A stretch of 64,000 nucleotides of DNA, taken from the NCBI GenBank assembly GCA_002339345.1, contig DDKM01000060.1:1580-65579 (forward strand). The letters are read 5' to 3'. The notes beneath the pieces were generated by a model. That model saw only the letters and a list, made by a program, of their open reading frames with translations, was not told the DNA's origin and did not search any database. Below, piece by piece: positions 1-64,000 of the stretch; the stretch's first letter is position 1, and each line of letters opens with the position of its first letter. Source of the stretch: Firmicutes bacterium UBA2598. GTDB lineage: Bacteria > Bacillota > PH28-bin88. Both the position numbers and the translations under genes were made by a program.

Positions 1-91
1 TTGCTCCCTCCCTGGCAAATACCGTTACCGTTTCCTTACCAATCCCCCTGGCCCCGCCGGTAACGATGGCTACCTTATCCTTCAACCGCAT
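1..91 (-). CDS. short-chain dehydrogenase/reductase (SDR), N-terminal fragment running off the left edge
   Basis: My reverse-strand translation is MRLKDKVAIVTGGARGIGKETVTVFAREGA, which carries the TGxxxGIG Rossmann signature. A GGAAGGGGGA SD lies just upstream of the ATG at 91-89. It sits 20 nt downstream of the CoA-transferase stop, so it is probably co-transcribed. Confidence 0.6.
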   Translation of the reverse strand, partial: MRLKDKVAIVTGGARGIGKETVTVFAREGA

Positions 92-111
92 TTGTGTTCC
101 CCCTTCCGTAT

Positions 112-1668
112 TTACACCGGCTTGATTAGACCCATGGGAGGATCCCGGAAGATCCTGTTGTCCATTTGCTTTAAACCACCGGCTATTCTCGGACGGAAAG
201 CCATTTGATCCAGGATGTCCCGCTGCAGATCAACCCCCGGGGCTATTTCCTCCAGCCACAGCCCGTCCTCGCGCAGGGCAAAAACCGCCCTTTCCGTCAC
301 GTACAACACCGACTGCCGAACTTCCCGGGCATACTCCCCGCTGAAGGTGATGTGTTCCACATTTTCCACCAGTTTGCGGTGCTGTCCTTCCCTCTTGATT
401 ACCAGTTTACCACCGGTCACTTCAACTTCCAACCCCCCGGCGGTGAAACTGCCGCAAAATACCACCTTTTTTGCGTTTTGGGAGATGTTGATAAAGCCGC
501 CGGCACCGGCAATCCGGGGGCCGAATTTGCTTACATTGACATTGCCTGCGGCGTCCATCTGGGCCATGCCCAAAAAGGCCAGATCCAACCCACCGCCATC
601 ATAAAAATCGAACTGGTCCGGCTGATCGATAATGGCCTCGGGGTTTAGTGAAGCACCAAAACTAAGTCCACCGGCAGGAATGCCCCCAATGGGGCCGGAT
701 TCCAGGGTAAGGGTCATGGAATCCAGAATGCCTTCCTCTGCTGCCACCACTGCCACCGCCTCTGGCAGTCCAATGCCCAGGTTGACCACGGCATCGGGAA
801 CCAGTTCCATGATTGCCCGCCGGGCCACAATTTTTCGCTCATCCAGTGGCAAAGGCGCAACGGTCCCCGCCGGGACCCGGATTTCCCCACAATAGGCTGG
901 ATTGTATTGTTCGGCAAAGGTCTGGCTATGGTTTTCCGGCTTGGCCACCACTACCACATCCACCAAAATACCGGGGATTTTCACCAATCTAGGATCAAGG
1001 GTGCCGGACCTGGTCACCCGCTCCACTTGAACAATCACGATACCACCCGAGTTTTTGGCGGCCTGGGCCATGGGTAACACCTCAAGAGTAACAACTTCCT
1101 TTTCCATGGTAATGTTTCCCCGTTCATCGGCGGTGGTTCCCCGCAACAATGCCACGTTGATAGGAAAGGCCCTGTAGAATAGCCTTTCCTTACCATCAAT
1201 AGTGATCAACTCCACCAAGTTTCTGGTGGTCACACTGTTCAGTTTTCCACCCTGTATCCTGGGATCCACAAAGGTTTTTAAACCCACATGGGTGATGGTC
1301 CCAACCTTGCCGGCAGAAATATCTCTGTATAAATGCGTAATGACCCCCTGGGGCAAATTATAGGCTTCTATTTTATTTTCGATGGCCAAACGCCCCAACC
1401 GTGGGGCCAGATTCCAGTGCCCGCCGATCACCCTGGCCACTAAACCTTCATGCCCCATATGGTTTAACCCCCTGAATTGGCCGTCACCCTGCCCAGCAGC
1501 GTATACCAAGCTGAGGTTGCGGGGACTCCCGGTTTTCAAAAACCGTTCCTCCAGGGCTGCGGTAAGTTCCTCGGGGTGGCAGTTCCCCACAAAACCACCA
1601 AAAGCGACCATATCCCCATCCTTGATCAACTGCACAGCTTCCGAGGCGGACAAAAACCGGGCAGCCAT
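112..1668 (-). CDS. acyl-CoA:acetate/3-ketoacid (propionate-type) CoA-transferase, YdiF/Pct family
   Basis: The N-terminus [29 protein letters not shown] and the overall roughly 520-aa architecture are typical of COG4670 CoA-transferases. I chose the internal ATG at 1668 (MAARFLSA) because a GGGGGAAGGG SD precedes it. The ORF-track start at 1749 lies upstream of the sigma-54 promoter. Confidence 0.85.
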
Positions 1669-1717
1669 ACCCTTCCCCCTTTCCAGTCTGTTCTCGCACA
1701 ATAACGCACAATAAAAA

Positions 1718-1733
1718 TGCAAAAGCCGTGCCA
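1718..1733 (-). promoter_or_regulatory. sigma-54 (-24/-12) promoter for the CoA-transferase/SDR operon
   Basis: The minus strand reads TGGCACGGCTTTTGCA, an exact match to the TGGCAC-N5-TTGCA consensus. It lies about 50 nt upstream of the ATG at 1668 and directly downstream of a sigma-54 enhancer-binding protein gene. Confidence 0.8.
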
Positions 1734-1817
1734 ACAGCCTTTGCTGCATAATTCACCCGTGCCTTTCCGGATCTTTGGAACGGACTCCCCTTCGGCCATG
1801 GATCTATTTTCCGAAAT

Positions 1818-1855
1818 GGTGGAAGGCATTCCGGTGAACCGGAATGCCTTCCACC
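1818..1855 (-). promoter_or_regulatory. perfect 17-bp inverted repeat with a 4-nt loop: terminator of the regulator gene and/or upstream activator site for the sigma-54 promoter
   Basis: The sequence is GGTGGAAGGCATTCCGG-tgaa-CCGGAATGCCTTCCACC. It lies 26 nt past the regulator stop and about 100 bp upstream of the -24/-12 element. The trailing U-tract on the minus strand is weak (AUUUCGGAAAAU). Confidence 0.5.
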
Positions 1856-1880
1856 ATTCGCGCACCTCAGCCCCCATTTC

Positions 1881-3938
1881 TCAGGCTGGTGGGTGCAGCT
1901 TATACCTGGCAATCTTTTCATAAAGGGTGGATTTGCTCACCTGTAGTATTTTGGCTGCCTCCAAACAATTGCCCCGGGTCAGTTGGAGAGCCTCTTTGAG
2001 GAGGGTACGCTCGGTAGCTTCAACCGCTTGCCGTAAAGGTATCAAACTGCCCCCGGCGTGCACCACCCCAACCCGCTGGAGGTAATAGGGCAGGTGACTG
2101 ATGGTGATGACGTCACCATCAATAATGTTAAGGGCCCTTTCCAACACATTTTCCAGTTCCCGCACATTACCTGGCCACCCATATTGCCGTAAAACCTGCA
2201 TCGCTTCCGGTGCCACCCCTTTGCGGGAACAACCTAGGGAGCGACAAAGTTTCAGCAAAAGATGCTCCACCAATAAATCAATGTCCTCCCGGCGCTCCCT
2301 GAGGGGCGGTATTTCCATGGTTACCACATTAAGCCGGTAAAAAAGGTCTTCCCGGAATCGCCCCCCCTGTACCATCTCCTCCAAGTTCTGGTTGGTAGCT
2401 GCCACCACCCGTACATCCACCTGCAGGGGGCGGGATTCCCCAAGACGTTCGATTTCCTTTTCCTGCAGAACCCGCAAAAGCTTGACCTGCATGTTCAAGG
2501 GCATGTCCCCGATCTCATCCAAAAAGATGGTGCCGCCATGGGCTAATTCGAATTTGCCTACCTGACCACCCTTACGGGCACCGGTAAAGGCACCCTCCCG
2601 GTAACCGAACAACTCGGATTCCAGCAGATTTTCCGGCAGGGCAGCACAATTAACCTTTACAAAGGGGCCCATGGCCCGAGGGCTGGCATTATGAATGGCA
2701 TGGGCAAGCAGTTCCTTCCCAGTGCCGCTCTCCCCCCGGATCAATACCGTGGAATGGGTCCGTGCCACACGGTAGGCTAGACTCCTTAACTCTTCCACCT
2801 TTTTACTGGAGCCGATAATGCTATCGAGGCAGTATTTGGTTCCCTGGTGTTTTTTGAGTTCCCCCTTGTAGTATTCCAATTCATCCTGGAGACGGTTAAA
2901 ACGGTCGGCCAGGGCCTGCAGATCAGCCACATCCCGGAACAGCATGGTACCTACCGCTCCCACCACCTTTCCGTCCCGCTTGATGGGAATGCGGTTACAT
3001 ACCATGTCATGGCCTTTAATACGCTGGATTTGCCCTATTTCCGCCTCACCGGTTTTGGCGACAATATGCATACGTGTGTTTTCGATTACTTCCGTCACCG
3101 GCCGCCCGATGGCGGTTTCCGGAGCAATACCCAGGAACTCGCCGTAAGATTTGCTGAGCATGGTGATAATACCCTCGGCATCAACCACCACCACCGCTTC
3201 ATAGGCGGTATCCAAAACGGTGGCCAGGATATCACGATAACGCTTGACATCCCGTAACTCGGCCATCGCCTCTTCCAGTTCCGTTACATCCTGCAAAACA
3301 GCCACCGCACCTACCAGAACGCCGTCCAGAAAAACCGGATTGCGGTTGGATACATAGGTGTTTCCCCTGATTTGGATACGGGCGCCGGCCTGGGGCTTAC
3401 CGGTGTCCAACACCTGTTGGAGGCCGGCATTGGGCACTACAGCCTTGATGGGCCGCCCAAGAATCTGGTCCAGAGGTTGTCCGACTACCTTTTCGAAGGG
3501 CCGGTTGCACAGGATTATCTTCTGCTCCAGGTTAATGGCCACAATGGCATTGGCCGCCGAGTCCAGCATCACGCGCATTTCCTGGTTCAATAGGCGCTGG
3601 CGGCCAAGGACCTCTTCCAGCAGATCCTCACGGGATACAGTTCCCAAAATGCCTTCGGCACCACAAACCACAACCCATGGTGTGGACAATTGCAATAGAT
3701 CCTCCGGGGAGGACTCCGGTGATACAACCGGTACAGGCAATACCAAATCAGCCGATAATCCGGTAGCCGGTTGACTGCTAGCAAGCCTGGCGGCGGTGAC
3801 CACGCCCACCGGGCGCCCTTCTTTCACCACCACAGCTACCGTGCCATTGGCTTCAGTAACCATGGATAATATTTTATCAACGGGATCCGTAATCTGGCAA
3901 ACAGGCACCGTGCGCATCAGGCGCCCGATGTCCGTCAT
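1881..3938 (-). CDS. sigma-54-dependent transcriptional activator (CBS + PAS sensor domains, AAA+ core, Fis-type HTH)
   Basis: The sequence shows a Walker A motif (GESGTGKE), the GAFTGA-like loop [18 protein letters not shown]-like repeats, an N-terminal CBS-like region and a C-terminal HTH ([16 protein letters not shown]). Confidence 0.9.
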
Positions 3939-4019
3939 ATCCCTCCCTCCCTCGTTTGGCCATGATCTCTGTTCAAGATTTCGACAACAACGGGGTCCGT
4001 TCCTGCACCCCGGACCGAT

Positions 4020-4478
4020 TTACACCAGCCCGGGAAACCCGTTTTGGCGTAAGGCCTCAAATAGTACGATGGCCACGGCGTTGGACAGGTTAAGTGAACG
4101 CGACCCTTCCCGCATGGGAATACGCACACAGCTTTCCGGCCGGGCGGCCAGCATTTCAGGCGGTAACCCCCTCGTTTCCGATCCGAACACCAGAAAATCA
4201 TCCATCTGGTAGGTCACCTGGGAATAAAAGCGGCCTCCCTTGGTAGTTGCTAAATGCCACCGGGCGTTGGGATATTTGGCTTCCAACTGGCTGAAACTAT
4301 CATGGTAATAAACCTCCACCAGATGCCAGTAATCAAGGCCGGCCCTTTTCAGTTGACGGTCATCAACGGAAAATCCCAGGGGACGGACCAGGTGGAGCTT
4401 GGCCCCCGTAGCGGCACAGGACCGGGCGATATTACCGGTGTTCTGGGGTATTTCCGGCTGGACGAGCACCACATGCAT
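4020..4478 (-). CDS. trmL: tRNA (cytidine/uridine-2'-O)-methyltransferase, SpoU/TrmL family
   Basis: MHVVLVQPEIPQNTGNIARSCAATGAKLHLVRPLGF is the classic TrmL N-terminus. The ATG at 4478 has a GAGGAG SD 8 nt upstream. The ORF-track GTG at 4487 lies inside that SD. Confidence 0.85.
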   Translation of the reverse strand: MHVVLVQPEIPQNTGNIARSCAATGAKLHLVRPLGFSVDDRQLKRAGLDYWHLVEVYYHDSFSQLEAKYPNARWHLATTKGGRFYSQVTYQMDDFLVFGSETRGLPPEMLAARPESCVRIPMREGSRSLNLSNAVAIVLFEALRQNGFPGLV

Positions 4479-4563
4479 CCTTGTCACTCCTCGAACAGGC
4501 GCCGGGGGCGCCGGATTAGGTAAGGTTCAAGCCATAAGGTATAGAGAAGAATGGAGTAAGATC

Positions 4564-4992
4564 ATGACCTTTTCCTGGTTAGTTTGGGCCGGCGTTACCA
4601 CGTTGTTATGGGGAATGGCGTCGGTAGTCGCCAAGCTCGGATTGGCACGGGTTGACCCCTTCATCGGCCTGTCCGTCCGTACCGCCGGGGTTGCCGTTGC
4701 CCTGGTCCTCACCGGCCTGGCCGCCGGTAAGTTCACCAGCTTTAAACATCTGGATACCAGGACACTAATCCTGCTCCTGGGGGAAGGCATACTGGCATCC
4801 TATTTGGGGCATCTAACCTATTTTTATGCCCTCAAAACGGGAAGGGTATCCTCGGTGGTACCTATCACCGCCGCCTTCCCGTTAGTGGCCATGCTGGCAG
4901 CAATACTGGTGCTGGGTGAGAGGATTACCTTGGGGCGGACCTTGGGTAGCCTTTTGATAGTATTGGGAGCATACCTAATCAAACGCTTCTAA
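4564..4992 (+). CDS. small single-EamA-domain membrane transporter
   Basis: From the ATG at 4564, the sequence MTFSWLVWAGVTTLLWGMASVVAKLGL and four further hydrophobic helices are EamA-like. The upstream part of the tracked ORF overlaps trmL antisense and is not hydrophobic. Confidence 0.7.
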   Translation: MTFSWLVWAGVTTLLWGMASVVAKLGLARVDPFIGLSVRTAGVAVALVLTGLAAGKFTSFKHLDTRTLILLLGEGILASYLGHLTYFYALKTGRVSSVVPITAAFPLVAMLAAILVLGERITLGRTLGSLLIVLGAYLIKRF

Positions 4993-5270
4993 ATGATCTC
5001 CGTACCATAATCAATTATTTCCGCTGTCCCCGCCCGTTGAATGTAACCCACCACTGCTGCCAGCACCTGATTGACATGAATGTAATCATTACTCACGGTG
5101 GCGAAACCAAGACTGGCCCGCTGCCAGTTATCCAAGCTGCCTACTTCTGCAGCAGCCACGTTGAACCGGTGACGCACTTGATCCAGTAGTGCCCGCACAA
5201 TCCTTCGCTTGTCCTTCAATGAACAGGATTCCCCTATGTACAACTCCACGGTGCAAATACCAACTACCAT
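4989..5270 (-). CDS. DUF503 family protein
   Basis: MVVGICTVELYIGESCSLKDKRRIVRALLDQVRHRFNVAAAEV matches the DUF503 pattern and the usual size of about 93 aa. The start was chosen at the internal ATG preceded by a G-rich SD. Confidence 0.75.
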   Translation of the reverse strand: MVVGICTVELYIGESCSLKDKRRIVRALLDQVRHRFNVAAAEVGSLDNWQRASLGFATVSNDYIHVNQVLAAVVGYIQRAGTAEIIDYGTEII

Positions 5271-5534
5271 TCCCCTACCCCCCCATTCTCCATCACTGTT
5301 CGCCATATAACATAACTTTTCCTATCTACAAACTATGGCCTGCCCGCAAATTGGACGGACCCACCGCTCTTCAGGCAGCGGGACCACCTCAGCGTTGGTC
5401 CATAGATTTTTACATAATTTTATACTTTCCAACTTTTAAATAAAAAGGAAATTACACATGATTGTCGTAATATTTACGCAACAGCATAATGTATTTATCA
5501 AACCGGTCCCATGACGAGAAACGGGGGGAGGACG

Positions 5535-7463
5535 GTGGACATAACCAGCATCGTCTCCGTCCTGCAGGCCATGGAACCATTTAAAACGGTCAGCCCGGAT
5601 GTGCTGCAGGATTTGGCCGGTAAACTCCAGTACAAGGTATACCCCGAAAACAGCTACATGTTTAAACAGGGTTCCAAAAGCCTTGGACTCCTGTTCTTAA
5701 TCGTGGATGGACTGGTGGAAATCACCGTCACCAATGACAAGGGTGTAGAAAGCGTGTTCAGTTTTCGCCGCCAGTACGACTTTTTTGGGGAAACGGCGGT
5801 ACTGAGCGGCAAGTCCTATCCGGCTTCCGCCCGGGCCAAAAAGGAGACCCATTGCCTTTTACTTACCCGCCAGCATTTTGAGGGTCTTATCCACAACAAC
5901 CACGAGTTTGCCAGCCACTTCACCGCCATCCTCAGTGAAAGGATGCGGACGTTATACGAGGAAGTGGTGGCAGAGCAATCTTACGAAGCCTACAGCAATT
6001 CGGAATCCCCCCTGTTCCGGAAAAGGGTGTCCGAGCTGATGTCCAGTCCAGTGATCACCTGCCAGGTGGATGACACGGTGGCAATGGTCGCCAGGACAAT
6101 GGAACACCACAACATCAGTGGCGTGATTGTAGTGGACAGCCAGAACCGTCCGGTGGGGTTGTTGACGGAAAAGGATCTTGTCCGCCGGTTAATTACCTCC
6201 GACGGGCCCGTTCCCACCACCATTAACGCCGGGGCGGTGATGAACCCTGTGCTCATCAGGGTGGATGCCTCCGCCTATTTTAACGAGGCACTGCTGGCAG
6301 TGGTGCAAAACCAGGTGAAACACCTGGCAGTGATGGATCAAGATCGGTTGATTGGCATCATCACCCTTGCGGATTTGTTAAAAACCAGGGCTACGGGAAC
6401 TCTGCTGGTAGTCCACGATATTGAAACCCAAACCACTCTGGAAGGTCTGGCCGCCATCGGCCGGGTAATTGACAATGTGCTAAACGCCATGGTGGCGGAA
6501 AAGGCGACTGCTTGGGAACTGTTCGGGGTATTGCATCAAATGCACGACCGGCTGACCCGCCGGGTAATCACTCTGTGTGAACAGGAAATGATCCAGGAGG
6601 GATTTGGGCCTCCCCCCGTTGAGTATTGCTGGTTAAACATGGGCAGTGCCGGCCGCAAGGAACAGTATCTGCGTACCGACCAAGACAATGCCCTGATCTA
6701 TGCTGACAACGGTGATGCCGAACAAAATAAACCCTATTTCCTCACCCTGGCGGGCAAAGTTGTGGATGGCCTGGCTGCCTGCGGTTTTGCTAAATGTAAG
6801 GGCAATGTAGTGGCCTCCAATCCACAATGGTGTAAGTCCCTTGGACAGTGGGAGGAGACCATGCAACGGTGGATACACAAGGTGGAGCCATTTAACATCC
6901 GGATGCTCACTATCTTTCTGGATTTCCGGGCAGTCTACGGTGCCACCCAATTGGCAAAACAATTGTGGGATACCATCTTCGGTATTTTCGAACAGTCTTA
7001 TGCCATTTCCCACATGATGACCTTTGATGACAATCAGTTCCGGGTGCCGGTCAGCCTGCTAGGAGGTTTTGTAACGGAAAAATCAGGTCCACATAAAAAT
7101 GAAATAAACCTGAAAACAGCTGCCTGTACCCACATCGTGAACTGCCTGCGCATTTTCGCCGTAAAAAACCGGATTAGCGAAACGGCCACCTTTGAACGGC
7201 TACGTCTGCTGACTGATAAAAAAGCCATTCCGGCCGATGACGCCGAACTTTTTCATTTTGCCTATGAAACCCTGATGATGTTCAGGATCAGGGAAAACTT
7301 AAAAAAGGCCAAGCAAGGTAAGGAACCGGACAACTACATCAATCCACACCTGTTGAGCAAGCGGGAACAGTCCATTTTGAAAGATAGTTTTTCCGCCATC
7401 TCCCGCCTGCAAAAACTGACTAGCAACAGTTTTTCCATTTTTTGGCTGAATTACCTAAACTGA
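5535..7463 (+). CDS. signal-transduction protein with cyclic-nucleotide-binding, tandem CBS and DUF294 nucleotidyltransferase domains
   Basis: The N-terminus has a cNMP-binding fold (FGETAVLSG), followed by two CBS motifs. The C-terminal half resembles a DUF294/GlnD-type nucleotidyltransferase. A GTG start at 5535 follows a GGGGGGAGG SD. Confidence 0.85.
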   Translation: MDITSIVSVLQAMEPFKTVSPDVLQDLAGKLQYKVYPENSYMFKQGSKSLGLLFLIVDGLVEITVTNDKGVESVFSFRRQYDFFGETAVLSGKSYPASARAKKETHCLLLTRQHFEGLIHNNHEFASHFTAILSERMRTLYEEVVAEQSYEAYSNSESPLFRKRVSELMSSPVITCQVDDTVAMVARTMEHHNISGVIVVDSQNRPVGLLTEKDLVRRLITSDGPVPTTINAGAVMNPVLIRVDASAYFNEALLAVVQNQVKHLAVMDQDRLIGIITLADLLKTRATGTLLVVHDIETQTTLEGLAAIGRVIDNVLNAMVAEKATAWELFGVLHQMHDRLTRRVITLCEQEMIQEGFGPPPVEYCWLNMGSAGRKEQYLRTDQDNALIYADNGDAEQNKPYFLTLAGKVVDGLAACGFAKCKGNVVASNPQWCKSLGQWEETMQRWIHKVEPFNIRMLTIFLDFRAVYGATQLAKQLWDTIFGIFEQSYAISHMMTFDDNQFRVPVSLLGGFVTEKSGPHKNEINLKTAACTHIVNCLRIFAVKNRISETATFERLRLLTDKKAIPADDAELFHFAYETLMMFRIRENLKKAKQGKEPDNYINPHLLSKREQSILKDSFSAISRLQKLTSNSFSIFWLNYLN

Positions 7464-7483
7464 GCCCAAAAGGAGTGACATCC

Positions 7484-8251
7484 ATGCTGACATACTTGCG
7501 TATCCTCTCCCGGCGCCCGGTTATCCGGCCCAACAGTGGTAGCAGCCCCTATGGCGGCCCCCCCCCAACGGCGGCAATTACTGCCCAGTTGAGGGCACAG
7601 GTACAGTCCTGTGCACAACATTCCCGCATCTGGCAGTTTCAGCCCCTGCAAAGAATCAGGTTTGTGGTGGTGGACACCGAAACCACAGGGTTTTATCCCG
7701 CCCGTGGGGACGAAATAATATCCGTTGGGGCAGTGGTGGTGGAAAACGGACAGATCCAGGCGGATCAAACCTTTCACCGGCTGGTGAACCCTTTCCGGCC
7801 AATCCCCCCTGCAATTACAGACTTGACGGGAATTACCCAGGCCATGGTTGATGATCAGGCGGATATTTTCACGGTATTGAGCGAATTCCTTGATTTCCTG
7901 GAAGGAGGTTTGATTGTCGGGCACTGCATCGGGTTTGACCTGGAGTTTATTAACCGAAAACTTGGGGTTTACTGTGGAACCCATTTGCAAAACCCCCACC
8001 TGGATACAACCGCCCTCTCCCGGTCATTGCTGCCTTCCCTTGGAAACCATTCCCTGGATCACATCTTGAAGGTGTTGGAAATCCAACCTGTGGGCAGGCA
8101 CACCGCCCTTGGGGATGCGAAGTTGACGGCCCAGATTTTAATTCATTTTCTGAAAAGTCCAAATCTAAGGAATATTTTCACTATAGAGTGCCTACACACT
8201 CTCTGCAGGCAGACTAACGTCCAAGGAGCATTTCCGCCAGTCTTTATGTAA
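7484..8251 (+). CDS. DnaQ/epsilon-like 3'-5' exonuclease
   Basis: The ExoI motif is present (FVVVDTETTGF), and HTALGDA lies near the C-terminus. The ATG at 7484 follows an AAAGGAG SD. The gene is tightly linked to the preceding DUF294 gene. Confidence 0.85.
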   Translation: MLTYLRILSRRPVIRPNSGSSPYGGPPPTAAITAQLRAQVQSCAQHSRIWQFQPLQRIRFVVVDTETTGFYPARGDEIISVGAVVVENGQIQADQTFHRLVNPFRPIPPAITDLTGITQAMVDDQADIFTVLSEFLDFLEGGLIVGHCIGFDLEFINRKLGVYCGTHLQNPHLDTTALSRSLLPSLGNHSLDHILKVLEIQPVGRHTALGDAKLTAQILIHFLKSPNLRNIFTIECLHTLCRQTNVQGAFPPVFM

Positions 8252-8273
8252 TCTACTTCAGTCATATTCTACT

Positions 8274-8334
8274 CCATCCGCCCAGAGGACTCCCACATCG
8301 GAATCTCACGCCTCTACAGGCGGGAGTAGTTCAC
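8274..8334 (-). repeat. extragenic palindromic repeat, copy 1 (carries a 15-nt insertion)
   Basis: The plus strand reads ATCCGCCCAGAGGACTCCCAC[atcggaatctcacgc]CTCTACAGGCGGGAGTAGTTCAC. It shares sequence with the copies at 12809-12856 and 59136-59183 and ends 5 nt from the nth stop codon. Confidence 0.75.
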
Positions 8335-8339
8335 TTCAG

Positions 8340-9005
8340 TCAGACGGTTTCAAGACGCCGTGAGGGGCATACCCCCGCCAAAGGACACACTACACAGGCG
8401 GGCCGCCGGGCATGACATACTTGCCGTCCATGGGCAATCAGCCAGTGATGAGCGAGTATCCACATGGACCGAGGAATCACCTGGCAAATTTCCCTTTCGG
8501 TGACTTTAGGGTTCTCCCCCCTACTTAATCCCAACCGCCGGGAAACCCGCTGGACGTGGGTATCCACCGCCATGGCCGGTATACCAAAGGCATTGGCCAG
8601 TACCACATTGGCGGTTTTCCGCCCAACACCGGGCAATTCCACAAGTTCCTCCATCCGGTCTGGCACCCGTCCGCCATACTTTTCAACCAGGATGCGACTT
8701 GTGGCTATGATGTACTTGCTTTTGGCGCGGAAAAGGCCGCACCCCTTGATATGCTGCTCCAACTCCGCCGGTTCCAGTTTCGCCAGGGAAAAGGCATCGG
8801 GAAACCGTTTAAACAAGCCGGCGGTGATATTGTTAACCCTCCGGTCGGTGCATTGGGCAGAAAGAATAGTTGCCACCAATAGCTGAAACGGTGTATCATA
8901 ACGCAGGGCAGTTTTGGCCTCTGGATAGTATTCCGCCAACAGCCGCAGGATTTCTCCGACAGAGTCCCCCTCCGGTTGCAGGTGCGCTCTGTCCCCAGCC
9001 CCCAA
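8340..9005 (-). CDS. nth: endonuclease III (DNA glycosylase/AP lyase)
   Basis: The sequence shows the helix-hairpin-helix motif (LVELPGVGRKTANVVL) and a C-terminal Cys-X6-Cys-X2-Cys-X5-Cys cluster (CHARRPACVVCPLAGVC). A TTG at 9005 with an AAAGGGGAGG SD 8 nt upstream gives a typical 221-aa protein. The tracked ORF extends to 9128. Confidence 0.85.
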   Translation of the reverse strand: MGAGDRAHLQPEGDSVGEILRLLAEYYPEAKTALRYDTPFQLLVATILSAQCTDRRVNNITAGLFKRFPDAFSLAKLEPAELEQHIKGCGLFRAKSKYIIATSRILVEKYGGRVPDRMEELVELPGVGRKTANVVLANAFGIPAMAVDTHVQRVSRRLGLSRGENPKVTEREICQVIPRSMWILAHHWLIAHGRQVCHARRPACVVCPLAGVCPSRRLETV

Positions 9006-9225
9006 GAGCTGTACCTCCCCTTTACCCGTGTCTTCCCGACCCCCTTCCTGCCTAATCATACCATGTTGTGGGATCTGGTTCTCTTTCAGGGCACCCTCTC
9101 TACCCTTTGTCCCGTCGTAAACCATCAAGCCTTCGCTCCTCCATTGGCCAAAAATTGAGTGGTGACATCATTACCCTTACCATGTCATAATCATTTTTGA
9201 GGAACATGCTTAAAGGAGGCTGGAT

Positions 9226-10962
9226 ATGGGCGAGCCTGTCATGACTGCCCCCCAACCCCTGCCATCACCCCGACCGCTCAGGCGAATGGTGTGGATGGCT
9301 GTTGCTTGTACCGTCATCGTGGTGATCGCCCTAATCCCCAATCCCATGGTGAATCCTGGGACACCATCACCCAGGATGGTGCTCGGGGACATGGTGGTGA
9401 ACACCCCTTTCCAGGTCCAGGGAGAGGAAATCCTGCTTCCCGTACAGCTGGTGCAGAACCATCTTGACCCGGACCTCTTTTGGGAACCAAAGACCGGCCG
9501 GCTGACAGCCACCACTGCCGAAAAGGTGCTCACCATGCGTACCGATACCCTTACCGCCTACTTGAATGAACGGCCAGTGGAGCTTGATATTCCATTGATA
9601 CAGACCGATGCCCCGGAAGGCGGCGCCTTGGTGCCCCTCAGCCCGCTGGTGCAGCTGCTGGGATTGACTATTAGCCGGCCGGATGACCAAACTCTGGTGG
9701 TGGACCTACCCGGTACAAACCTCATCACCGGGCGGGTACTATCCAAAACGCTGCTCCGCCCTGTTCCCAACCAGCGGGTAAGGGGTATCGGTCGGCTGGC
9801 AATGGGAGAGGACGTGGCGATCTTCGGTGAGGAACGGGGTTTTTTCCGGGTGCGCACAGCCCGGGGGGAAATTGGTTATATCCCCAAGGGGAAGGCGGAA
9901 CTATCTGGTATTCGTTCCGTCCCCCTGCCCCCGAACCCTCCTCCCACACCCTGGAAACCGGTGGGAAACAAGATTAGCCTGGTATGGGAACATGTCGGCA
10001 AGAAAAACCCCGATATGGTTAAAATCGGGGAAATTCCCGGCATCAATGTGGTTTCACCGACTTGGTTCCACCTGGCTGATGCCCAGGGCCGGTTAACCAA
10101 CAATGCCGATGAAAATTACATGCTGTGGGCAAGATCTAACGGTTACCAGGTGTGGGGGCTGGTGACCAACAGTTTTGATCCTGATCTGACCCAAAAGGTA
10201 TTGCGGGATCCTACAGCCAGGGACAATGTCATCCGTCAGTTGCTAGTACTGGCCAGATTGTACGGACTGGATGGCATTAACGTCGATTTTGAAAACATGT
10301 ACTTGGCGGACAGAGACTATTTTGTCCAATTCTTGCGGGAACTGACACCACTGGCCAGGGAACAGGGGCTGACTGTTTCCGTGGACGTAACGGTAAAATC
10401 CCAAAGCGCCAACTGGTCACTGGTCTATGACCGGAAGCGCATCGCTGAAGCGGTGGATTATGTGGCACTGATGACCTATGATGAACACTGGGCCAGCAGC
10501 CCCCAACCCGGCCCGGTTGCTTCCCTGCCATGGGTGGAGAGGGGACTGCAAGGAGTACTGGCGGAGATCCCGGCAGATAAACTGCTGCTGGGCATCCCCT
10601 TCTACACCCGTTTATGGCAGGAGACCAGGCAAGAGGACGGCTCTGTCAAGGTGTCTTCCAGGGTCCTGTCCATGCCAGCTGCATCCCGCCTGCTGATGGA
10701 AAAGGGCATCACCCCGGTCTTGGACCAGCGGAACTGGTTAAATTACGCCACCTACCAGGAAGGTAACACCACCTTCAAGATCTGGCTGGAAGATGAATTT
10801 TCCCTTCTCCAGCGGCTTGAGATGGCACGGAAGTATAACCTGGCCGGTATCGCTATCTGGCGCCGGGGCTTTGAGCACCCGGGGACTTGGCACCTGATTA
10901 AAGAAAATCTTGACCGCTATCCCCAGCAAAAGCCATTACTGGCCGGACCGGAAGGTTCCTGA
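9226..10962 (+). CDS. glycoside hydrolase family 18, spore-peptidoglycan-hydrolase type (YaaH/YdhD-like) with an N-terminal stalk and an SH3-like domain
   Basis: The GH18 catalytic motif LDGINVDFENM (DxxDxDxE) is present. An SH3b-like segment (EDVAIFGEERGFFRVRTARGEIGYIPK) and an N-terminal signal/anchor precede it. An AAAGGAGG SD lies upstream of the start. Confidence 0.85.
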   Translation: MGEPVMTAPQPLPSPRPLRRMVWMAVACTVIVVIALIPNPMVNPGTPSPRMVLGDMVVNTPFQVQGEEILLPVQLVQNHLDPDLFWEPKTGRLTATTAEKVLTMRTDTLTAYLNERPVELDIPLIQTDAPEGGALVPLSPLVQLLGLTISRPDDQTLVVDLPGTNLITGRVLSKTLLRPVPNQRVRGIGRLAMGEDVAIFGEERGFFRVRTARGEIGYIPKGKAELSGIRSVPLPPNPPPTPWKPVGNKISLVWEHVGKKNPDMVKIGEIPGINVVSPTWFHLADAQGRLTNNADENYMLWARSNGYQVWGLVTNSFDPDLTQKVLRDPTARDNVIRQLLVLARLYGLDGINVDFENMYLADRDYFVQFLRELTPLAREQGLTVSVDVTVKSQSANWSLVYDRKRIAEAVDYVALMTYDEHWASSPQPGPVASLPWVERGLQGVLAEIPADKLLLGIPFYTRLWQETRQEDGSVKVSSRVLSMPAASRLLMEKGITPVLDQRNWLNYATYQEGNTTFKIWLEDEFSLLQRLEMARKYNLAGIAIWRRGFEHPGTWHLIKENLDRYPQQKPLLAGPEGS

Positions 10963-11156
10963 CAGGAATAGATACCCCCACCCCCGGGCATTCTCATGGC
11001 AGGAGGTGACGATCAATGCAGCAACCCTGCCCGATGACAACCTGCCGCTGGTATGACGGGGATGGTGACTGAATGAAGCCTACCTTTGCTGGGGTCAGCA
11101 AACGGGACCTTCCCCGCCGCAGCCATGGAGCCAGGGATTGTTTCCAATCCAGATAA

Positions 11157-11187
11157 GGGGGTGATACAAACCCCCGGCTTTTTTTTT
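11157..11187 (+). terminator. rho-independent terminator-like hairpin, possibly bidirectional
   Basis: The sequence GGGGGT-gatacaa-ACCCCC is followed by GGC and T9. It abuts the stop of the minus-strand aldo/keto reductase gene and closes the small-ORF region at 11016-11156. Confidence 0.5.
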
Positions 11188-11189
11188 GA

Positions 11190-12194
11190 TCATTCCAGTC
11201 TGGCCCGGCACTCCTGAAGCATCTCCCGGATAGGAAGGCCATAGGGACACCTTTCCTCACACTGGCCGCATTCCACACATTCTCCGATCTTAACCGGTAT
11301 CACTTGGTATCGGTTTCTGGCCCATTCTTGCAGGCCATAGCGGGTATGATACCCGTCCAGAATGAAGATCATAGGGATGTCAATTCCCTGGGGACATGGC
11401 TGGCAATACTCACACCGGCGGCAAAAACGGCCGGCCCACTTACTCACCAGTTCCTCCAACTGGTTCCGCTCGTCGGACTGGAGACAACCCTCTGCACCCT
11501 GGATATTGCTGGCCACCTGTGACAACCTGTCCATCCCTACCAGGGCAGTTGATACATGCGGATTTCCCAAAATGTATTTCAGTGCTGGCCCAGCATACTG
11601 CAAGGCACCGCCGGCCAGGGGTTTCATGGCAATCACACCCAAACCCATGGCCGCCGCACGGGGAACCAACTCCTGTGCCGCCTGATTTTCGATGGCATTA
11701 TAAGGCACCATTACCGTGGCAAATTTGCCGGTTTCCACCGCCGCTAACAGAACGGACACCACGTGACTACTGATGCCGATATGATTGATTTGCCCTTTCT
11801 CCCTGGCCTCCAGCAGTGCGGCATAAGCTCCATCGGGAGCCAGTGTCCGTTCTAAAGTCTCAAGATCTTTCACATTATGCAGTTGATAGAGATCGATCCG
11901 GCTTAAGCCCATGGCGGCAAGACTTTTCGCTACATCTGCTGCCATGGCCTCCTTGGTTCTGGCCATGGACTTACTGGCGATGATGGGCAATTCCGTCAAT
12001 CCCTGCAAGCCCGCTCCTATCTTGGACTCGCTGTCGGTATAGGCCCTTGCGGTATCAATGAAATTGATGCCATGCCGGATCGCCGTCCGCACCAGTTCCT
12101 CCGCCTCCCCTGCTGGTATACGCTGCAGTGGGATACCCCCCAGGCTGACGGCTGACACCCGCAGGCCTGTTTGTCCGAGTTGTCGGTATTCCAA
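11190..12194 (-). CDS. aldo/keto reductase with a C-terminal 4Fe-4S ferredoxin-type domain
   Basis: MEYRQLGQTGLRVSAVSLGG is the AKR N-terminal signature. The C-terminus carries CxxCxxC..CP motifs (CRRCEYCQPCP and CVECGQCEERCP). Confidence 0.85.
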   Translation of the reverse strand: MEYRQLGQTGLRVSAVSLGGIPLQRIPAGEAEELVRTAIRHGINFIDTARAYTDSESKIGAGLQGLTELPIIASKSMARTKEAMAADVAKSLAAMGLSRIDLYQLHNVKDLETLERTLAPDGAYAALLEAREKGQINHIGISSHVVSVLLAAVETGKFATVMVPYNAIENQAAQELVPRAAAMGLGVIAMKPLAGGALQYAGPALKYILGNPHVSTALVGMDRLSQVASNIQGAEGCLQSDERNQLEELVSKWAGRFCRRCEYCQPCPQGIDIPMIFILDGYHTRYGLQEWARNRYQVIPVKIGECVECGQCEERCPYGLPIREMLQECRARLE

Positions 12195-12261
12195 TAAAAC
12201 ACACCCCTTTTACCATTTATCTTAACATATCAGGAAAACATACAAAATTGTTTTTCATTAT

Positions 12262-12289
12262 TTGCATATCATACCTTATGTTATATAAT
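12262..12289 (+). promoter_or_regulatory. sigma-A type promoter (TTGCAT - 16 nt - TATAAT)
   Basis: The -35 element TTGCAT is at 12262-12267 and the -10 element TATAAT at 12284-12289, in an AT-rich gap. This predicts a leader of about 160 nt ahead of the zinc-ribbon gene. Confidence 0.5.
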
Positions 12290-12455
12290 AAACAATAGCA
12301 TTAGCTTTGTAGGTTTGCCTGCTCTACCTCCGGTTCGGTTCCAACGATTTCCTCCTTATCGGTTAATTCCACCGTAAGGGTCTTGTCGCGGACGACCAGG
12401 GCAAAGCAACCCTTACAAGGCCATCATTTTCCCCGGTAAAGGAGGAAGGAATTTA

Positions 12456-12749
12456 GTGTACCAGGACAAAATTCTACACTGCAAGGAGTGCGGTCTGGAC
12501 TTTACATTCACCGCACGGGAACAGGAGTTTTACGCCGAGAAGGGCTTTCAAAACGAGCCCTCCAGGTGCCCTGAGTGCCGTGCCGCCCGCAAAAGGGCTA
12601 ACGCCGGCCAGGGGATCGGCGCCGGCGGTCGTCAAATGTATGCGGTAACCTGCCACGACTGCGGTGCAGACACGGAAGTACCCTTCAAACCAACGGGCAG
12701 TAAGCCGGTCTACTGCCAGGAATGTTTCCGCAAATACCAGCGCTACTAG
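12456..12749 (+). CDS. small zinc-ribbon protein (two CxxC...CxxC units)
   Basis: The motifs are CKECG...CPECR and CHDCG...CQECF. A GTG start follows an AAAGGAGGAAGG SD, and a strong terminator follows the gene. Confidence 0.8.
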   Translation: MYQDKILHCKECGLDFTFTAREQEFYAEKGFQNEPSRCPECRAARKRANAGQGIGAGGRQMYAVTCHDCGADTEVPFKPTGSKPVYCQECFRKYQRY

Positions 12750-12757
12750 GAGATGAG

Positions 12758-12790
12758 AAACCGGAGAGCACTTAAACTCTCCGGTTTTTT
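12758..12790 (+). terminator. rho-independent terminator
   Basis: The hairpin CCGGAGAG-cacttaaa-CTCTCCGG is followed by T6, 9 nt after the stop codon. Confidence 0.85.
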
Positions 12791-12808
12791 CAGTAGGTGT
12801 TTTCTATT

Positions 12809-12856
12809 ACAATCCGCCCAAAGGACTCCCGCCTGTACAGGCGGGAGAGGCTTCAC
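12809..12856 (-). repeat. extragenic palindromic repeat, copy 2
   Basis: The plus strand reads ACAATCCGCCCAAAGGACTCCCGCCTGTACAGGCGGGAGAGGCTTCAC. It contains the perfect palindrome CTCCCGCCTGTACAGGCGGGAG and ends 2 nt from the stop of the 12859-13092 ORF. Confidence 0.75.
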
Positions 12857-12858
12857 CG

Positions 12859-13092
12859 TTACCTCAGCCGGCGGACATGACGGTGTTCCCTTTTACCGTC
12901 CCGAAACTGACTGAATCCCAGTACAACCAGTAACAGCCCCCCCAAAACCATCCCGATGGACTCCATACCGGTCATCCGCCCAATTACGCCGGTGATTACA
13001 GAACCCAGGGCAAAACCGTAGCCAAAAACATAGGCCGTGTTCCTTTTACGATTTTCCTGTCCCCAGATCAATTCCTTCACCTCCTTAAACAA
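12859..13092 (-). CDS. small hypothetical membrane protein (two predicted helices)
   Basis: The ORF has hydrophobic stretches (YVFGYGFALGSVITGVIG and IGMVLGGLLLVVLGF). I recognised no family. Confidence 0.45.
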   Translation of the reverse strand: MFKEVKELIWGQENRKRNTAYVFGYGFALGSVITGVIGRMTGMESIGMVLGGLLLVVLGFSQFRDGKREHRHVRRLR

Positions 13093-13170
13093 AACCCCGA
13101 ATGGCTGGACCGGGATAATGGGGATGTTACTATATATGTTATATGCAACTATATTTGAGGAGGGAACAGA

Positions 13171-13629
13171 TTGGGTGAACCAGCAAACATTACTGCTCTA
13201 AACACCTTGTTAAAGGGTGAACAAATGGCCATCACCGCCTATGGGATTATGCAAGCCATTGCTCCAGACCCCTAACTCCAGCAGGAGCTGACCAGATTCC
13301 GGCAGGATCATCTGCGCCATGCAGAATTGGTTCGCCAGCGCATCTTAAGTCTTGGCGGAAACCCCAGAAAGGGCGGCGGGCTCAAGGAATTATTGGCCAG
13401 TGGCGTGCTATGGCTGCAGGCGCGTATATCGGCCAACCCGGTGGCGGTACTGGAAAGAATGTATGACGGTGAAGATCAGGGCATCGCCAAGGCTTCCCAA
13501 TTGGTGCGTGAGGAACCGGATCCTGAAAGCCAGCGCCTAATGCTGAAAATTCTGCACCAGGATCATCAACACCTGCAGCAAATGCAACTTCTGATAGACC
13601 AGTACAGGCGGACCAGTGGTGTACACTGA
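13171..13629 (+). pseudogene. DUF2383 (PA2169-type ferritin-like) protein interrupted by an in-frame TAA at 13273-13275
   Basis: A TTG at 13171 follows a GAGGAGGG SD. The reading is LGEPANITALNTLLKGEQMAITAYGIMQAIAPDP*LQQELTRFRQDHLRHAELVRQRILSLGGNP. Both halves lie in one frame and together match the family pattern (LLKGE.MAI.AY ... DH..HA ... LGG.P ... YDGED.G). Confidence 0.6.
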
Positions 13630-13664
13630 AATGACGACTGTAGCAAAGGAAAGGAGCAGAGCCA

Positions 13665-14075
13665 GTGGAAGCAAGGGTAAAGTGGCAGGGGAATTTAGCC
13701 TTTACCGGTCTCAACGCCAGCGGGCACACCATTTTGATGGACGCGCCGCCATCCAAAGGTGGTGAGGGGACAGGACCCTCCCCCATGGAAACGGTATTGA
13801 TGGGTTTGGGCGGTTGTACCGGTATCGATATGGTACATATTTTGCGGAAAATGCAGGTGGAACTGGAAGACCTGGAAGTGGTCATGTGGGCGGAGCGCGC
13901 TCCGGTTCCCCCCCAGGTCTTTACCAGGATAAAAATGGTTTACCGCGTTAGCGGGCCAAACCTGCCTATGGACAAGCTTCAACGGGCGGCGGAATTGACC
14001 CAAAGCCAGTACTGCAGTGTATTGCACATGTTAAATAAAACCGCCCAGGTGGAGTGGTGTGTAGAAGTGGTCTGA
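13665..14075 (+). CDS. OsmC family peroxiredoxin-like protein
   Basis: GPSPMETVLMGLGGCTGIDMVHIL and the C-terminal QYCSV motif are typical of OsmC/Ohr. A GTG start follows an AAAGGAAAGGAG SD. Confidence 0.85.
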   Translation: MEARVKWQGNLAFTGLNASGHTILMDAPPSKGGEGTGPSPMETVLMGLGGCTGIDMVHILRKMQVELEDLEVVMWAERAPVPPQVFTRIKMVYRVSGPNLPMDKLQRAAELTQSQYCSVLHMLNKTAQVEWCVEVV

Positions 14076-14077
14076 GC

Positions 14078-14674
14078 CTATTTTTTCCTTTCATAGGTTT
14101 TCAGGGAAGAAGTGATTCGCGTATCCGGAGGTGAACGGAATTCAGTAAAGACCAGTCCGACACCTTTGCCGTAATACTGGTCCACTTCCGATGGGCTGCC
14201 CCCAAAGGTGGAACGGACCTTTACCACATCCTTAAAGGTCCCAGCCGGAGTGGTCAATTGTACCCCTTCCTCCACAACCTCATACTTCCGATCCCCGGCA
14301 ATCCATTTTGTACCCATCTTTAAGGGGGCCATCAGGATGGTTTGGGATTCATTTTCCGTTTTCTTGAGGCGGTTTTGATCATCATATGCTTCTTCCTCAA
14401 CATACACCAGGTTGATACGATCCCTTTTCACCTCGTAAACCAGGGCCAACACAGTTCCGCCATTGTCGCGCTTGACCTGCACCCGGTTGCCCTCCCGGTA
14501 GAGCACCCAGTCATCATAGGAGGCATATTCCGTCCCCTCACCCTCATATGACCAGTGATTGCCGATCTTAAGGGGAAGATAATCCTCAACGGTCGTTCCT
14601 CCCGGTGGCATGATCCGTTGGCAGCCGGTCAGCAGCAGTCCAGTTATGACCAATAACACTACCCAAAAACGCAA
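14078..14674 (-). CDS. hypothetical lipoprotein
   Basis: A signal peptide with a lipobox is present (LLLTGCQ). A TTG at 14674 lies 6 nt after a GGGGGG SD. The tracked start is at 14680. Confidence 0.6.
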   Translation of the reverse strand: MRFWVVLLVITGLLLTGCQRIMPPGGTTVEDYLPLKIGNHWSYEGEGTEYASYDDWVLYREGNRVQVKRDNGGTVLALVYEVKRDRINLVYVEEEAYDDQNRLKKTENESQTILMAPLKMGTKWIAGDRKYEVVEEGVQLTTPAGTFKDVVKVRSTFGGSPSEVDQYYGKGVGLVFTEFRSPPDTRITSSLKTYERKK

Positions 14675-14869
14675 CTCCAACCCCCCTTAAAAATTGTTCC
14701 AGCTTCCAGCAATAGGTTGCAACATGGTTCCTGCCGCTATACATCACACTTGATCTAAAGCCCAGACCATGAAATTTAGTCGCACAAAATAACGAAACAA
14801 GGGTATGGGCTCTGATGGCTTAGACACAGGCCATACCAAAACTTTTATTGTCTCGATAGGAGGTATTCC

Positions 14870-16093
14870 GTGCAGGTAATCAGCTTACATAGGAACCGTC
14901 CGTTGCTTATCCGGGCAGGGGCCGCCTGGGACGGAATCATGGCCCACCCCCTTTGCAGGGTAGCGGTAGGTATTGTGGAAGGCCGGATAGCCTTTATCCA
15001 TCCGTCAACTGGAAACGAAGAATGGGACCGGCATTACTGGTATGTGGTGGATTGCCCCGATCTGGCCCTCCTGCCTGGGTTGGTTGACTGTCATGTCCAT
15101 CTGGCTCTGGACGGGGTAAATCCACCAAACCCCGAAGGTGAACCCAAGCAGGAACAAAAGGTTTCCCAGTTACTGGAGCGGTTGCAGTGCTATATTACCC
15201 ACGGCATCCTGGCTTTGCGGGATGGCGGGGACCGCTACGGCACCGGTATCATGGCACGTAACCTGGCCATCCAAAATCGTTGGGATAGCCCGGCGGTGGT
15301 GGCCACCGGCACTGCTATCCGCCGCCATGGGAGGTATGGATCCTTTCTTGGACCTGGTGTTACAGGAAGAGAAGACCTGCCGACCGCCATCTGGCAGGCA
15401 GCCAATAACGGGGTGGACCAGATCAAGGTAATCGCCTCCGGCATAGTCGATCTGACCAGACCCAACAGGGTGGGGTCTCTCCAATTTGACATGGCGGAAA
15501 TGGAAACTATCATCTCCCTGGCCCGCCAGCAAAGCCTACCGGTAATGGTCCATGCCAGCGGCACAGACGCCGTAGAAAACTGTATCAATGCAGGGGCGGA
15601 TTCCCTGGAACATGGTTATCATATCACTACCGGAGGGTTGAACAAACTGGCCGCCGGAAAAACCGCCTGGGTGCCCACACTGGTGCCGGTTGCCGTCCAG
15701 GAAGGTTATCCGGCAGTTGACCCGGCTGTTGTTGCAGATACCTGCAACCACCAGATGCAGTCAGTGGGTATAGCCCATGCCTTGGGTGCCAGAATCGCCG
15801 TAGGCACCGATGCCGGCTCCAGGGGAGTCCCCCATGCCAGTTACTATTTACGGGAAATGATCCTACTTAACCGGTGCGGTCTGCCACCCCAGGCAGTGCT
15901 AAGGGCGGCTACCATAGAGGGCGCCCGGGTCCTTGGTCTGGACAACCATCTGGGAACCCTCACCCCAGGCAAGGTAGCCAATCTTATCGGGGTTGCCGGC
16001 GAACCATGGCGGGACCTGGCATCTTTGCAGCGAATAGGTTTGGTTTGCTTCCTGCCCCCCGCGTACTGGCAGCCGGTACCCGCCCGACATTAA
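14870..16093 (+). CDS. amidohydrolase-superfamily metal-dependent hydrolase
   Basis: The sequence shows the motif LLPGLVDCHVHLALDG (HxH) and later conserved His/Asp positions (VHASG and GTDAG). A GTG start follows a TAGGAGG SD. Confidence 0.75.
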   Translation: MQVISLHRNRPLLIRAGAAWDGIMAHPLCRVAVGIVEGRIAFIHPSTGNEEWDRHYWYVVDCPDLALLPGLVDCHVHLALDGVNPPNPEGEPKQEQKVSQLLERLQCYITHGILALRDGGDRYGTGIMARNLAIQNRWDSPAVVATGTAIRRHGRYGSFLGPGVTGREDLPTAIWQAANNGVDQIKVIASGIVDLTRPNRVGSLQFDMAEMETIISLARQQSLPVMVHASGTDAVENCINAGADSLEHGYHITTGGLNKLAAGKTAWVPTLVPVAVQEGYPAVDPAVVADTCNHQMQSVGIAHALGARIAVGTDAGSRGVPHASYYLREMILLNRCGLPPQAVLRAATIEGARVLGLDNHLGTLTPGKVANLIGVAGEPWRDLASLQRIGLVCFLPPAYWQPVPARH

Positions 16094-16162
16094 ATAACAA
16101 TTGGTATAATGGCAGGAATTACCGCGAAAAATACCCCTAACTAACTTAGGGGGGTGTTTTTT

Positions 16163-16684
16163 TTGTCCAAGACGGAAGCTAACCTGAAGTCAGCCTATGC
16201 TGGAGAAAGCCAGGCACGGAACTACTATACCTTTTGGGCAGCAGTCGCCCGTAAGGAAGGGTGGCTGAAGATCGCCGAAATATTCGAGGAAACCGCCCAC
16301 AACGAAAAGGAACACGCCGAAGTAATTCTAAAGCTGTTAAACGGAATCAAGGATAGTTCCACCAACCTGCAATCCGCCGTGGAAAAGGAAACCTTTGAAT
16401 ACCAGAACATGTACCCGGAGTTTGAGCGAGTCGCCCTGGAGGAGGGAAACCAGGCTGCCGCCCGGTTCTTTGCCACCGTCCAGCAAGTGGAGAAACATCA
16501 TGCTGAGCGGTTCCAACGGCTCCGCGATATGCTCCAGGGTGACTCGCTATTAAAGAAGGACCGCTCCATCCGGTGGAAATGCCGGGAATGTGGCTTCATC
16601 CATGACGGGGAAACACCACCGGAAAATTGTCCCCTTTGCCACCACGGAAGGGAATACTACGAACCGCTGGTGGAGGAATTTTGA
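16163..16684 (+). CDS. rbr: rubrerythrin
   Basis: The ferritin-like di-iron half is present (TEANLKSAYAGESQARNYY and EKEHAEV), followed by a C-terminal rubredoxin (WKCRECGF...CPLCHH). A TTG at 16163 lies 6 nt after a GGGGGGTG SD. Confidence 0.9.
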   Translation: MSKTEANLKSAYAGESQARNYYTFWAAVARKEGWLKIAEIFEETAHNEKEHAEVILKLLNGIKDSSTNLQSAVEKETFEYQNMYPEFERVALEEGNQAAARFFATVQQVEKHHAERFQRLRDMLQGDSLLKKDRSIRWKCRECGFIHDGETPPENCPLCHHGREYYEPLVEEF

Positions 16685-17574
16685 CCGGGAAAGGAAGGGG
16701 CCCGCTCCATTTGCAGGCTGATAATGGCAGCCACAATTAACATGCCCCCGGCAAGTTGCACAGGTGACATGATTTCGCCAAGGATTAGATAAGCGGTAAC
16801 CCCTGCCACTACCGGTTCCAGAGTACTAACAATACTCGCCCGGGAAGCCGCCAACCTGCCCAGTCCCATAAAATACAGCCCAAAAGGGAGCATGGTGGCA
16901 AAAATACCGATGTACATAAAGAACGCCCAGGTTAGCCTGTTAAAGTCCATCTGTGCCAGTACCCACGGCGGCTGCCATACCCACCAGGGGATTGCACCGA
17001 AGACCAGTGCATAGAAGAGCACCGTCCATGGGTTATATCTTTTAACCAGGGTTTGGCCGTAGAGGGTGTAAAAGGCCATGGCCACTGCCGAAGCCAATCC
17101 GGAAACAAGACCGCGCCACGGAATGGTTAGGGTATCCTGCACCTGGCCGACCATAATCATGGCACTGCCTGCCACCGCCATGGCCAGAGATACCGCAGTG
17201 GTGGTTCCCAGGGGTTGCCGCAGGAAAAGGACGGTGTAAACAGCAATCAGAATGGGAGCAAGGTATTGGAGAAAAACGGCGGTGGCCACATTCAACTGGC
17301 TGATTGTATAGAGATACGTGAACTGCACCCAGGCCATACCAGCCATCCCCAGGATGATGAAGCCGGGCCAGTCCGTTCTGGCCACTTTCAAAACACCCCC
17401 CTGGCGGGTACAGAGCACCGTTCCCAGCAGGATGGCGGCCAGGGTCATGCGCACCTGCACCAATGTAACTGGGGAAACCTCCTGGTTAAAAAGATATTTG
17501 GCCACCGTGCCGGAAAGACCCCACAAGCAGGCAGCCCCTATGATGAAAAAATAACCTGACAGTTTTACCGGCAC
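16657..17574 (-). CDS. DMT/EamA family transporter (10 TM helices)
   Basis: It has a double EamA architecture. A GTG start follows an AGGAGG SD. Its 3' end overlaps the convergent rubrerythrin gene by 28 nt. Confidence 0.8.
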   Translation of the reverse strand: MPVKLSGYFFIIGAACLWGLSGTVAKYLFNQEVSPVTLVQVRMTLAAILLGTVLCTRQGGVLKVARTDWPGFIILGMAGMAWVQFTYLYTISQLNVATAVFLQYLAPILIAVYTVLFLRQPLGTTTAVSLAMAVAGSAMIMVGQVQDTLTIPWRGLVSGLASAVAMAFYTLYGQTLVKRYNPWTVLFYALVFGAIPWWVWQPPWVLAQMDFNRLTWAFFMYIGIFATMLPFGLYFMGLGRLAASRASIVSTLEPVVAGVTAYLILGEIMSPVQLAGGMLIVAAIISLQMERAPSFPGQNSSTSGS

Positions 17575-17579
17575 ACTGC

Positions 17580-18500
17580 CTACCTCCTGTTTGCTCTAAA
17601 CTGATTGATGGTGTGGTGCCATCCCCCCACCAAGGGAAGCCGAACACAACGCCCCTCCGCCAACAACACGCCTGCCAAAATTACCGTCATCCCGGCCGCC
17701 ATCAATCCTGTCAAGGGTTCCCCAACGGTAGTCCCGAGGACCACCGCCACCACTGGAATGGTAAAACCAACCAGGGAAACAGTGGAAGCTGGCGCCCGCT
17801 GGAGAAGCCAAAAATACAGACCAAAGGCCAAGGCGGAACCCATCAAGGCCAGATATACCACCGCACCTAGGGCTGTTAAGGTAAGGCGGACATCCGCCCC
17901 ACGTTCCCACCACAAGGCCGCTATTACCAACACTAGCGCCCCAAAGGTGGTTTGACCGGTATTCATCAGATCTGCCGGGAGATGACGTGCGAAGCGTTTA
18001 ACATAGACGTTGCCAGCCGCATAGGAAACGGAGCTCCCAACCACCGCCAAACCGCCCAACCAGGTGGATGCACCACCCATCCGGTCCAGGAAAAGCAACC
18101 CAACCCCAGCCAGCCCCATCATCACCCCCATCAGACGGGCTGCCCCCACCCGTTCACCCAGAATGGGACCCGCCATGATGGTGACAAAAAGGGGTACAGT
18201 GCCTGTCAACACCGCCGCTAACCCAGAGTTCACAAACTGCTGCCCCCAAAAGGTCAACCCAAATGGTAGGGCGGTCATTAACATTCCCAAACTTGCCAGG
18301 TGAATAAGGTTTTGCATGTTAACCCCTACCATACCTCCCCGCCAGGCCAGGTAACCCCACAAACAAAGGGCTGCCACGCAAAACCGCAGAGCCGCAAAAG
18401 TTAAGGGTGGCAAATCCGCCAACCCTACCTTGATGGCCAGAAAGGTGGACCCCCAGATCAAGCTAACTACCCCGAAAACCATCCATCCCTGCTTGTCCAT
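17580..18500 (-). CDS. DMT/EamA family transporter (10 TM helices)
   Basis: VSLIWGSTFLAIKVGL is the typical EamA N-terminus. It lies in tandem with the preceding DMT paralogue. Confidence 0.8.
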   Translation of the reverse strand: MDKQGWMVFGVVSLIWGSTFLAIKVGLADLPPLTFAALRFCVAALCLWGYLAWRGGMVGVNMQNLIHLASLGMLMTALPFGLTFWGQQFVNSGLAAVLTGTVPLFVTIMAGPILGERVGAARLMGVMMGLAGVGLLFLDRMGGASTWLGGLAVVGSSVSYAAGNVYVKRFARHLPADLMNTGQTTFGALVLVIAALWWERGADVRLTLTALGAVVYLALMGSALAFGLYFWLLQRAPASTVSLVGFTIPVVAVVLGTTVGEPLTGLMAAGMTVILAGVLLAEGRCVRLPLVGGWHHTINQFRANRR

Positions 18501-18530
18501 ACGTTTCCCCCTATAAACTTAAAGGGCATC

Positions 18531-19901
18531 CTATTTTGATCTACCACCCAATTCGGCAGTAAGGTGGTCCACAAACTGACGGGCAGTGCGGCCGGACCGG
18601 CCATTGTGCCAAAGGGACCATTGCAGGGCGCGTTGACGCAGTTCGGCCGGGGGAATGGACAACCCCCTGGCAGAAAGGATCCCTTCCACGATTTTCAAAT
18701 AGCCCTCCTGATCCGGTGCCGGGAAAATGACGGTAATACCGAAACGGTCGGACAGGGATAGTTTTTCCTGCAGGGTGTCTCCCCGGCGAACCTCATCCAT
18801 ACCCTGCCGATCCGCGAAGTCCTCCTTGATGAGATGCCGGCGGTTGGAGGTGGCATAAATAACCACATTGGCCGGGCGAGCTTCCAGCCCACCTTCCAGC
18901 AAGGCCTTCAGGTGCTTGTAATCGGTTTCCCCTTCATCGAAGGATAGGTCGTCCACAAATAGGATGAATTTCTGCGGCCTGTGGCGCAATATCCGTACCA
19001 AAAATGGAAAATCCCTCAGGTGATGTTTGGGCACCTCGATCAGCCGCAGCCCCAGGGGTGCCAGTTCCTTGGCCACCGCCTTCACAGTGGAAGACTTCCC
19101 GGTTCCCCGATCCCCGTAAAGTAGAATATTGTTGGCCTGGTAACCATGTAAAAGGTGCATGGTATTGGTGATTACCTGTTCCCTTTCCGCCTGGTAACCA
19201 ACCAGATCCGCCAAGGTGACTGGGTCTGGGTTGCTAACCCCCCGCAGAAGCCCCCTGTTACCGTGCCGTTCCCATTGGAAGGCGTAATAACGGGCCATTG
19301 GTCCGCTGCCGTTGGCGTGATGATACTGGGCCAACTCCTGCCAACATGTTGCCCAATCTGCGGCAGTGGCCAGGTGACGGGCCATCTCCTGCCGTCGCCC
19401 GCCATCCCATGGTTCGGTATGGACTGGGGAAGAGGGGAAATCCCAGAGGGTCCACCATGATGGATGGGGTCCTTCCCAGTCCTCGTCAAACAGGGCCCGG
19501 CTGGACGCCTCCCGTACATCGGTGGCCTCGAGCCTGAACAGGGACTGGAGGATGGTCAGATCCCGCTGTACAGCTTCCACAAGGTGCGGGGGTACCTGTT
19601 TGCTGCCGCCCAATGCCGCCTTTCGGGTAAAGGCGTTATCATCATCCAGCACCATTCCCAGAATGTGACACTGCCAGCAACTGGTTCCCCCTAGGTATAC
19701 CGACGGCTGGTGGTTCAGCAGCCAGGCCACCAAACGATGGTAGGCTGCGGCAACATCAACCACCCCGCTGGGTTCGGTGCATCGCTCCAGCAAGGTACGC
19801 ATCCGGGCCACACCCCCATCCCGCAGGAGTTGGTGGTATACCGTCAGGCATTCAGTTGATTGGACCAGGCTTTGCAGCCTGGACAAGCTGTGGTTGTGCA
19901 T
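18531..19901 (-). CDS. DUF815-type AAA ATPase with a long N-terminal extension
   Basis: A Walker A motif (YGDRGTGKSSTVKA) and Walker B motif (ILFVDDLSF) are present. The tracked start overlaps the rluD-like gene by 50 nt. An alternative ATG at 19802 has a GGGGGTG SD. Confidence 0.75.
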   Translation of the reverse strand: MHNHSLSRLQSLVQSTECLTVYHQLLRDGGVARMRTLLERCTEPSGVVDVAAAYHRLVAWLLNHQPSVYLGGTSCWQCHILGMVLDDDNAFTRKAALGGSKQVPPHLVEAVQRDLTILQSLFRLEATDVREASSRALFDEDWEGPHPSWWTLWDFPSSPVHTEPWDGGRRQEMARHLATAADWATCWQELAQYHHANGSGPMARYYAFQWERHGNRGLLRGVSNPDPVTLADLVGYQAEREQVITNTMHLLHGYQANNILLYGDRGTGKSSTVKAVAKELAPLGLRLIEVPKHHLRDFPFLVRILRHRPQKFILFVDDLSFDEGETDYKHLKALLEGGLEARPANVVIYATSNRRHLIKEDFADRQGMDEVRRGDTLQEKLSLSDRFGITVIFPAPDQEGYLKIVEGILSARGLSIPPAELRQRALQWSLWHNGRSGRTARQFVDHLTAELGGRSK

Positions 19902-20829
19902 CGATGACAGTCACCTCATCTACTCTGGCGGCAATCATCCCCAAATGTTTTAGCAGGCCCGCAAAATCGGCCGGAAGGGCACTTTGCAGAGAAACCATCT
20001 CGCCCGTACGCGGCTGGGGAAAAACCACGTGGTAGGCATGGAGCGCCTGGCGCTGTAGCAAGTCCATTGACCCACCATAAAGGCTGTCGCCCAGCAGGGG
20101 GTGCCCCAGATGGGCAAAGTGAACCCTAATCTGGTGGGTACGCCCGGTTTCCAGCCACACTTGCAGCAATGTCGCTCCGGGCTGGGCATCCACCGTCTGG
20201 TAATGGGTAACCGCCTGCTTCCCTCCTGGGCGGACTTCCCACTGGATCAGGCTATCCTCCCGCCTGGCAATGGGAAGCCGTACAGTGCCAGCGGGAGGAT
20301 GGGGATTACCCTCCACCACCGCCAAGTATTTCCTCTGCACCCGGCCGGTATTGATGGCCTGTGCCAGCAATTGATGGGCAAGGGAATGTTTGGCCACCAC
20401 CACCAGCCCGGAAGTCAAGCGGTCCAGACGGTGCACCGGGTGAAAACCGGCCTCCACACCCCACTCCCGCCACAGCCCCAAAATGCCGTTGGCCAGGGTG
20501 CCGGTCAACTCCCCCCTGGCCGGATGAACCAGCATGCCTGGTGGCTTATCCACCACAATGAGGTCGGCATCCTCGTATAGGATGGGAACGGTCAGGGGTT
20601 CCGGCCGGAGGTCCACCGGGGGATCGGCTGGCATCAGCAATTGCACCAGATCCCCTTCCACCAGTACCTGCCTGGAAAACACACACGTTCCGTTTACAAG
20701 GATCCGGCCCCTTTTTCGCAGGCTGCGTACCCTGGTACGGGAAAGCCCCATCACATGGCGCAATACCTGGGCCAGGGTAAGACCAGCCTGTTTTCCGGAA
20801 ATCCGGTACGTCCATTCCAACAACTGCAA
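19852..20829 (-). CDS. RluA-family (RluD-like) 23S rRNA pseudouridine synthase
   Basis: An S4-like N-terminus is followed by the catalytic motif HRLDRLTSGLVVVAK. Confidence 0.85.
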   Translation of the reverse strand: MQLLEWTYRISGKQAGLTLAQVLRHVMGLSRTRVRSLRKRGRILVNGTCVFSRQVLVEGDLVQLLMPADPPVDLRPEPLTVPILYEDADLIVVDKPPGMLVHPARGELTGTLANGILGLWREWGVEAGFHPVHRLDRLTSGLVVVAKHSLAHQLLAQAINTGRVQRKYLAVVEGNPHPPAGTVRLPIARREDSLIQWEVRPGGKQAVTHYQTVDAQPGATLLQVWLETGRTHQIRVHFAHLGHPLLGDSLYGGSMDLLQRQALHAYHVVFPQPRTGEMVSLQSALPADFAGLLKHLGMIAARVDEVTVIDAQPQLVQAAKPGPIN

Positions 20830-21002
20830 AAACCTCCCACTATCCTTATATTTGGTTCGACATATTTTTGGAAATCCCTATTATCCTATCAGACCTGCCA
20901 TCATTTTCATAGTGTGGAGGGAGCGCAGGCTGAAATGAACCAATGATTTGGCCCCCCACCAAAAATTGGCGGGAGGGCCGTTTGTTCCGGAGCGTTTATT
21001 AA

Positions 21003-21755
21003 CTACGTCACGGGCGCCAGCGTCTGGTTGAAACCCGAGGGATTTCCCCCTTCCAGCACCGCCAACGGGTTGGCACAACCGATGACGTGGGCGGCCGTCC
21101 CTCCCACCATACCGGCAATTTGCCGGATGGCACGGCTCAAGCCCGGTGGCCGCTGGTTGATGGAGTGGGCATCGGATCCCAACAGGTGCACCCATCCACG
21201 CCGGACCAACAGTTCCGCCCTTTGGGCGGTGACAGGGCCGTAATCACCGGTAATGCTGCCGGCATTCATCTGGATTAAAATCCCTTGGGAAACCAGCTGT
21301 TCAAGGAAATGCAAATTGGCGACCAGAGGGTCGCAGCGCTCAGGATGGGCTAGTACAGGGGTAATTCCCAGGTGGAGTAGTGTACACAGTACCTCCTCGG
21401 TGTAGGGAGGCACTCGTCCAAATGGCAATTCCACCAGCAGGTGTTTACCCATGTCATTGATGGTGAGGATATCCCCATCCACCACCTGACCCGGTAGATC
21501 AGCATGTAAATACACCTCGGCCGCCGGGAAAAGGACGACGGGGATGCCCTCTTCCCAGAAATGCTGCCGCAAAACACTTGTTTGAGTAATAATCCTTTCC
21601 CTACCGTTGTGGTACTTTCCTACATGGCAGTGGGGTGTCAGCACCATGGCCCTGGTTCCTTCCGCCCAAGCCATGCGGGCCATCACCAGGGAGTCCGCCA
21701 GAAAGTCTGCCCCATCATCCAGACCTGGTAGGATGTGTGTGTGAAAATCAATCAA
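21003..21755 (-). CDS. PHP-family protein-tyrosine phosphatase (CpsB/YwqE type)
   Basis: The sequence shows MIDFHTHILPGLDDGA and later HPER and GSDAHS motifs. Confidence 0.8.
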   Translation of the reverse strand: MIDFHTHILPGLDDGADFLADSLVMARMAWAEGTRAMVLTPHCHVGKYHNGRERIITQTSVLRQHFWEEGIPVVLFPAAEVYLHADLPGQVVDGDILTINDMGKHLLVELPFGRVPPYTEEVLCTLLHLGITPVLAHPERCDPLVANLHFLEQLVSQGILIQMNAGSITGDYGPVTAQRAELLVRRGWVHLLGSDAHSINQRPPGLSRAIRQIAGMVGGTAAHVIGCANPLAVLEGGNPSGFNQTLAPVT

Positions 21756-21780
21756 GATGCCACTACCTTTCCGCCAGTGC

Positions 21781-22848
21781 TCAAAAGTCCGGGGTCAACA
21801 CCACCCTTTTGGGCAGCCTGCCGCCATGGACATCATGAAACACCGACTGGATGTCACCCATGGGCTTTACCTCCACAAAGGGCTCAACCTGGATCCGGCG
21901 GTCCAGCACCAACTGTAAAACTTCAGGATAATATCGCGGCAAGCAACCCCAGGTACCGATAATTTCCGCGTCAAAGGCCATTAATCGGGACAACATGTAC
22001 TCCACCTTGTGGGTACCAAAACCTACCACAATCATTTTTCCGATAAACCATAGAAGCTCTAGGCAGATCTCCTGCCCCATCCTGGTGCCAGTACATTCAA
22101 ACAGCTTCCAACCAAAGGCGGGCAGATCCCGGGCCTTACAGTAAGCCCGGAATTCCTCCCTAACCTCCTGCACACCCTTTTCGGTGGTGTTAATGGTGAA
22201 AGTGGCACCATACCGCAGGGAACGCTCCAGCTTGGGTGCCACCATGTCCACGGCTACCACTTCCCGTGCCCCCAGCACCGAGGCAATCTGGGTCATGTAT
22301 GTGCCGATTCCGCCCACCGCACCGGTGATCAGCACCAGATCCCCAGCCTGAAGATCTGCCCGTTTGGCGGCCTGGTAAGGAGAGGTAACGGCGTCTGCCA
22401 CCACCGCCAGTTGTTCCAGTGGCAGATCCTGGCGGTTTTCCACCACACAGAGATCCCTGGCCGGCACCGGGATATGGCTGGCAAACCCGCCGTAAACGCC
22501 CAGGCTGTTTCCGGGCATGGCCTGGTGCAAGCACCGGTTGCCCCGGCCGGCAGCGCAAATGGGACAGGCGTTGCACGGCATCACGGCCGGGATGATCACC
22601 TCCTTGCCCAGCATGTCCTCCGCCCCTGCCACCACCCGGCCGCTGATCTCATGTCCCAGGATGAGGGGCGATTTGGTAACGGTGGGTACTCCGTTGTAGA
22701 AATAGCCGATGTCGGTGTGGCATACGCCGCACCCGGCGATCTCCACCAACACCTCCCCAGGTTTCAGGGCGGGGACATCGATGGTAACCTTTTCCATCTT
22801 GCCCGGTTCAGTCATTTGCCACCCTTGGATTTTCCAAGGTCTACCCAT
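21781..22848 (-). CDS. had: zinc-dependent alcohol dehydrogenase, candidate 6-hydroxycyclohex-1-ene-1-carbonyl-CoA dehydrogenase
   Basis: The MDR zinc motif is present (CGVCHTDIGYFYNGVPTVTKSPLILGHEISG). Its size and its position next to dch and oah match the benzoyl-CoA lower pathway. The ATG at 22848 has a GAGGGGG SD, whereas the tracked start at 22884 overlaps dch. Confidence 0.75.
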   Translation of the reverse strand: MGRPWKIQGWQMTEPGKMEKVTIDVPALKPGEVLVEIAGCGVCHTDIGYFYNGVPTVTKSPLILGHEISGRVVAGAEDMLGKEVIIPAVMPCNACPICAAGRGNRCLHQAMPGNSLGVYGGFASHIPVPARDLCVVENRQDLPLEQLAVVADAVTSPYQAAKRADLQAGDLVLITGAVGGIGTYMTQIASVLGAREVVAVDMVAPKLERSLRYGATFTINTTEKGVQEVREEFRAYCKARDLPAFGWKLFECTGTRMGQEICLELLWFIGKMIVVGFGTHKVEYMLSRLMAFDAEIIGTWGCLPRYYPEVLQLVLDRRIQVEPFVEVKPMGDIQSVFHDVHGGRLPKRVVLTPDF

Positions 22849-22868
22849 GGTTTCGACCCCCTCATCTG

Positions 22869-23663
22869 TTATTTCCCCTGCCACACCGGCCGGCGCTTTG
22901 CCATAAAGGCCTCCAGACCCTCGTGGGCATCACGGGTTTGCATCAGTTCCTGCAGGTAAATGTGGTCAATGTCACGTAATCCGTCGGCAAACCCTTTGCC
23001 CAAACCTACCCGCACCGCCTTTTTGGTCAACGCCAACACCACAGGGCTTTGATCCAGCAGCTGCCGCAAAAAGTCCGACACCCCCTGGGCAAAGGTATCG
23101 GCAGGAAACACCCTGTTCACTAACCCCCATTGCTCTACCTGGGCGGCTGTGCACACCTGGCCGGTCAACAACAGTTCTATGGCCCGAGGCCATGGCAGCA
23201 GACGCGGCAAAAGATAACAGGCAATGGGCGGAAACACCCCGACACTGATCTCCGGTTGGCCAAACTTGGCCTTGTCCGAAGCAAGGATCAGATCGCAAAA
23301 GAGGACCAGTTCACAGCCGCCCCCAAGGGCAGCCCCGTTTACTGCCGCCACAATGGGCTTATCAATCCGATGCATTGTGTAAAAAATTTCATCAAAAACA
23401 GTAATCATCCGTTCAACCTTGTCTGCCGTGTGGTCCGCCACATCCACCCCGGCGGAAAAGGCCTTTCCTTTTGCTTCCAGCAACACCAGGGCAGACGGTT
23501 GGCTGTCGGCCCACCGCAGGGCGTCAACCAACTCCTCTATCATATCGATGGTCAATACATTCATGGGTGGGCGGTCCAAGGTAATGACCGCCACCCCTCC
23601 TTCATTGCGAACCTGCAGGTACTGGTATGACAATCCTACTCCCTCCCTTCCGGTACGGGACAT
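22869..23663 (-). CDS. dch: enoyl-CoA hydratase family, candidate cyclohexa-1,5-diene-1-carbonyl-CoA hydratase
   Basis: It has a crotonase fold (VAVITLDRPPMNVL and FSAGVDV). The ATG at 23663 follows a GAGGAGG SD. The gene sits between oah and had. Confidence 0.7.
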   Translation of the reverse strand: MSRTGREGVGLSYQYLQVRNEGGVAVITLDRPPMNVLTIDMIEELVDALRWADSQPSALVLLEAKGKAFSAGVDVADHTADKVERMITVFDEIFYTMHRIDKPIVAAVNGAALGGGCELVLFCDLILASDKAKFGQPEISVGVFPPIACYLLPRLLPWPRAIELLLTGQVCTAAQVEQWGLVNRVFPADTFAQGVSDFLRQLLDQSPVVLALTKKAVRVGLGKGFADGLRDIDHIYLQELMQTRDAHEGLEAFMAKRRPVWQGK

Positions 23664-23673
23664 CCCGCCTCCT

Positions 23674-24810
23674 CTATTCCTTGCGCTGGGGCAATACAGC
23701 GTCAACCAACTCCTGGTCAAAGGGTCTTCCCTCCGCCAATATCCGGCGGTAGGCAATGAAATCACACTCACTGCGCCCGGTGATCTTCTTGTTGTTAAAA
23801 GCATTGAATCCCAGATAGGCTTCACTCATCATGTTGGCCGCAAGCCAGTGGCGGCTGGAGAGCTTGGACTGGTCCCAAAAGAATTTTTTCTTCTGGCGGA
23901 TGCCATCGATGGACATCATCAGACAGTGGGGGAACAGGTTGGTCAGGGCCAGGACAACCCTGTTTACCTCCTGGTCCAATAGGGAATAGTCCACCACACA
24001 GTCCTTCATGAGGGCCCGGGCCTCTTCCGCGGCTGCCCCCTCCCGGAACTCCCCATAGACAATGCGTCCATCGGACACATATTGCTCGGTATATACCAGC
24101 GGGTTCCTGATAAATTGGTCACCCTGTTTGAGTACTGGCACCGCCTTGGAAATCAGACCAAGCCTTTCCATCTTGTAGGCACTCCACTGTTCACAGGATA
24201 TACAGCTCCACATGGCGTGCTCCATGCCCAAAAACCAGAACAGGTAATCGGTAACACCGCCAACGGGCGCGGAACCGTGTTTGGGTCCAGCCTGGCCGAA
24301 GAGTGCTAGATCCGATGAGATGGAAAGATCACAGGCCAGCCCGATTTCCTGCCCCCCTGCCACCCGCATTCCATTTACCCGGCAAATAACCGGCTTTTTA
24401 CACATGAAAATGGCATCAACCATACCGTTAAAAAGGTCCATGTACAGGGCATATTCGCTGGGATTACCGCTGTAGTACTCGGCATACTCCTTGGTGTTCC
24501 CCCCGGTACAAAAGGCTTTATCACCGGTGCCGGTAAACACTACGGCAACCACTGAGCGGTCCATGGAAGCCCGGTGAAAACCGGCGATGACACCTTTCAC
24601 CATCTCCGTGGTATAGGAATTGTACTGGGCAGGATTGTTCAAGATCACCCAGGCCGTATAAAGTCCTTCGATGGGATTGCCGTTTCCGTCAACCACCAGC
24701 CTTTTTTGGTACACCACGCCCGGCGCCTCGCTGCGGAAATGCTCTTCCCCAAACAGGTCATGGTTTTTCAGACCCGTTTGCCGGGGCCACTTGGTCAAAT
24801 CCATAGCCAT
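23674..24810 (-). CDS. oah: 6-oxocyclohex-1-ene-1-carbonyl-CoA hydrolase (ring-cleaving, BamA/Oah/BzdY type)
   Basis: This is an enlarged crotonase of about 378 aa with the motifs VVFTGTGDKAFCTGGNTKEY and RVNGMRVAGGQEIGLACDL. Size and motifs are characteristic of BamA/Oah. Confidence 0.8.
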   Translation of the reverse strand: MAMDLTKWPRQTGLKNHDLFGEEHFRSEAPGVVYQKRLVVDGNGNPIEGLYTAWVILNNPAQYNSYTTEMVKGVIAGFHRASMDRSVVAVVFTGTGDKAFCTGGNTKEYAEYYSGNPSEYALYMDLFNGMVDAIFMCKKPVICRVNGMRVAGGQEIGLACDLSISSDLALFGQAGPKHGSAPVGGVTDYLFWFLGMEHAMWSCISCEQWSAYKMERLGLISKAVPVLKQGDQFIRNPLVYTEQYVSDGRIVYGEFREGAAAEEARALMKDCVVDYSLLDQEVNRVVLALTNLFPHCLMMSIDGIRQKKKFFWDQSKLSSRHWLAANMMSEAYLGFNAFNNKKITGRSECDFIAYRRILAEGRPFDQELVDAVLPQRKE

Positions 24811-24831
24811 TCCTCCTTCACGCGGGTTTTT

Positions 24832-27303
24832 CTAAAATAAGTCATCCATATCTCCCACACCCTCCGGCAAGTGCCCGTGCTGTTGCAAGAACTGTTGGAT
24901 CAACTGGCTTTCCCGCGAGGTATACATGGGATCTTCCTCATAACCGAAAAAGGCTACCCTGCCCATATACTCCAATTGTTCAGCCAGGGAACGGTGAAGG
25001 TTCGCAGTGCCAACTATGGCCAGAATCTTCTTGTTGTTGTCCAGTAGTTGGTAAACACCCTCCCCTTCCGGCACCCGGGCCACATTTTCTTTGTTGAATG
25101 GTAACCACCGGTCCGGCGGAAAGGGTGGAGCCCCAATGGACAGCCGCAAGTCGCAACGCAGGCACCGGGAGGCTTCCGTTACCGCCATATCCTCCAGCAA
25201 ACCCAGTTCCACCTCACCAAACCTGGCCACCAGCACCTCCCCGGCAGGACATTGGTTACCGGCAGCAATCCGCTGCCATGGCCGCTGCAGGACGCCATGC
25301 CGATCCATGGCCGCAAATCCCTCCACCTGGCCGAGGAAACCCGAAACCGGTTCTCGTGGCACCAGTTCCTCCTCAATGACACCGTCCCCCCCCAGGTACC
25401 GGTCGATGGCGCTGGCAGCCGTCCGCCCGGCGGCAATGGCCTCAATGACCGACTTGGGGCCGGTGACAGCGTCACCACAGGCAAAGATCCCGCTGATGGT
25501 GGTACCCATGGTTTTGGGATCAACAATCAGGTACCCCCCAGGTCCTACAAGGCCTGCCAGTTCACCCAAAAAGTTAATTTCCGGCCGCTGGCCGATGGCA
25601 ATGATTACAGTATCTGCCGGAACTTCTTCCTCCGTCCCCTGGATAAAGGAAGGGTTGAATAGCCCTTCCCCGTCCAACAGGGCCGCCACGGCAATGGTGG
25701 TTACCCCTTCCACCTTGCCCTTTGCCCCCTGTAGGGAATGTACCCCCCGCCCATGACAGATGCATACCCCCTCCTGGCGGGCGGCCGCCACCTCTGCCGG
25801 AAAAGCGGGCATTTCTCCGTCCGCTTCCATGCAATAGACGGTAACGGTCTCCGCCCCCAGGCGCAGGGCGGTGCGAGCAGCATCAATGGCCACATTACCG
25901 CCACCGATTATCACTACCCGCGGGCCCACCGACAGGTATTCTCCGAGGCTCACCCCGCGTAGAAAATGGGCGCCGTAATAAACCCCGGATAGATCCTCAC
26001 CCGGTACTCCCAGATGAATCACGCCCTGGGTGCCAGTGGCCAACAGGACAGCGTGAAAGCCCTGGGCCAGGAGGGCCCCGGCATCACGCACCGGATGATT
26101 GGTCTTGATCCTAACCCCCGCACCGGCAATTTCCCCAACTTCCCTTTCCAGAACATCCCTTGGCAGCCGGTAAGGGGGGATCCCCAGCCTAGTCATGCCC
26201 CCCGCCACCGGCTGGGCTTCAAATACAGTGACATCATGGCCCTGCCGGGCCAGGTAATAGGCAGCGGTCAAACCGGCGGGGCCGGCGCCCACCACCGCCA
26301 CATACCTCCCGCTTGGCAGGACAGCCCTTTGCCTCGTGCGCCACCACCCGCTGTCCTGGTCAGCCACAAAGCGCTTCAGGCGGCATATGGAAACGGGCTG
26401 GTTCAAGAATCCCCGGCGGCACCCTGTTTCACAGGGATGGAAACAAACCCGGCCCAGAGTGGCCGGAAAGGGCACCCTTTCCCTGATCACTGCCAGGGCA
26501 TGATCGAACTGTTCCGTGGCGATTAGCCTCACATACCAGGGCACGTCAATTCCCGCCGGACAGTTGTGCCGGCAGGGCACCAGGGCCGCATCGCCCGCAG
26601 CTCCCTGGATACCCATGTCCGTCAGGGCACCCGTCGGACAGACGGCCACACAGGCAGTGCAAAACCGGCAGTGGGACTGGGCAAGGGAGGTCCCGGTGGT
26701 GGACACCACCGAGCGTCCCTGGAATTCCATCGCCTGTAACGCACCCACACCCCGGATGTCCCGGCACACCCGCACACACCGCAGGCAGCCAATGCAAAGG
26801 TTGTAATCCCGCCGGATGAGGGGCTCCTCCTCAACCACCGGCAGTCCTAGAAACCGGTACCGGGGAGTTTCCGGCTTGATTCCGACAAATCCGGCCACCC
26901 TTTGCACTTCGCAGTTACCCAGTTCAGGACAGCACCTTTCCTCCACCGGCACATTGCTGGAACACTGGGTACGACTGCAACCCTCCTGCTGGGCACAGGT
27001 CAGGCATGCGTGGGGATGGTTCGCCAGAATGGCCATCAGCTTATCCTGCCGGTAATCCCGCACCCTTCGGGTGCCGGTATACACCATCATCCCGGGTACA
27101 ACCAGGGTCTCGCAGGATTGGGCCAGTTCATCCCGGCCCTCAACTTCCACCACACACAGCCTGCATATCCCACCCGGAGGCAGATCGGGGTGGGAGCACA
27201 ACCCAGGAATATAGATCCCTGCCATCCGGGCCGCTTCCATGATGGTCCACCCGGGCTGGGCCTCCACCGGTAGTCCGTCAATGTAAAGTTGGACTGGTTC
27301 CAT
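24832..27303 (-). CDS. multidomain Fe-S flavoprotein: 2Fe-2S plus 4Fe-4S NuoG-like N-terminus, GltD-like NAD(P)H/FAD oxidoreductase, and an unusual C-terminal tail (candidate ferredoxin-reducing BzdV analogue)
   Basis: The N-terminus is MEPVQLYIDG...CRLCVVEV. 4Fe-4S motifs follow (CIGCLRCVRVC and CRFCTACVAVCP). A dinucleotide fold (VAVVGAGPAGLTAAYYL) and a second GG motif (VVIIGGGNVAIDAA) are also present. Confidence 0.8.
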   Translation of the reverse strand: MEPVQLYIDGLPVEAQPGWTIMEAARMAGIYIPGLCSHPDLPPGGICRLCVVEVEGRDELAQSCETLVVPGMMVYTGTRRVRDYRQDKLMAILANHPHACLTCAQQEGCSRTQCSSNVPVEERCCPELGNCEVQRVAGFVGIKPETPRYRFLGLPVVEEEPLIRRDYNLCIGCLRCVRVCRDIRGVGALQAMEFQGRSVVSTTGTSLAQSHCRFCTACVAVCPTGALTDMGIQGAAGDAALVPCRHNCPAGIDVPWYVRLIATEQFDHALAVIRERVPFPATLGRVCFHPCETGCRRGFLNQPVSICRLKRFVADQDSGWWRTRQRAVLPSGRYVAVVGAGPAGLTAAYYLARQGHDVTVFEAQPVAGGMTRLGIPPYRLPRDVLEREVGEIAGAGVRIKTNHPVRDAGALLAQGFHAVLLATGTQGVIHLGVPGEDLSGVYYGAHFLRGVSLGEYLSVGPRVVIIGGGNVAIDAARTALRLGAETVTVYCMEADGEMPAFPAEVAAARQEGVCICHGRGVHSLQGAKGKVEGVTTIAVAALLDGEGLFNPSFIQGTEEEVPADTVIIAIGQRPEINFLGELAGLVGPGGYLIVDPKTMGTTISGIFACGDAVTGPKSVIEAIAAGRTAASAIDRYLGGDGVIEEELVPREPVSGFLGQVEGFAAMDRHGVLQRPWQRIAAGNQCPAGEVLVARFGEVELGLLEDMAVTEASRCLRCDLRLSIGAPPFPPDRWLPFNKENVARVPEGEGVYQLLDNNKKILAIVGTANLHRSLAEQLEYMGRVAFFGYEEDPMYTSRESQLIQQFLQQHGHLPEGVGDMDDLF

Positions 27304-27337
27304 GATTTTGCCGCCCCCGTGCTACATATTTCCGGCT

Positions 27338-27619
27338 CTACCAGGAATGGCGGAGACCTCCCAGGCGGCAAGCCGCCACACAGGGAATTTCCTTTGTTCC
27401 GCCGGTGGGTTTGCATGGCGCGCAACTGTACTTGATTTTTTTGCGGTGTTCCTCGCGTACCGCAATGACCTGGTCATCGTAATCATCGGTGATCACTTCC
27501 AGCACCTGTTCCGGGCAGGCCTCCACACAGCCTTTATCCGGACAACCGGCACACCTGCCGGTATCCACCGAAATAAAGAACTCACCGGATCCGTCCTTGT
27601 AACCGTAATTGGCAAACAT
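27338..27619 (-). CDS. ferredoxin (2x[4Fe-4S]-type), candidate electron donor to the reductase
   Basis: Cys motifs are CAGCPDKGCVEACP and CAPC...CVAAC. It occupies the position of bzdM in the Azoarcus gene order. Confidence 0.7.
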   Translation of the reverse strand: MFANYGYKDGSGEFFISVDTGRCAGCPDKGCVEACPEQVLEVITDDYDDQVIAVREEHRKKIKYSCAPCKPTGGTKEIPCVAACRLGGLRHSW

Positions 27620-27644
27620 GCCGAGCCACCTCCTTCAGATGGTT

Positions 27645-28574
27645 CTAACCCTTCCCCTTTTCCACCAGTGCCTTGGCAAAAAGGGCGGCCCCCAGGGCGC
27701 CGGCGATCTGGGTGTCGTACCTGGGCTTCAGGGCCTTTAAGTTCAGCTCCTTTTCAATGCGGCTGACCACACCGATGTTTTTGGCGATGCCGCCGGTAAT
27801 GGCAAAATCCCTTTCCACACCATTGCGTTCCAAAAGGGATACCACCCGGTGGGCCATGGCGGAACAGTAGGCTGCCAGCACCCTTTCCTTCGGCCAGCCC
27901 GCCCGCAACAGCCCGGTGGCCTCGGTCTTGGCAAATACCACACAGGTGCTGCTCACCGGCGGGGGCTCCTTCTCCACCTGCAGGGACATTTCCCCAACCT
28001 CTTCAATGGAAACCGCCAGCAGGTTGGCAAAGACCTCCATTCCCCTCCCCGTGCCGGCCGCGCACTTGTCATTCATCAGGAAGGAGACCACCTTCCCCTT
28101 TTCATCACACCGGATGGCCTTGCAGTCCTGACCACCCATATCAAGGACGGTGCGCACCGTCGAACCGTACATGTAATTGGCCCCCCGGGCATGGCAGGCA
28201 ATTTCCGTGACCGTCTTGTTGGCAAAGGGCACATTTACCCGGCCGTACCCGGTGCCGACGGTATAAGTGAGATCCTCCATTTTCATGCCGGTGTTTTCCA
28301 TGGCCCACTTCATGGCTTTGATTGCGCTATCCGGACTGTCCGACCCCGTACGCATATTGGAATAGGCATAAAGTTCCCCGTCCAACATGATCACCGCCTG
28401 GGTACTTACCGAACCCACATCCACCCCACCGGAAATTATCTTGGCCTTCCGCCAGTCCCTGGAGGGATCAAACCAGTTGTATTCAGTCCACCGCCAGTAC
28501 TCCTTCGGCTTATCCGCTTGGTTTACAACCATGCCAATTACCTCCCCTTTGCGGAAATCCAGTTTTGTCGCCAT
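27645..28574 (-). CDS. bzdQ: benzoyl-CoA reductase ATP-binding subunit (BcrAD_BadFG family; BzdQ/BcrA position)
   Basis: The acetate/sugar-kinase-type ATPase fold is visible in GGVDVGSVSTQAVIM, DMGGQDCKAI, NDKCAAGTGRG and ITGGIAKN. The subunit name is assigned by gene order only. Confidence 0.8.
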   Translation of the reverse strand: MATKLDFRKGEVIGMVVNQADKPKEYWRWTEYNWFDPSRDWRKAKIISGGVDVGSVSTQAVIMLDGELYAYSNMRTGSDSPDSAIKAMKWAMENTGMKMEDLTYTVGTGYGRVNVPFANKTVTEIACHARGANYMYGSTVRTVLDMGGQDCKAIRCDEKGKVVSFLMNDKCAAGTGRGMEVFANLLAVSIEEVGEMSLQVEKEPPPVSSTCVVFAKTEATGLLRAGWPKERVLAAYCSAMAHRVVSLLERNGVERDFAITGGIAKNIGVVSRIEKELNLKALKPRYDTQIAGALGAALFAKALVEKGKG

Positions 28575-28585
28575 TGTACAGAGCC

Positions 28586-29362
28586 CTAACCGGCCGCGCG
28601 TTCCGCGGCGGCCAGTGCCGCTCCAAGGGCGCTGACATATTCCGGTTCCCCGGGTACCAGCACAGCCATTTCCAGGCCCTCTCCCAGGGCTTTGACGAAT
28701 CCCACATTGCGACCTACCCCGCCGGTCATGACCAGGTCCTTTTCCACACCTACCCGGCGGGCCATGGAAATAATCCTACTGGCAATGGCGTCGTGCACCG
28801 CCTTGGAAATGTCCTCTTTGGTCACCCGGGAATGAATGAGGGATACCACCTCCGATTCAGCAAAAACGGCACACTGGGCGTTCATGGGGATTACCTTGGA
28901 TGACTGCAGGGCCAAGGGCCCCATCTCTTCCAGGGGAACTTCCAGTGCCCTGGCCATAGCCTCGGTAAAGGAACCCGCTCCGGCGGCACACTTTTCATTG
29001 ATGGCAAAGTCCACAATCCGGCCCTTTTCATCACACTTGATGGCCCGGCCTTCCTCCGCCCCCACATCGATGATGGTCCGGCCAGATGGGAACAGGAATA
29101 CCGCTCCCTTCGCATCTGCGCCCACTTCGGTGATGGTGTCGTTGGCGAAGGTTACCGCACCTTTGCCTGCCCCCGTGGCCAGCACGCACCGGACCTCTTC
29201 CCTGGCCACACCAGCCTCCGCCAGCGCCCTGGTATAGGCCTCCTCCGCAGCCTGCTGCTGATCAAAGCCGCTTAAAACCATGTATTTGGACAGCACCTGA
29301 CCATCCTTCATCACCACTACCTTGGTATACTTGTTGCCCACATCTACGCCAGCGGTGATCAT
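28586..29362 (-). CDS. bzdP: benzoyl-CoA reductase ATP-binding subunit (BcrAD_BadFG family; BzdP/BcrD position)
   Basis: Motifs are MITAGVDVGNKYTKVVVM, DVGAEEGRAI, NEKCAAGAGSF and MTGGVGRN. The ATG at 29362 follows a GGAGGGGGG SD. The tracked start at 29455 overlaps bzdO. Confidence 0.8.
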   Translation of the reverse strand: MITAGVDVGNKYTKVVVMKDGQVLSKYMVLSGFDQQQAAEEAYTRALAEAGVAREEVRCVLATGAGKGAVTFANDTITEVGADAKGAVFLFPSGRTIIDVGAEEGRAIKCDEKGRIVDFAINEKCAAGAGSFTEAMARALEVPLEEMGPLALQSSKVIPMNAQCAVFAESEVVSLIHSRVTKEDISKAVHDAIASRIISMARRVGVEKDLVMTGGVGRNVGFVKALGEGLEMAVLVPGEPEYVSALGAALAAAERAAG

Positions 29363-29384
29363 GTTTACCCCCCTCCATTGATAA

Positions 29385-30698
29385 CTAGTAAAGTTTTTTA
29401 TACCCCATGCTTTCCATAAAGGTGTCGATACGCGCCAGCACACTGACCTCATCAAACTCCCGTTCGTCCCCCATGTTGCCTTCGAAGGTCATTACCGGAA
29501 AGCCCTCCTTCAACAACCCCAGTCGGTTCTCGGCAATCCCACAGCTTAAGCCCTCACATCCCCGGTTGTAGTGCAGCATAATCCCGTCCAGCTTCCACTC
29601 CCTGGCAATGCGGGCCATCATATCGGTTTTCAGTTGTGGATGGTAAAAGTGCTGCCATTCTGGTTTGCTTAAATTCCATTCCGCGATGATCATCAGGGCC
29701 TGGTCCCTGGTTTTGATTTCAATGCCCTTGGCCATGGGAGTTGTACGGGGTCCCCAGGTGCCATCCTCCTTGATCTCCCAAATGCCTTCCAGGCCAAAGG
29801 TGTAGAGGGAACCCACCGAAACGGCGCCGTACCGCTCCAGGTACCGAAATACTTTTAGGAAGCCCCAGGGTGGCTGGGTGTCGGACATCAATCGGCATTG
29901 TTCATTGCCGACGGCGGCAATCCCGCGGGCTACCCGGTCCTGCACTTCATCCCGTAGCTCTGTGTAGAAATCCACCACCTTTTTGTTGGCCTTCATCAGG
30001 GTGCCGAAGACATAAAGGGAATACATGGCCTTTTCATCCAGTGGAGCAGGCACCGCCTTGTTCAGGGTACAGATTTCCGCCCAGAGGGAGGTGGAAAGGC
30101 ACTCATTCTTGACCGCCTGGATAAATTTCTCGTCGTCAAATTTCCGTCCCGTAACCTTTTCCAACCATTCAATGCCATCGGCCAGTTGATCAGCCACGTA
30201 CTTGATTTTGTGTTCCGTCAGCTGGTGATAAGGGCCAACGCCCACATCCACACAGTACATGGGAATATCCGGTTCCAGATCCGTCACCACCTGGTACCAC
30301 TTGGCATGGCTGCAACAGATGTGGTCCTGCCAGATAAAATCCGGCTTGGGATACCCTCCCCCCCAGGGGTACTTGTCAAGCAGGATGGATCCCCAGTAAA
30401 TCCGCATGTAGGAGCACAGATCCCGGGGATAACCGGCTTTTTCCGCCGCTTCCATGCATTGCAGTGCCAATTCCTTGTTAAAGGCGATGGACGCCCCGTA
30501 TGGTTCACTGGTTAGCATGTATACATCATCGCCAAGACCATATGGGATGGCGTCAAAGGTCCAGGCGCCGCCAGCCCAGCGCAAACCGCCCCTGGCCTTG
30601 GCATCCCGGTAGTTCAGGTAGTATTCCTCCCTGAGTTCTTTGGCCTTTCCCCAGCACCTCAGCGCTTCTGTGGGATATCGTTGACTTCCCATGGCCAT
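29385..30698 (-). CDS. bzdO: benzoyl-CoA reductase catalytic-module subunit (BcrB/BadE/BzdO type)
   Basis: [31 protein letters not shown] and [11 protein letters not shown] are typical of the BCR beta subunit. The length is 437 aa. Confidence 0.8.
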
Positions 30699-30739
30699 AC
30701 CTCCATTTCTAAGTTCCTGGTGATCAGCGGATGAGGCGG

Positions 30740-31864
30740 TTAGAACAGATCTTCCTGCCGGAGCATTTCCAGGAAGGCCTCCACCCTGATCCTGAAAGGC
30801 CCCAGAGGAACGGTGACATCAAACTCCAGAAACAGGGTGGGGATACCCCTTTCCTGTAGGGCCTTTTGGAAGGCCACAATATCTGCCTCATGGGGATCGC
30901 AGAACTTCTGCTGGACCACGATGGCTCCCTGTACACCCCACTCCCTGGCCATTTCCAACACCCATTCAAGGCGCCTGCGCTTGGGCCAGTCCTTGGTGGG
31001 ACATGGCGGCCGGTCCACATAGCGGGCGGCGATGGCAGCCAAGCGGTCTTCCTGCCATTCCACTTCATTCCAGAAATAACGGCTGCCGGTGCAGTGGTCC
31101 TCGATGACAAAGGTGGCCCCCAGCACCGTTTCTACCATGTTCATGAAGGCGGTGTCGTCATTTTCACTGCCCAGGATCATCAAGCGGTCCCCAGTCCGGC
31201 GTTCCAGTTTCCGGTTAGGCAGCTCCGCCAGGATTTCCCCAAGTCCCTTGTTGTGTTCCACCTTGTCGGTCATCTGGCTGGCCAGCACCATGTACATAGC
31301 CTCCAGACCGGTAACGGGCACCTCCTCCCGTTTTCTTAATTCATATACCTGGCGCATGAGGCGGCGGTTGGTGTTCATAATTTCAATGCCTCGGTCCAGG
31401 TCCTGGTCGGTGATGGTTTTGCCGGTCCAATCCTCCAGGGCTTTTTTAAAAGCCGCCAATTCCTCCCGTAAAAAGGGGTAAGCCCGCGGGCTCTGGACAT
31501 GATGCGGCATGGGCAGGAAATAGCTGAACTCCCTGGGCACATGGATGTCCCAGCTGGTGAAGGCCTGGCGGATATGCAAGCAGGACTGGGCAATCATAAT
31601 ACCATCCAGGTAGTCATAGCGGCCCTTCAGCCCCTGGGCAAGACAGTCCCGGCAGAATGGGCAATACATACCGAAGATGTGGGGCTCGGTGACATCCTGG
31701 GGCTCATGGCTGCCCAAGATACGTACCGGTAGCATGCCAGCGGCGTAAATAAGCTCTTCCGGTACATAAGTGCAAAAATAACCGATCACCTTTCCACCGG
31801 TTTTTTCCTTCCACTCCCTGGCATAACGATGCCTGTCATGATACCATTCCCGAAAGATATCCAC
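30740..31864 (-). CDS. bzdN: benzoyl-CoA reductase catalytic-module subunit (BcrC/BadD/BzdN type)
   Basis: Motifs are [31 protein letters not shown] and KFCDPH (HgdB/BcrC family). It is the first gene of the operon. Confidence 0.8.
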
Positions 31865-32169
31865 CCTTCATCCCCTCTCCCGTTTCGACTGTATGAATAT
31901 TTCTGATTATCGTACTACACACCCCTTTCCCACAGTGCTTTTTGAATTTAAGGAGGTTGTGGTTGTCAACTTGATTATAGAAAACCGGATCTGCCCTTTG
32001 TATCGCCATAAAGCATGGAAAAAGGTTATAATTTGGTGCTGCCCGTGGGTTACTCCAAAGGGGTGAGGGAAATCACCCGGGTGAATTGTAAAATTTAAGC
32101 AGGAAATTTCTCGTAAATGTTATAATATAAGAAAAATATCTTAATATTTTGGAAATTGGGGGTAATAAC

Positions 32170-33882
32170 ATGCCGCCCGCTATGGATGAACTGCCAGAAC
32201 TGATTATGGTGTGCCGGATTGCCCCCCCCTTTAAAGCCACCAAAAAGGCCAGGATCACACTGCAAAAAATCCTCCAGTCAGCAGTGGATTATCTGGACTT
32301 CCGCTGCGCATTTCTGGCACTAATCAGCAACCAGCGGCCGTCCCTCTTCCTGCAGGCGGTAAGGGACCAAAGGGAAAGGGCAGGGCTTACCGCCGGGCAG
32401 CCCACCACCAACCCCCTTCCCTTTGTCATTGACGCCGATTACAGTGGTGACTGCCTGTCCCGGCTGCAACCGGCAGCCAGGGCAACCTTATCGGTGGTTC
32501 TGCGGGCGGGGGATCCCCTTGGGAGCATGGAGGTCGGCGTTGTTGGCCCAACTGCGGAAATGGCGGACAACTTCCTGAACAAGGCCCTGTCTATCGGACG
32601 CCATGTAGCGGATACGATACAGGATTCCTTTTTCATTAAACAAAAGGACCGCGGATTACGCAGGCTGTCCCTATGGCTAGAAACCGTTTCCGCCATCAGT
32701 TCCACCCTGAATATCAACCAGGTGATGCACGTGGTAACCCAGTTGGCAGCAGACCTGTTTTCCGCCCGCTGCTGCATTTTCCTCTTCAATGACCAGGATG
32801 GCTCATTGGTGCCCGCAGTGGCCGTGGGTAGTTACGATCCGGTTGTGAAGAAAAAATGGAAGGCCCTGAAGGGCTGTTCCCCCTTTCCCGCTATCCTTGA
32901 CCTAATCAAAACACGCGAAACGGTGGTATTGACCCCCGAAAACATCCAAAATGGTATGCCCCAGGGCATGATAGATGATTTTTCCTATGCCCGGGTGGTA
33001 ATTGCGCCCATAACCTTTAAAGACAAGGTATTCGGGGTAATGCAGGTGGACCGCCCTATCCAGGGAAAGGAATTCAGCCAAGAGGAAATCGCCATCATTT
33101 CCGCCATCGCCAAGGAAACGGCGGTAGCCATGGAGAATGCCAAACTGATCGAAACTCTGGCCCAAAAGGAACAACTGCTGCACCAGTTATACAATAACCT
33201 CATCTGCGCCCAGGAAGATGAGCGCAAAAGGGTGGCTTCAGAAATCCATGACGGGGTGATCCAAGCCCTCCTTGGCATCTGGTACAGGATGGAGCATCTC
33301 ACCGGTTGCGGAAGCCCGCATAAGATCAACTTCCAGGAGGAAATGTCCCGGTTGAAGGACCTGCTGGGGGAACAGATCCAGAACATCCGCCAGATCGTAT
33401 ACAACCTCCGCCCGGTTATGCTGGACACTTACGGTCTAGGTCCAGCGGTGCGCAGCCTTTTGCGCAATCTACAGGAGGAAAGCGGCATCACCTTTGAACT
33501 GGCTATGGAGAGTGCCAACTACCGGCTGCCGACCAACTTTGAAGTAGCCCTGTACCGAATCCTACAGGAACTGCTGGCCAATGTAGTTAAACATTCCCAG
33601 GCCACCAAAAGTCAAGTGATGCTGATTGTGGGGCAGGATCAAACGGTACTAGTGGTCAGGGATAACGGTACCGGCTTTGACCGCTTGCAAATCAAACGGT
33701 GGCCGCCGCCGGGAAACCACCTGGGTCTGGCCAGCATTCAGGAAAGGGTGCTTTTGCTGGGAGGAACCTGTGCCATTAACTCCCAACTGGGATGGGGTAC
33801 CACCATCACCATCCAGGTGCCCACTCCCCAGCCGTCGGAAGGAGGGACTGCCCATGCCAAAAATAAACTTGCTCATTGTTGA
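32170..33882 (+). CDS. GAF-domain sensor histidine kinase (HisKA_3 / NarX-DegS type)
   Basis: A GAF-like core is present (CCIFLFNDQDGSLVPAVAVG...VFGVMQVDRP). The H-box is EDERKRVASEIHDGVIQ, followed by a HATPase_c domain (VVRDNGTGF). The ATG at 32170 follows a GGGGG SD. Confidence 0.85.
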   Translation: MPPAMDELPELIMVCRIAPPFKATKKARITLQKILQSAVDYLDFRCAFLALISNQRPSLFLQAVRDQRERAGLTAGQPTTNPLPFVIDADYSGDCLSRLQPAARATLSVVLRAGDPLGSMEVGVVGPTAEMADNFLNKALSIGRHVADTIQDSFFIKQKDRGLRRLSLWLETVSAISSTLNINQVMHVVTQLAADLFSARCCIFLFNDQDGSLVPAVAVGSYDPVVKKKWKALKGCSPFPAILDLIKTRETVVLTPENIQNGMPQGMIDDFSYARVVIAPITFKDKVFGVMQVDRPIQGKEFSQEEIAIISAIAKETAVAMENAKLIETLAQKEQLLHQLYNNLICAQEDERKRVASEIHDGVIQALLGIWYRMEHLTGCGSPHKINFQEEMSRLKDLLGEQIQNIRQIVYNLRPVMLDTYGLGPAVRSLLRNLQEESGITFELAMESANYRLPTNFEVALYRILQELLANVVKHSQATKSQVMLIVGQDQTVLVVRDNGTGFDRLQIKRWPPPGNHLGLASIQERVLLLGGTCAINSQLGWGTTITIQVPTPQPSEGGTAHAKNKLAHC

Positions 33883-34519
33883 TGATCATCCCATGATCCG
33901 GGAAGGACTGGTCACCATGCTCGCCCATTTTTCCGACATTCAAATCATAGGCACCTGTGCTGACGGGCAGGAAGCGATAGAAGCCGTAAAGGAAAACCTT
34001 CCCGATGTGATTCTGATGGACTTGAAGATGGTAAAAATGAACGGTATTGAGACCACCCGTGAAATCGTTTCCCGTTATCCGGGAGTAAGGGTGATTATCC
34101 TGACCATCTATGAGGATGCCGATTCCGTACGGCTGGCACTGCAGGCAGGAGCCTCTGGCTATGTGCTAAAACAGGCATCCCGCGAAAAGCTAGTGGAAAG
34201 CATCAGGCTTGTGCACAGGGGCAACCCCATTATCGATACTACTCTATTAAGCCAGTTGGTGATTGATTATACCCGCATGGCCAAGGAAGCCGCCACCCAT
34301 GGGCAAACCCAGGTCGCCGATGACAATAAGCGGCTGAGCACCCGGGAGAATGAAATTGCCCGGTTGTTAGCCCAGGGCCTGACCAACAAGGAAATATCCG
34401 CGAAAACACACCTGGCGGTGGATACCGTCAAAACCCACTTGCGCAATATATACCGTAAACTGGGGGCGAAAAACCGCTCCCAGGCCATTACCCTCATCAG
34501 CCGGAAAATCAGTTTATAA
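33854..34519 (+). CDS. NarL/LuxR-family response regulator
   Basis: The receiver domain shows MPKINLLIVDDHPMIREGL and DVILMDLKM. The C-terminus has a LuxR HTH (LSTRENEIARLLAQGLTNKEISAKTHLAVDTVKTHL). The ATG at 33854 follows a GGAAGGAGGG SD and overlaps the kinase 3' end. Confidence 0.9.
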   Translation: MPKINLLIVDDHPMIREGLVTMLAHFSDIQIIGTCADGQEAIEAVKENLPDVILMDLKMVKMNGIETTREIVSRYPGVRVIILTIYEDADSVRLALQAGASGYVLKQASREKLVESIRLVHRGNPIIDTTLLSQLVIDYTRMAKEAATHGQTQVADDNKRLSTRENEIARLLAQGLTNKEISAKTHLAVDTVKTHLRNIYRKLGAKNRSQAITLISRKISL

Positions 34520-34548
34520 ACGGCGGCGCCCATAATGGCGCCGCCGTT
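34518..34548. terminator. bidirectional terminator hairpin between convergent genes
   Basis: The sequence AAACGGCGGCGCC-cataat-GGCGCCGCCGTTT has A/T tracts on both sides. It lies exactly between the response-regulator stop and the PaaY-like gene stop. Confidence 0.8.
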
Positions 34549-35097
34549 TCATTCCGGCACCCGGCATGCCGCCGAATCAATCTCCTGCAAGCCCCGGTGG
34601 CAGCGGGGCGGCAGAGCCAGGTAGTAGCCGGTGGCCTTTGCCAGTTGCCCGGCCATGGTCTCGGTAACATCCCCCGCCACCCTGGCTGGCGACCCCAGCA
34701 CCAGTTTGCGGGGAGGTATGGATGTGTCCTCTGTCAGCAGGGAACCAGCGCCAATGCAGCAGCCGTCCCCTACAGTTACCCCGTCCATGAGGATGGAACC
34801 CATTCCCACCAGCACATGCTCCCCCAGGGTGACTGTATGCAGGATTGCACCATGCCCGATGTGGCTGCGGGGTCCAAGGCGGGAAACCTGGCCGGGGTAG
34901 ACGTGGATGACACAGTTTTCCTGGATGTTGGAACCATCCCCGATCACCACGGCACCCCAATCCCCCCGGATCCTGGCCCCAGCTCCGACATAACAACCTG
35001 CTCCGATGGTGACATCTCCGATGATGGTAGCTTCCGGGTGGATAAAGGTACCCCTGCCGATAACGGGTTTTTTTCCTTCAAATTGAAAGATGGCCAT
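34549..35097 (-). CDS. hexapeptide-repeat (gamma-carbonic-anhydrase-like) protein of the PaaY/CaiE type
   Basis: The left-handed beta-helix repeats are visible (IHPEATIIGDVTIGAGCYVGAGARIRGDWGAVVIGDGSNIQENCVIH). Confidence 0.8.
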   Translation of the reverse strand: MAIFQFEGKKPVIGRGTFIHPEATIIGDVTIGAGCYVGAGARIRGDWGAVVIGDGSNIQENCVIHVYPGQVSRLGPRSHIGHGAILHTVTLGEHVLVGMGSILMDGVTVGDGCCIGAGSLLTEDTSIPPRKLVLGSPARVAGDVTETMAGQLAKATGYYLALPPRCHRGLQEIDSAACRVPE

Positions 35098-35176
35098 CTA
35101 TTACCATCCCACCCCATTTTACTAACTGTCCCATGCCTGAAGGGACACCGCCGCCGGGAAAACCTGCGCTCCCAAA

Positions 35177-35662
35177 TTACTCCTGCGGATAAGCCTTCTC
35201 AAAGGCAAAGAACACCCGTTCCTGCAGGATGACCGCCCCCTTTTTGCCTTCCACCGGCAGGGGATCCACAGAAAAAATCACCAGCTTGACCTGGTCCCCC
35301 TCCTGTAAATCTCCCATCTTGCAGTTGATGACCCTGGCAAAGAGGGTCAAGGACCCATCAAGGTCAATCAAGGCATGGATAAGGGGTGTTTCAAAACCCA
35401 GGGGCACCCCCACCTCTTCCTCCGTCACCACCAGTACCTTCCCCCTGGTGGGCAGGTCCACCCACTCCAGGGTATCGGACAGGCAGTCCGGGCAGACCAC
35501 CCGGGGTGGAAAGGCCACCTTAGCGCATCGGAGACACCGGGTGGTGGTCAGCCGTCCCTGTTTGAGGTTATCGTAAAAGGGATAAATACGGTTAAAATCC
35601 TTGCTCTGGAGAGGGTACATATCCATTGTGACGGCGTATTTGCCTTCCAGCACCGAGTTCAT
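35177..35662 (-). CDS. DUF35 Zn-ribbon/OB-fold protein (thiolase partner, BbsA-like)
   Basis: The rubredoxin-like motif is CLRCAKVAFPPRVVCPDC, followed by an OB-fold. The gene overlaps the upstream thiolase gene by 4 nt. Confidence 0.8.
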   Translation of the reverse strand: MNSVLEGKYAVTMDMYPLQSKDFNRIYPFYDNLKQGRLTTTRCLRCAKVAFPPRVVCPDCLSDTLEWVDLPTRGKVLVVTEEEVGVPLGFETPLIHALIDLDGSLTLFARVINCKMGDLQEGDQVKLVIFSVDPLPVEGKKGAVILQERVFFAFEKAYPQE

Positions 35663-36831
35663 TCCAAATCCCTCCCGTAAATAACGACGGTATGGGCGGC
35701 GATGAAGCCGCTCAGGTTATGGGTAAGACCAATACGTGCCCCTTCCACCTGCCGAGCGGCATCTCCCCTGAGTTGGCGCATGATCTCCGTAGCCTGCCGG
35801 ATACCGGTGGCGGCAAAGGGGTGGCCACAGCTCAACAGGCCGCCATCGGTGTTCACCGGCACCCTACCCCCGAAGTCCGAATGACCCTCCTGGATAAAGA
35901 ACCCGCCCTCCCCCTTCTGGCAAAAACCGAGTTCCTCGTATTCGATGATCTCCGAAATGGTGAAACAATCATGGGTTTGGGCCACATCGATATCCTGGGG
36001 TTTGATCCTGGCCTTGCGGTAAGCCTGTTGGGCGGCAATCTGCAAACTTTCCCAGGTGGTCCAGTTGGAAAAATTGGCGGACATGTTGTGCAAGGTGGCC
36101 TGGCCGGTACCTCTGATGTATACCAGGGGTTTATCGGTCATGTACCTGGCTTTTTCCTCAACGGCCAGGATTACCGCCGCCGCCCCATCGGTTACAGGGC
36201 AGCAGTCATACAGTTTGAGGGGGCGCACGATGGCCCTAGCCTCCATGGCCGTAGCCAGGGTGATCTCCTCCCTGAACTGTCCTTTTACATTGTTCATTCC
36301 GTTGCGCCGGTTTTTCACCGACACCAGCGCCATCTGTTCCTCGGTGGTGCCATAGAGTTTCATGTGCTGTATAGCCACTGCGGCAAACACCGAAGGCGGC
36401 AGCCCCAACCCCATGGCCCCGTCCCAGTCGTGATCCACCGAGGCCAGTTCACTGTAACCGATTTCCCACTTCTGGGGAGTGTACAGCTTTTCCCCGCCCA
36501 CCACCATCACCACATCCGCTTCACCGCTTTTGATCATGGCATAGGCCAGGATGATCCCGCTGCTGCCGGTGGCACAGAGGAGCTCCACCCGGGCGCAAAT
36601 ATTTTTGGGTTTAATACCCAGATACTCCGCCACCAGCGGCGCCAGGTGGGTTTGGAAGGAACAGCGTTCAGTATAGGCGGAGCCAACGATCAGGCCGTCA
36701 ATATCCTTGTTGGTAACAGCCGGGTTGTCATCAAAACACGCTTTACCCGCCTCCTGGAACATATCCCGCTGGGTGGCGTTACGCACCCCCCACTGGGATT
36801 GCCCGCCCGCTATGATACACACGTTGCGCAT
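35659..36831 (-). CDS. thiolase-superfamily protein of the DUF35-associated (SCP-x / BbsB-like) type
   Basis: The N-terminus is MRNVCIIAGGQSQWG. The catalytic Cys region is VELLCATGSS, and the C-terminus carries GHPFAATG. The ATG at 36831 follows a GGAGGGGG SD. Confidence 0.8.
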   Translation of the reverse strand: MRNVCIIAGGQSQWGVRNATQRDMFQEAGKACFDDNPAVTNKDIDGLIVGSAYTERCSFQTHLAPLVAEYLGIKPKNICARVELLCATGSSGIILAYAMIKSGEADVVMVVGGEKLYTPQKWEIGYSELASVDHDWDGAMGLGLPPSVFAAVAIQHMKLYGTTEEQMALVSVKNRRNGMNNVKGQFREEITLATAMEARAIVRPLKLYDCCPVTDGAAAVILAVEEKARYMTDKPLVYIRGTGQATLHNMSANFSNWTTWESLQIAAQQAYRKARIKPQDIDVAQTHDCFTISEIIEYEELGFCQKGEGGFFIQEGHSDFGGRVPVNTDGGLLSCGHPFAATGIRQATEIMRQLRGDAARQVEGARIGLTHNLSGFIAAHTVVIYGRDLE

Positions 36832-37433
36832 TGGGATACCCCCTCCATCCACAACTTCCGCCCAGCAGAAAAGGCGGCCCTGTTCGATTCCGCAAATTTG
36901 GCCGGCACCAGCCTTTCAATCACCGGCAGCCAGAAATCCTCCGGATCACCCAGCAGACCGGAAAAAGCACCAAGCAAAACCACTCCCGCCAGGGTCTGAT
37001 TACCCAATTGCCGGGCGACGGTGGTGCCGTCCACCCACCAAATGCGGCTGGCCCGCCGGGCCAGTCTTTGCTGGATTTCCTCCTCTGACGGGTATACCGC
37101 CGTACCCAGATTTACCGAGGGGGGAGCAACGCGGTGCCGGTTAACCATGGCCACACCACCAACAGCCAGGTAGTTGGTCCAGCGGGCTGCTTCAAGCATC
37201 TCCAGTCCCAGCAGGTAGTCCACCTGGCCTGCCTCCACCTGTGGCGAATAAACCCTTTCTCCCCACCGCACATGGCTTTCCACCGCACCTCCCCGCTGGG
37301 ACATGCCATGGACTTCAGCCTTTTTCACATCATAACCGTGCTGTAATCCAACCTCCGCCAGGATATCGCTGGCCAGGATGGTGCCCTGGCCGCCCACCCC
37401 GGCCAGCAGGATGTCCACCTTCCCCCGTGCCAT
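36810..37433 (-). CDS. iorB: indolepyruvate (arylpyruvate):ferredoxin oxidoreductase, beta subunit
   Basis: ILLAGVGGQGTILASDILAEVGL...KKAEVHGMSQRGGAV is the IorB/gamma-domain signature. It lies directly downstream of iorA. Confidence 0.8.
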   Translation of the reverse strand: MARGKVDILLAGVGGQGTILASDILAEVGLQHGYDVKKAEVHGMSQRGGAVESHVRWGERVYSPQVEAGQVDYLLGLEMLEAARWTNYLAVGGVAMVNRHRVAPPSVNLGTAVYPSEEEIQQRLARRASRIWWVDGTTVARQLGNQTLAGVVLLGAFSGLLGDPEDFWLPVIERLVPAKFAESNRAAFSAGRKLWMEGVSQCATCVS

Positions 37434-37452
37434 CTACGTCACCACCCTTTCC

Positions 37453-46665: not shown

Positions 46666-47924
46666 AGGTTATGGGACCCTCCCGCTGGCATCCGCTTCTC
46701 CTGGCGCGTCCAAAGGGCCAGCACGCCGCCCAGGCAGGCCAGAAGGGCGGAGAGGTAAAAAGCCCCACTGAAGGAAAGGGTCAGTTGCTTGATATAACCA
46801 GCGCTGATGGGACCCAGGACCTGCCCGAACCCGAAAAAGAATGTCACAAGGCCCAGGGCTGCCGGAGCGTTTTTGGGCCCCACCAAATCTCCACAGAAGG
46901 ACGCCACAATACCGGGAATGCTCCAGGCGGTCAAACCGAAAAGGATGGCAGAAACCCATATAAGGGCTGTGCCGCCAGCAGAAACCAGTATTAGATAACT
47001 GGCCGCCTGCAGGGTGAAAACCACCAGCAGAGCCCTTTGCCGGCCTGCAAGATCGGACAGGCTGCCCCAGATAATGGCACTACCAATGGATAACAACCCG
47101 ACGGCACTCCAGATCTGGCCTGCTGAAACCTGGGTAAACCCCTTCTCCCCGACCAGGTAATTGACGAAGAACATGGCGTAAATGATATATGACATGCCAA
47201 AACAAAAATAAGTAAATGCCAGCAGACGGACACCCTGTAAGGTAAAAATCGCCCGGACGCCCATGAGGCGGCTGTCCCGGGCATCCTCCTGCCGTGCTGT
47301 TTGGGCTCCGTCTCCACCCAGTACCGCCAACCCCTTCTCCCGGGGGTGATTCTTGATCAGCAGCATGGCCAGTGCACCAATAACTGCAACAATCCCGGCC
47401 AGGATCAACCAGTTATATCGCCAGCCCTCATCAGGATAAGCCTGATTGACCGCCGGCACAATCCAACCAGTGACGGCCATGGCTAGTCCCGAACCACCTA
47501 CCAGAAAGCCGTTGGCCATTCCCCGCCGCTGGGGCGCAAACCAACTGGAGGAAAGGCCCATGATGGAAATGTTGCCACCTGCGCCGCCGACACCAGTCAG
47601 GAATCTAAACAGCACCAGGGAAGCCACCCCCCCGGCCAGGGCAGTGGCAGCCATGGACAGGGCGGTCCAGAATAAAGCCACGGTAATGACGATCTTGGGA
47701 CCGTAACGGGATGCCAGCATCCCAGCCATCAAAGCCGCCAGGAAATAGCCGAACATGTTGGCAGAAGCAATAATCCCCGTTTCATCGTGGGTGAGCCCCA
47801 GGCTGGTCTGCATGGAGGGTAAAATCATGCCATAGCTGAATCGGCCAAAACCCAGCGACCCGGCCACCACCAGGATACCCACCACCAGCATGATCCATCC
47901 GTAATGGATCCTGTTCGCCTTCAT
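46662..47924 (-). CDS. MFS transporter (12 TM helices)
   Basis: It is a 12-helix hydrophobic protein with the N-terminus IHYGWIMLVVGILVVAGSLGFGRFSYG. Its start overlaps the Mo-subunit stop by 4 nt. Confidence 0.8.
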   Translation of the reverse strand: MKANRIHYGWIMLVVGILVVAGSLGFGRFSYGMILPSMQTSLGLTHDETGIIASANMFGYFLAALMAGMLASRYGPKIVITVALFWTALSMAATALAGGVASLVLFRFLTGVGGAGGNISIMGLSSSWFAPQRRGMANGFLVGGSGLAMAVTGWIVPAVNQAYPDEGWRYNWLILAGIVAVIGALAMLLIKNHPREKGLAVLGGDGAQTARQEDARDSRLMGVRAIFTLQGVRLLAFTYFCFGMSYIIYAMFFVNYLVGEKGFTQVSAGQIWSAVGLLSIGSAIIWGSLSDLAGRQRALLVVFTLQAASYLILVSAGGTALIWVSAILFGLTAWSIPGIVASFCGDLVGPKNAPAALGLVTFFFGFGQVLGPISAGYIKQLTLSFSGAFYLSALLACLGGVLALWTRQEKRMPAGGSHNL

Positions 47925-50293
47925 CTACCATCCCCCCTGGCGGCTTCGTCAGGTGTAGCAGGGACCGCCTCCGCCATCTGGCGGTTTTGGCTGAAGTCGG
48001 CGTTCCTCTTTTCCCGCAGGGCGCGCCAGACCTTTTCATAAGTAAGGGGAAGGCTGTATACCCGGATACCCATGGCATCATAGATGGCATTGGCGTAGCA
48101 GCCCATGGTGGGAATGGTGGCCCCCTCCCCCACCTCCTTGACACCCCATGGGCCGGCGGGTTCAAAGCTGTCCACCAGCGCAGAGGTAATCTTCGGCATG
48201 TCCAAGGCGGTGGGCAGACGGTATTCCGCCAGGTTGGGATTCAAAATCCGTCCGCTGGCATCGAAAAGCACTTCCTCCCACACGGACTCACCCATACCCA
48301 TGTACAGTGCCCCGTGGACCTGGCCGTGTAACAGGGCCGGATTGATGACGGTACCGCAATCATGAACATCCCATACTTCCTTCACCTGGATTTCACCGGT
48401 TTCCTCGTCAACTTCAACTTCACTGATCTGGGCGGCAAAGCTGTAGGCCGGCGAGGTGCCCACCGCGGCCCCCCTGAAGGTACCACCAAGTGTCGGAGGT
48501 GTATAGGCCCCACGGCCGATCAAAGGACCCTTGCGCACAAAGAATTCCCTGGCCGCTTCCCCGAAGGTGATGTTGACCTCCGGCCTGCCTTTAACAAAGA
48601 TGACACCTTCCCTGCAGTCCAGTTCCTCCGGCGCAACCTGCATCATCTCCCCTGCCATGGCCAGGAGCTGCTTTTTGACCTCTTCACCGGCCTGTTTGAC
48701 AGCAGCACCGGACATCAGGGTTTGGCGGCTGGCATAGGCGCCAAAATCGTGGGGGGTGGTCTCGGTGTCCGCCGCCACTATCTTCATCCTTTCATAGACA
48801 AAACCCATTGCCTCGGCGGCCATCTGGCAAAGGACGGTATCGGAACCCTGGCCGATGTCGGTGGCCCCGGTATAAAGGGTGGCCGCCGATCCATCCTCGT
48901 GAACCTTAATTATGGCGGCGGCGTGGGGAAGGTTGGTACGGTAGATGGGGTATCCCGCACCGGATACAAAGCTGCCCACCGCTATGCCGATACCCCTGCC
49001 CCGGGGCAGTTTTCCCTTTTTGGCATCCCACCCGGACAGCCGTCGGGCCTGTTGAATACATTCCTCCAGTTCACAAGAGTTAATTTTGAATTGATTGGGT
49101 GTAATGGTGTTGGGTTTCCTGGCATTTCGCAACCTCATTTCCAGGGGGTCGATACCCAGATCTTGAGCCACCATATCCAGATGACACTCAAAGGCATACC
49201 TGGGCTGAGGGGCACCGTGGCCGCGCTGGGCACCGCAAGCGGGAAGGTTTGTATATACCCGTATCATGTCAAATTTGTAGTTGGCAAAATCATAGGTCAG
49301 GGTGAGCATGGCTCCGGCATAATAGGCGGTGGCAATGCCCAGACTGGTGTAGGCACCACCATCCATGATGAAGTTGGCATGAACGCCCAGGATTTTTCCA
49401 TCCCGGTCCACCCCGCTGGTGATCTCCATGATTTGACGGTGGCGCCCGCGGTTATGGGCAAACATTTCGTGCCGGTCATAAAACATTTTCACAGGTCGTC
49501 CAGTAAGGCGGGACAGCACTGCCCCGGCGAATTCCAGGCCGGTTGGTTCCAATTTACCGCCAAAACCGCCACCAACGAATGTTTTCACCACCCGCACATC
49601 CCCCATGGGCAGCCCGAACTGGCGGGCAATGTAGTACTGGAAATAGTGGGGGGACTGGGTGCTGGTATAAACGGTAAGTTTCCCCCCTTCCCACATGGAA
49701 ATGGCTGAATGGGGCTCAATGGGGGACTGGTATGTCCGCTGTCCGACAAAACGGTCGGTACGGACGTGATAGGCTTGGGCGAAGGCTTTCTCCACATCTC
49801 CGAAATGCTGGTGAATCTCCGTATTGATATTCCGGGGGTACTCGTCGTGAATCTGTGGAGCACCCTCTGCCATGGCTTCGATGGGATCAAAGACGGCAGG
49901 CAGCACTTCGTAGTCCACTTTGATGAGTTTCAACGCCTTGTAAACGGTCTCATCATCCACCGCCGCCACCGCCGCCACCTTGTCCCCTACAAAACGGACC
50001 TTGTCGATGCAAAAAATGTTTTCATCCCAGCGGGCCGGGCTAATGCCGTACTTCAAAGGGGGCACATCCTTATGGGTAATTACCGCTTTCACCCCAGGCA
50101 GCCTTTCCGCTTCGGTAGTGTCGATGTGCAAGATCCGGGCATGGGGATGGGGGCTTGTTAAAATCTTGCCCACCAGCATGTTGGGGAATTTCAAATCACC
50201 CGTGTACTTGGCCTGTCCTGTCACCTTAACCCGCCCGTCAATTTTGGGTACACTTTTCCCGATGACCGCATAATTATCCCTCATGGTCTGCAC
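47921..50293 (-). CDS. xanthine-dehydrogenase-family molybdopterin-binding large subunit
   Basis: The N-terminus is IGKSVPKIDGRVKVTGQAKYTGD. Also present are GGGFGGK and the active-site-region motif QGHGAPQ-like GAQRGHG. At 790 aa it overlaps the 2Fe-2S subunit gene. Confidence 0.85.
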   Translation of the reverse strand: MQTMRDNYAVIGKSVPKIDGRVKVTGQAKYTGDLKFPNMLVGKILTSPHPHARILHIDTTEAERLPGVKAVITHKDVPPLKYGISPARWDENIFCIDKVRFVGDKVAAVAAVDDETVYKALKLIKVDYEVLPAVFDPIEAMAEGAPQIHDEYPRNINTEIHQHFGDVEKAFAQAYHVRTDRFVGQRTYQSPIEPHSAISMWEGGKLTVYTSTQSPHYFQYYIARQFGLPMGDVRVVKTFVGGGFGGKLEPTGLEFAGAVLSRLTGRPVKMFYDRHEMFAHNRGRHRQIMEITSGVDRDGKILGVHANFIMDGGAYTSLGIATAYYAGAMLTLTYDFANYKFDMIRVYTNLPACGAQRGHGAPQPRYAFECHLDMVAQDLGIDPLEMRLRNARKPNTITPNQFKINSCELEECIQQARRLSGWDAKKGKLPRGRGIGIAVGSFVSGAGYPIYRTNLPHAAAIIKVHEDGSAATLYTGATDIGQGSDTVLCQMAAEAMGFVYERMKIVAADTETTPHDFGAYASRQTLMSGAAVKQAGEEVKKQLLAMAGEMMQVAPEELDCREGVIFVKGRPEVNITFGEAAREFFVRKGPLIGRGAYTPPTLGGTFRGAAVGTSPAYSFAAQISEVEVDEETGEIQVKEVWDVHDCGTVINPALLHGQVHGALYMGMGESVWEEVLFDASGRILNPNLAEYRLPTALDMPKITSALVDSFEPAGPWGVKEVGEGATIPTMGCYANAIYDAMGIRVYSLPLTYEKVWRALREKRNADFSQNRQMAEAVPATPDEAARGDGR

Positions 50294-50810
50294 CCCTCCC
50301 TTCTTGCAACCTTTTGGCAGCCACCATAACCGCCTTTACCACATTGACATACCCGGTACAACGGCACAGATTACCGGCGATGGCCTCCCGCACCTCCTGT
50401 TCGGTGGGAGAGGGGTTTTTAGCCAACAAGGCTTTGGCCGAAAGGATCATCCCCGGTGTACAGTAACCGCACTGCACTGCCGCGTGATCAATAAAGGCCT
50501 CCTGTAGGGGATCAAGGGTGTCGCCCTGTTGCACCAATCCCTCGATGGTGACAATCTCCTGCCCGTCAGCCTCCACCGCCAGTACCAGGCAAGAATTCAC
50601 CGGTTTGCCATTCAAAAGCACCGTGCAAGAACCGCAATCTCCCAATTCGCAACCTTTTTTGGTCCCGGTAAGGTCCAGGTGATCCCGCAGGACATTCACC
50701 AAAAGGGTGTTGGCCTTCACCACCACCGTCCGGTGATCGCCATTGACCACCAGGTTCACCATATATCTTTTAACCCCATTCTGATCAGTAATTGCCTGCA
50801 TGGTCGTCAC
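50274..50810 (-). CDS. (2Fe-2S)-binding small subunit of the molybdenum hydroxylase
   Basis: Plant-type and second 2Fe-2S motifs are present: CELGDCGSCTV, QCGYCTPG and CRCTGY. Confidence 0.9.
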   Translation of the reverse strand: MTTMQAITDQNGVKRYMVNLVVNGDHRTVVVKANTLLVNVLRDHLDLTGTKKGCELGDCGSCTVLLNGKPVNSCLVLAVEADGQEIVTIEGLVQQGDTLDPLQEAFIDHAAVQCGYCTPGMILSAKALLAKNPSPTEQEVREAIAGNLCRCTGYVNVVKAVMVAAKRLQEGRGADHEG

Positions 50811-50818
50811 ATCTCACC

Positions 50819-51688
50819 TCACACATGCCCTTGCTCAATTGCCCGGCGCAAGGACCGTTTGGTAAGCACCCGCACTAGGTCCCGGCGGTATTCCGCAGAG
50901 GCCCGGATGTCAGAAATAGGCTTGCATGCAGTGGCTGCTCGTATGCCTGCCTCCTCCAGCAATTCCGTGGACACAGCATTACCCACCAACCTCTCCTCCG
51001 CCTCCCGCGCCCGTATAGGGGTTGGGGCAACAGCACCCAGCACAATTCTGGCCTCCCTGATTACCCTTTCCACCACCGTCACCGCTGCGGCCACACCAAC
51101 CACCGCCAGGGCACCCGACCGGCGAAGACCGAATTTGATATAGGTACTACCTGTGGTGGACTGGTCAGGAATCACCACCTCTGTCAGGATTTCATCATGG
51201 GCAATAACCGTTTGACCGGGCCCTGTAAAAAACTGCTCCAGGGGGAGGGTCCGCTCCCCTCCGGGTCCAACCAGAGTGACCTGGGCACCCAACGCAATCA
51301 AGATTGGCGGCAGATCGGCAGAAGGAACAGCATTGACCAGGTTGCCGCCCACCGTTCCGATGTTCCGGATCTGGTTGTTGGCCATCTGGTGAGCCGCCTC
51401 TGCTACCGACAGGTAACGCTGATGCAGCAGGGTAGAATTTACCAAATCGTTGTGGGTACACCGTGCCCCCAATATCAGCCCCTTCCCCTCAACATACCCG
51501 ATGTCTGCCAGGGATCGGATATTTTTTAGCGACACCAGCGCCTTTGGAACAACCAGCTCGTGCTTCATTTTGATGAGCAAATCCGTTCCTCCCGCCAGCA
51601 CCTTGGCCCCGGCCCCAAGGTCAGCCAGGATGGCGCAGGCTTCCTGTACGCTATGGGGACAATAATAATTGAAATCCGGTAAATACAT
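50819..51688 (-). CDS. FAD-binding medium subunit of the molybdenum hydroxylase (CoxM/XdhB type)
   Basis: Motifs are VLAGGTDLLIKMK and IGTVGGNL. The ATG at 51688 follows a GGGAGGGGGG SD. There is no Cys-rich insertion. Confidence 0.85.
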   Translation of the reverse strand: MYLPDFNYYCPHSVQEACAILADLGAGAKVLAGGTDLLIKMKHELVVPKALVSLKNIRSLADIGYVEGKGLILGARCTHNDLVNSTLLHQRYLSVAEAAHQMANNQIRNIGTVGGNLVNAVPSADLPPILIALGAQVTLVGPGGERTLPLEQFFTGPGQTVIAHDEILTEVVIPDQSTTGSTYIKFGLRRSGALAVVGVAAAVTVVERVIREARIVLGAVAPTPIRAREAEERLVGNAVSTELLEEAGIRAATACKPISDIRASAEYRRDLVRVLTKRSLRRAIEQGHV

Positions 51689-51771
51689 GGCTTTACCCCC
51701 CTCCCGGATAAACCGGACCATTCTCACCCCAACCGCCGTTCTCCCCAGTAAACACCCATTCGTTATAATAA

Positions 51772-51800
51772 ATTATGCGTCTCCCATTCTTTACCGTCAA
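51772..51800 (-). promoter_or_regulatory. sigma-A type promoter for the molybdenum-hydroxylase operon (TTGACG - 17 nt - CATAAT)
   Basis: The minus strand reads TTGACGgtaaagaatgggagacgCATAAT. It lies about 85 nt upstream of the ATG at 51688. Confidence 0.45.
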
Positions 51801-52095
51801 GAAAATTCTGAAAACATATTTCCCCATTTTTTACACCGCAAATTTTCGGTAAAGGTGTTCACCCAAACAGGGTACACCCCGCAACGGGGATCCCTCCCCT
51901 ACTTTTCATGCTTTTTAGCGATGGCTTTATTTCAGAAAATTCTTTACAGTTATTTTTAGGATCATATTACATTGCACTTCCTTTTGGAGCAGTAGGACGG
52001 TTTTACGGCAGGAAACATTGGACGGAAAACCCGGTAGGAAGGTCACGCCGTACCCGTTGCCAGGAAAATCTGATCCAAAAAGGAGGACAAGGAAA

Positions 52096-53097
52096 ATGCA
52101 GACTACCATCCTCATCATCCAGGAAGAGGCAGAAAAGTACGCCGCCATGATCGAAAGGAGTTTTTCCCAGCAAATTAATGATGGCACGATCAAATTGGTT
52201 TTGTGCAAGGATGAACTGGCTATCCCGGAAGACGTGAGTGATGTCAATATTATCGGGACCTGGCCCCTGATAAAACAGATCCCGCAAATGAAAAACTTAA
52301 AGTGGGTGATGACCTTCAGTTCAGGGGTGGACCACTGGGAGAAATCCGGCCTCCTACCCCGGGAAATACCACTGGTCCATGTGCCGGGCGGTTCCGGTGT
52401 GCCGGTCGCGGAATTTGTGATTGGGTTAATGTTGAACCACGTCAAGCATTACGATAAGATTTGGAAAAACCAAAGGACCAGGGTGTTCGAACGCATTCAA
52501 GGCCAGGAACTCCATGGCAAAACCCTGGGCATCATCGGCCTGGGCGGCATCGGCCGGGAAATTGCCAAGCGGGCCAAAGCCTTTGATATGACCGTGATTG
52601 GCACGGATTTGGTCCCGGAAGTGCCCTGGGTGGATAAAGTATATCCCGTAGACCAGTTTGAAACTGTTTTACGGGTGAGTGATTTTGTGGTGCTGGCCTG
52701 CCCGGAAACCAAGGAAACCATCAATATGATGGATGAGATGCGCTTTAGACTGATGAAACCAACTGCCTTTTTGATTAATTGTGCCCGCGGATCACTGGTA
52801 GTGAAGGAAGCCCTGATCAAGGCTCTGGAAGAGGAGTGGATTGCCGGGGCATCCATCGACACCTTCTGGATTAAAAACCCCCTTCCCTCCTACCTACCCC
52901 CGGATGACTCCCTTTGGCAAACCAAGAATGTTTTCCTAAGCCCACACATTTCCAGCTGGACTGACATGTATGCCGTCCGCTTCGGGCAGGTGTTCGTGGA
53001 AAACATCGCCCGTCATTTGCATAACGAACCATTGATCAGCGTCGCGCCCGGTTTTGGCGTAAACTCCGATGTGGTTTTCAGCCGGAAAATCGGATAG
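52096..53097 (+). CDS. D-isomer-specific 2-hydroxyacid dehydrogenase
   Basis: The NAD fold is GKTLGIIGLGGIGREIAKRA and the catalytic region is NCARGSLV...SPHISSWT. The ATG at 52096 follows an AAAGGAGG SD. Confidence 0.85.
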   Translation: MQTTILIIQEEAEKYAAMIERSFSQQINDGTIKLVLCKDELAIPEDVSDVNIIGTWPLIKQIPQMKNLKWVMTFSSGVDHWEKSGLLPREIPLVHVPGGSGVPVAEFVIGLMLNHVKHYDKIWKNQRTRVFERIQGQELHGKTLGIIGLGGIGREIAKRAKAFDMTVIGTDLVPEVPWVDKVYPVDQFETVLRVSDFVVLACPETKETINMMDEMRFRLMKPTAFLINCARGSLVVKEALIKALEEEWIAGASIDTFWIKNPLPSYLPPDDSLWQTKNVFLSPHISSWTDMYAVRFGQVFVENIARHLHNEPLISVAPGFGVNSDVVFSRKIG

Positions 53098-53191
53098 GCC
53101 ATCAATAGTTTAGGGGCGGGTTAAAATGCAAGTAAGGGATGTTTTTAGATAATACGGAATTTTTAGAAATAATATGGTTGGGGGAGAGGAT

Positions 53192-54517
53192 ATGAGAGGT
53201 AAAACACAGAATTTAATTTGGAACCGGGAAGCGGAGACCATGCCGCCCCAAGAAAAGCGGCAAATCCAACTACAAAGGTTGCAACAAGCGGTGAAACATG
53301 CCTATGAAAACGTGCCATTTTACCGCCGCTCCTTTGAAGCCAGAAATCTTACCCCGGAGGATATTAAGTCCCTACAGGACCTTGAAAGATTTCCCTTTAC
53401 CGTAAAAACAGATTTGCGGGACAACTACCCCTTTGCCCTTTTCGCCACCCCCATGAAAAACATCGTCCGGCTGCACGCTTCCAGCGGTACCACCGGTAAA
53501 CCAATTGTGGGAGCATACACCAGGGCGGATCTGGATCTTTGGTCAGAGGTAATGGCCAGGGCAATGGCGGCTGCAGGGATCACCGAAAAGGATATCGTGC
53601 ATAACGCCTATGGATATGGCTTATTTACAGGCGGCATGGGTTTCCATTACGGTGCGGAAAAGATCGGGGCCACCGTGGTACCGGTGGCCGGTGGTTTTAC
53701 CAAGCGCCAGGTGATGCTCTGGCAGGATTTCCAGCCGACGGTGCTCGCCTGCACCCCTTCCTTTGCCCTGGTCCTGGCAGAAACGGCAGCCGAAATGGGT
53801 ATTAATCCCCCTAAGGAATTACAGCTGAGGGTGGGGATGTTCGGGGCGGAGCCGTGGACGGAACAAATGCGGCGGGAGATTGAAAACAGCCTCGGGCTGG
53901 AATCTTTCAACCACTATGGACTGACGGAATTAATCGGCCCCGGGGTGTCTTCGGAATGTATTTACCACAATGGTATGCATATCCAGGACGATCATTTCCT
54001 GCCAGAAATCATTGACCCGGAAACCGGCGAAACTTTACCACCCGGGCAGAGTGGTGAACTGGTCTTCACCAGCCTGACCAAGGAGGCCTTTCCGGTAATC
54101 CGGTACCGAACCAGGGATATTACCAGCCTGGACCCGGAACCATGTCCCTGTGGCAGGACAACAGCCAGAATGAACCAGATCACCGGCCGGTCCGATGACA
54201 TGCTGATCATCCGTGGTGTCAACGTTTTCCCATCACAAATCGAGGCGGTGATCCTCAATCACAAAGATGTAGTCCCACAATACATGATTGTGGTGGATAG
54301 GGTGCGGAATCTGGATCAAATAGAGATCCAGGTGGAGGCAGTCGACGACCTCTACCAGAGGGGTGAGCAAAAACTACAGGAAGTCAGCGACCAGTTGCAA
54401 AGGGATCTGATCCAAACCCTGGGCATTTCCGCAAGGGTGGTTATTGTTCCGCCCAGAAGCATTGCCCGCAGCGAAGGCAAGGCCAAGCGAGTACTGGATA
54501 GACGAAACCTGGCATAA
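53192..54517 (+). CDS. phenylacetate-CoA ligase family (PaaK / F390-synthetase-type) adenylate-forming enzyme
   Basis: Motifs are FPFTVKTDLRDNYPF and LHASSGTTGKPIV, with a C-terminal MLIIRGVNVFPSQIE. These are typical of PaaK. Confidence 0.85.
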   Translation: MRGKTQNLIWNREAETMPPQEKRQIQLQRLQQAVKHAYENVPFYRRSFEARNLTPEDIKSLQDLERFPFTVKTDLRDNYPFALFATPMKNIVRLHASSGTTGKPIVGAYTRADLDLWSEVMARAMAAAGITEKDIVHNAYGYGLFTGGMGFHYGAEKIGATVVPVAGGFTKRQVMLWQDFQPTVLACTPSFALVLAETAAEMGINPPKELQLRVGMFGAEPWTEQMRREIENSLGLESFNHYGLTELIGPGVSSECIYHNGMHIQDDHFLPEIIDPETGETLPPGQSGELVFTSLTKEAFPVIRYRTRDITSLDPEPCPCGRTTARMNQITGRSDDMLIIRGVNVFPSQIEAVILNHKDVVPQYMIVVDRVRNLDQIEIQVEAVDDLYQRGEQKLQEVSDQLQRDLIQTLGISARVVIVPPRSIARSEGKAKRVLDRRNLA

Positions 54518-54638
54518 ACGGCATGTGATTTCTCCGCATAGATGCCGCAGAGCACAAAAGTTTGGGTAAAGGGGGGATTGGGGAAAGAAGTTTTTAGCCA
54601 GGTTCGGTCGCAGCTTAGTCTGAAAGGGGAGGTATCCA

Positions 54639-54755
54639 ATGCTGGGAATGGCGGACGGCTGGACGGCACTGGTATGGATTCTGAACATCGTCTCCATGCT
54701 GGTGTGTGTCATCTACGGATTGCTAAACTGGAACAAGGGGGGTGAGGAGTGGTGA
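54639..54755 (+). CDS. symporter small accessory protein (38 aa, single TM helix)
   Basis: This ORF is below the ORF-track length cut-off. The ATG follows an AAAGGGGAGG SD. My translation is MLGMADGWTALVWILNIVSMLVCVIYGLLNWNKGGEEW, and the TGA overlaps the GTG start of the SSS symporter. Confidence 0.7.
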   Translation: MLGMADGWTALVWILNIVSMLVCVIYGLLNWNKGGEEW

Positions 54756-56365
54756 ATCTAGGTATTCTCGCAGTGATTTTGGTAGTATACATCGGTATTG
54801 TAAGTTACCTGACCTACCTCGGCTCCCAGCAGACAAAGAACGTGGAAGACTATGCAGTTGCCGGGCGGCGCATGTCGGGGTGGATTATGGCCTTGTCCTA
54901 CGCCTCCACCTTTATCAGTACTTCGGCCATTGTGGGATTCGGCGGAGCAGCCGGTGTCTTCGGCTTCACCCTATTATGGCTTGCTTTGTTGAACTCTTTT
55001 GTGGGAATTTTTATTGCCTTCGTATTTATGGGGGATCCCATCCGCCGCATGGCCAATAACCTCGGATCCCATACCCTGGCTGCCATGCTGGGTGAGCGTT
55101 ACCAGTCCAAGTTTATCACCTGGTTCATCGGCTTGATGATCTTCCTGTTAATGCCTGCATACTCCGGGGTGGTACTGGTGGGCGGCGCCCGTTTCATGCA
55201 GGAAGCGCTGCAGATCAATTACCAGCTGGCCCTGGTAGTGTTGGCGGTAATCGTCGCCCTTTATGTCAGTTGGGGCGGGCTGAAGGGCGTCATGTACGCC
55301 GATGCCTTCATGTGCGGCATGATGCTTTTGGGAATGGTGTTATTGCTATTTAAAACCTACTCCATCGTGGGCGGTGTGCTCGCCGGACACCAAGCCCTGA
55401 CCAATATGGCCAACCTGGTACCGGAGAACCTAGCCAAAGGAGGCCACCTGGGCTGGACGGCAATGCCCAAATGGGGATCACCCATCTGGTGGACTGTCAT
55501 CAGCACCATCGTGATGGGTGTCGGAATTGGCGTGCTGGCCCAGCCGCAGCTGACCTTGCGCTTCCTGACGGTACCCAGCCGGCAGGCCCTGAACAGGGCA
55601 GTGCTGGCCGGCGGCATCAGCCTGTTTTTCTTCACCGGCACAGCCTTTATGGTTGGTCCCCTCACCAACGTGTATTTCTTCCAAACCACCGGCAAGGTTG
55701 CCATTGCGGCGGCCGGTGGTAACATCGACCTGATCATTCCAACCTTCATTAACAGCGTGATGCCCACCGCCTACATTTACCTGTTCATGATCACATTGCT
55801 TTCCGCAGCCCTGACCACGGTGCTGGGCCTAATCCATGTACAAAGCGTGGCCTTCTCCCAGGATTTGTTGGCGACCTGGGGTGTCAAGTCCAACCCCATG
55901 ATCCTGGCCAAGGTTGGGGTATATGTGGGTACCCTGGGTGCTGTGGTGATGGCTTTTATCCTGCCTCCCAGCATCATCGCCCGGGCAACCGCCTTCTGGT
56001 TCGGCATCTGTGCCGCCGGTATTCTACCCACCTTACTGGGTGCTGTGTTCTGGCGGCGGGTGACCAAGGCAGCGGCTGTTGCTAGCGTGGCTTCCGGCTA
56101 TGGGGTGTCCATTTTCGGGTTTGTTTTCCTACATGCATCGGAGGCAGTACCCTTTGGCATCAGCAAGTTGCTATTCGGCAAACCGACCCTGCTGCCTTTC
56201 CCCTGGACCCATGTGGACCCGCTGTTCTACAGTATCCTGGTGTCAACAGCGGTGCTGATCATCGTCTCCTTCCTAACCAAGCCCTTACCGGAAGAACACC
56301 TGGCCAAATGTTTCCGCGGGTTTGGAAAGCGGGGCACACCGGCAGCGGAACAGGTTAGTGCCTAA
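54749..56365 (+). CDS. sodium:solute symporter (SSS) family transporter
   Basis: It is a hydrophobic protein with about 13 TM helices. The N-terminus YLGSQQTKNVEDYAVAGRRMSGW is typical of the SSS family. Confidence 0.85.
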   Translation: MVNLGILAVILVVYIGIVSYLTYLGSQQTKNVEDYAVAGRRMSGWIMALSYASTFISTSAIVGFGGAAGVFGFTLLWLALLNSFVGIFIAFVFMGDPIRRMANNLGSHTLAAMLGERYQSKFITWFIGLMIFLLMPAYSGVVLVGGARFMQEALQINYQLALVVLAVIVALYVSWGGLKGVMYADAFMCGMMLLGMVLLLFKTYSIVGGVLAGHQALTNMANLVPENLAKGGHLGWTAMPKWGSPIWWTVISTIVMGVGIGVLAQPQLTLRFLTVPSRQALNRAVLAGGISLFFFTGTAFMVGPLTNVYFFQTTGKVAIAAAGGNIDLIIPTFINSVMPTAYIYLFMITLLSAALTTVLGLIHVQSVAFSQDLLATWGVKSNPMILAKVGVYVGTLGAVVMAFILPPSIIARATAFWFGICAAGILPTLLGAVFWRRVTKAAAVASVASGYGVSIFGFVFLHASEAVPFGISKLLFGKPTLLPFPWTHVDPLFYSILVSTAVLIIVSFLTKPLPEEHLAKCFRGFGKRGTPAAEQVSA

Positions 56366-56445
56366 CCACCAATGACAGAAATTCAAAAGGGGCCGGTGGC
56401 TACCGCCGGCCCCTATCCAAATTCCAAAGAAAAGGAAGGCCTCCA

Positions 56446-57318
56446 ATGACAAGTATGGTGATTGATTTCCACACACACCCCATCTACTACCAAAAGTACA
56501 CTCCTTCAGCAGAAGGTTGGATCCAAAAGGTACACCAGCTGTCCGGGGATGAATGGCAGAGCTTTGTCCAGACTTATTCCGACCCCTCTTTTTTTAGCCG
56601 ACACCTTAAGGATAACGGAGTGGATTATGCAGTGGTGATGGCCGAACTCAGCCCCATTACCACCGGGATTTGTCCCAATGAGTATGTGGCAGAGTTTTGT
56701 CGGGGCCAGGACAGGCTGATCCCCTTTGCCAGCCTGAACCCGTATCTATTGTCCAATCCCCGGCAGGAGCTATGGCACCTGGTCCGGGAATACGGTTTCC
56801 GCGGACTAAAACTTTACCCGACCTATCACTACTTTTATCCCAATGATCCCATGCTCTACCCCATTTACGCCAAGGCGGAAGAACTTCAAATACCGGTAAT
56901 GGTACATACCGGTTCTTCCATCTTTCGGGGAGCCCGGCTAAAATACGGTGACCCGTTATACCTTGATGATGTGGCGGTGGATTTTCCCGATCTCAAGATT
57001 GTCCTTGTACATAGCGGCAGGGGCTTCTGGTATGACCGGGCCTTTCTGCTGGCCCGCCTGCATACCAACGTGTATATGGAAATCGCCGGCCTACCCCCCC
57101 AGCACCTGTTGGAATATTTTCCCGAGCTGGAACGCAATGGCGACAAGATCATTTTTGGATCGGACTGGCCTGGTGTTACCAGTATCACAAAAAACATTGA
57201 AACCATCCGCCAGCTGCCTATAGACCAATTCGTTAAGGAAAAACTCCTGGGGTTGACTGCCGCCAGGCTTCTTGGCATTGACGTGACCGTGGATTCATGG
57301 AAAGATCCCGGAACATAA
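56446..57318 (+). CDS. amidohydrolase_2 (ACMSD/LigW-type TIM-barrel metal hydrolase/decarboxylase family)
   Basis: Motifs are VIDFHTHP, GLKLYP, VMVHTG and VLVHSG...FGSDWP. Confidence 0.8.
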   Translation: MTSMVIDFHTHPIYYQKYTPSAEGWIQKVHQLSGDEWQSFVQTYSDPSFFSRHLKDNGVDYAVVMAELSPITTGICPNEYVAEFCRGQDRLIPFASLNPYLLSNPRQELWHLVREYGFRGLKLYPTYHYFYPNDPMLYPIYAKAEELQIPVMVHTGSSIFRGARLKYGDPLYLDDVAVDFPDLKIVLVHSGRGFWYDRAFLLARLHTNVYMEIAGLPPQHLLEYFPELERNGDKIIFGSDWPGVTSITKNIETIRQLPIDQFVKEKLLGLTAARLLGIDVTVDSWKDPGT

Positions 57319-57321
57319 AGC

Positions 57322-58113
57322 TCACGAAATATCCAAGTGTTCCACGTTTACCCTTTGGTTCAACAGTTTTGCGATAACCTCCCCCACTTTGAAGGGGTCT
57401 CCGCTGGTAAAGAACCTGGCCCAGCCCTGCCTTTGTCTATCAGCTAACAGGTTCTGGTGAGCCAAAACCCTAACCACATGTGCCGCAACAGCCTCACCGG
57501 TATCTATGACTTGCACTGCCGGCCCGGCAATCCTTTCCACCAGTTGACGTAAAAAGGGATAATGGGTACAGCCCAACACAATGGTGTCGGAACCGTGACC
57601 CAACAGGGGATCCAGGTAGCGGTGAAGCAACTCTTCTACCTCGGGGCCGGTAGTTTTCCCCTCCTCCACCAGTTCCACCAAACCCGGACAGGGCTGGGTA
57701 AGGACCTCCACATGGTGGCCAAACCGCTCCACCAAGGATTCAAACCTACCGCTGGACAGGGTGACTGCCGTCGCCATAACTCCGATTTTACCGTTTTTTG
57801 TCAAAGCCACGGCCGGCTTGACGGCCGGTTCCATACCCACCACTGGCACCGGTAACCACTCCCGCAAGGTCTCCAGCCCGGCACTGGAGGTGGTGTTACT
57901 GGCCACCACCACCATCTTGGCCCCCTGTGCCACCAAAAAATCACCAAGGGCCACCGCCCTTCGGGCAACCACTTCCGGTGGCCGGGAACCATAAGGGCAA
58001 TAGGCGGAATCAGCGAAATAGAAGATGTCTTCCCGGGGCAACAACCGCTGGATTTCTACCATTACAGAAAGCCCACCCACCCCGGAATCAAAAATGCCTA
58101 TGGGTCTGTCCAT
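57322..58113 (-). CDS. murI: glutamate racemase
   Basis: Motifs are IGIFDSGVGGLSV, VVASNT and LGCTHYP. Confidence 0.9.
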   Translation of the reverse strand: MDRPIGIFDSGVGGLSVMVEIQRLLPREDIFYFADSAYCPYGSRPPEVVARRAVALGDFLVAQGAKMVVVASNTTSSAGLETLREWLPVPVVGMEPAVKPAVALTKNGKIGVMATAVTLSSGRFESLVERFGHHVEVLTQPCPGLVELVEEGKTTGPEVEELLHRYLDPLLGHGSDTIVLGCTHYPFLRQLVERIAGPAVQVIDTGEAVAAHVVRVLAHQNLLADRQRQGWARFFTSGDPFKVGEVIAKLLNQRVNVEHLDIS

Positions 58114-58153
58114 TAGCCCGCTCCCCTGTCATGAAAATCGCCAACTGCAGTTT

Positions 58154-58930
58154 CTACACAGGTTCTTTTCCACATGGCAGCCCCTTCCCCTGCCAGTACC
58201 CCCACATATTTTTATCCCCATTGGTCAGCAGATAATTGACGATGCCTGTAGCTATGGATGCAGCCATCTGTTGCAAAAAGGCTGGATCCTGTAACTTAGC
58301 CCGGTCGATAGGATTGGAAATAAATCCAATTTCCAGTATTACCACGGGATTATCGGCTTCCCGCAATATTAAAAGATTGGTGCGCGGTACCGGTGCGGGG
58401 TGATTGAGTTGCTGCACCTTTTGTACTTCCTCAAGAATAGAAGCGGCCAGCATCCGCCCCTGCTCATTATCCTTGCCGTAAAAGATAAGGGCTCCCTGCT
58501 GCTGTGGATCCTGGACTGAGTTGACGTGGATGCTCACCGCTACCTTGCCTTGGCGTACCATTTGCAGCCTAGCCAATAGATCCCGGCGATGCCTGCCCTT
58601 TGCAGGACCCGGACCAGCCACATCCCGGTCCCCCTCCCTGGTCAACCCTACCTCCACGCCTTTAGCTACCAACAAATCCCTCACTGTCAGGGCCAGGGTC
58701 AGGGTAATATTCTTTTCCATTAGCTCCTCACCAATATTGGCCCCCCCATCCACCCCGCCATGCCCTGGGTCCAGCACCACAGTGGGGTGCCAGTTGCTAA
58801 GATCACTGGTTACCGGCACAAGGACATGCCACAAAAACACAGTGCCCAACCACAAGATACAGACAAGCAACCCTAGCATGCCCAGAGCCTTCCAGCGTGA
58901 TAACACCATTACCCGCCGGTATGTCATCAT
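58154..58930 (-). CDS. cwlD: N-acetylmuramoyl-L-alanine amidase, germination-specific CwlD type
   Basis: An N-terminal membrane anchor is followed by an Amidase_3 domain with the motifs VVLDPGHGGVDGGA, SIHVNS and EIGFISN. Confidence 0.8.
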   Translation of the reverse strand: MMTYRRVMVLSRWKALGMLGLLVCILWLGTVFLWHVLVPVTSDLSNWHPTVVLDPGHGGVDGGANIGEELMEKNITLTLALTVRDLLVAKGVEVGLTREGDRDVAGPGPAKGRHRRDLLARLQMVRQGKVAVSIHVNSVQDPQQQGALIFYGKDNEQGRMLAASILEEVQKVQQLNHPAPVPRTNLLILREADNPVVILEIGFISNPIDRAKLQDPAFLQQMAASIATGIVNYLLTNGDKNMWGYWQGKGLPCGKEPV

Positions 58931-59002
58931 TTCACCCCCATCACCCTTTACGGCAATTATATTGGGGACCGGTGACGACCATACCGCCCACCATCAAAGA
59001 TC

Positions 59003-59031
59003 AGGGGATCCCTGCCAGACAGGGATCCCCT
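59003..59031 (-). terminator. terminator-like hairpin downstream of the pxp operon
   Basis: It has a perfect 12-bp stem, AGGGGATCCCTG-ccaga-CAGGGATCCCCT. On the minus strand it is followed by GAUCUUUGAU. Confidence 0.55.
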
Positions 59032-59135
59032 TGGCTCAATTTAATTTCCACCGTGCAACTGGATGAATCCCTTTGCACGCCGTTTCCCTTCCTGCTTGGC
59101 AGCAGGTGGTATCCATACCGCCTGCCGCTTCTGTC

Positions 59136-59183
59136 ACAATCCGCCCAGAGGACTCCCACCTCTACAGGCGGGAGATGCTTCAC
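59136..59183 (-). repeat. extragenic palindromic repeat, copy 3
   Basis: The plus strand reads ACAATCCGCCCAGAGGACTCCCACCTCTACAGGCGGGAGATGCTTCAC. The stop codon of the pxpBC fusion (59180-59182) lies inside its conserved GCTTCAC end. Confidence 0.75.
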
Positions 59184-60961
59184 CGGTCCACCTCTTCCAC
59201 CCACACCGCCATCTCCCGGCCATCCACCGTGACTCGGTAATGCCTACGGACTGAGGGAACGGCGGTGCATATGCGCCTGATTTGTGTTACGGCCTGTTCT
59301 TCCTGGCAAAACAGGACATGGGCTTCCTCCACCGTTACCTGGCGAAAACACACTCCATCCCCTGGTTTGGCCTGGGCCAGTTTGCCTATATCCGCCGAGA
59401 TTACCGTGGCAATTTTGGGATAGCCACCGGTGGTTTGCCGGTCCACCATCATGATGATGGGATAGCCGTCCGCCGGCACTTGAATTGCCCCCAAGGGTAT
59501 CCCATCGGAGATAATATCTCCCACCCTCGGCTTGATGGGAGGACCGTCCAGGCGATAACCCATCCGATCGGATTCCGGTTTGATGGTGAATTGGGAATGC
59601 AAAAACTCCTGTAATGATGGTGGGTCAAAATGATCATCCTGTGGACCCAGCACCACCCTTACCTCCCACGGACCCGCCAGCGGCGGCCGCAGGCTTGCCG
59701 GCACCGCGGTACCCGGTTGTGGTAGGGGACCCAGGGGGAGACCTGCCAGCAGTATATCCCCCGCCTGGAGGGACCGGCCCTTGAAGCCTCCCACATTACC
59801 CCGCAGGTAGGTGGACCTGCTCCCCATGACCACCGGCACCTGGATTCCTCCTCCCACTGCCAGGTAGGCCCGACAGCCAAGCCTTGGCCCTTCGAAGGAT
59901 AAAATACTGCCCGCCTTCACTTGGACAGTCTCCCACTGGGGAACCGGCCGACAGTCCATGGACGGTCCCAAGTCCCCCCCGGTAATGGCGATGACACTGT
60001 CCACCAGGAATTTCAGCTTGGGCCCCAACAATGTTATTTCCAGCCCGGCCGCTCCCTCGTCATTACCAACCAATATGTTGGCTGCCCGAAGGGCAAACCG
60101 GTCCATGGCCCCCGCCACCGGCATGCCGCACGACTGGAAACCATAACGGCCCAGATCCTGTACTGTGGTTAACAGGCCAGGGCGGATAACTTCCAATACC
60201 GGCCTGATTTCCCCCCCGGATGCTTCGCCGGCATCGGTTGTAACTCCTGTGCAGGTAGCCTGTTGGATCCTGTGAAATTCCTCCTGGGAAATAGGTACAA
60301 ACCGTAAAGTATCACCACTTTTAAACAACACCGGCGGGTCGCGCAGGGGGTCGTACAGTTTTAACGGTGTACGCCCAATCAGCCGCCAACCGCCGGGGCT
60401 GGCCACCGGATAAATTCCAGTCTGGCTGCCGGCGATACCAACCGACCCGGCCGGTATCTCCGCCCGTGGGGTGGAAAGCCGGGGTGTGGCGATCCGGCTG
60501 TCCATTCCACCCAAGTAAGGGAAGCCCGGTGTGAAACCCAGCATAAACACCCGGTATTCCGCCTGGCTGTGGATGGCCACAACCTCAGCCGGGGACAACC
60601 CGCAATGGGCAGCCACATCGGCCAGATCCGGTCCCGCTTCGCCACCATAAAGGGTCGGAATATCCCATTGTCTGCCCTCAACAGTGTGTCCTTGCAGAGA
60701 GATGTGAGCCACATCCCTGATTTGGCCCAGGAGTTCCCCCCAGCCAATCCGGTCCGGGCGGTAGTAGACCAGCACCGAACGATAAGTGGGTACCACTTCC
60801 AAAACACCGGGTATTACCCTCTCCTGCAGGGCCGCAACCATACCCTGGACCTTGCGGTTAACTTCGATGGATATTTCATTGGCAAACTCAACCACTAATG
60901 CCTGGTCACCTGCCGGCAGATAACGAGGCATGCCCTCCGTTAAAGTCATCGTCAGCTTCAT
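59180..60961 (-). CDS. fused 5-oxoprolinase components PxpB-PxpC (KipI-KipA / allophanate-hydrolase subunit 1 and 2 domains)
   Basis: The N-terminal domain is MPRYLPAGDQALVVEF... (KipI type). From about residue 260 the sequence is VIRPGLLTTVQDLGRYGFQSCGMPVAGAMD (KipA type). The start is uncertain: candidates lie at 61000 (TTG) and at 60961, 60952 and 60934 (ATG). Confidence 0.8.
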   Translation of the reverse strand: MKLTMTLTEGMPRYLPAGDQALVVEFANEISIEVNRKVQGMVAALQERVIPGVLEVVPTYRSVLVYYRPDRIGWGELLGQIRDVAHISLQGHTVEGRQWDIPTLYGGEAGPDLADVAAHCGLSPAEVVAIHSQAEYRVFMLGFTPGFPYLGGMDSRIATPRLSTPRAEIPAGSVGIAGSQTGIYPVASPGGWRLIGRTPLKLYDPLRDPPVLFKSGDTLRFVPISQEEFHRIQQATCTGVTTDAGEASGGEIRPVLEVIRPGLLTTVQDLGRYGFQSCGMPVAGAMDRFALRAANILVGNDEGAAGLEITLLGPKLKFLVDSVIAITGGDLGPSMDCRPVPQWETVQVKAGSILSFEGPRLGCRAYLAVGGGIQVPVVMGSRSTYLRGNVGGFKGRSLQAGDILLAGLPLGPLPQPGTAVPASLRPPLAGPWEVRVVLGPQDDHFDPPSLQEFLHSQFTIKPESDRMGYRLDGPPIKPRVGDIISDGIPLGAIQVPADGYPIIMMVDRQTTGGYPKIATVISADIGKLAQAKPGDGVCFRQVTVEEAHVLFCQEEQAVTQIRRICTAVPSVRRHYRVTVDGREMAVWVEEVDR

Positions 60962-61021
60962 CTCTCCAGGGCGGGGGAAACCCGCAAGTAATGGAAACAA
61001 AACACGTAAAGATAATCCGTA

Positions 61022-62278
61022 TTACGGCCAAATCTTCAGGGCCCGCAGGATCATCCGCACACCCAACAGCACCGTTATCAATACAACCCCTGTGCCGAGC
61101 ACATTCTGCAGCTTCCCATTGACGAAATTATGCATAATGCGCTTCTGGTTAATTACCAGCAAGAGGAAAATGGCAGAAATAGGCAATAGGACACCATTGA
61201 ATGCCTGGGCAAACAGGATTACCTGGACAGGGTTAACGCCAACAAAGGCTACAGTAGCCCCGATACCCATCACAATGAGCCAGATGACCCGGAAACTGGC
61301 GGATTTCATGTCTGTATTCCAACCGGCTGCACCGGAAATGGCGTATGCTGCGGCCAGGGGAGCGGTGATGGCGGACGTACCACCGGCGGCAAAGAGGCCA
61401 ATGGCGAAGAACCACTTAGCCCAAGAACCCAATAGCGGCTCCAACTGTTTAGCCATATCCGCAGCGTTTTTGATGGCACCGGTACCGAACATGGAAGCAG
61501 CGGTGATAATAATGGCCAAGGAAATCAGGCCACCTAAACCAATGGAAACCAGGATGTCCAGTTTGCTCTCCTTGATGGCTTGTTCCTTGTTATCACCCTT
61601 CCAACGCTCGGCGACGGCAGCGGAATGAAGATACAGGTTATAAGGGACAACGGTGGTACCAATGATGCCCAGGGTCACCAGCAAGGCGCCGGGTGGAATG
61701 GTGGGTACCAGTAGTCCGCGGAAGAGCTCACCCATCTCAGGACGAATAATAATGGCGGTAGTCACAAAAACCAGGCTCATAACCACAACCATGGCCACCA
61801 GTACTTTTTCCACCAGCTTGTAACTGCCAGTCCAGAGCAGGGATGCGGCAACCAGGGCGATGACCACTACCCAGGTCTTGCGGGTGAGGCCAAACAACAC
61901 TTCTAGCCCCATGGAGGCTCCGGAAATGTTACCGCTTTGGAAAGCGGAATTCCCCACTCCGATGGCTCCCACAATCAACAGTACCGCAAAGGCTTTAGCC
62001 GCAGGCTGGGCAAAGGTTTCCCGGATGGCAGCGCCCAGGCCCTTACCGGTGACAATGCCGACCCGGGCAGACATTTCCTGCAACAGCATAGTGGCTATGG
62101 TGGAAAATAGCATCGCCCACAACAGGGCATACTTATAGTTTACGCCGGCCATGGTGGCGGTGGTCACGGTCCCTGGACCGATAAAAGCTGCAGTTACCAC
62201 TGCGGCAGGTCCCACGTTTTTGAGCCGGGCCCATAAACTGTTATTTGTGGTTGTCCCGGTTCCTACTTGTGTTTTCAT
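61022..62278 (-). CDS. NRAMP-family divalent-metal transporter (YcsG-like)
   Basis: The N-terminus is GPAAVVTAAFIGPGTVTTATMAG. It has about 11 TM helices and occupies the position of ycsG in the B. subtilis kip operon. Confidence 0.8.
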   Translation of the reverse strand: MKTQVGTGTTTNNSLWARLKNVGPAAVVTAAFIGPGTVTTATMAGVNYKYALLWAMLFSTIATMLLQEMSARVGIVTGKGLGAAIRETFAQPAAKAFAVLLIVGAIGVGNSAFQSGNISGASMGLEVLFGLTRKTWVVVIALVAASLLWTGSYKLVEKVLVAMVVVMSLVFVTTAIIIRPEMGELFRGLLVPTIPPGALLVTLGIIGTTVVPYNLYLHSAAVAERWKGDNKEQAIKESKLDILVSIGLGGLISLAIIITAASMFGTGAIKNAADMAKQLEPLLGSWAKWFFAIGLFAAGGTSAITAPLAAAYAISGAAGWNTDMKSASFRVIWLIVMGIGATVAFVGVNPVQVILFAQAFNGVLLPISAIFLLLVINQKRIMHNFVNGKLQNVLGTGVVLITVLLGVRMILRALKIWP

Positions 62279-62301
62279 TTCTGTTCCCCCAATCCAAATT
62301 C

Positions 62302-63093
62302 TTATCCATTGGTACTAAAAATTTCTATCAGTTCTTCTTCCTTCAGGTCACTAATGAACATGTGTCCTGGCGCATGGGTGATCATCAGTTCCGGTTTAGC
62401 CTCCATGGCCACCGCCTGTGGTGTCACCCCACAAGCCCAAAACACCGGCACCTCCCCATCCCGGATGATTACCGCATCACCGAAATCCGGCCTTTCCAAT
62501 GAAGCAATCCCAAGCTCGGCCGGGTTGCCAACGTGGACGGGCGCCCCGTGCACAGCCGGATAACGGGCGGTCACCTCCACCGCCTTCTGGACCAATTCGG
62601 CAGGAATGGGCCGCATACTAACCACCATAGGCCCGTGAAAAACCCCCGCTGGCTGGCACTGCCGGTTGGTAATGTACATGGACACATTTTTGCCCTCACT
62701 GATATGACGTAAAGGTATACCCTCAGCCATTAACGCCCGTTCAAAGGTAAAACTGCATCCGATGAGAAAGGCCACCAGGTCGTCCCGCCAGTAGGGGGTA
62801 ATATCGAGGGTCTCCCCTTCCAATTGTCCGTTACGGTACACGCGATAACGGGGCAGGTCGGTGCGCAGGTCCGCTCCCGTCGCCAGCCTTGCTGGATAAG
62901 GGGAACCTACCGGTGTAACCTCCAGCAGTGGGCAGGATCTCGGATTTAACTCACAAAAACGCTGGAAATCACCTGCCACCTCCTGGGGCAGAATTACCAG
63001 GTTAGCCTGGGTGTAACCTGGTGCTAGCCCAGAAGTGGGGCCGGTAAGTTCTCCCAGGCGCATGGCCAGACGTGCCTCTTGTGGTGTCATCAA
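62302..63093 (-). CDS. DUF1445 / UPF0317 putative hydro-lyase (D-glutamate cyclase family, YcsI-like)
   Basis: GLAPGYTQANLVILPQEVAGDFQRFCELNPRSCPLLEV is the characteristic DUF1445 N-terminus. Confidence 0.8.
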   Translation of the reverse strand: MMTPQEARLAMRLGELTGPTSGLAPGYTQANLVILPQEVAGDFQRFCELNPRSCPLLEVTPVGSPYPARLATGADLRTDLPRYRVYRNGQLEGETLDITPYWRDDLVAFLIGCSFTFERALMAEGIPLRHISEGKNVSMYITNRQCQPAGVFHGPMVVSMRPIPAELVQKAVEVTARYPAVHGAPVHVGNPAELGIASLERPDFGDAVIIRDGEVPVFWACGVTPQAVAMEAKPELMITHAPGHMFISDLKEEELIEIFSTNG

Positions 63094-63099
63094 CCAGCT

Positions 63100-63882
63100 T
63101 CACTCCCCTGCTTTACCCACAATGTTAGCCATCGGGGCAATGGTGATTCCTTCCTGTAACAGCAACCGGCGAATATCCGCCACATAGGCCACGGCATCGG
63201 GAGTATCTCCATGCACACAAACGGTATCCGCCTGGACAGGCAGTTCTTCGCCGGTAAGGGCTGTTAGGACCCCCTCCACCACCATACGGCGAACCCGCCT
63301 GGCTCCCTCCACCGGATCCTTGATGAGGGCTTGGGGATTGCTCCTGGGTACCAGATTACCATCGGCAGTATAGGCTCGGTCAGCAAAGACTTCACCGGCC
63401 ACCTTCAGCCCAGCCTCCCTGCCTGCGTGATACAGGGCAGATCCCGCCAGGGCCACCAGCACCAGTTCCCTATCCATAGCCGCCACCGCCCCGGCGATGG
63501 CCTTGGCCAGCACGGGATCCTTAGCTGCCATGTTGTAAAGTGCGCCATGGGGTTTGACGTGCTGCAGCCGCCCCCCGGCAGACTGTACAAAGGCGGCAAG
63601 GGCTCCCACCTGGTATGTAATGTAGGCCGAAGCTTCCTGGGGGCTCACCGCCATGTCCCGGCGGCCAAAACCCAACAGATCCGGAAAACCCGGGTGGGCA
63701 CCGACAGCCACCCCCCGCTCCATGGCCAACCGGACGGTTTTCTGCATAATCAAGGGATCGCCGGCATGAAAGCCACAGGCGATGTTGGCGGATGTGATAT
63801 ACTCCATCACTTCCGCATCCATACCCAGGCTATAGGCCCCAAATCCTTCACCCAGATCACAGTTCAGGTCTATTGCTCTCGT
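63100..63882 (-). CDS. pxpA: 5-oxoprolinase subunit A (LamB/YcsF family) with a non-canonical start
   Basis: The ATG-initiated ORF (63100-63822) begins MDAEVMEYITSANIACGFHAGD. The in-frame upstream codons encode (T)RAIDLNCDLGEGFGAYSLG, the family's conserved N-terminus. Between the in-frame TAG at 63886-63888 and the Met at 63822 there is no ATG, GTG or TTG. An ACG at 63882 lies 8 nt after a GAAAGGGGG SD, and an ATA at 63873 is the alternative. Confidence 0.7.
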   Translation of the reverse strand, partial: TRAIDLNCDLGEGFGAYSLGMDAEVMEYITSANIACGFHAGDPLIMQKTVRLAMERGVAVGAHPGFPDLLGFGRRDMAVSPQEASAYITYQVGALAAFVQSAGGRLQHVKPHGALYNMAAKDPVLAKAIAGAVAAMDRELVLVALAGSALYHAGREAGLKVAGEVFADRAYTADGNLVPRSNPQALIKDPVEGARRVRRMVVEGVLTALTGEELPVQADTVCVHGDTPDAVAYVADIRRLLLQEGITIAPMANIVGKAGE

Positions 63883-63908
63883 CTTCTACACCCCCTTTCC
63901 GGTAATTG

Positions 63909-63998
63909 TCAGCTCTCTCCCGCCTCACCTCCTCCTGCTATCCGGTCCTTGAAGCCAAGTTCCATGGAAATGCTGTCAACGGTTTGTTTGACCCTAGC
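63909..63998 (-). CDS. possible C-terminal fragment of an unidentified gene entering from the right edge
   Basis: An open minus-strand frame, ARVKQTVDSISMELGFKDRIAGGGEAGES*, ends at the TGA at 63909-63911. It is too short to classify. Confidence 0.25.
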   Translation of the reverse strand, partial: ARVKQTVDSISMELGFKDRIAGGGEAGES

Positions 63999-64000
63999 CG

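What the first reader, a model, noticed from the sequence alone, without database searches (positions are those of the whole stretch)
21781..31864. Complete Azoarcus(Bzd)-type ATP-dependent class I benzoyl-CoA reductase operon in what looks like a spore-forming Firmicute
Seen in the sequence:
- Nine co-directional, tightly packed genes are present. Two are BcrC/BcrB-type catalytic subunits, two are BcrAD_BadFG ATPase subunits, and the others are a small ferredoxin, an 823-aa Fe-S flavoprotein, a BamA/Oah-type ring hydrolase, a crotonase and a Zn-ADH.

Established knowledge:
- This is the order bzdN-O-P-Q-M...(V)...W/X/Y of Azoarcus/Aromatoleum.
- Class I reductases spend 2 ATP per ring and are textbook enzymes of facultative denitrifiers and phototrophs.
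- Obligate anaerobes, including Gram-positive sulfate reducers and syntrophs, are expected to use the ATP-independent W/Se class II BamB-I system.

Inference:
- The surrounding genes (cwlD, spore-type GH18, DUF503, rubrerythrin, GGAGG SDs) indicate a strictly anaerobic endospore former.
- The operon is therefore an energetic and evolutionary outlier. It may reflect lateral acquisition, or the reductase may act on a substituted aryl-CoA that class II enzymes cannot handle.
Basis: partly seen in the sequence, partly recalled or inferred. Interest (0 to 1): 0.6.

Follow-up and report, generated by a model that had tools for sequence, protein, structure and literature searches.

The report
ATP-driven benzoyl-CoA reductase operon, Firmicute
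[quoted passage not shown] This goes against the textbook rule for strict anaerobes, but the same exception has already been reported from many other anaerobe genomes.

Summary
Nine intact, co-directional, tightly packed minus-strand genes at 21781-31864 encode a Bzd-type class I benzoyl-CoA reductase (bzdNOPQ), a small Cys-rich ferredoxin, an 823-aa NfnB/GltD-like Fe-S flavoprotein (BzdV-like), Oah, a crotonase and Had.

BzdN, BzdO, BzdQ, Oah and Had pass NCBIfam equivalog cut-offs. BzdO keeps 15 of 16 active-site residues of the crystallised Aromatoleum enzyme, including His131, which separates reductases from dehydratases.

The host is a MAG (84% complete) of a four-species, class-level Bacillota lineage. 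It has SpoIVA, DsrAB and cytochrome bd, but no NarG, no haem-copper oxidase and no BamB.

The "outlier" reading is only partly supported:
- I found no sign of recent transfer: composition is typical, and the wider synteny is shared with the sister genus PH28_bin88.
- The active site gives no hint of a substituted substrate.
- The six-gene core module occurs in the same order in at least ten phyla of anaerobes.
- Class I reductases in strict anaerobes are already published (Ferroglobus, D. gibsoniae, Chloroflexi, seep MAGs).

This scan has also found the same module before on other DNA (TA06, Thermoplasmata).

Verdict: a real, probably functional new member of a known kind, of moderate interest. 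Activity, ATP stoichiometry and expression are untested.

The parts
30740..31864 (-). bzdN: reductase subunit that carries the double-cubane [8Fe-9S] cluster
   Evidence: TIGR03190 scores 519.5 against a cut-off of 453.8. Best solved relative is 8s02_B (BzdN) at 508 bits and 59% identity. Seven Cys plus Arg53, Arg267, Arg290 and His330 (Aromatoleum numbering) are conserved.
29385..30698 (-). bzdO: catalytic subunit with the aqua-[4Fe-4S] cluster and the benzoyl-CoA site
   Evidence: TIGR03191 scores 696 against 448.6. Best solved relative is 8s02_A (BzdO) at 674 bits and 65% identity. Cys95, Cys128, Cys380, Glu65, His131, Trp46, Tyr97, Tyr298, Gln274, Leu302 and Leu383 are conserved. Ser44 is Gly here, as in all 81 environmental homologues.
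28586..29362 (-). bzdP-like ATPase subunit of the electron-activating dimer
   Evidence: BcrAD_BadFG scores 169 bits and TIGR00241 scores 222. Both HgdC-type cluster cysteines are present (NEKCAAG, AQCAVFAE). The start was moved to ATG 29362, which has a GGAGGGGGG Shine-Dalgarno sequence.
27645..28532 (-). bzdQ ATPase subunit
   Evidence: TIGR03192 scores 445.9 against 380.2. Both cluster cysteines are present (NDKCAAGTG, SSTCVVFA). The start is probably ATG 28532.
27338..27619 (-). small ferredoxin with 8 Cys, in the BzdM position
   Evidence: The Cys pattern is CxxCx4CxxxCP ... CxxCx10CxxxC. The Fer4_6 match is weak, 22.7 bits against a cut-off of 25. There is no close solved relative. A homologue (48-76% identity) lies directly after bzdQ in about 55 of 80 related loci.
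24832..27303 (-). 823-aa Fe-S flavoprotein, BzdV-like; putative NAD(P)H:ferredoxin oxidoreductase
   Evidence: The N-terminus has a 2Fe-2S domain and NuoG/HydA-like 4Fe-4S domains. The core is NfnB/GltD-like (Fer4_20 plus Pyr_redox_2), followed by DUF7508. Solved relatives: 9bov_A at 393 bits, 9n5u_A 'NfnA' at 350, NfnB 4ylf_B at 227. A full-length homologue follows the ferredoxin in 49 of 55 loci.
23674..24810 (-). [quoted passage not shown]
   Evidence: TIGR03200 scores 558.7 against 464.45.
22869..23663 (-). crotonase, candidate dienoyl-CoA hydratase (Dch/BzdW role)
   Evidence: ECH_1 scores 177 bits. The Dch equivalog TIGR03189 scores only 145 against 292.5. The role is inferred from the gene's position between oah and had. 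Homologues of 36-48% identity lie next to bzd modules in other phyla.
21781..22848 (-). [quoted passage not shown]
   Evidence: TIGR03201 scores 480.1 against 338.65. The start is ATG 22848.
21003..21755 (-). PHP/CpsB-type phosphatase, a possible tenth gene of the transcription unit
   Evidence: PF19567 scores 171 bits. The gene starts 25 nt after had. A homologue also follows had in PH28_bin88 (60% identity over the 71 aa held in L009). Its role is unknown.
32149..34519 (+). divergently transcribed GAF histidine kinase and NarL/LuxR-type response regulator; candidate regulators
   Evidence: Pfam domains are. The pair keeps the same position and orientation upstream of bzdN in PH28_bin88 (72% and 76% identity) and in MAG119 (65% and 70%). 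A regulatory link has not been tested.

Best explanation
The nine genes form an operon for the central anaerobic benzoyl-CoA pathway of the Aromatoleum (Bzd) type.

Proposed mechanism:
1. The 823-aa NfnB-like flavoprotein takes electrons from NAD(P)H and reduces the small ferredoxin.
2. The BzdPQ heterodimer, two HgdC-type ATPases sharing a bridging [4Fe-4S] cluster, uses ATP hydrolysis to push these electrons to a very low potential.
3. The electrons pass through the [8Fe-9S] cluster of BzdN to the water-bearing [4Fe-4S] cluster of BzdO, where benzoyl-CoA is reduced to cyclohexa-1,5-diene-1-carbonyl-CoA.
4. The crotonase hydrates the diene, Had oxidises the product, and Oah opens the ring to 3-hydroxypimelyl-CoA.

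Shown here: gene identity, intactness, conserved cofactor and active-site residues, conserved gene order, and host traits.

Inferred: activity, the ATP requirement, the NAD(P)H donor, and co-transcription.

The host is a DsrAB-bearing, endospore-lineage, strictly anaerobic Bacillota in which no class II (BamB) enzyme is seen. This operon is therefore probably its only dearomatising system. It would serve the peripheral routes encoded next to it: a 4-hydroxybenzoyl-CoA-reductase-like Mo enzyme and the radical-dehydratase operon.

The cluster was inherited from the common ancestor shared with the PH28_bin88 genus, not recently imported.
For: Enzyme identity:
- Equivalog cut-offs are passed by BzdN, BzdO, BzdQ, Oah and Had.
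- Aromatoleum BzdO and BzdN are by far the best solved relatives, at 674 and 508 bits. HadB and HadC score 111 and 152, and MbdO and MbdN score 58 and 124.
- 15 of 16 BzdO pocket and cluster residues named in PMC11971306 are conserved, including the three Cys ligands, Glu65 and His131 (Ala in HadB).
- BzdN keeps 7 Cys and the Arg/His shell.
- BzdP and BzdQ keep both cluster cysteines.

Operon and module:
- Shine-Dalgarno-supported starts give gaps of 8-53 nt.
- The six-gene module N-O-P-Q-fdx-flavoprotein is conserved in order in about 55 loci from at least 10 phyla.
- BzdV is described as a putative NADPH:ferredoxin oxidoreductase (PMC5658619). An Nfn-like AadN is required for benzoate use in R. 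palustris (PMC9973337).

Host:
- SpoIVA scores 822 against 460, and DsrA 564 against 393.
- NarG and haem-copper oxidase were not found.
- The only AOR-family gene is a true AOR (783 bits to AOR, 240 to BamB).

Inheritance:
- Composition is typical of the genome.
- Synteny with PH28_bin88 runs from the dehydratase operon through the two-component pair to had and php.
Against: - There is no expression or enzyme data.
- The MAG is only 84% complete, so bamB or other genes could be unassembled.
- Spo0A was not found above cut-off.
- The crotonase fails the Dch equivalog cut-off (145 against 292.5).
- The ferredoxin has no recognisable solved relative and only a sub-threshold Pfam match.
- AprA-like proteins score 359-392 against a cut-off of 642 in all four genomes of the family. 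Sulfate respiration, and therefore the energy budget, is not established.
- By textbook energetics, 2 ATP per ring plus ligase costs are hard to pay under sulfate reduction (PMC6472368, PMC5736913).
Confidence: 0.85

Rival explanations
1. The organism has both reductase classes, as Desulfotomaculum gibsoniae does. A bamB-I cluster would then lie in the roughly 16% of the genome that was not assembled, and the Bzd enzyme would be an accessory or condition-specific system rather than the sole dearomatising enzyme.
For: - MAG completeness is 84%.
- D. gibsoniae carries six bamB copies plus bzdNOPQ-like genes (PMC4148979).
- Relatives carry 6-17 AOR-family paralogues, against one here.
Against: - The only AOR-family gene in the MAG is a true AOR.
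- In the 100%-complete sister genome PH28_bin88, the two paralogues checked against the PDB are not BamB (215 and 79 bits to 4z3w).
- A heuristic BamB probe found no paralogue above 32% identity or 251 bits, in that genome or in this one. The probe was recalled from memory but calibrated: it gave 247, 214 and 86 bits where the real 4z3w gave 240, 215 and 79.
Confidence: 0.12
2. The reductase is specialised for a substituted aryl-CoA (3-hydroxy-, methyl- or halo-benzoyl-CoA) rather than benzoyl-CoA.
For: - Ser44, which lies near C3 of the ring in the Aromatoleum structure, is Gly here.
- A 4-hydroxybenzoyl-CoA-reductase-like enzyme and other aromatic peripheral genes lie nearby.
Against: - Gly44 is present in all 81 environmental homologues. 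Aromatoleum is the exception.
- The other 15 pocket residues are identical to the benzoyl-CoA enzyme.
- The enzyme is far from the 3-methylbenzoyl-CoA reductase MbdO/MbdN (58 and 124 bits).
- Canonical Oah and Had for the unsubstituted ring follow in the operon.
Confidence: 0.07
3. The cluster is a recent horizontal import, for example from denitrifying Betaproteobacteria, or sits on a mis-binned contig. In that case it would say nothing about this lineage's physiology.
For: - Distribution is patchy. BzdO is above cut-off in 2 of 4 genomes of the class and 5 of 401 sampled genomes of the phylum.
- A 'Spirochaetia' MAG nests inside the window's BzdO clade.
Against: - Identity to Aromatoleum is only 65% for BzdO and 59% for BzdN.
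- The nearest relatives are all Bacillota, at 78-92%.
- Tetranucleotide, GC and codon profiles are typical of the genome.
- There is no tRNA, integrase-type repeat or flanking repeat.
- Extended synteny is shared with the sister genus.
- The same 98-kb contig carries Firmicute-type genes.
- Bacillota monophyly of BzdO is not rejected (p-AU 0.53).
Confidence: 0.05
4. The four subunits form a 2-hydroxyacyl-CoA dehydratase with its activator, not a ring reductase.
For: The subunits share the Pfam families HGD-D and BcrAD_BadFG. Genuine dehydratase-like pairs exist elsewhere in the genome.
Against: - HadB and HadC equivalogs score 141 and 169 bits against cut-offs of 750 and 700, while the Bzd equivalogs are passed.
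- His131 is present; HadB has Ala there.
- There are two different ATPase genes, as in reductases.
- Oah and Had lie in the same operon.
Confidence: 0.01

Closest known systems
BzdNOPQ-BzdM-BzdV-BzdWXY of Aromatoleum (Azoarcus) sp. CIB (BzdNO structure PDB 8S02; PMC11971306, PMC5658619)
   Same: - The four reductase subunits are in the same N-O-P-Q order, followed by a ferredoxin and an NAD(P)H-type Fe-S flavoprotein, with the ring-opening enzymes in the same operon.
- BzdO is 65% identical and BzdN 59%.
- All cluster ligands and the catalytic Glu65 and His131 are conserved.
   Different: - The host is a DsrAB-bearing, spore-lineage strict anaerobe rather than a denitrifier.
- bzdS, bzdT, bzdU, bzdZ and bzdA are absent from the operon.
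- The downstream order is oah-dch-had.
- Ser44 is Gly.
- The candidate regulator is a GAF kinase with a NarL-type regulator rather than BzdR.
Bzd-type class I reductase of the strictly anaerobic archaeon Ferroglobus placidus (cited in PMC5852087 and PMC6472368)
   Same: It is an ATP-dependent Azoarcus-type enzyme in an obligate anaerobe that lacks class II genes.
   Different: F. placidus is a hyperthermophilic Fe(III) reducer with a larger free-energy budget, and its ATPase module has been studied biochemically. Nothing has been measured for the present enzyme. I made no sequence comparison with it here.
bzdNOPQ-like genes of Desulfotomaculum (Desulfofarcimen) gibsoniae (PMC4148979)
   Same: It is a Gram-positive, spore-forming, sulfur-oxyanion-reducing Firmicute with Azoarcus-type class I genes.
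   Different: In D. gibsoniae the genes are scattered, not in one transcription unit, and six bamB copies are present. Here they form one compact operon and no bamB is seen.
bzdNOPQ-bzdM-bzdV clusters in MAGs and single-cell genomes of strict anaerobes (Chloroflexi DscP3/Dsc4, PMC5736913; Aminicenantes, TA06, Thermoplasmata and Bathyarchaeota, PMC6472368; Hermodarchaeota, PMC8163825)
   Same: The six-gene core module has the same order, at 70-73% BzdO identity. The energetic paradox is the same one those papers discuss.
   Different: The phylum differs (Bacillota). The host carries DsrAB rather than looking acetogenic or fermentative; no CODH/ACS was found. Oah, dch and had are fused directly behind the module.
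3-methylbenzoyl-CoA reductase MbdONQP (PDB 9G87/9GAI) and the Thauera BcrCBAD type
   Same: They have the same four-subunit class I architecture and the same ATPase fold. BzdQ and BzdP score 207 and 204 bits to MbdQ.
   Different: The catalytic subunits are only distantly related: 58 and 124 bits to MbdO and MbdN, and 61 and 149 bits to the BcrB and BcrC models against cut-offs above 420.
(R)-2-hydroxyisocaproyl-CoA dehydratase HadBC with its activator HadI (PDB 3O3M, 4EHT)
   Same: It belongs to the same BCR/HAD radical-enzyme superfamily and has the same [4Fe-4S] ligation pattern in the alpha subunit.
   Different: - HadB has Ala where BzdO has His131.
- It has a single activator gene.
- Equivalog scores are far below cut-off.
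- ATP is used catalytically rather than stoichiometrically.
AadN of Rhodopseudomonas palustris and NfnB-type enzymes (PMC9973337; PDB 4YLF, 5JCA)
   Same: They share an NfnB/GltD-like FAD and 2x[4Fe-4S] core, encoded beside benzoyl-CoA reductase genes. AadN is proposed to supply reduced ferredoxin to the reductase.
   Different: The 823-aa protein carries an extra N-terminal 2Fe-2S plus NuoG/HydA-like module and a C-terminal DUF7508. Whether it bifurcates electrons is unknown.

Membership tests
Bzd-type class I benzoyl-CoA reductase | BzdN subunit (equivalog TIGR03190) with ligands for the double-cubane cluster | tested here: met
   It scores 519.5 bits against a cut-off of 453.8. It scores 508 bits to 8s02_B. 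Seven Cys plus Arg53, Arg267, Arg290 and His330 are conserved.
Bzd-type class I benzoyl-CoA reductase | BzdO subunit (equivalog TIGR03191) with the Cys95/Cys128/Cys380 cluster, catalytic Glu65 and His131, and the benzoyl pocket | tested here: met
   It scores 696 bits against 448.6. 15 of 16 named residues are identical. Ser44 is Gly, as in all 81 environmental homologues.
Bzd-type class I benzoyl-CoA reductase | Two different HgdC-type ATPase subunits (BzdP, BzdQ), each with two cysteines for a bridging [4Fe-4S] cluster | tested here: met
   BzdQ scores 445.9 on TIGR03192 against 380.2. The second ATPase matches only generic models, because the library has no BzdP model. Both cysteines are present in each subunit.
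Bzd-type class I benzoyl-CoA reductase | Dedicated low-potential ferredoxin (BzdM) and ferredoxin-reducing flavoprotein (BzdV) encoded with the reductase | tested here: inconclusive
   An 8-Cys ferredoxin and an NfnB-like 823-aa protein follow bzdQ here and in about 50 related loci. I could not compare them directly with the Aromatoleum BzdM and BzdV sequences. The ferredoxin has no solved relative.
Bzd-type class I benzoyl-CoA reductase | ATP-dependent two-electron reduction of benzoyl-CoA to the 1,5-dienoyl-CoA | not testable with these tools
   This needs an enzyme assay.
[quoted passage not shown] | Oah and Had equivalogs | tested here: met
   TIGR03200 scores 558.7 against 464.45, and TIGR03201 scores 480.1 against 338.65.
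[quoted passage not shown] | Dienoyl-CoA hydratase equivalog (TIGR03189) | tested here: not met
   The crotonase scores 145.2 against 292.5. It is a crotonase in the right operon position, so the role is inferred and membership is not shown.
2-hydroxyacyl-CoA dehydratase (HadBC/HgdAB type) | Equivalog-level similarity to HadB and HadC; Ala at the position of BzdO His131; a single activator | tested here: not met
   Scores are 141 against 750 and 169 against 700. His is present at the position. There are two ATPase genes.
Class II (W/Se, BamB-I) benzoyl-CoA reductase, presence in the host | BamB orthologue in the AOR family | tested here: not met
   The MAG has one AOR-family gene. It scores 783 bits to AOR 9g7j and 240 to BamB 4z3w. 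The MAG is 84% complete, so absence is not proven.
Endospore-forming Bacillota (host) | Sporulation-specific core genes | tested here: inconclusive
   SpoIVA scores 822 against 460. No Spo0A is above cut-off; the best match is 77 against 200. Incompleteness of the MAG could explain this.
Dissimilatory sulfate reducer (host) | DsrAB plus AprAB/Sat | tested here: inconclusive
   DsrA scores 564.5 against 392.9, with dsrB adjacent. The AprA-like protein scores only 359 against 642 here, and 369-392 in the three sister genomes.

The most novel reading that the evidence does not exclude
The conserved six-gene unit is bzdNOPQ, a ferredoxin, and a fused 2Fe-2S/NuoG-like plus NfnB-like flavoprotein. 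It could be a self-contained dearomatising cassette adapted to low-energy anaerobes.

Under this reading, the flavoprotein would generate the low-potential ferredoxin by flavin-based electron bifurcation, as proposed for AadN. Alternatively or additionally, the transiently docking BzdPQ would spend fewer than 2 ATP per ring.

Class I enzymes would then be a normal solution, perhaps the commonest one, in sulfite- or sulfate-reducing and fermenting bacteria. The rule of class I for facultative anaerobes and class II for obligate anaerobes would fail for energetic as well as genomic reasons.
Probability: 0.2. Interest if true: 0.65.

Novelty: new member of a known kind. Interest (0 to 1): 0.35.

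Why it matters
Benzoyl-CoA reduction is the bottleneck of anaerobic aromatic degradation. The accepted rule ties the ATP-consuming class I enzyme to denitrifiers and phototrophs.

This operon adds a compact, apparently class-I-only case in a DsrAB-bearing, spore-lineage Bacillota from a class-level lineage with no cultured member. It sits within a block of about 30 kb of aromatic peripheral pathways.

It reinforces the picture from MAG studies that the rule is not general. It also offers a clean candidate, along with its public sister genome PH28_bin88, for measuring ATP stoichiometry and the function of the BzdV-like flavoprotein in a low-energy organism.

It does not reveal a new enzyme type.

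Tried and rejected
- Promoter and terminator scans of 20.5-32.4 kb gave counts at the level of shuffled sequence, so they do not define the transcript.
- NCBIfam has no BamB-specific model. Ten AOR paralogues of PH28_bin88 matched only a generic AOR model or nothing.
- Two PDB look-ups of PH28_bin88 paralogues went to non-BamB proteins. The remaining paralogues could only be ranked with a probe recalled from memory. That probe is a lead, not evidence, although it reproduced three real scores.
- The López-Barragán 2004 bzd paper (PMC516837) is not held. I therefore took the BzdV description from PMC5658619 and made no direct sequence comparison with Aromatoleum BzdM, BzdV or BzdW.
- I considered Ser44Gly as a substrate-specificity marker and rejected it, because Gly is universal outside Aromatoleum.
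- I considered a mobile island and rejected it: there is no tRNA and there are no flanking repeats.
- The tree root rests on a very long outgroup branch, so I make no claim about the direction of transfer between Bacillota and Betaproteobacteria.
- The second AU test, window clade plus Aromatoleum, did not finish.

Full report
**1. What is in the sequence**

The interval 21781-31864 is filled exactly by nine minus-strand ORFs. Pfam and NCBIfam assign them as follows.

| Gene | Model | Score | Cut-off |
|---|---|---|---|
| BzdN | TIGR03190 | 519.5 | 453.8 |
| BzdO | TIGR03191 | 696 | 448.6 |
| BcrAD_BadFG ATPase with no dedicated model (BzdP-like) | TIGR00241 | 222 | 125.4 |
| BzdQ | TIGR03192 | 445.9 | 380.2 |
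| Oah | TIGR03200 | 558.7 | 464.45 |
| Crotonase (Dch equivalog) | TIGR03189 | 145 | 292.5 (failed) |
| Had | TIGR03201 | 480.1 | 338.65 |

The other two genes are a 93-aa protein with eight cysteines and an 823-aa Fe-S flavoprotein. All frames are intact.

Four mechanical ORF starts are too long. Starts supported by a Shine-Dalgarno sequence are 29362 (bzdP), 28532 (bzdQ), 23663 (crotonase) and 22848 (had). These remove all overlaps and leave gaps of 8-53 nt. Promoter and terminator pattern scans were at chance level, so co-transcription is inferred from spacing only.

**2. It is a ring reductase, not a dehydratase**

- The best solved relatives of the two large subunits are Aromatoleum sp. 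CIB BzdO and BzdN (PDB 8S02), at 674 and 508 bits.
- By comparison, the 2-hydroxyisocaproyl-CoA dehydratase scores 111 and 152 bits, and the 3-methylbenzoyl-CoA reductase 58 and 124.
- Identity to the crystallised enzyme is 65.1% for BzdO and 59.1% for BzdN.
- I took the residue list from the structure paper (PMC11971306). The window's BzdO keeps Cys95, Cys128 and Cys380, the catalytic Glu65 and His131, and Trp46, Tyr97, Tyr298, Gln274, Leu302, Leu383, Glu381, Gly382, Gln124 and Ala45.
- His131 is the residue that is Ala in HadB.
- Only Ser44 differs (Gly). Gly is found in all 81 environmental homologues I aligned, so Aromatoleum is the odd one out.
- BzdN keeps seven cysteines and the Arg53, Arg267, Arg290 and His330 shell of the [8Fe-9S] cluster.
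- Both ATPases keep the two cysteines that ligate the bridging cluster in HgdC-type activators.

**3. The electron-donor pair**

The 823-aa protein has three parts:
- an N-terminal 2Fe-2S plus NuoG/HydA-like 4Fe-4S part;
- an NfnB/GltD-like core, whose best solved relatives are 9bov_A at 393 bits, 9n5u_A 'NfnA' at 350, 8oh5_C at 347, NfnB 4ylf_B at 227 and NfnI 5jca_L at 206;
- a C-terminal DUF7508.

In 80 related loci, a homologue of the ferredoxin (48-76% identity) and then a full-length homologue of this protein (40-69%) follow bzdQ in about 55 loci. In 49 of those 55 the match covers the whole length; the others are cut by contig ends.

In Aromatoleum the corresponding gene, bzdV, is described as a putative NADPH:ferredoxin oxidoreductase (PMC5658619). 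In R. palustris an Nfn-like AadN is required for benzoate use (PMC9973337). I therefore read the pair as the ferredoxin-regenerating system. This is an inference. I could not compare directly with Aromatoleum BzdM or BzdV, and the ferredoxin has no solved relative.

**4. The host**

The window lies on a 98-kb contig of a 2.44-Mb MAG with 110 contigs, 84% completeness, 0.3% contamination and 55.8% GC. Its GTDB class holds only four species. One of them is 'Clostridiales bacterium PH28_bin88', which NCBI places in Bacillota, Clostridia.

| Marker | Result |
|---|---|
| SpoIVA | 822 against 460 |
| Spo0A | none above cut-off |
| DsrA (dsrB adjacent) | 564.5 against 392.9 |
| Cytochrome bd | present |
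| NarG | not found |
| Haem-copper oxidase | not found |
| CODH/ACS | not found |

DsrA is also present in two other genomes of the family. An AprA-like protein stays well below the AprA cut-off in all four genomes of the family (359-392 against 642). I therefore call the host a DsrAB-bearing strict anaerobe, not a proven sulfate reducer.

**5. Class II**

The only AOR-family gene of the MAG scores 783 bits to a true aldehyde:ferredoxin oxidoreductase and 240 to BamB.

The complete sister genome PH28_bin88 has 17 AOR-family paralogues. The two I checked against the PDB are not BamB.

A BamB probe written from memory reproduced three real scores: 247, 214 and 86 bits against the real 240, 215 and 79. 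It found nothing above 32% identity in either genome. That probe is a lead, not proof. No BamB orthologue is visible, but a closed genome is needed.

**6. Distribution and history**

- BzdO above cut-off occurs in 2 of 4 genomes of the class and 5 of 401 sampled genomes of the phylum.
- Across all GTDB species representatives, 481 stretches encode a relative. The best 80 are all at least about 70% identical and come from Gemmatimonadota, Planctomycetota, Aminicenantes, Acidobacteriota, Ignavibacteriota, Chloroflexota, Zixibacteria, Elusimicrobiota, Bacteroidota, an archaeon and others.
- In a BzdO tree the window groups with PH28_bin88 (SH-aLRT 95). That pair groups with two Bacillota MAGs and one 'Spirochaetia' MAG (99).
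- A second Bacillota group (Peptococcaceae CEB3, Acididesulfobacillus, SKS3.bin89) sits with Aromatoleum (84). All other phyla form one clade (96).
- Holding the seven Bacillota rows together is not rejected (p-AU 0.53). That group was defined after I had seen the tree.
- The cluster is compositionally ordinary: tetranucleotide distance at the 47th percentile of 332 genome windows, GC at the 70th, and codon usage within the bulk of 1306 long ORFs. It has no tRNA or flanking repeats.
- It shares a long synteny with PH28_bin88: 3-hydroxyacyl-CoA dehydrogenase, enoyl-CoA hydratase, IOR alpha and beta, thiolase, DUF35 and hexapeptide protein; then the divergent regulator-kinase pair; then bzdNOPQ, ferredoxin and flavoprotein; two extra ORFs; then oah, dch, had and the PHP phosphatase.

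The cluster was therefore present in the common ancestor of the two genera. Any transfer is old and did not come recently from denitrifiers.

**7. What is already known**

- The exceptions are published too: F. placidus, shown biochemically (cited in PMC5852087 and PMC6472368); D. gibsoniae, a spore-forming Gram-positive sulfate reducer with scattered bzdNOPQ-like genes plus six bamB copies (PMC4148979); deep-sea Chloroflexi with bzdNOPQ, bzdM and bzdV (PMC5736913); twelve seep MAGs, whose class I genes the authors called surprising (PMC6472368); and Hermodarchaeota (PMC8163825).
- Earlier notes of this scan describe the same module in a TA06 bacterium and a Thermoplasmata archaeon. I did not re-examine those genomes, but the module's breadth is what I saw myself.

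**8. Verdict**

The host inference holds.

The new element is modest: a compact, apparently class-I-only operon in an uncultured, class-level, DsrAB-bearing Bacillota lineage, embedded in a block of aromatic peripheral pathways. Those pathways include a 4-hydroxybenzoyl-CoA-reductase-like Mo enzyme whose alpha subunit scores 1153 against 995 on TIGR03194. They also include the neighbouring dehydratase operon, which another agent has already followed up.

The open question is how such organisms afford the enzyme. It remains open, and it can be tested with the experiments listed under next steps.

Noticed in passing
window 47921-51727 (minus strand): A three-subunit Mo-hydroxylase. Its large subunit passes the 4-hydroxybenzoyl-CoA reductase alpha equivalog (TIGR03194, 1153 against 994.6). 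The small and FAD subunits fail theirs (186 against 258, and 122 against 405). The FAD subunit matches only the first third of the HcrB model, so the extra Fe-S loop of the Thauera enzyme may be missing. An IclR regulator and an MFS transporter follow.
   Followed up: partly
window 34549-44970; also G000:C80:21849-24929 and G000:C99:86513-88276: The genome has two more HGD-D pairs and one single HGD-D gene. The pair at window 41004-43393 has no ATPase beside it. Two further BcrAD-type ATPases lie on C80 and C99, next to the other HGD-D genes. The window operon was already followed up by another agent (e1-3214701).
   Followed up: no
G001, G002, G003 (PH28_bin88), G184; G000:C66:2402-3538: Relatives carry 6, 10, 17 and 14 AOR-family (tungsten aldehyde oxidoreductase-like) genes. 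This MAG has a single one. Several PH28_bin88 paralogues (566-584 aa) match no NCBIfam model at E <= 1e-40.
   Followed up: partly
G000:C12:9754-11379; G001:C1:94085-95749; G002:C7:23282-24946; G003:C46:65131-66753: All four genomes of the family have a full-length AprA-like flavoprotein of about 575 aa that scores only 359-392 bits against the AprA cut-off of 642. It could be a divergent APS reductase or a different enzyme, which leaves the sulfur metabolism of the lineage unclear.
   Followed up: no
G000:C22:95700-97716: A second DsrAB-like pair lies about 4 kb from the genuine dsrAB. One member has an in-frame TGA. This could be selenocysteine, a pseudogene or an assembly error.
   Followed up: no
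L014 (DATKUX010000160.1, 'Spirochaetia bacterium' MAG): Its BzdO (77% identical to the window's) nests inside the otherwise Bacillota clade that holds the window (SH-aLRT 99). This is either a Bacillota-to-Spirochaetota transfer or a mis-binned contig.
   Followed up: no
window 24832-25098 (C-terminus of the 823-aa protein): The C-terminal tail, which another first-reader note read as GIY-YIG-like, matches Pfam DUF7508 (33.5 bits against 26). It is conserved to the last residue in most homologues from other phyla. It is therefore an integral part of this flavoprotein family rather than an added nuclease module.
   Followed up: partly
window 53174-54517 (plus strand): A PaaK-type aryl-CoA ligase falls just below the phenylacetate-CoA ligase cut-off (601 against 646). 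It sits next to an SSF transporter and an amidohydrolase, and may be the activating ligase for one of the aromatic acids fed into the pathway.
   Followed up: no
L009 15813-17877 (PH28_bin88): PH28_bin88 has two extra ORFs (281 and 442 aa) between the flavoprotein gene and oah. They are absent from the window. I did not identify them.
   Followed up: no
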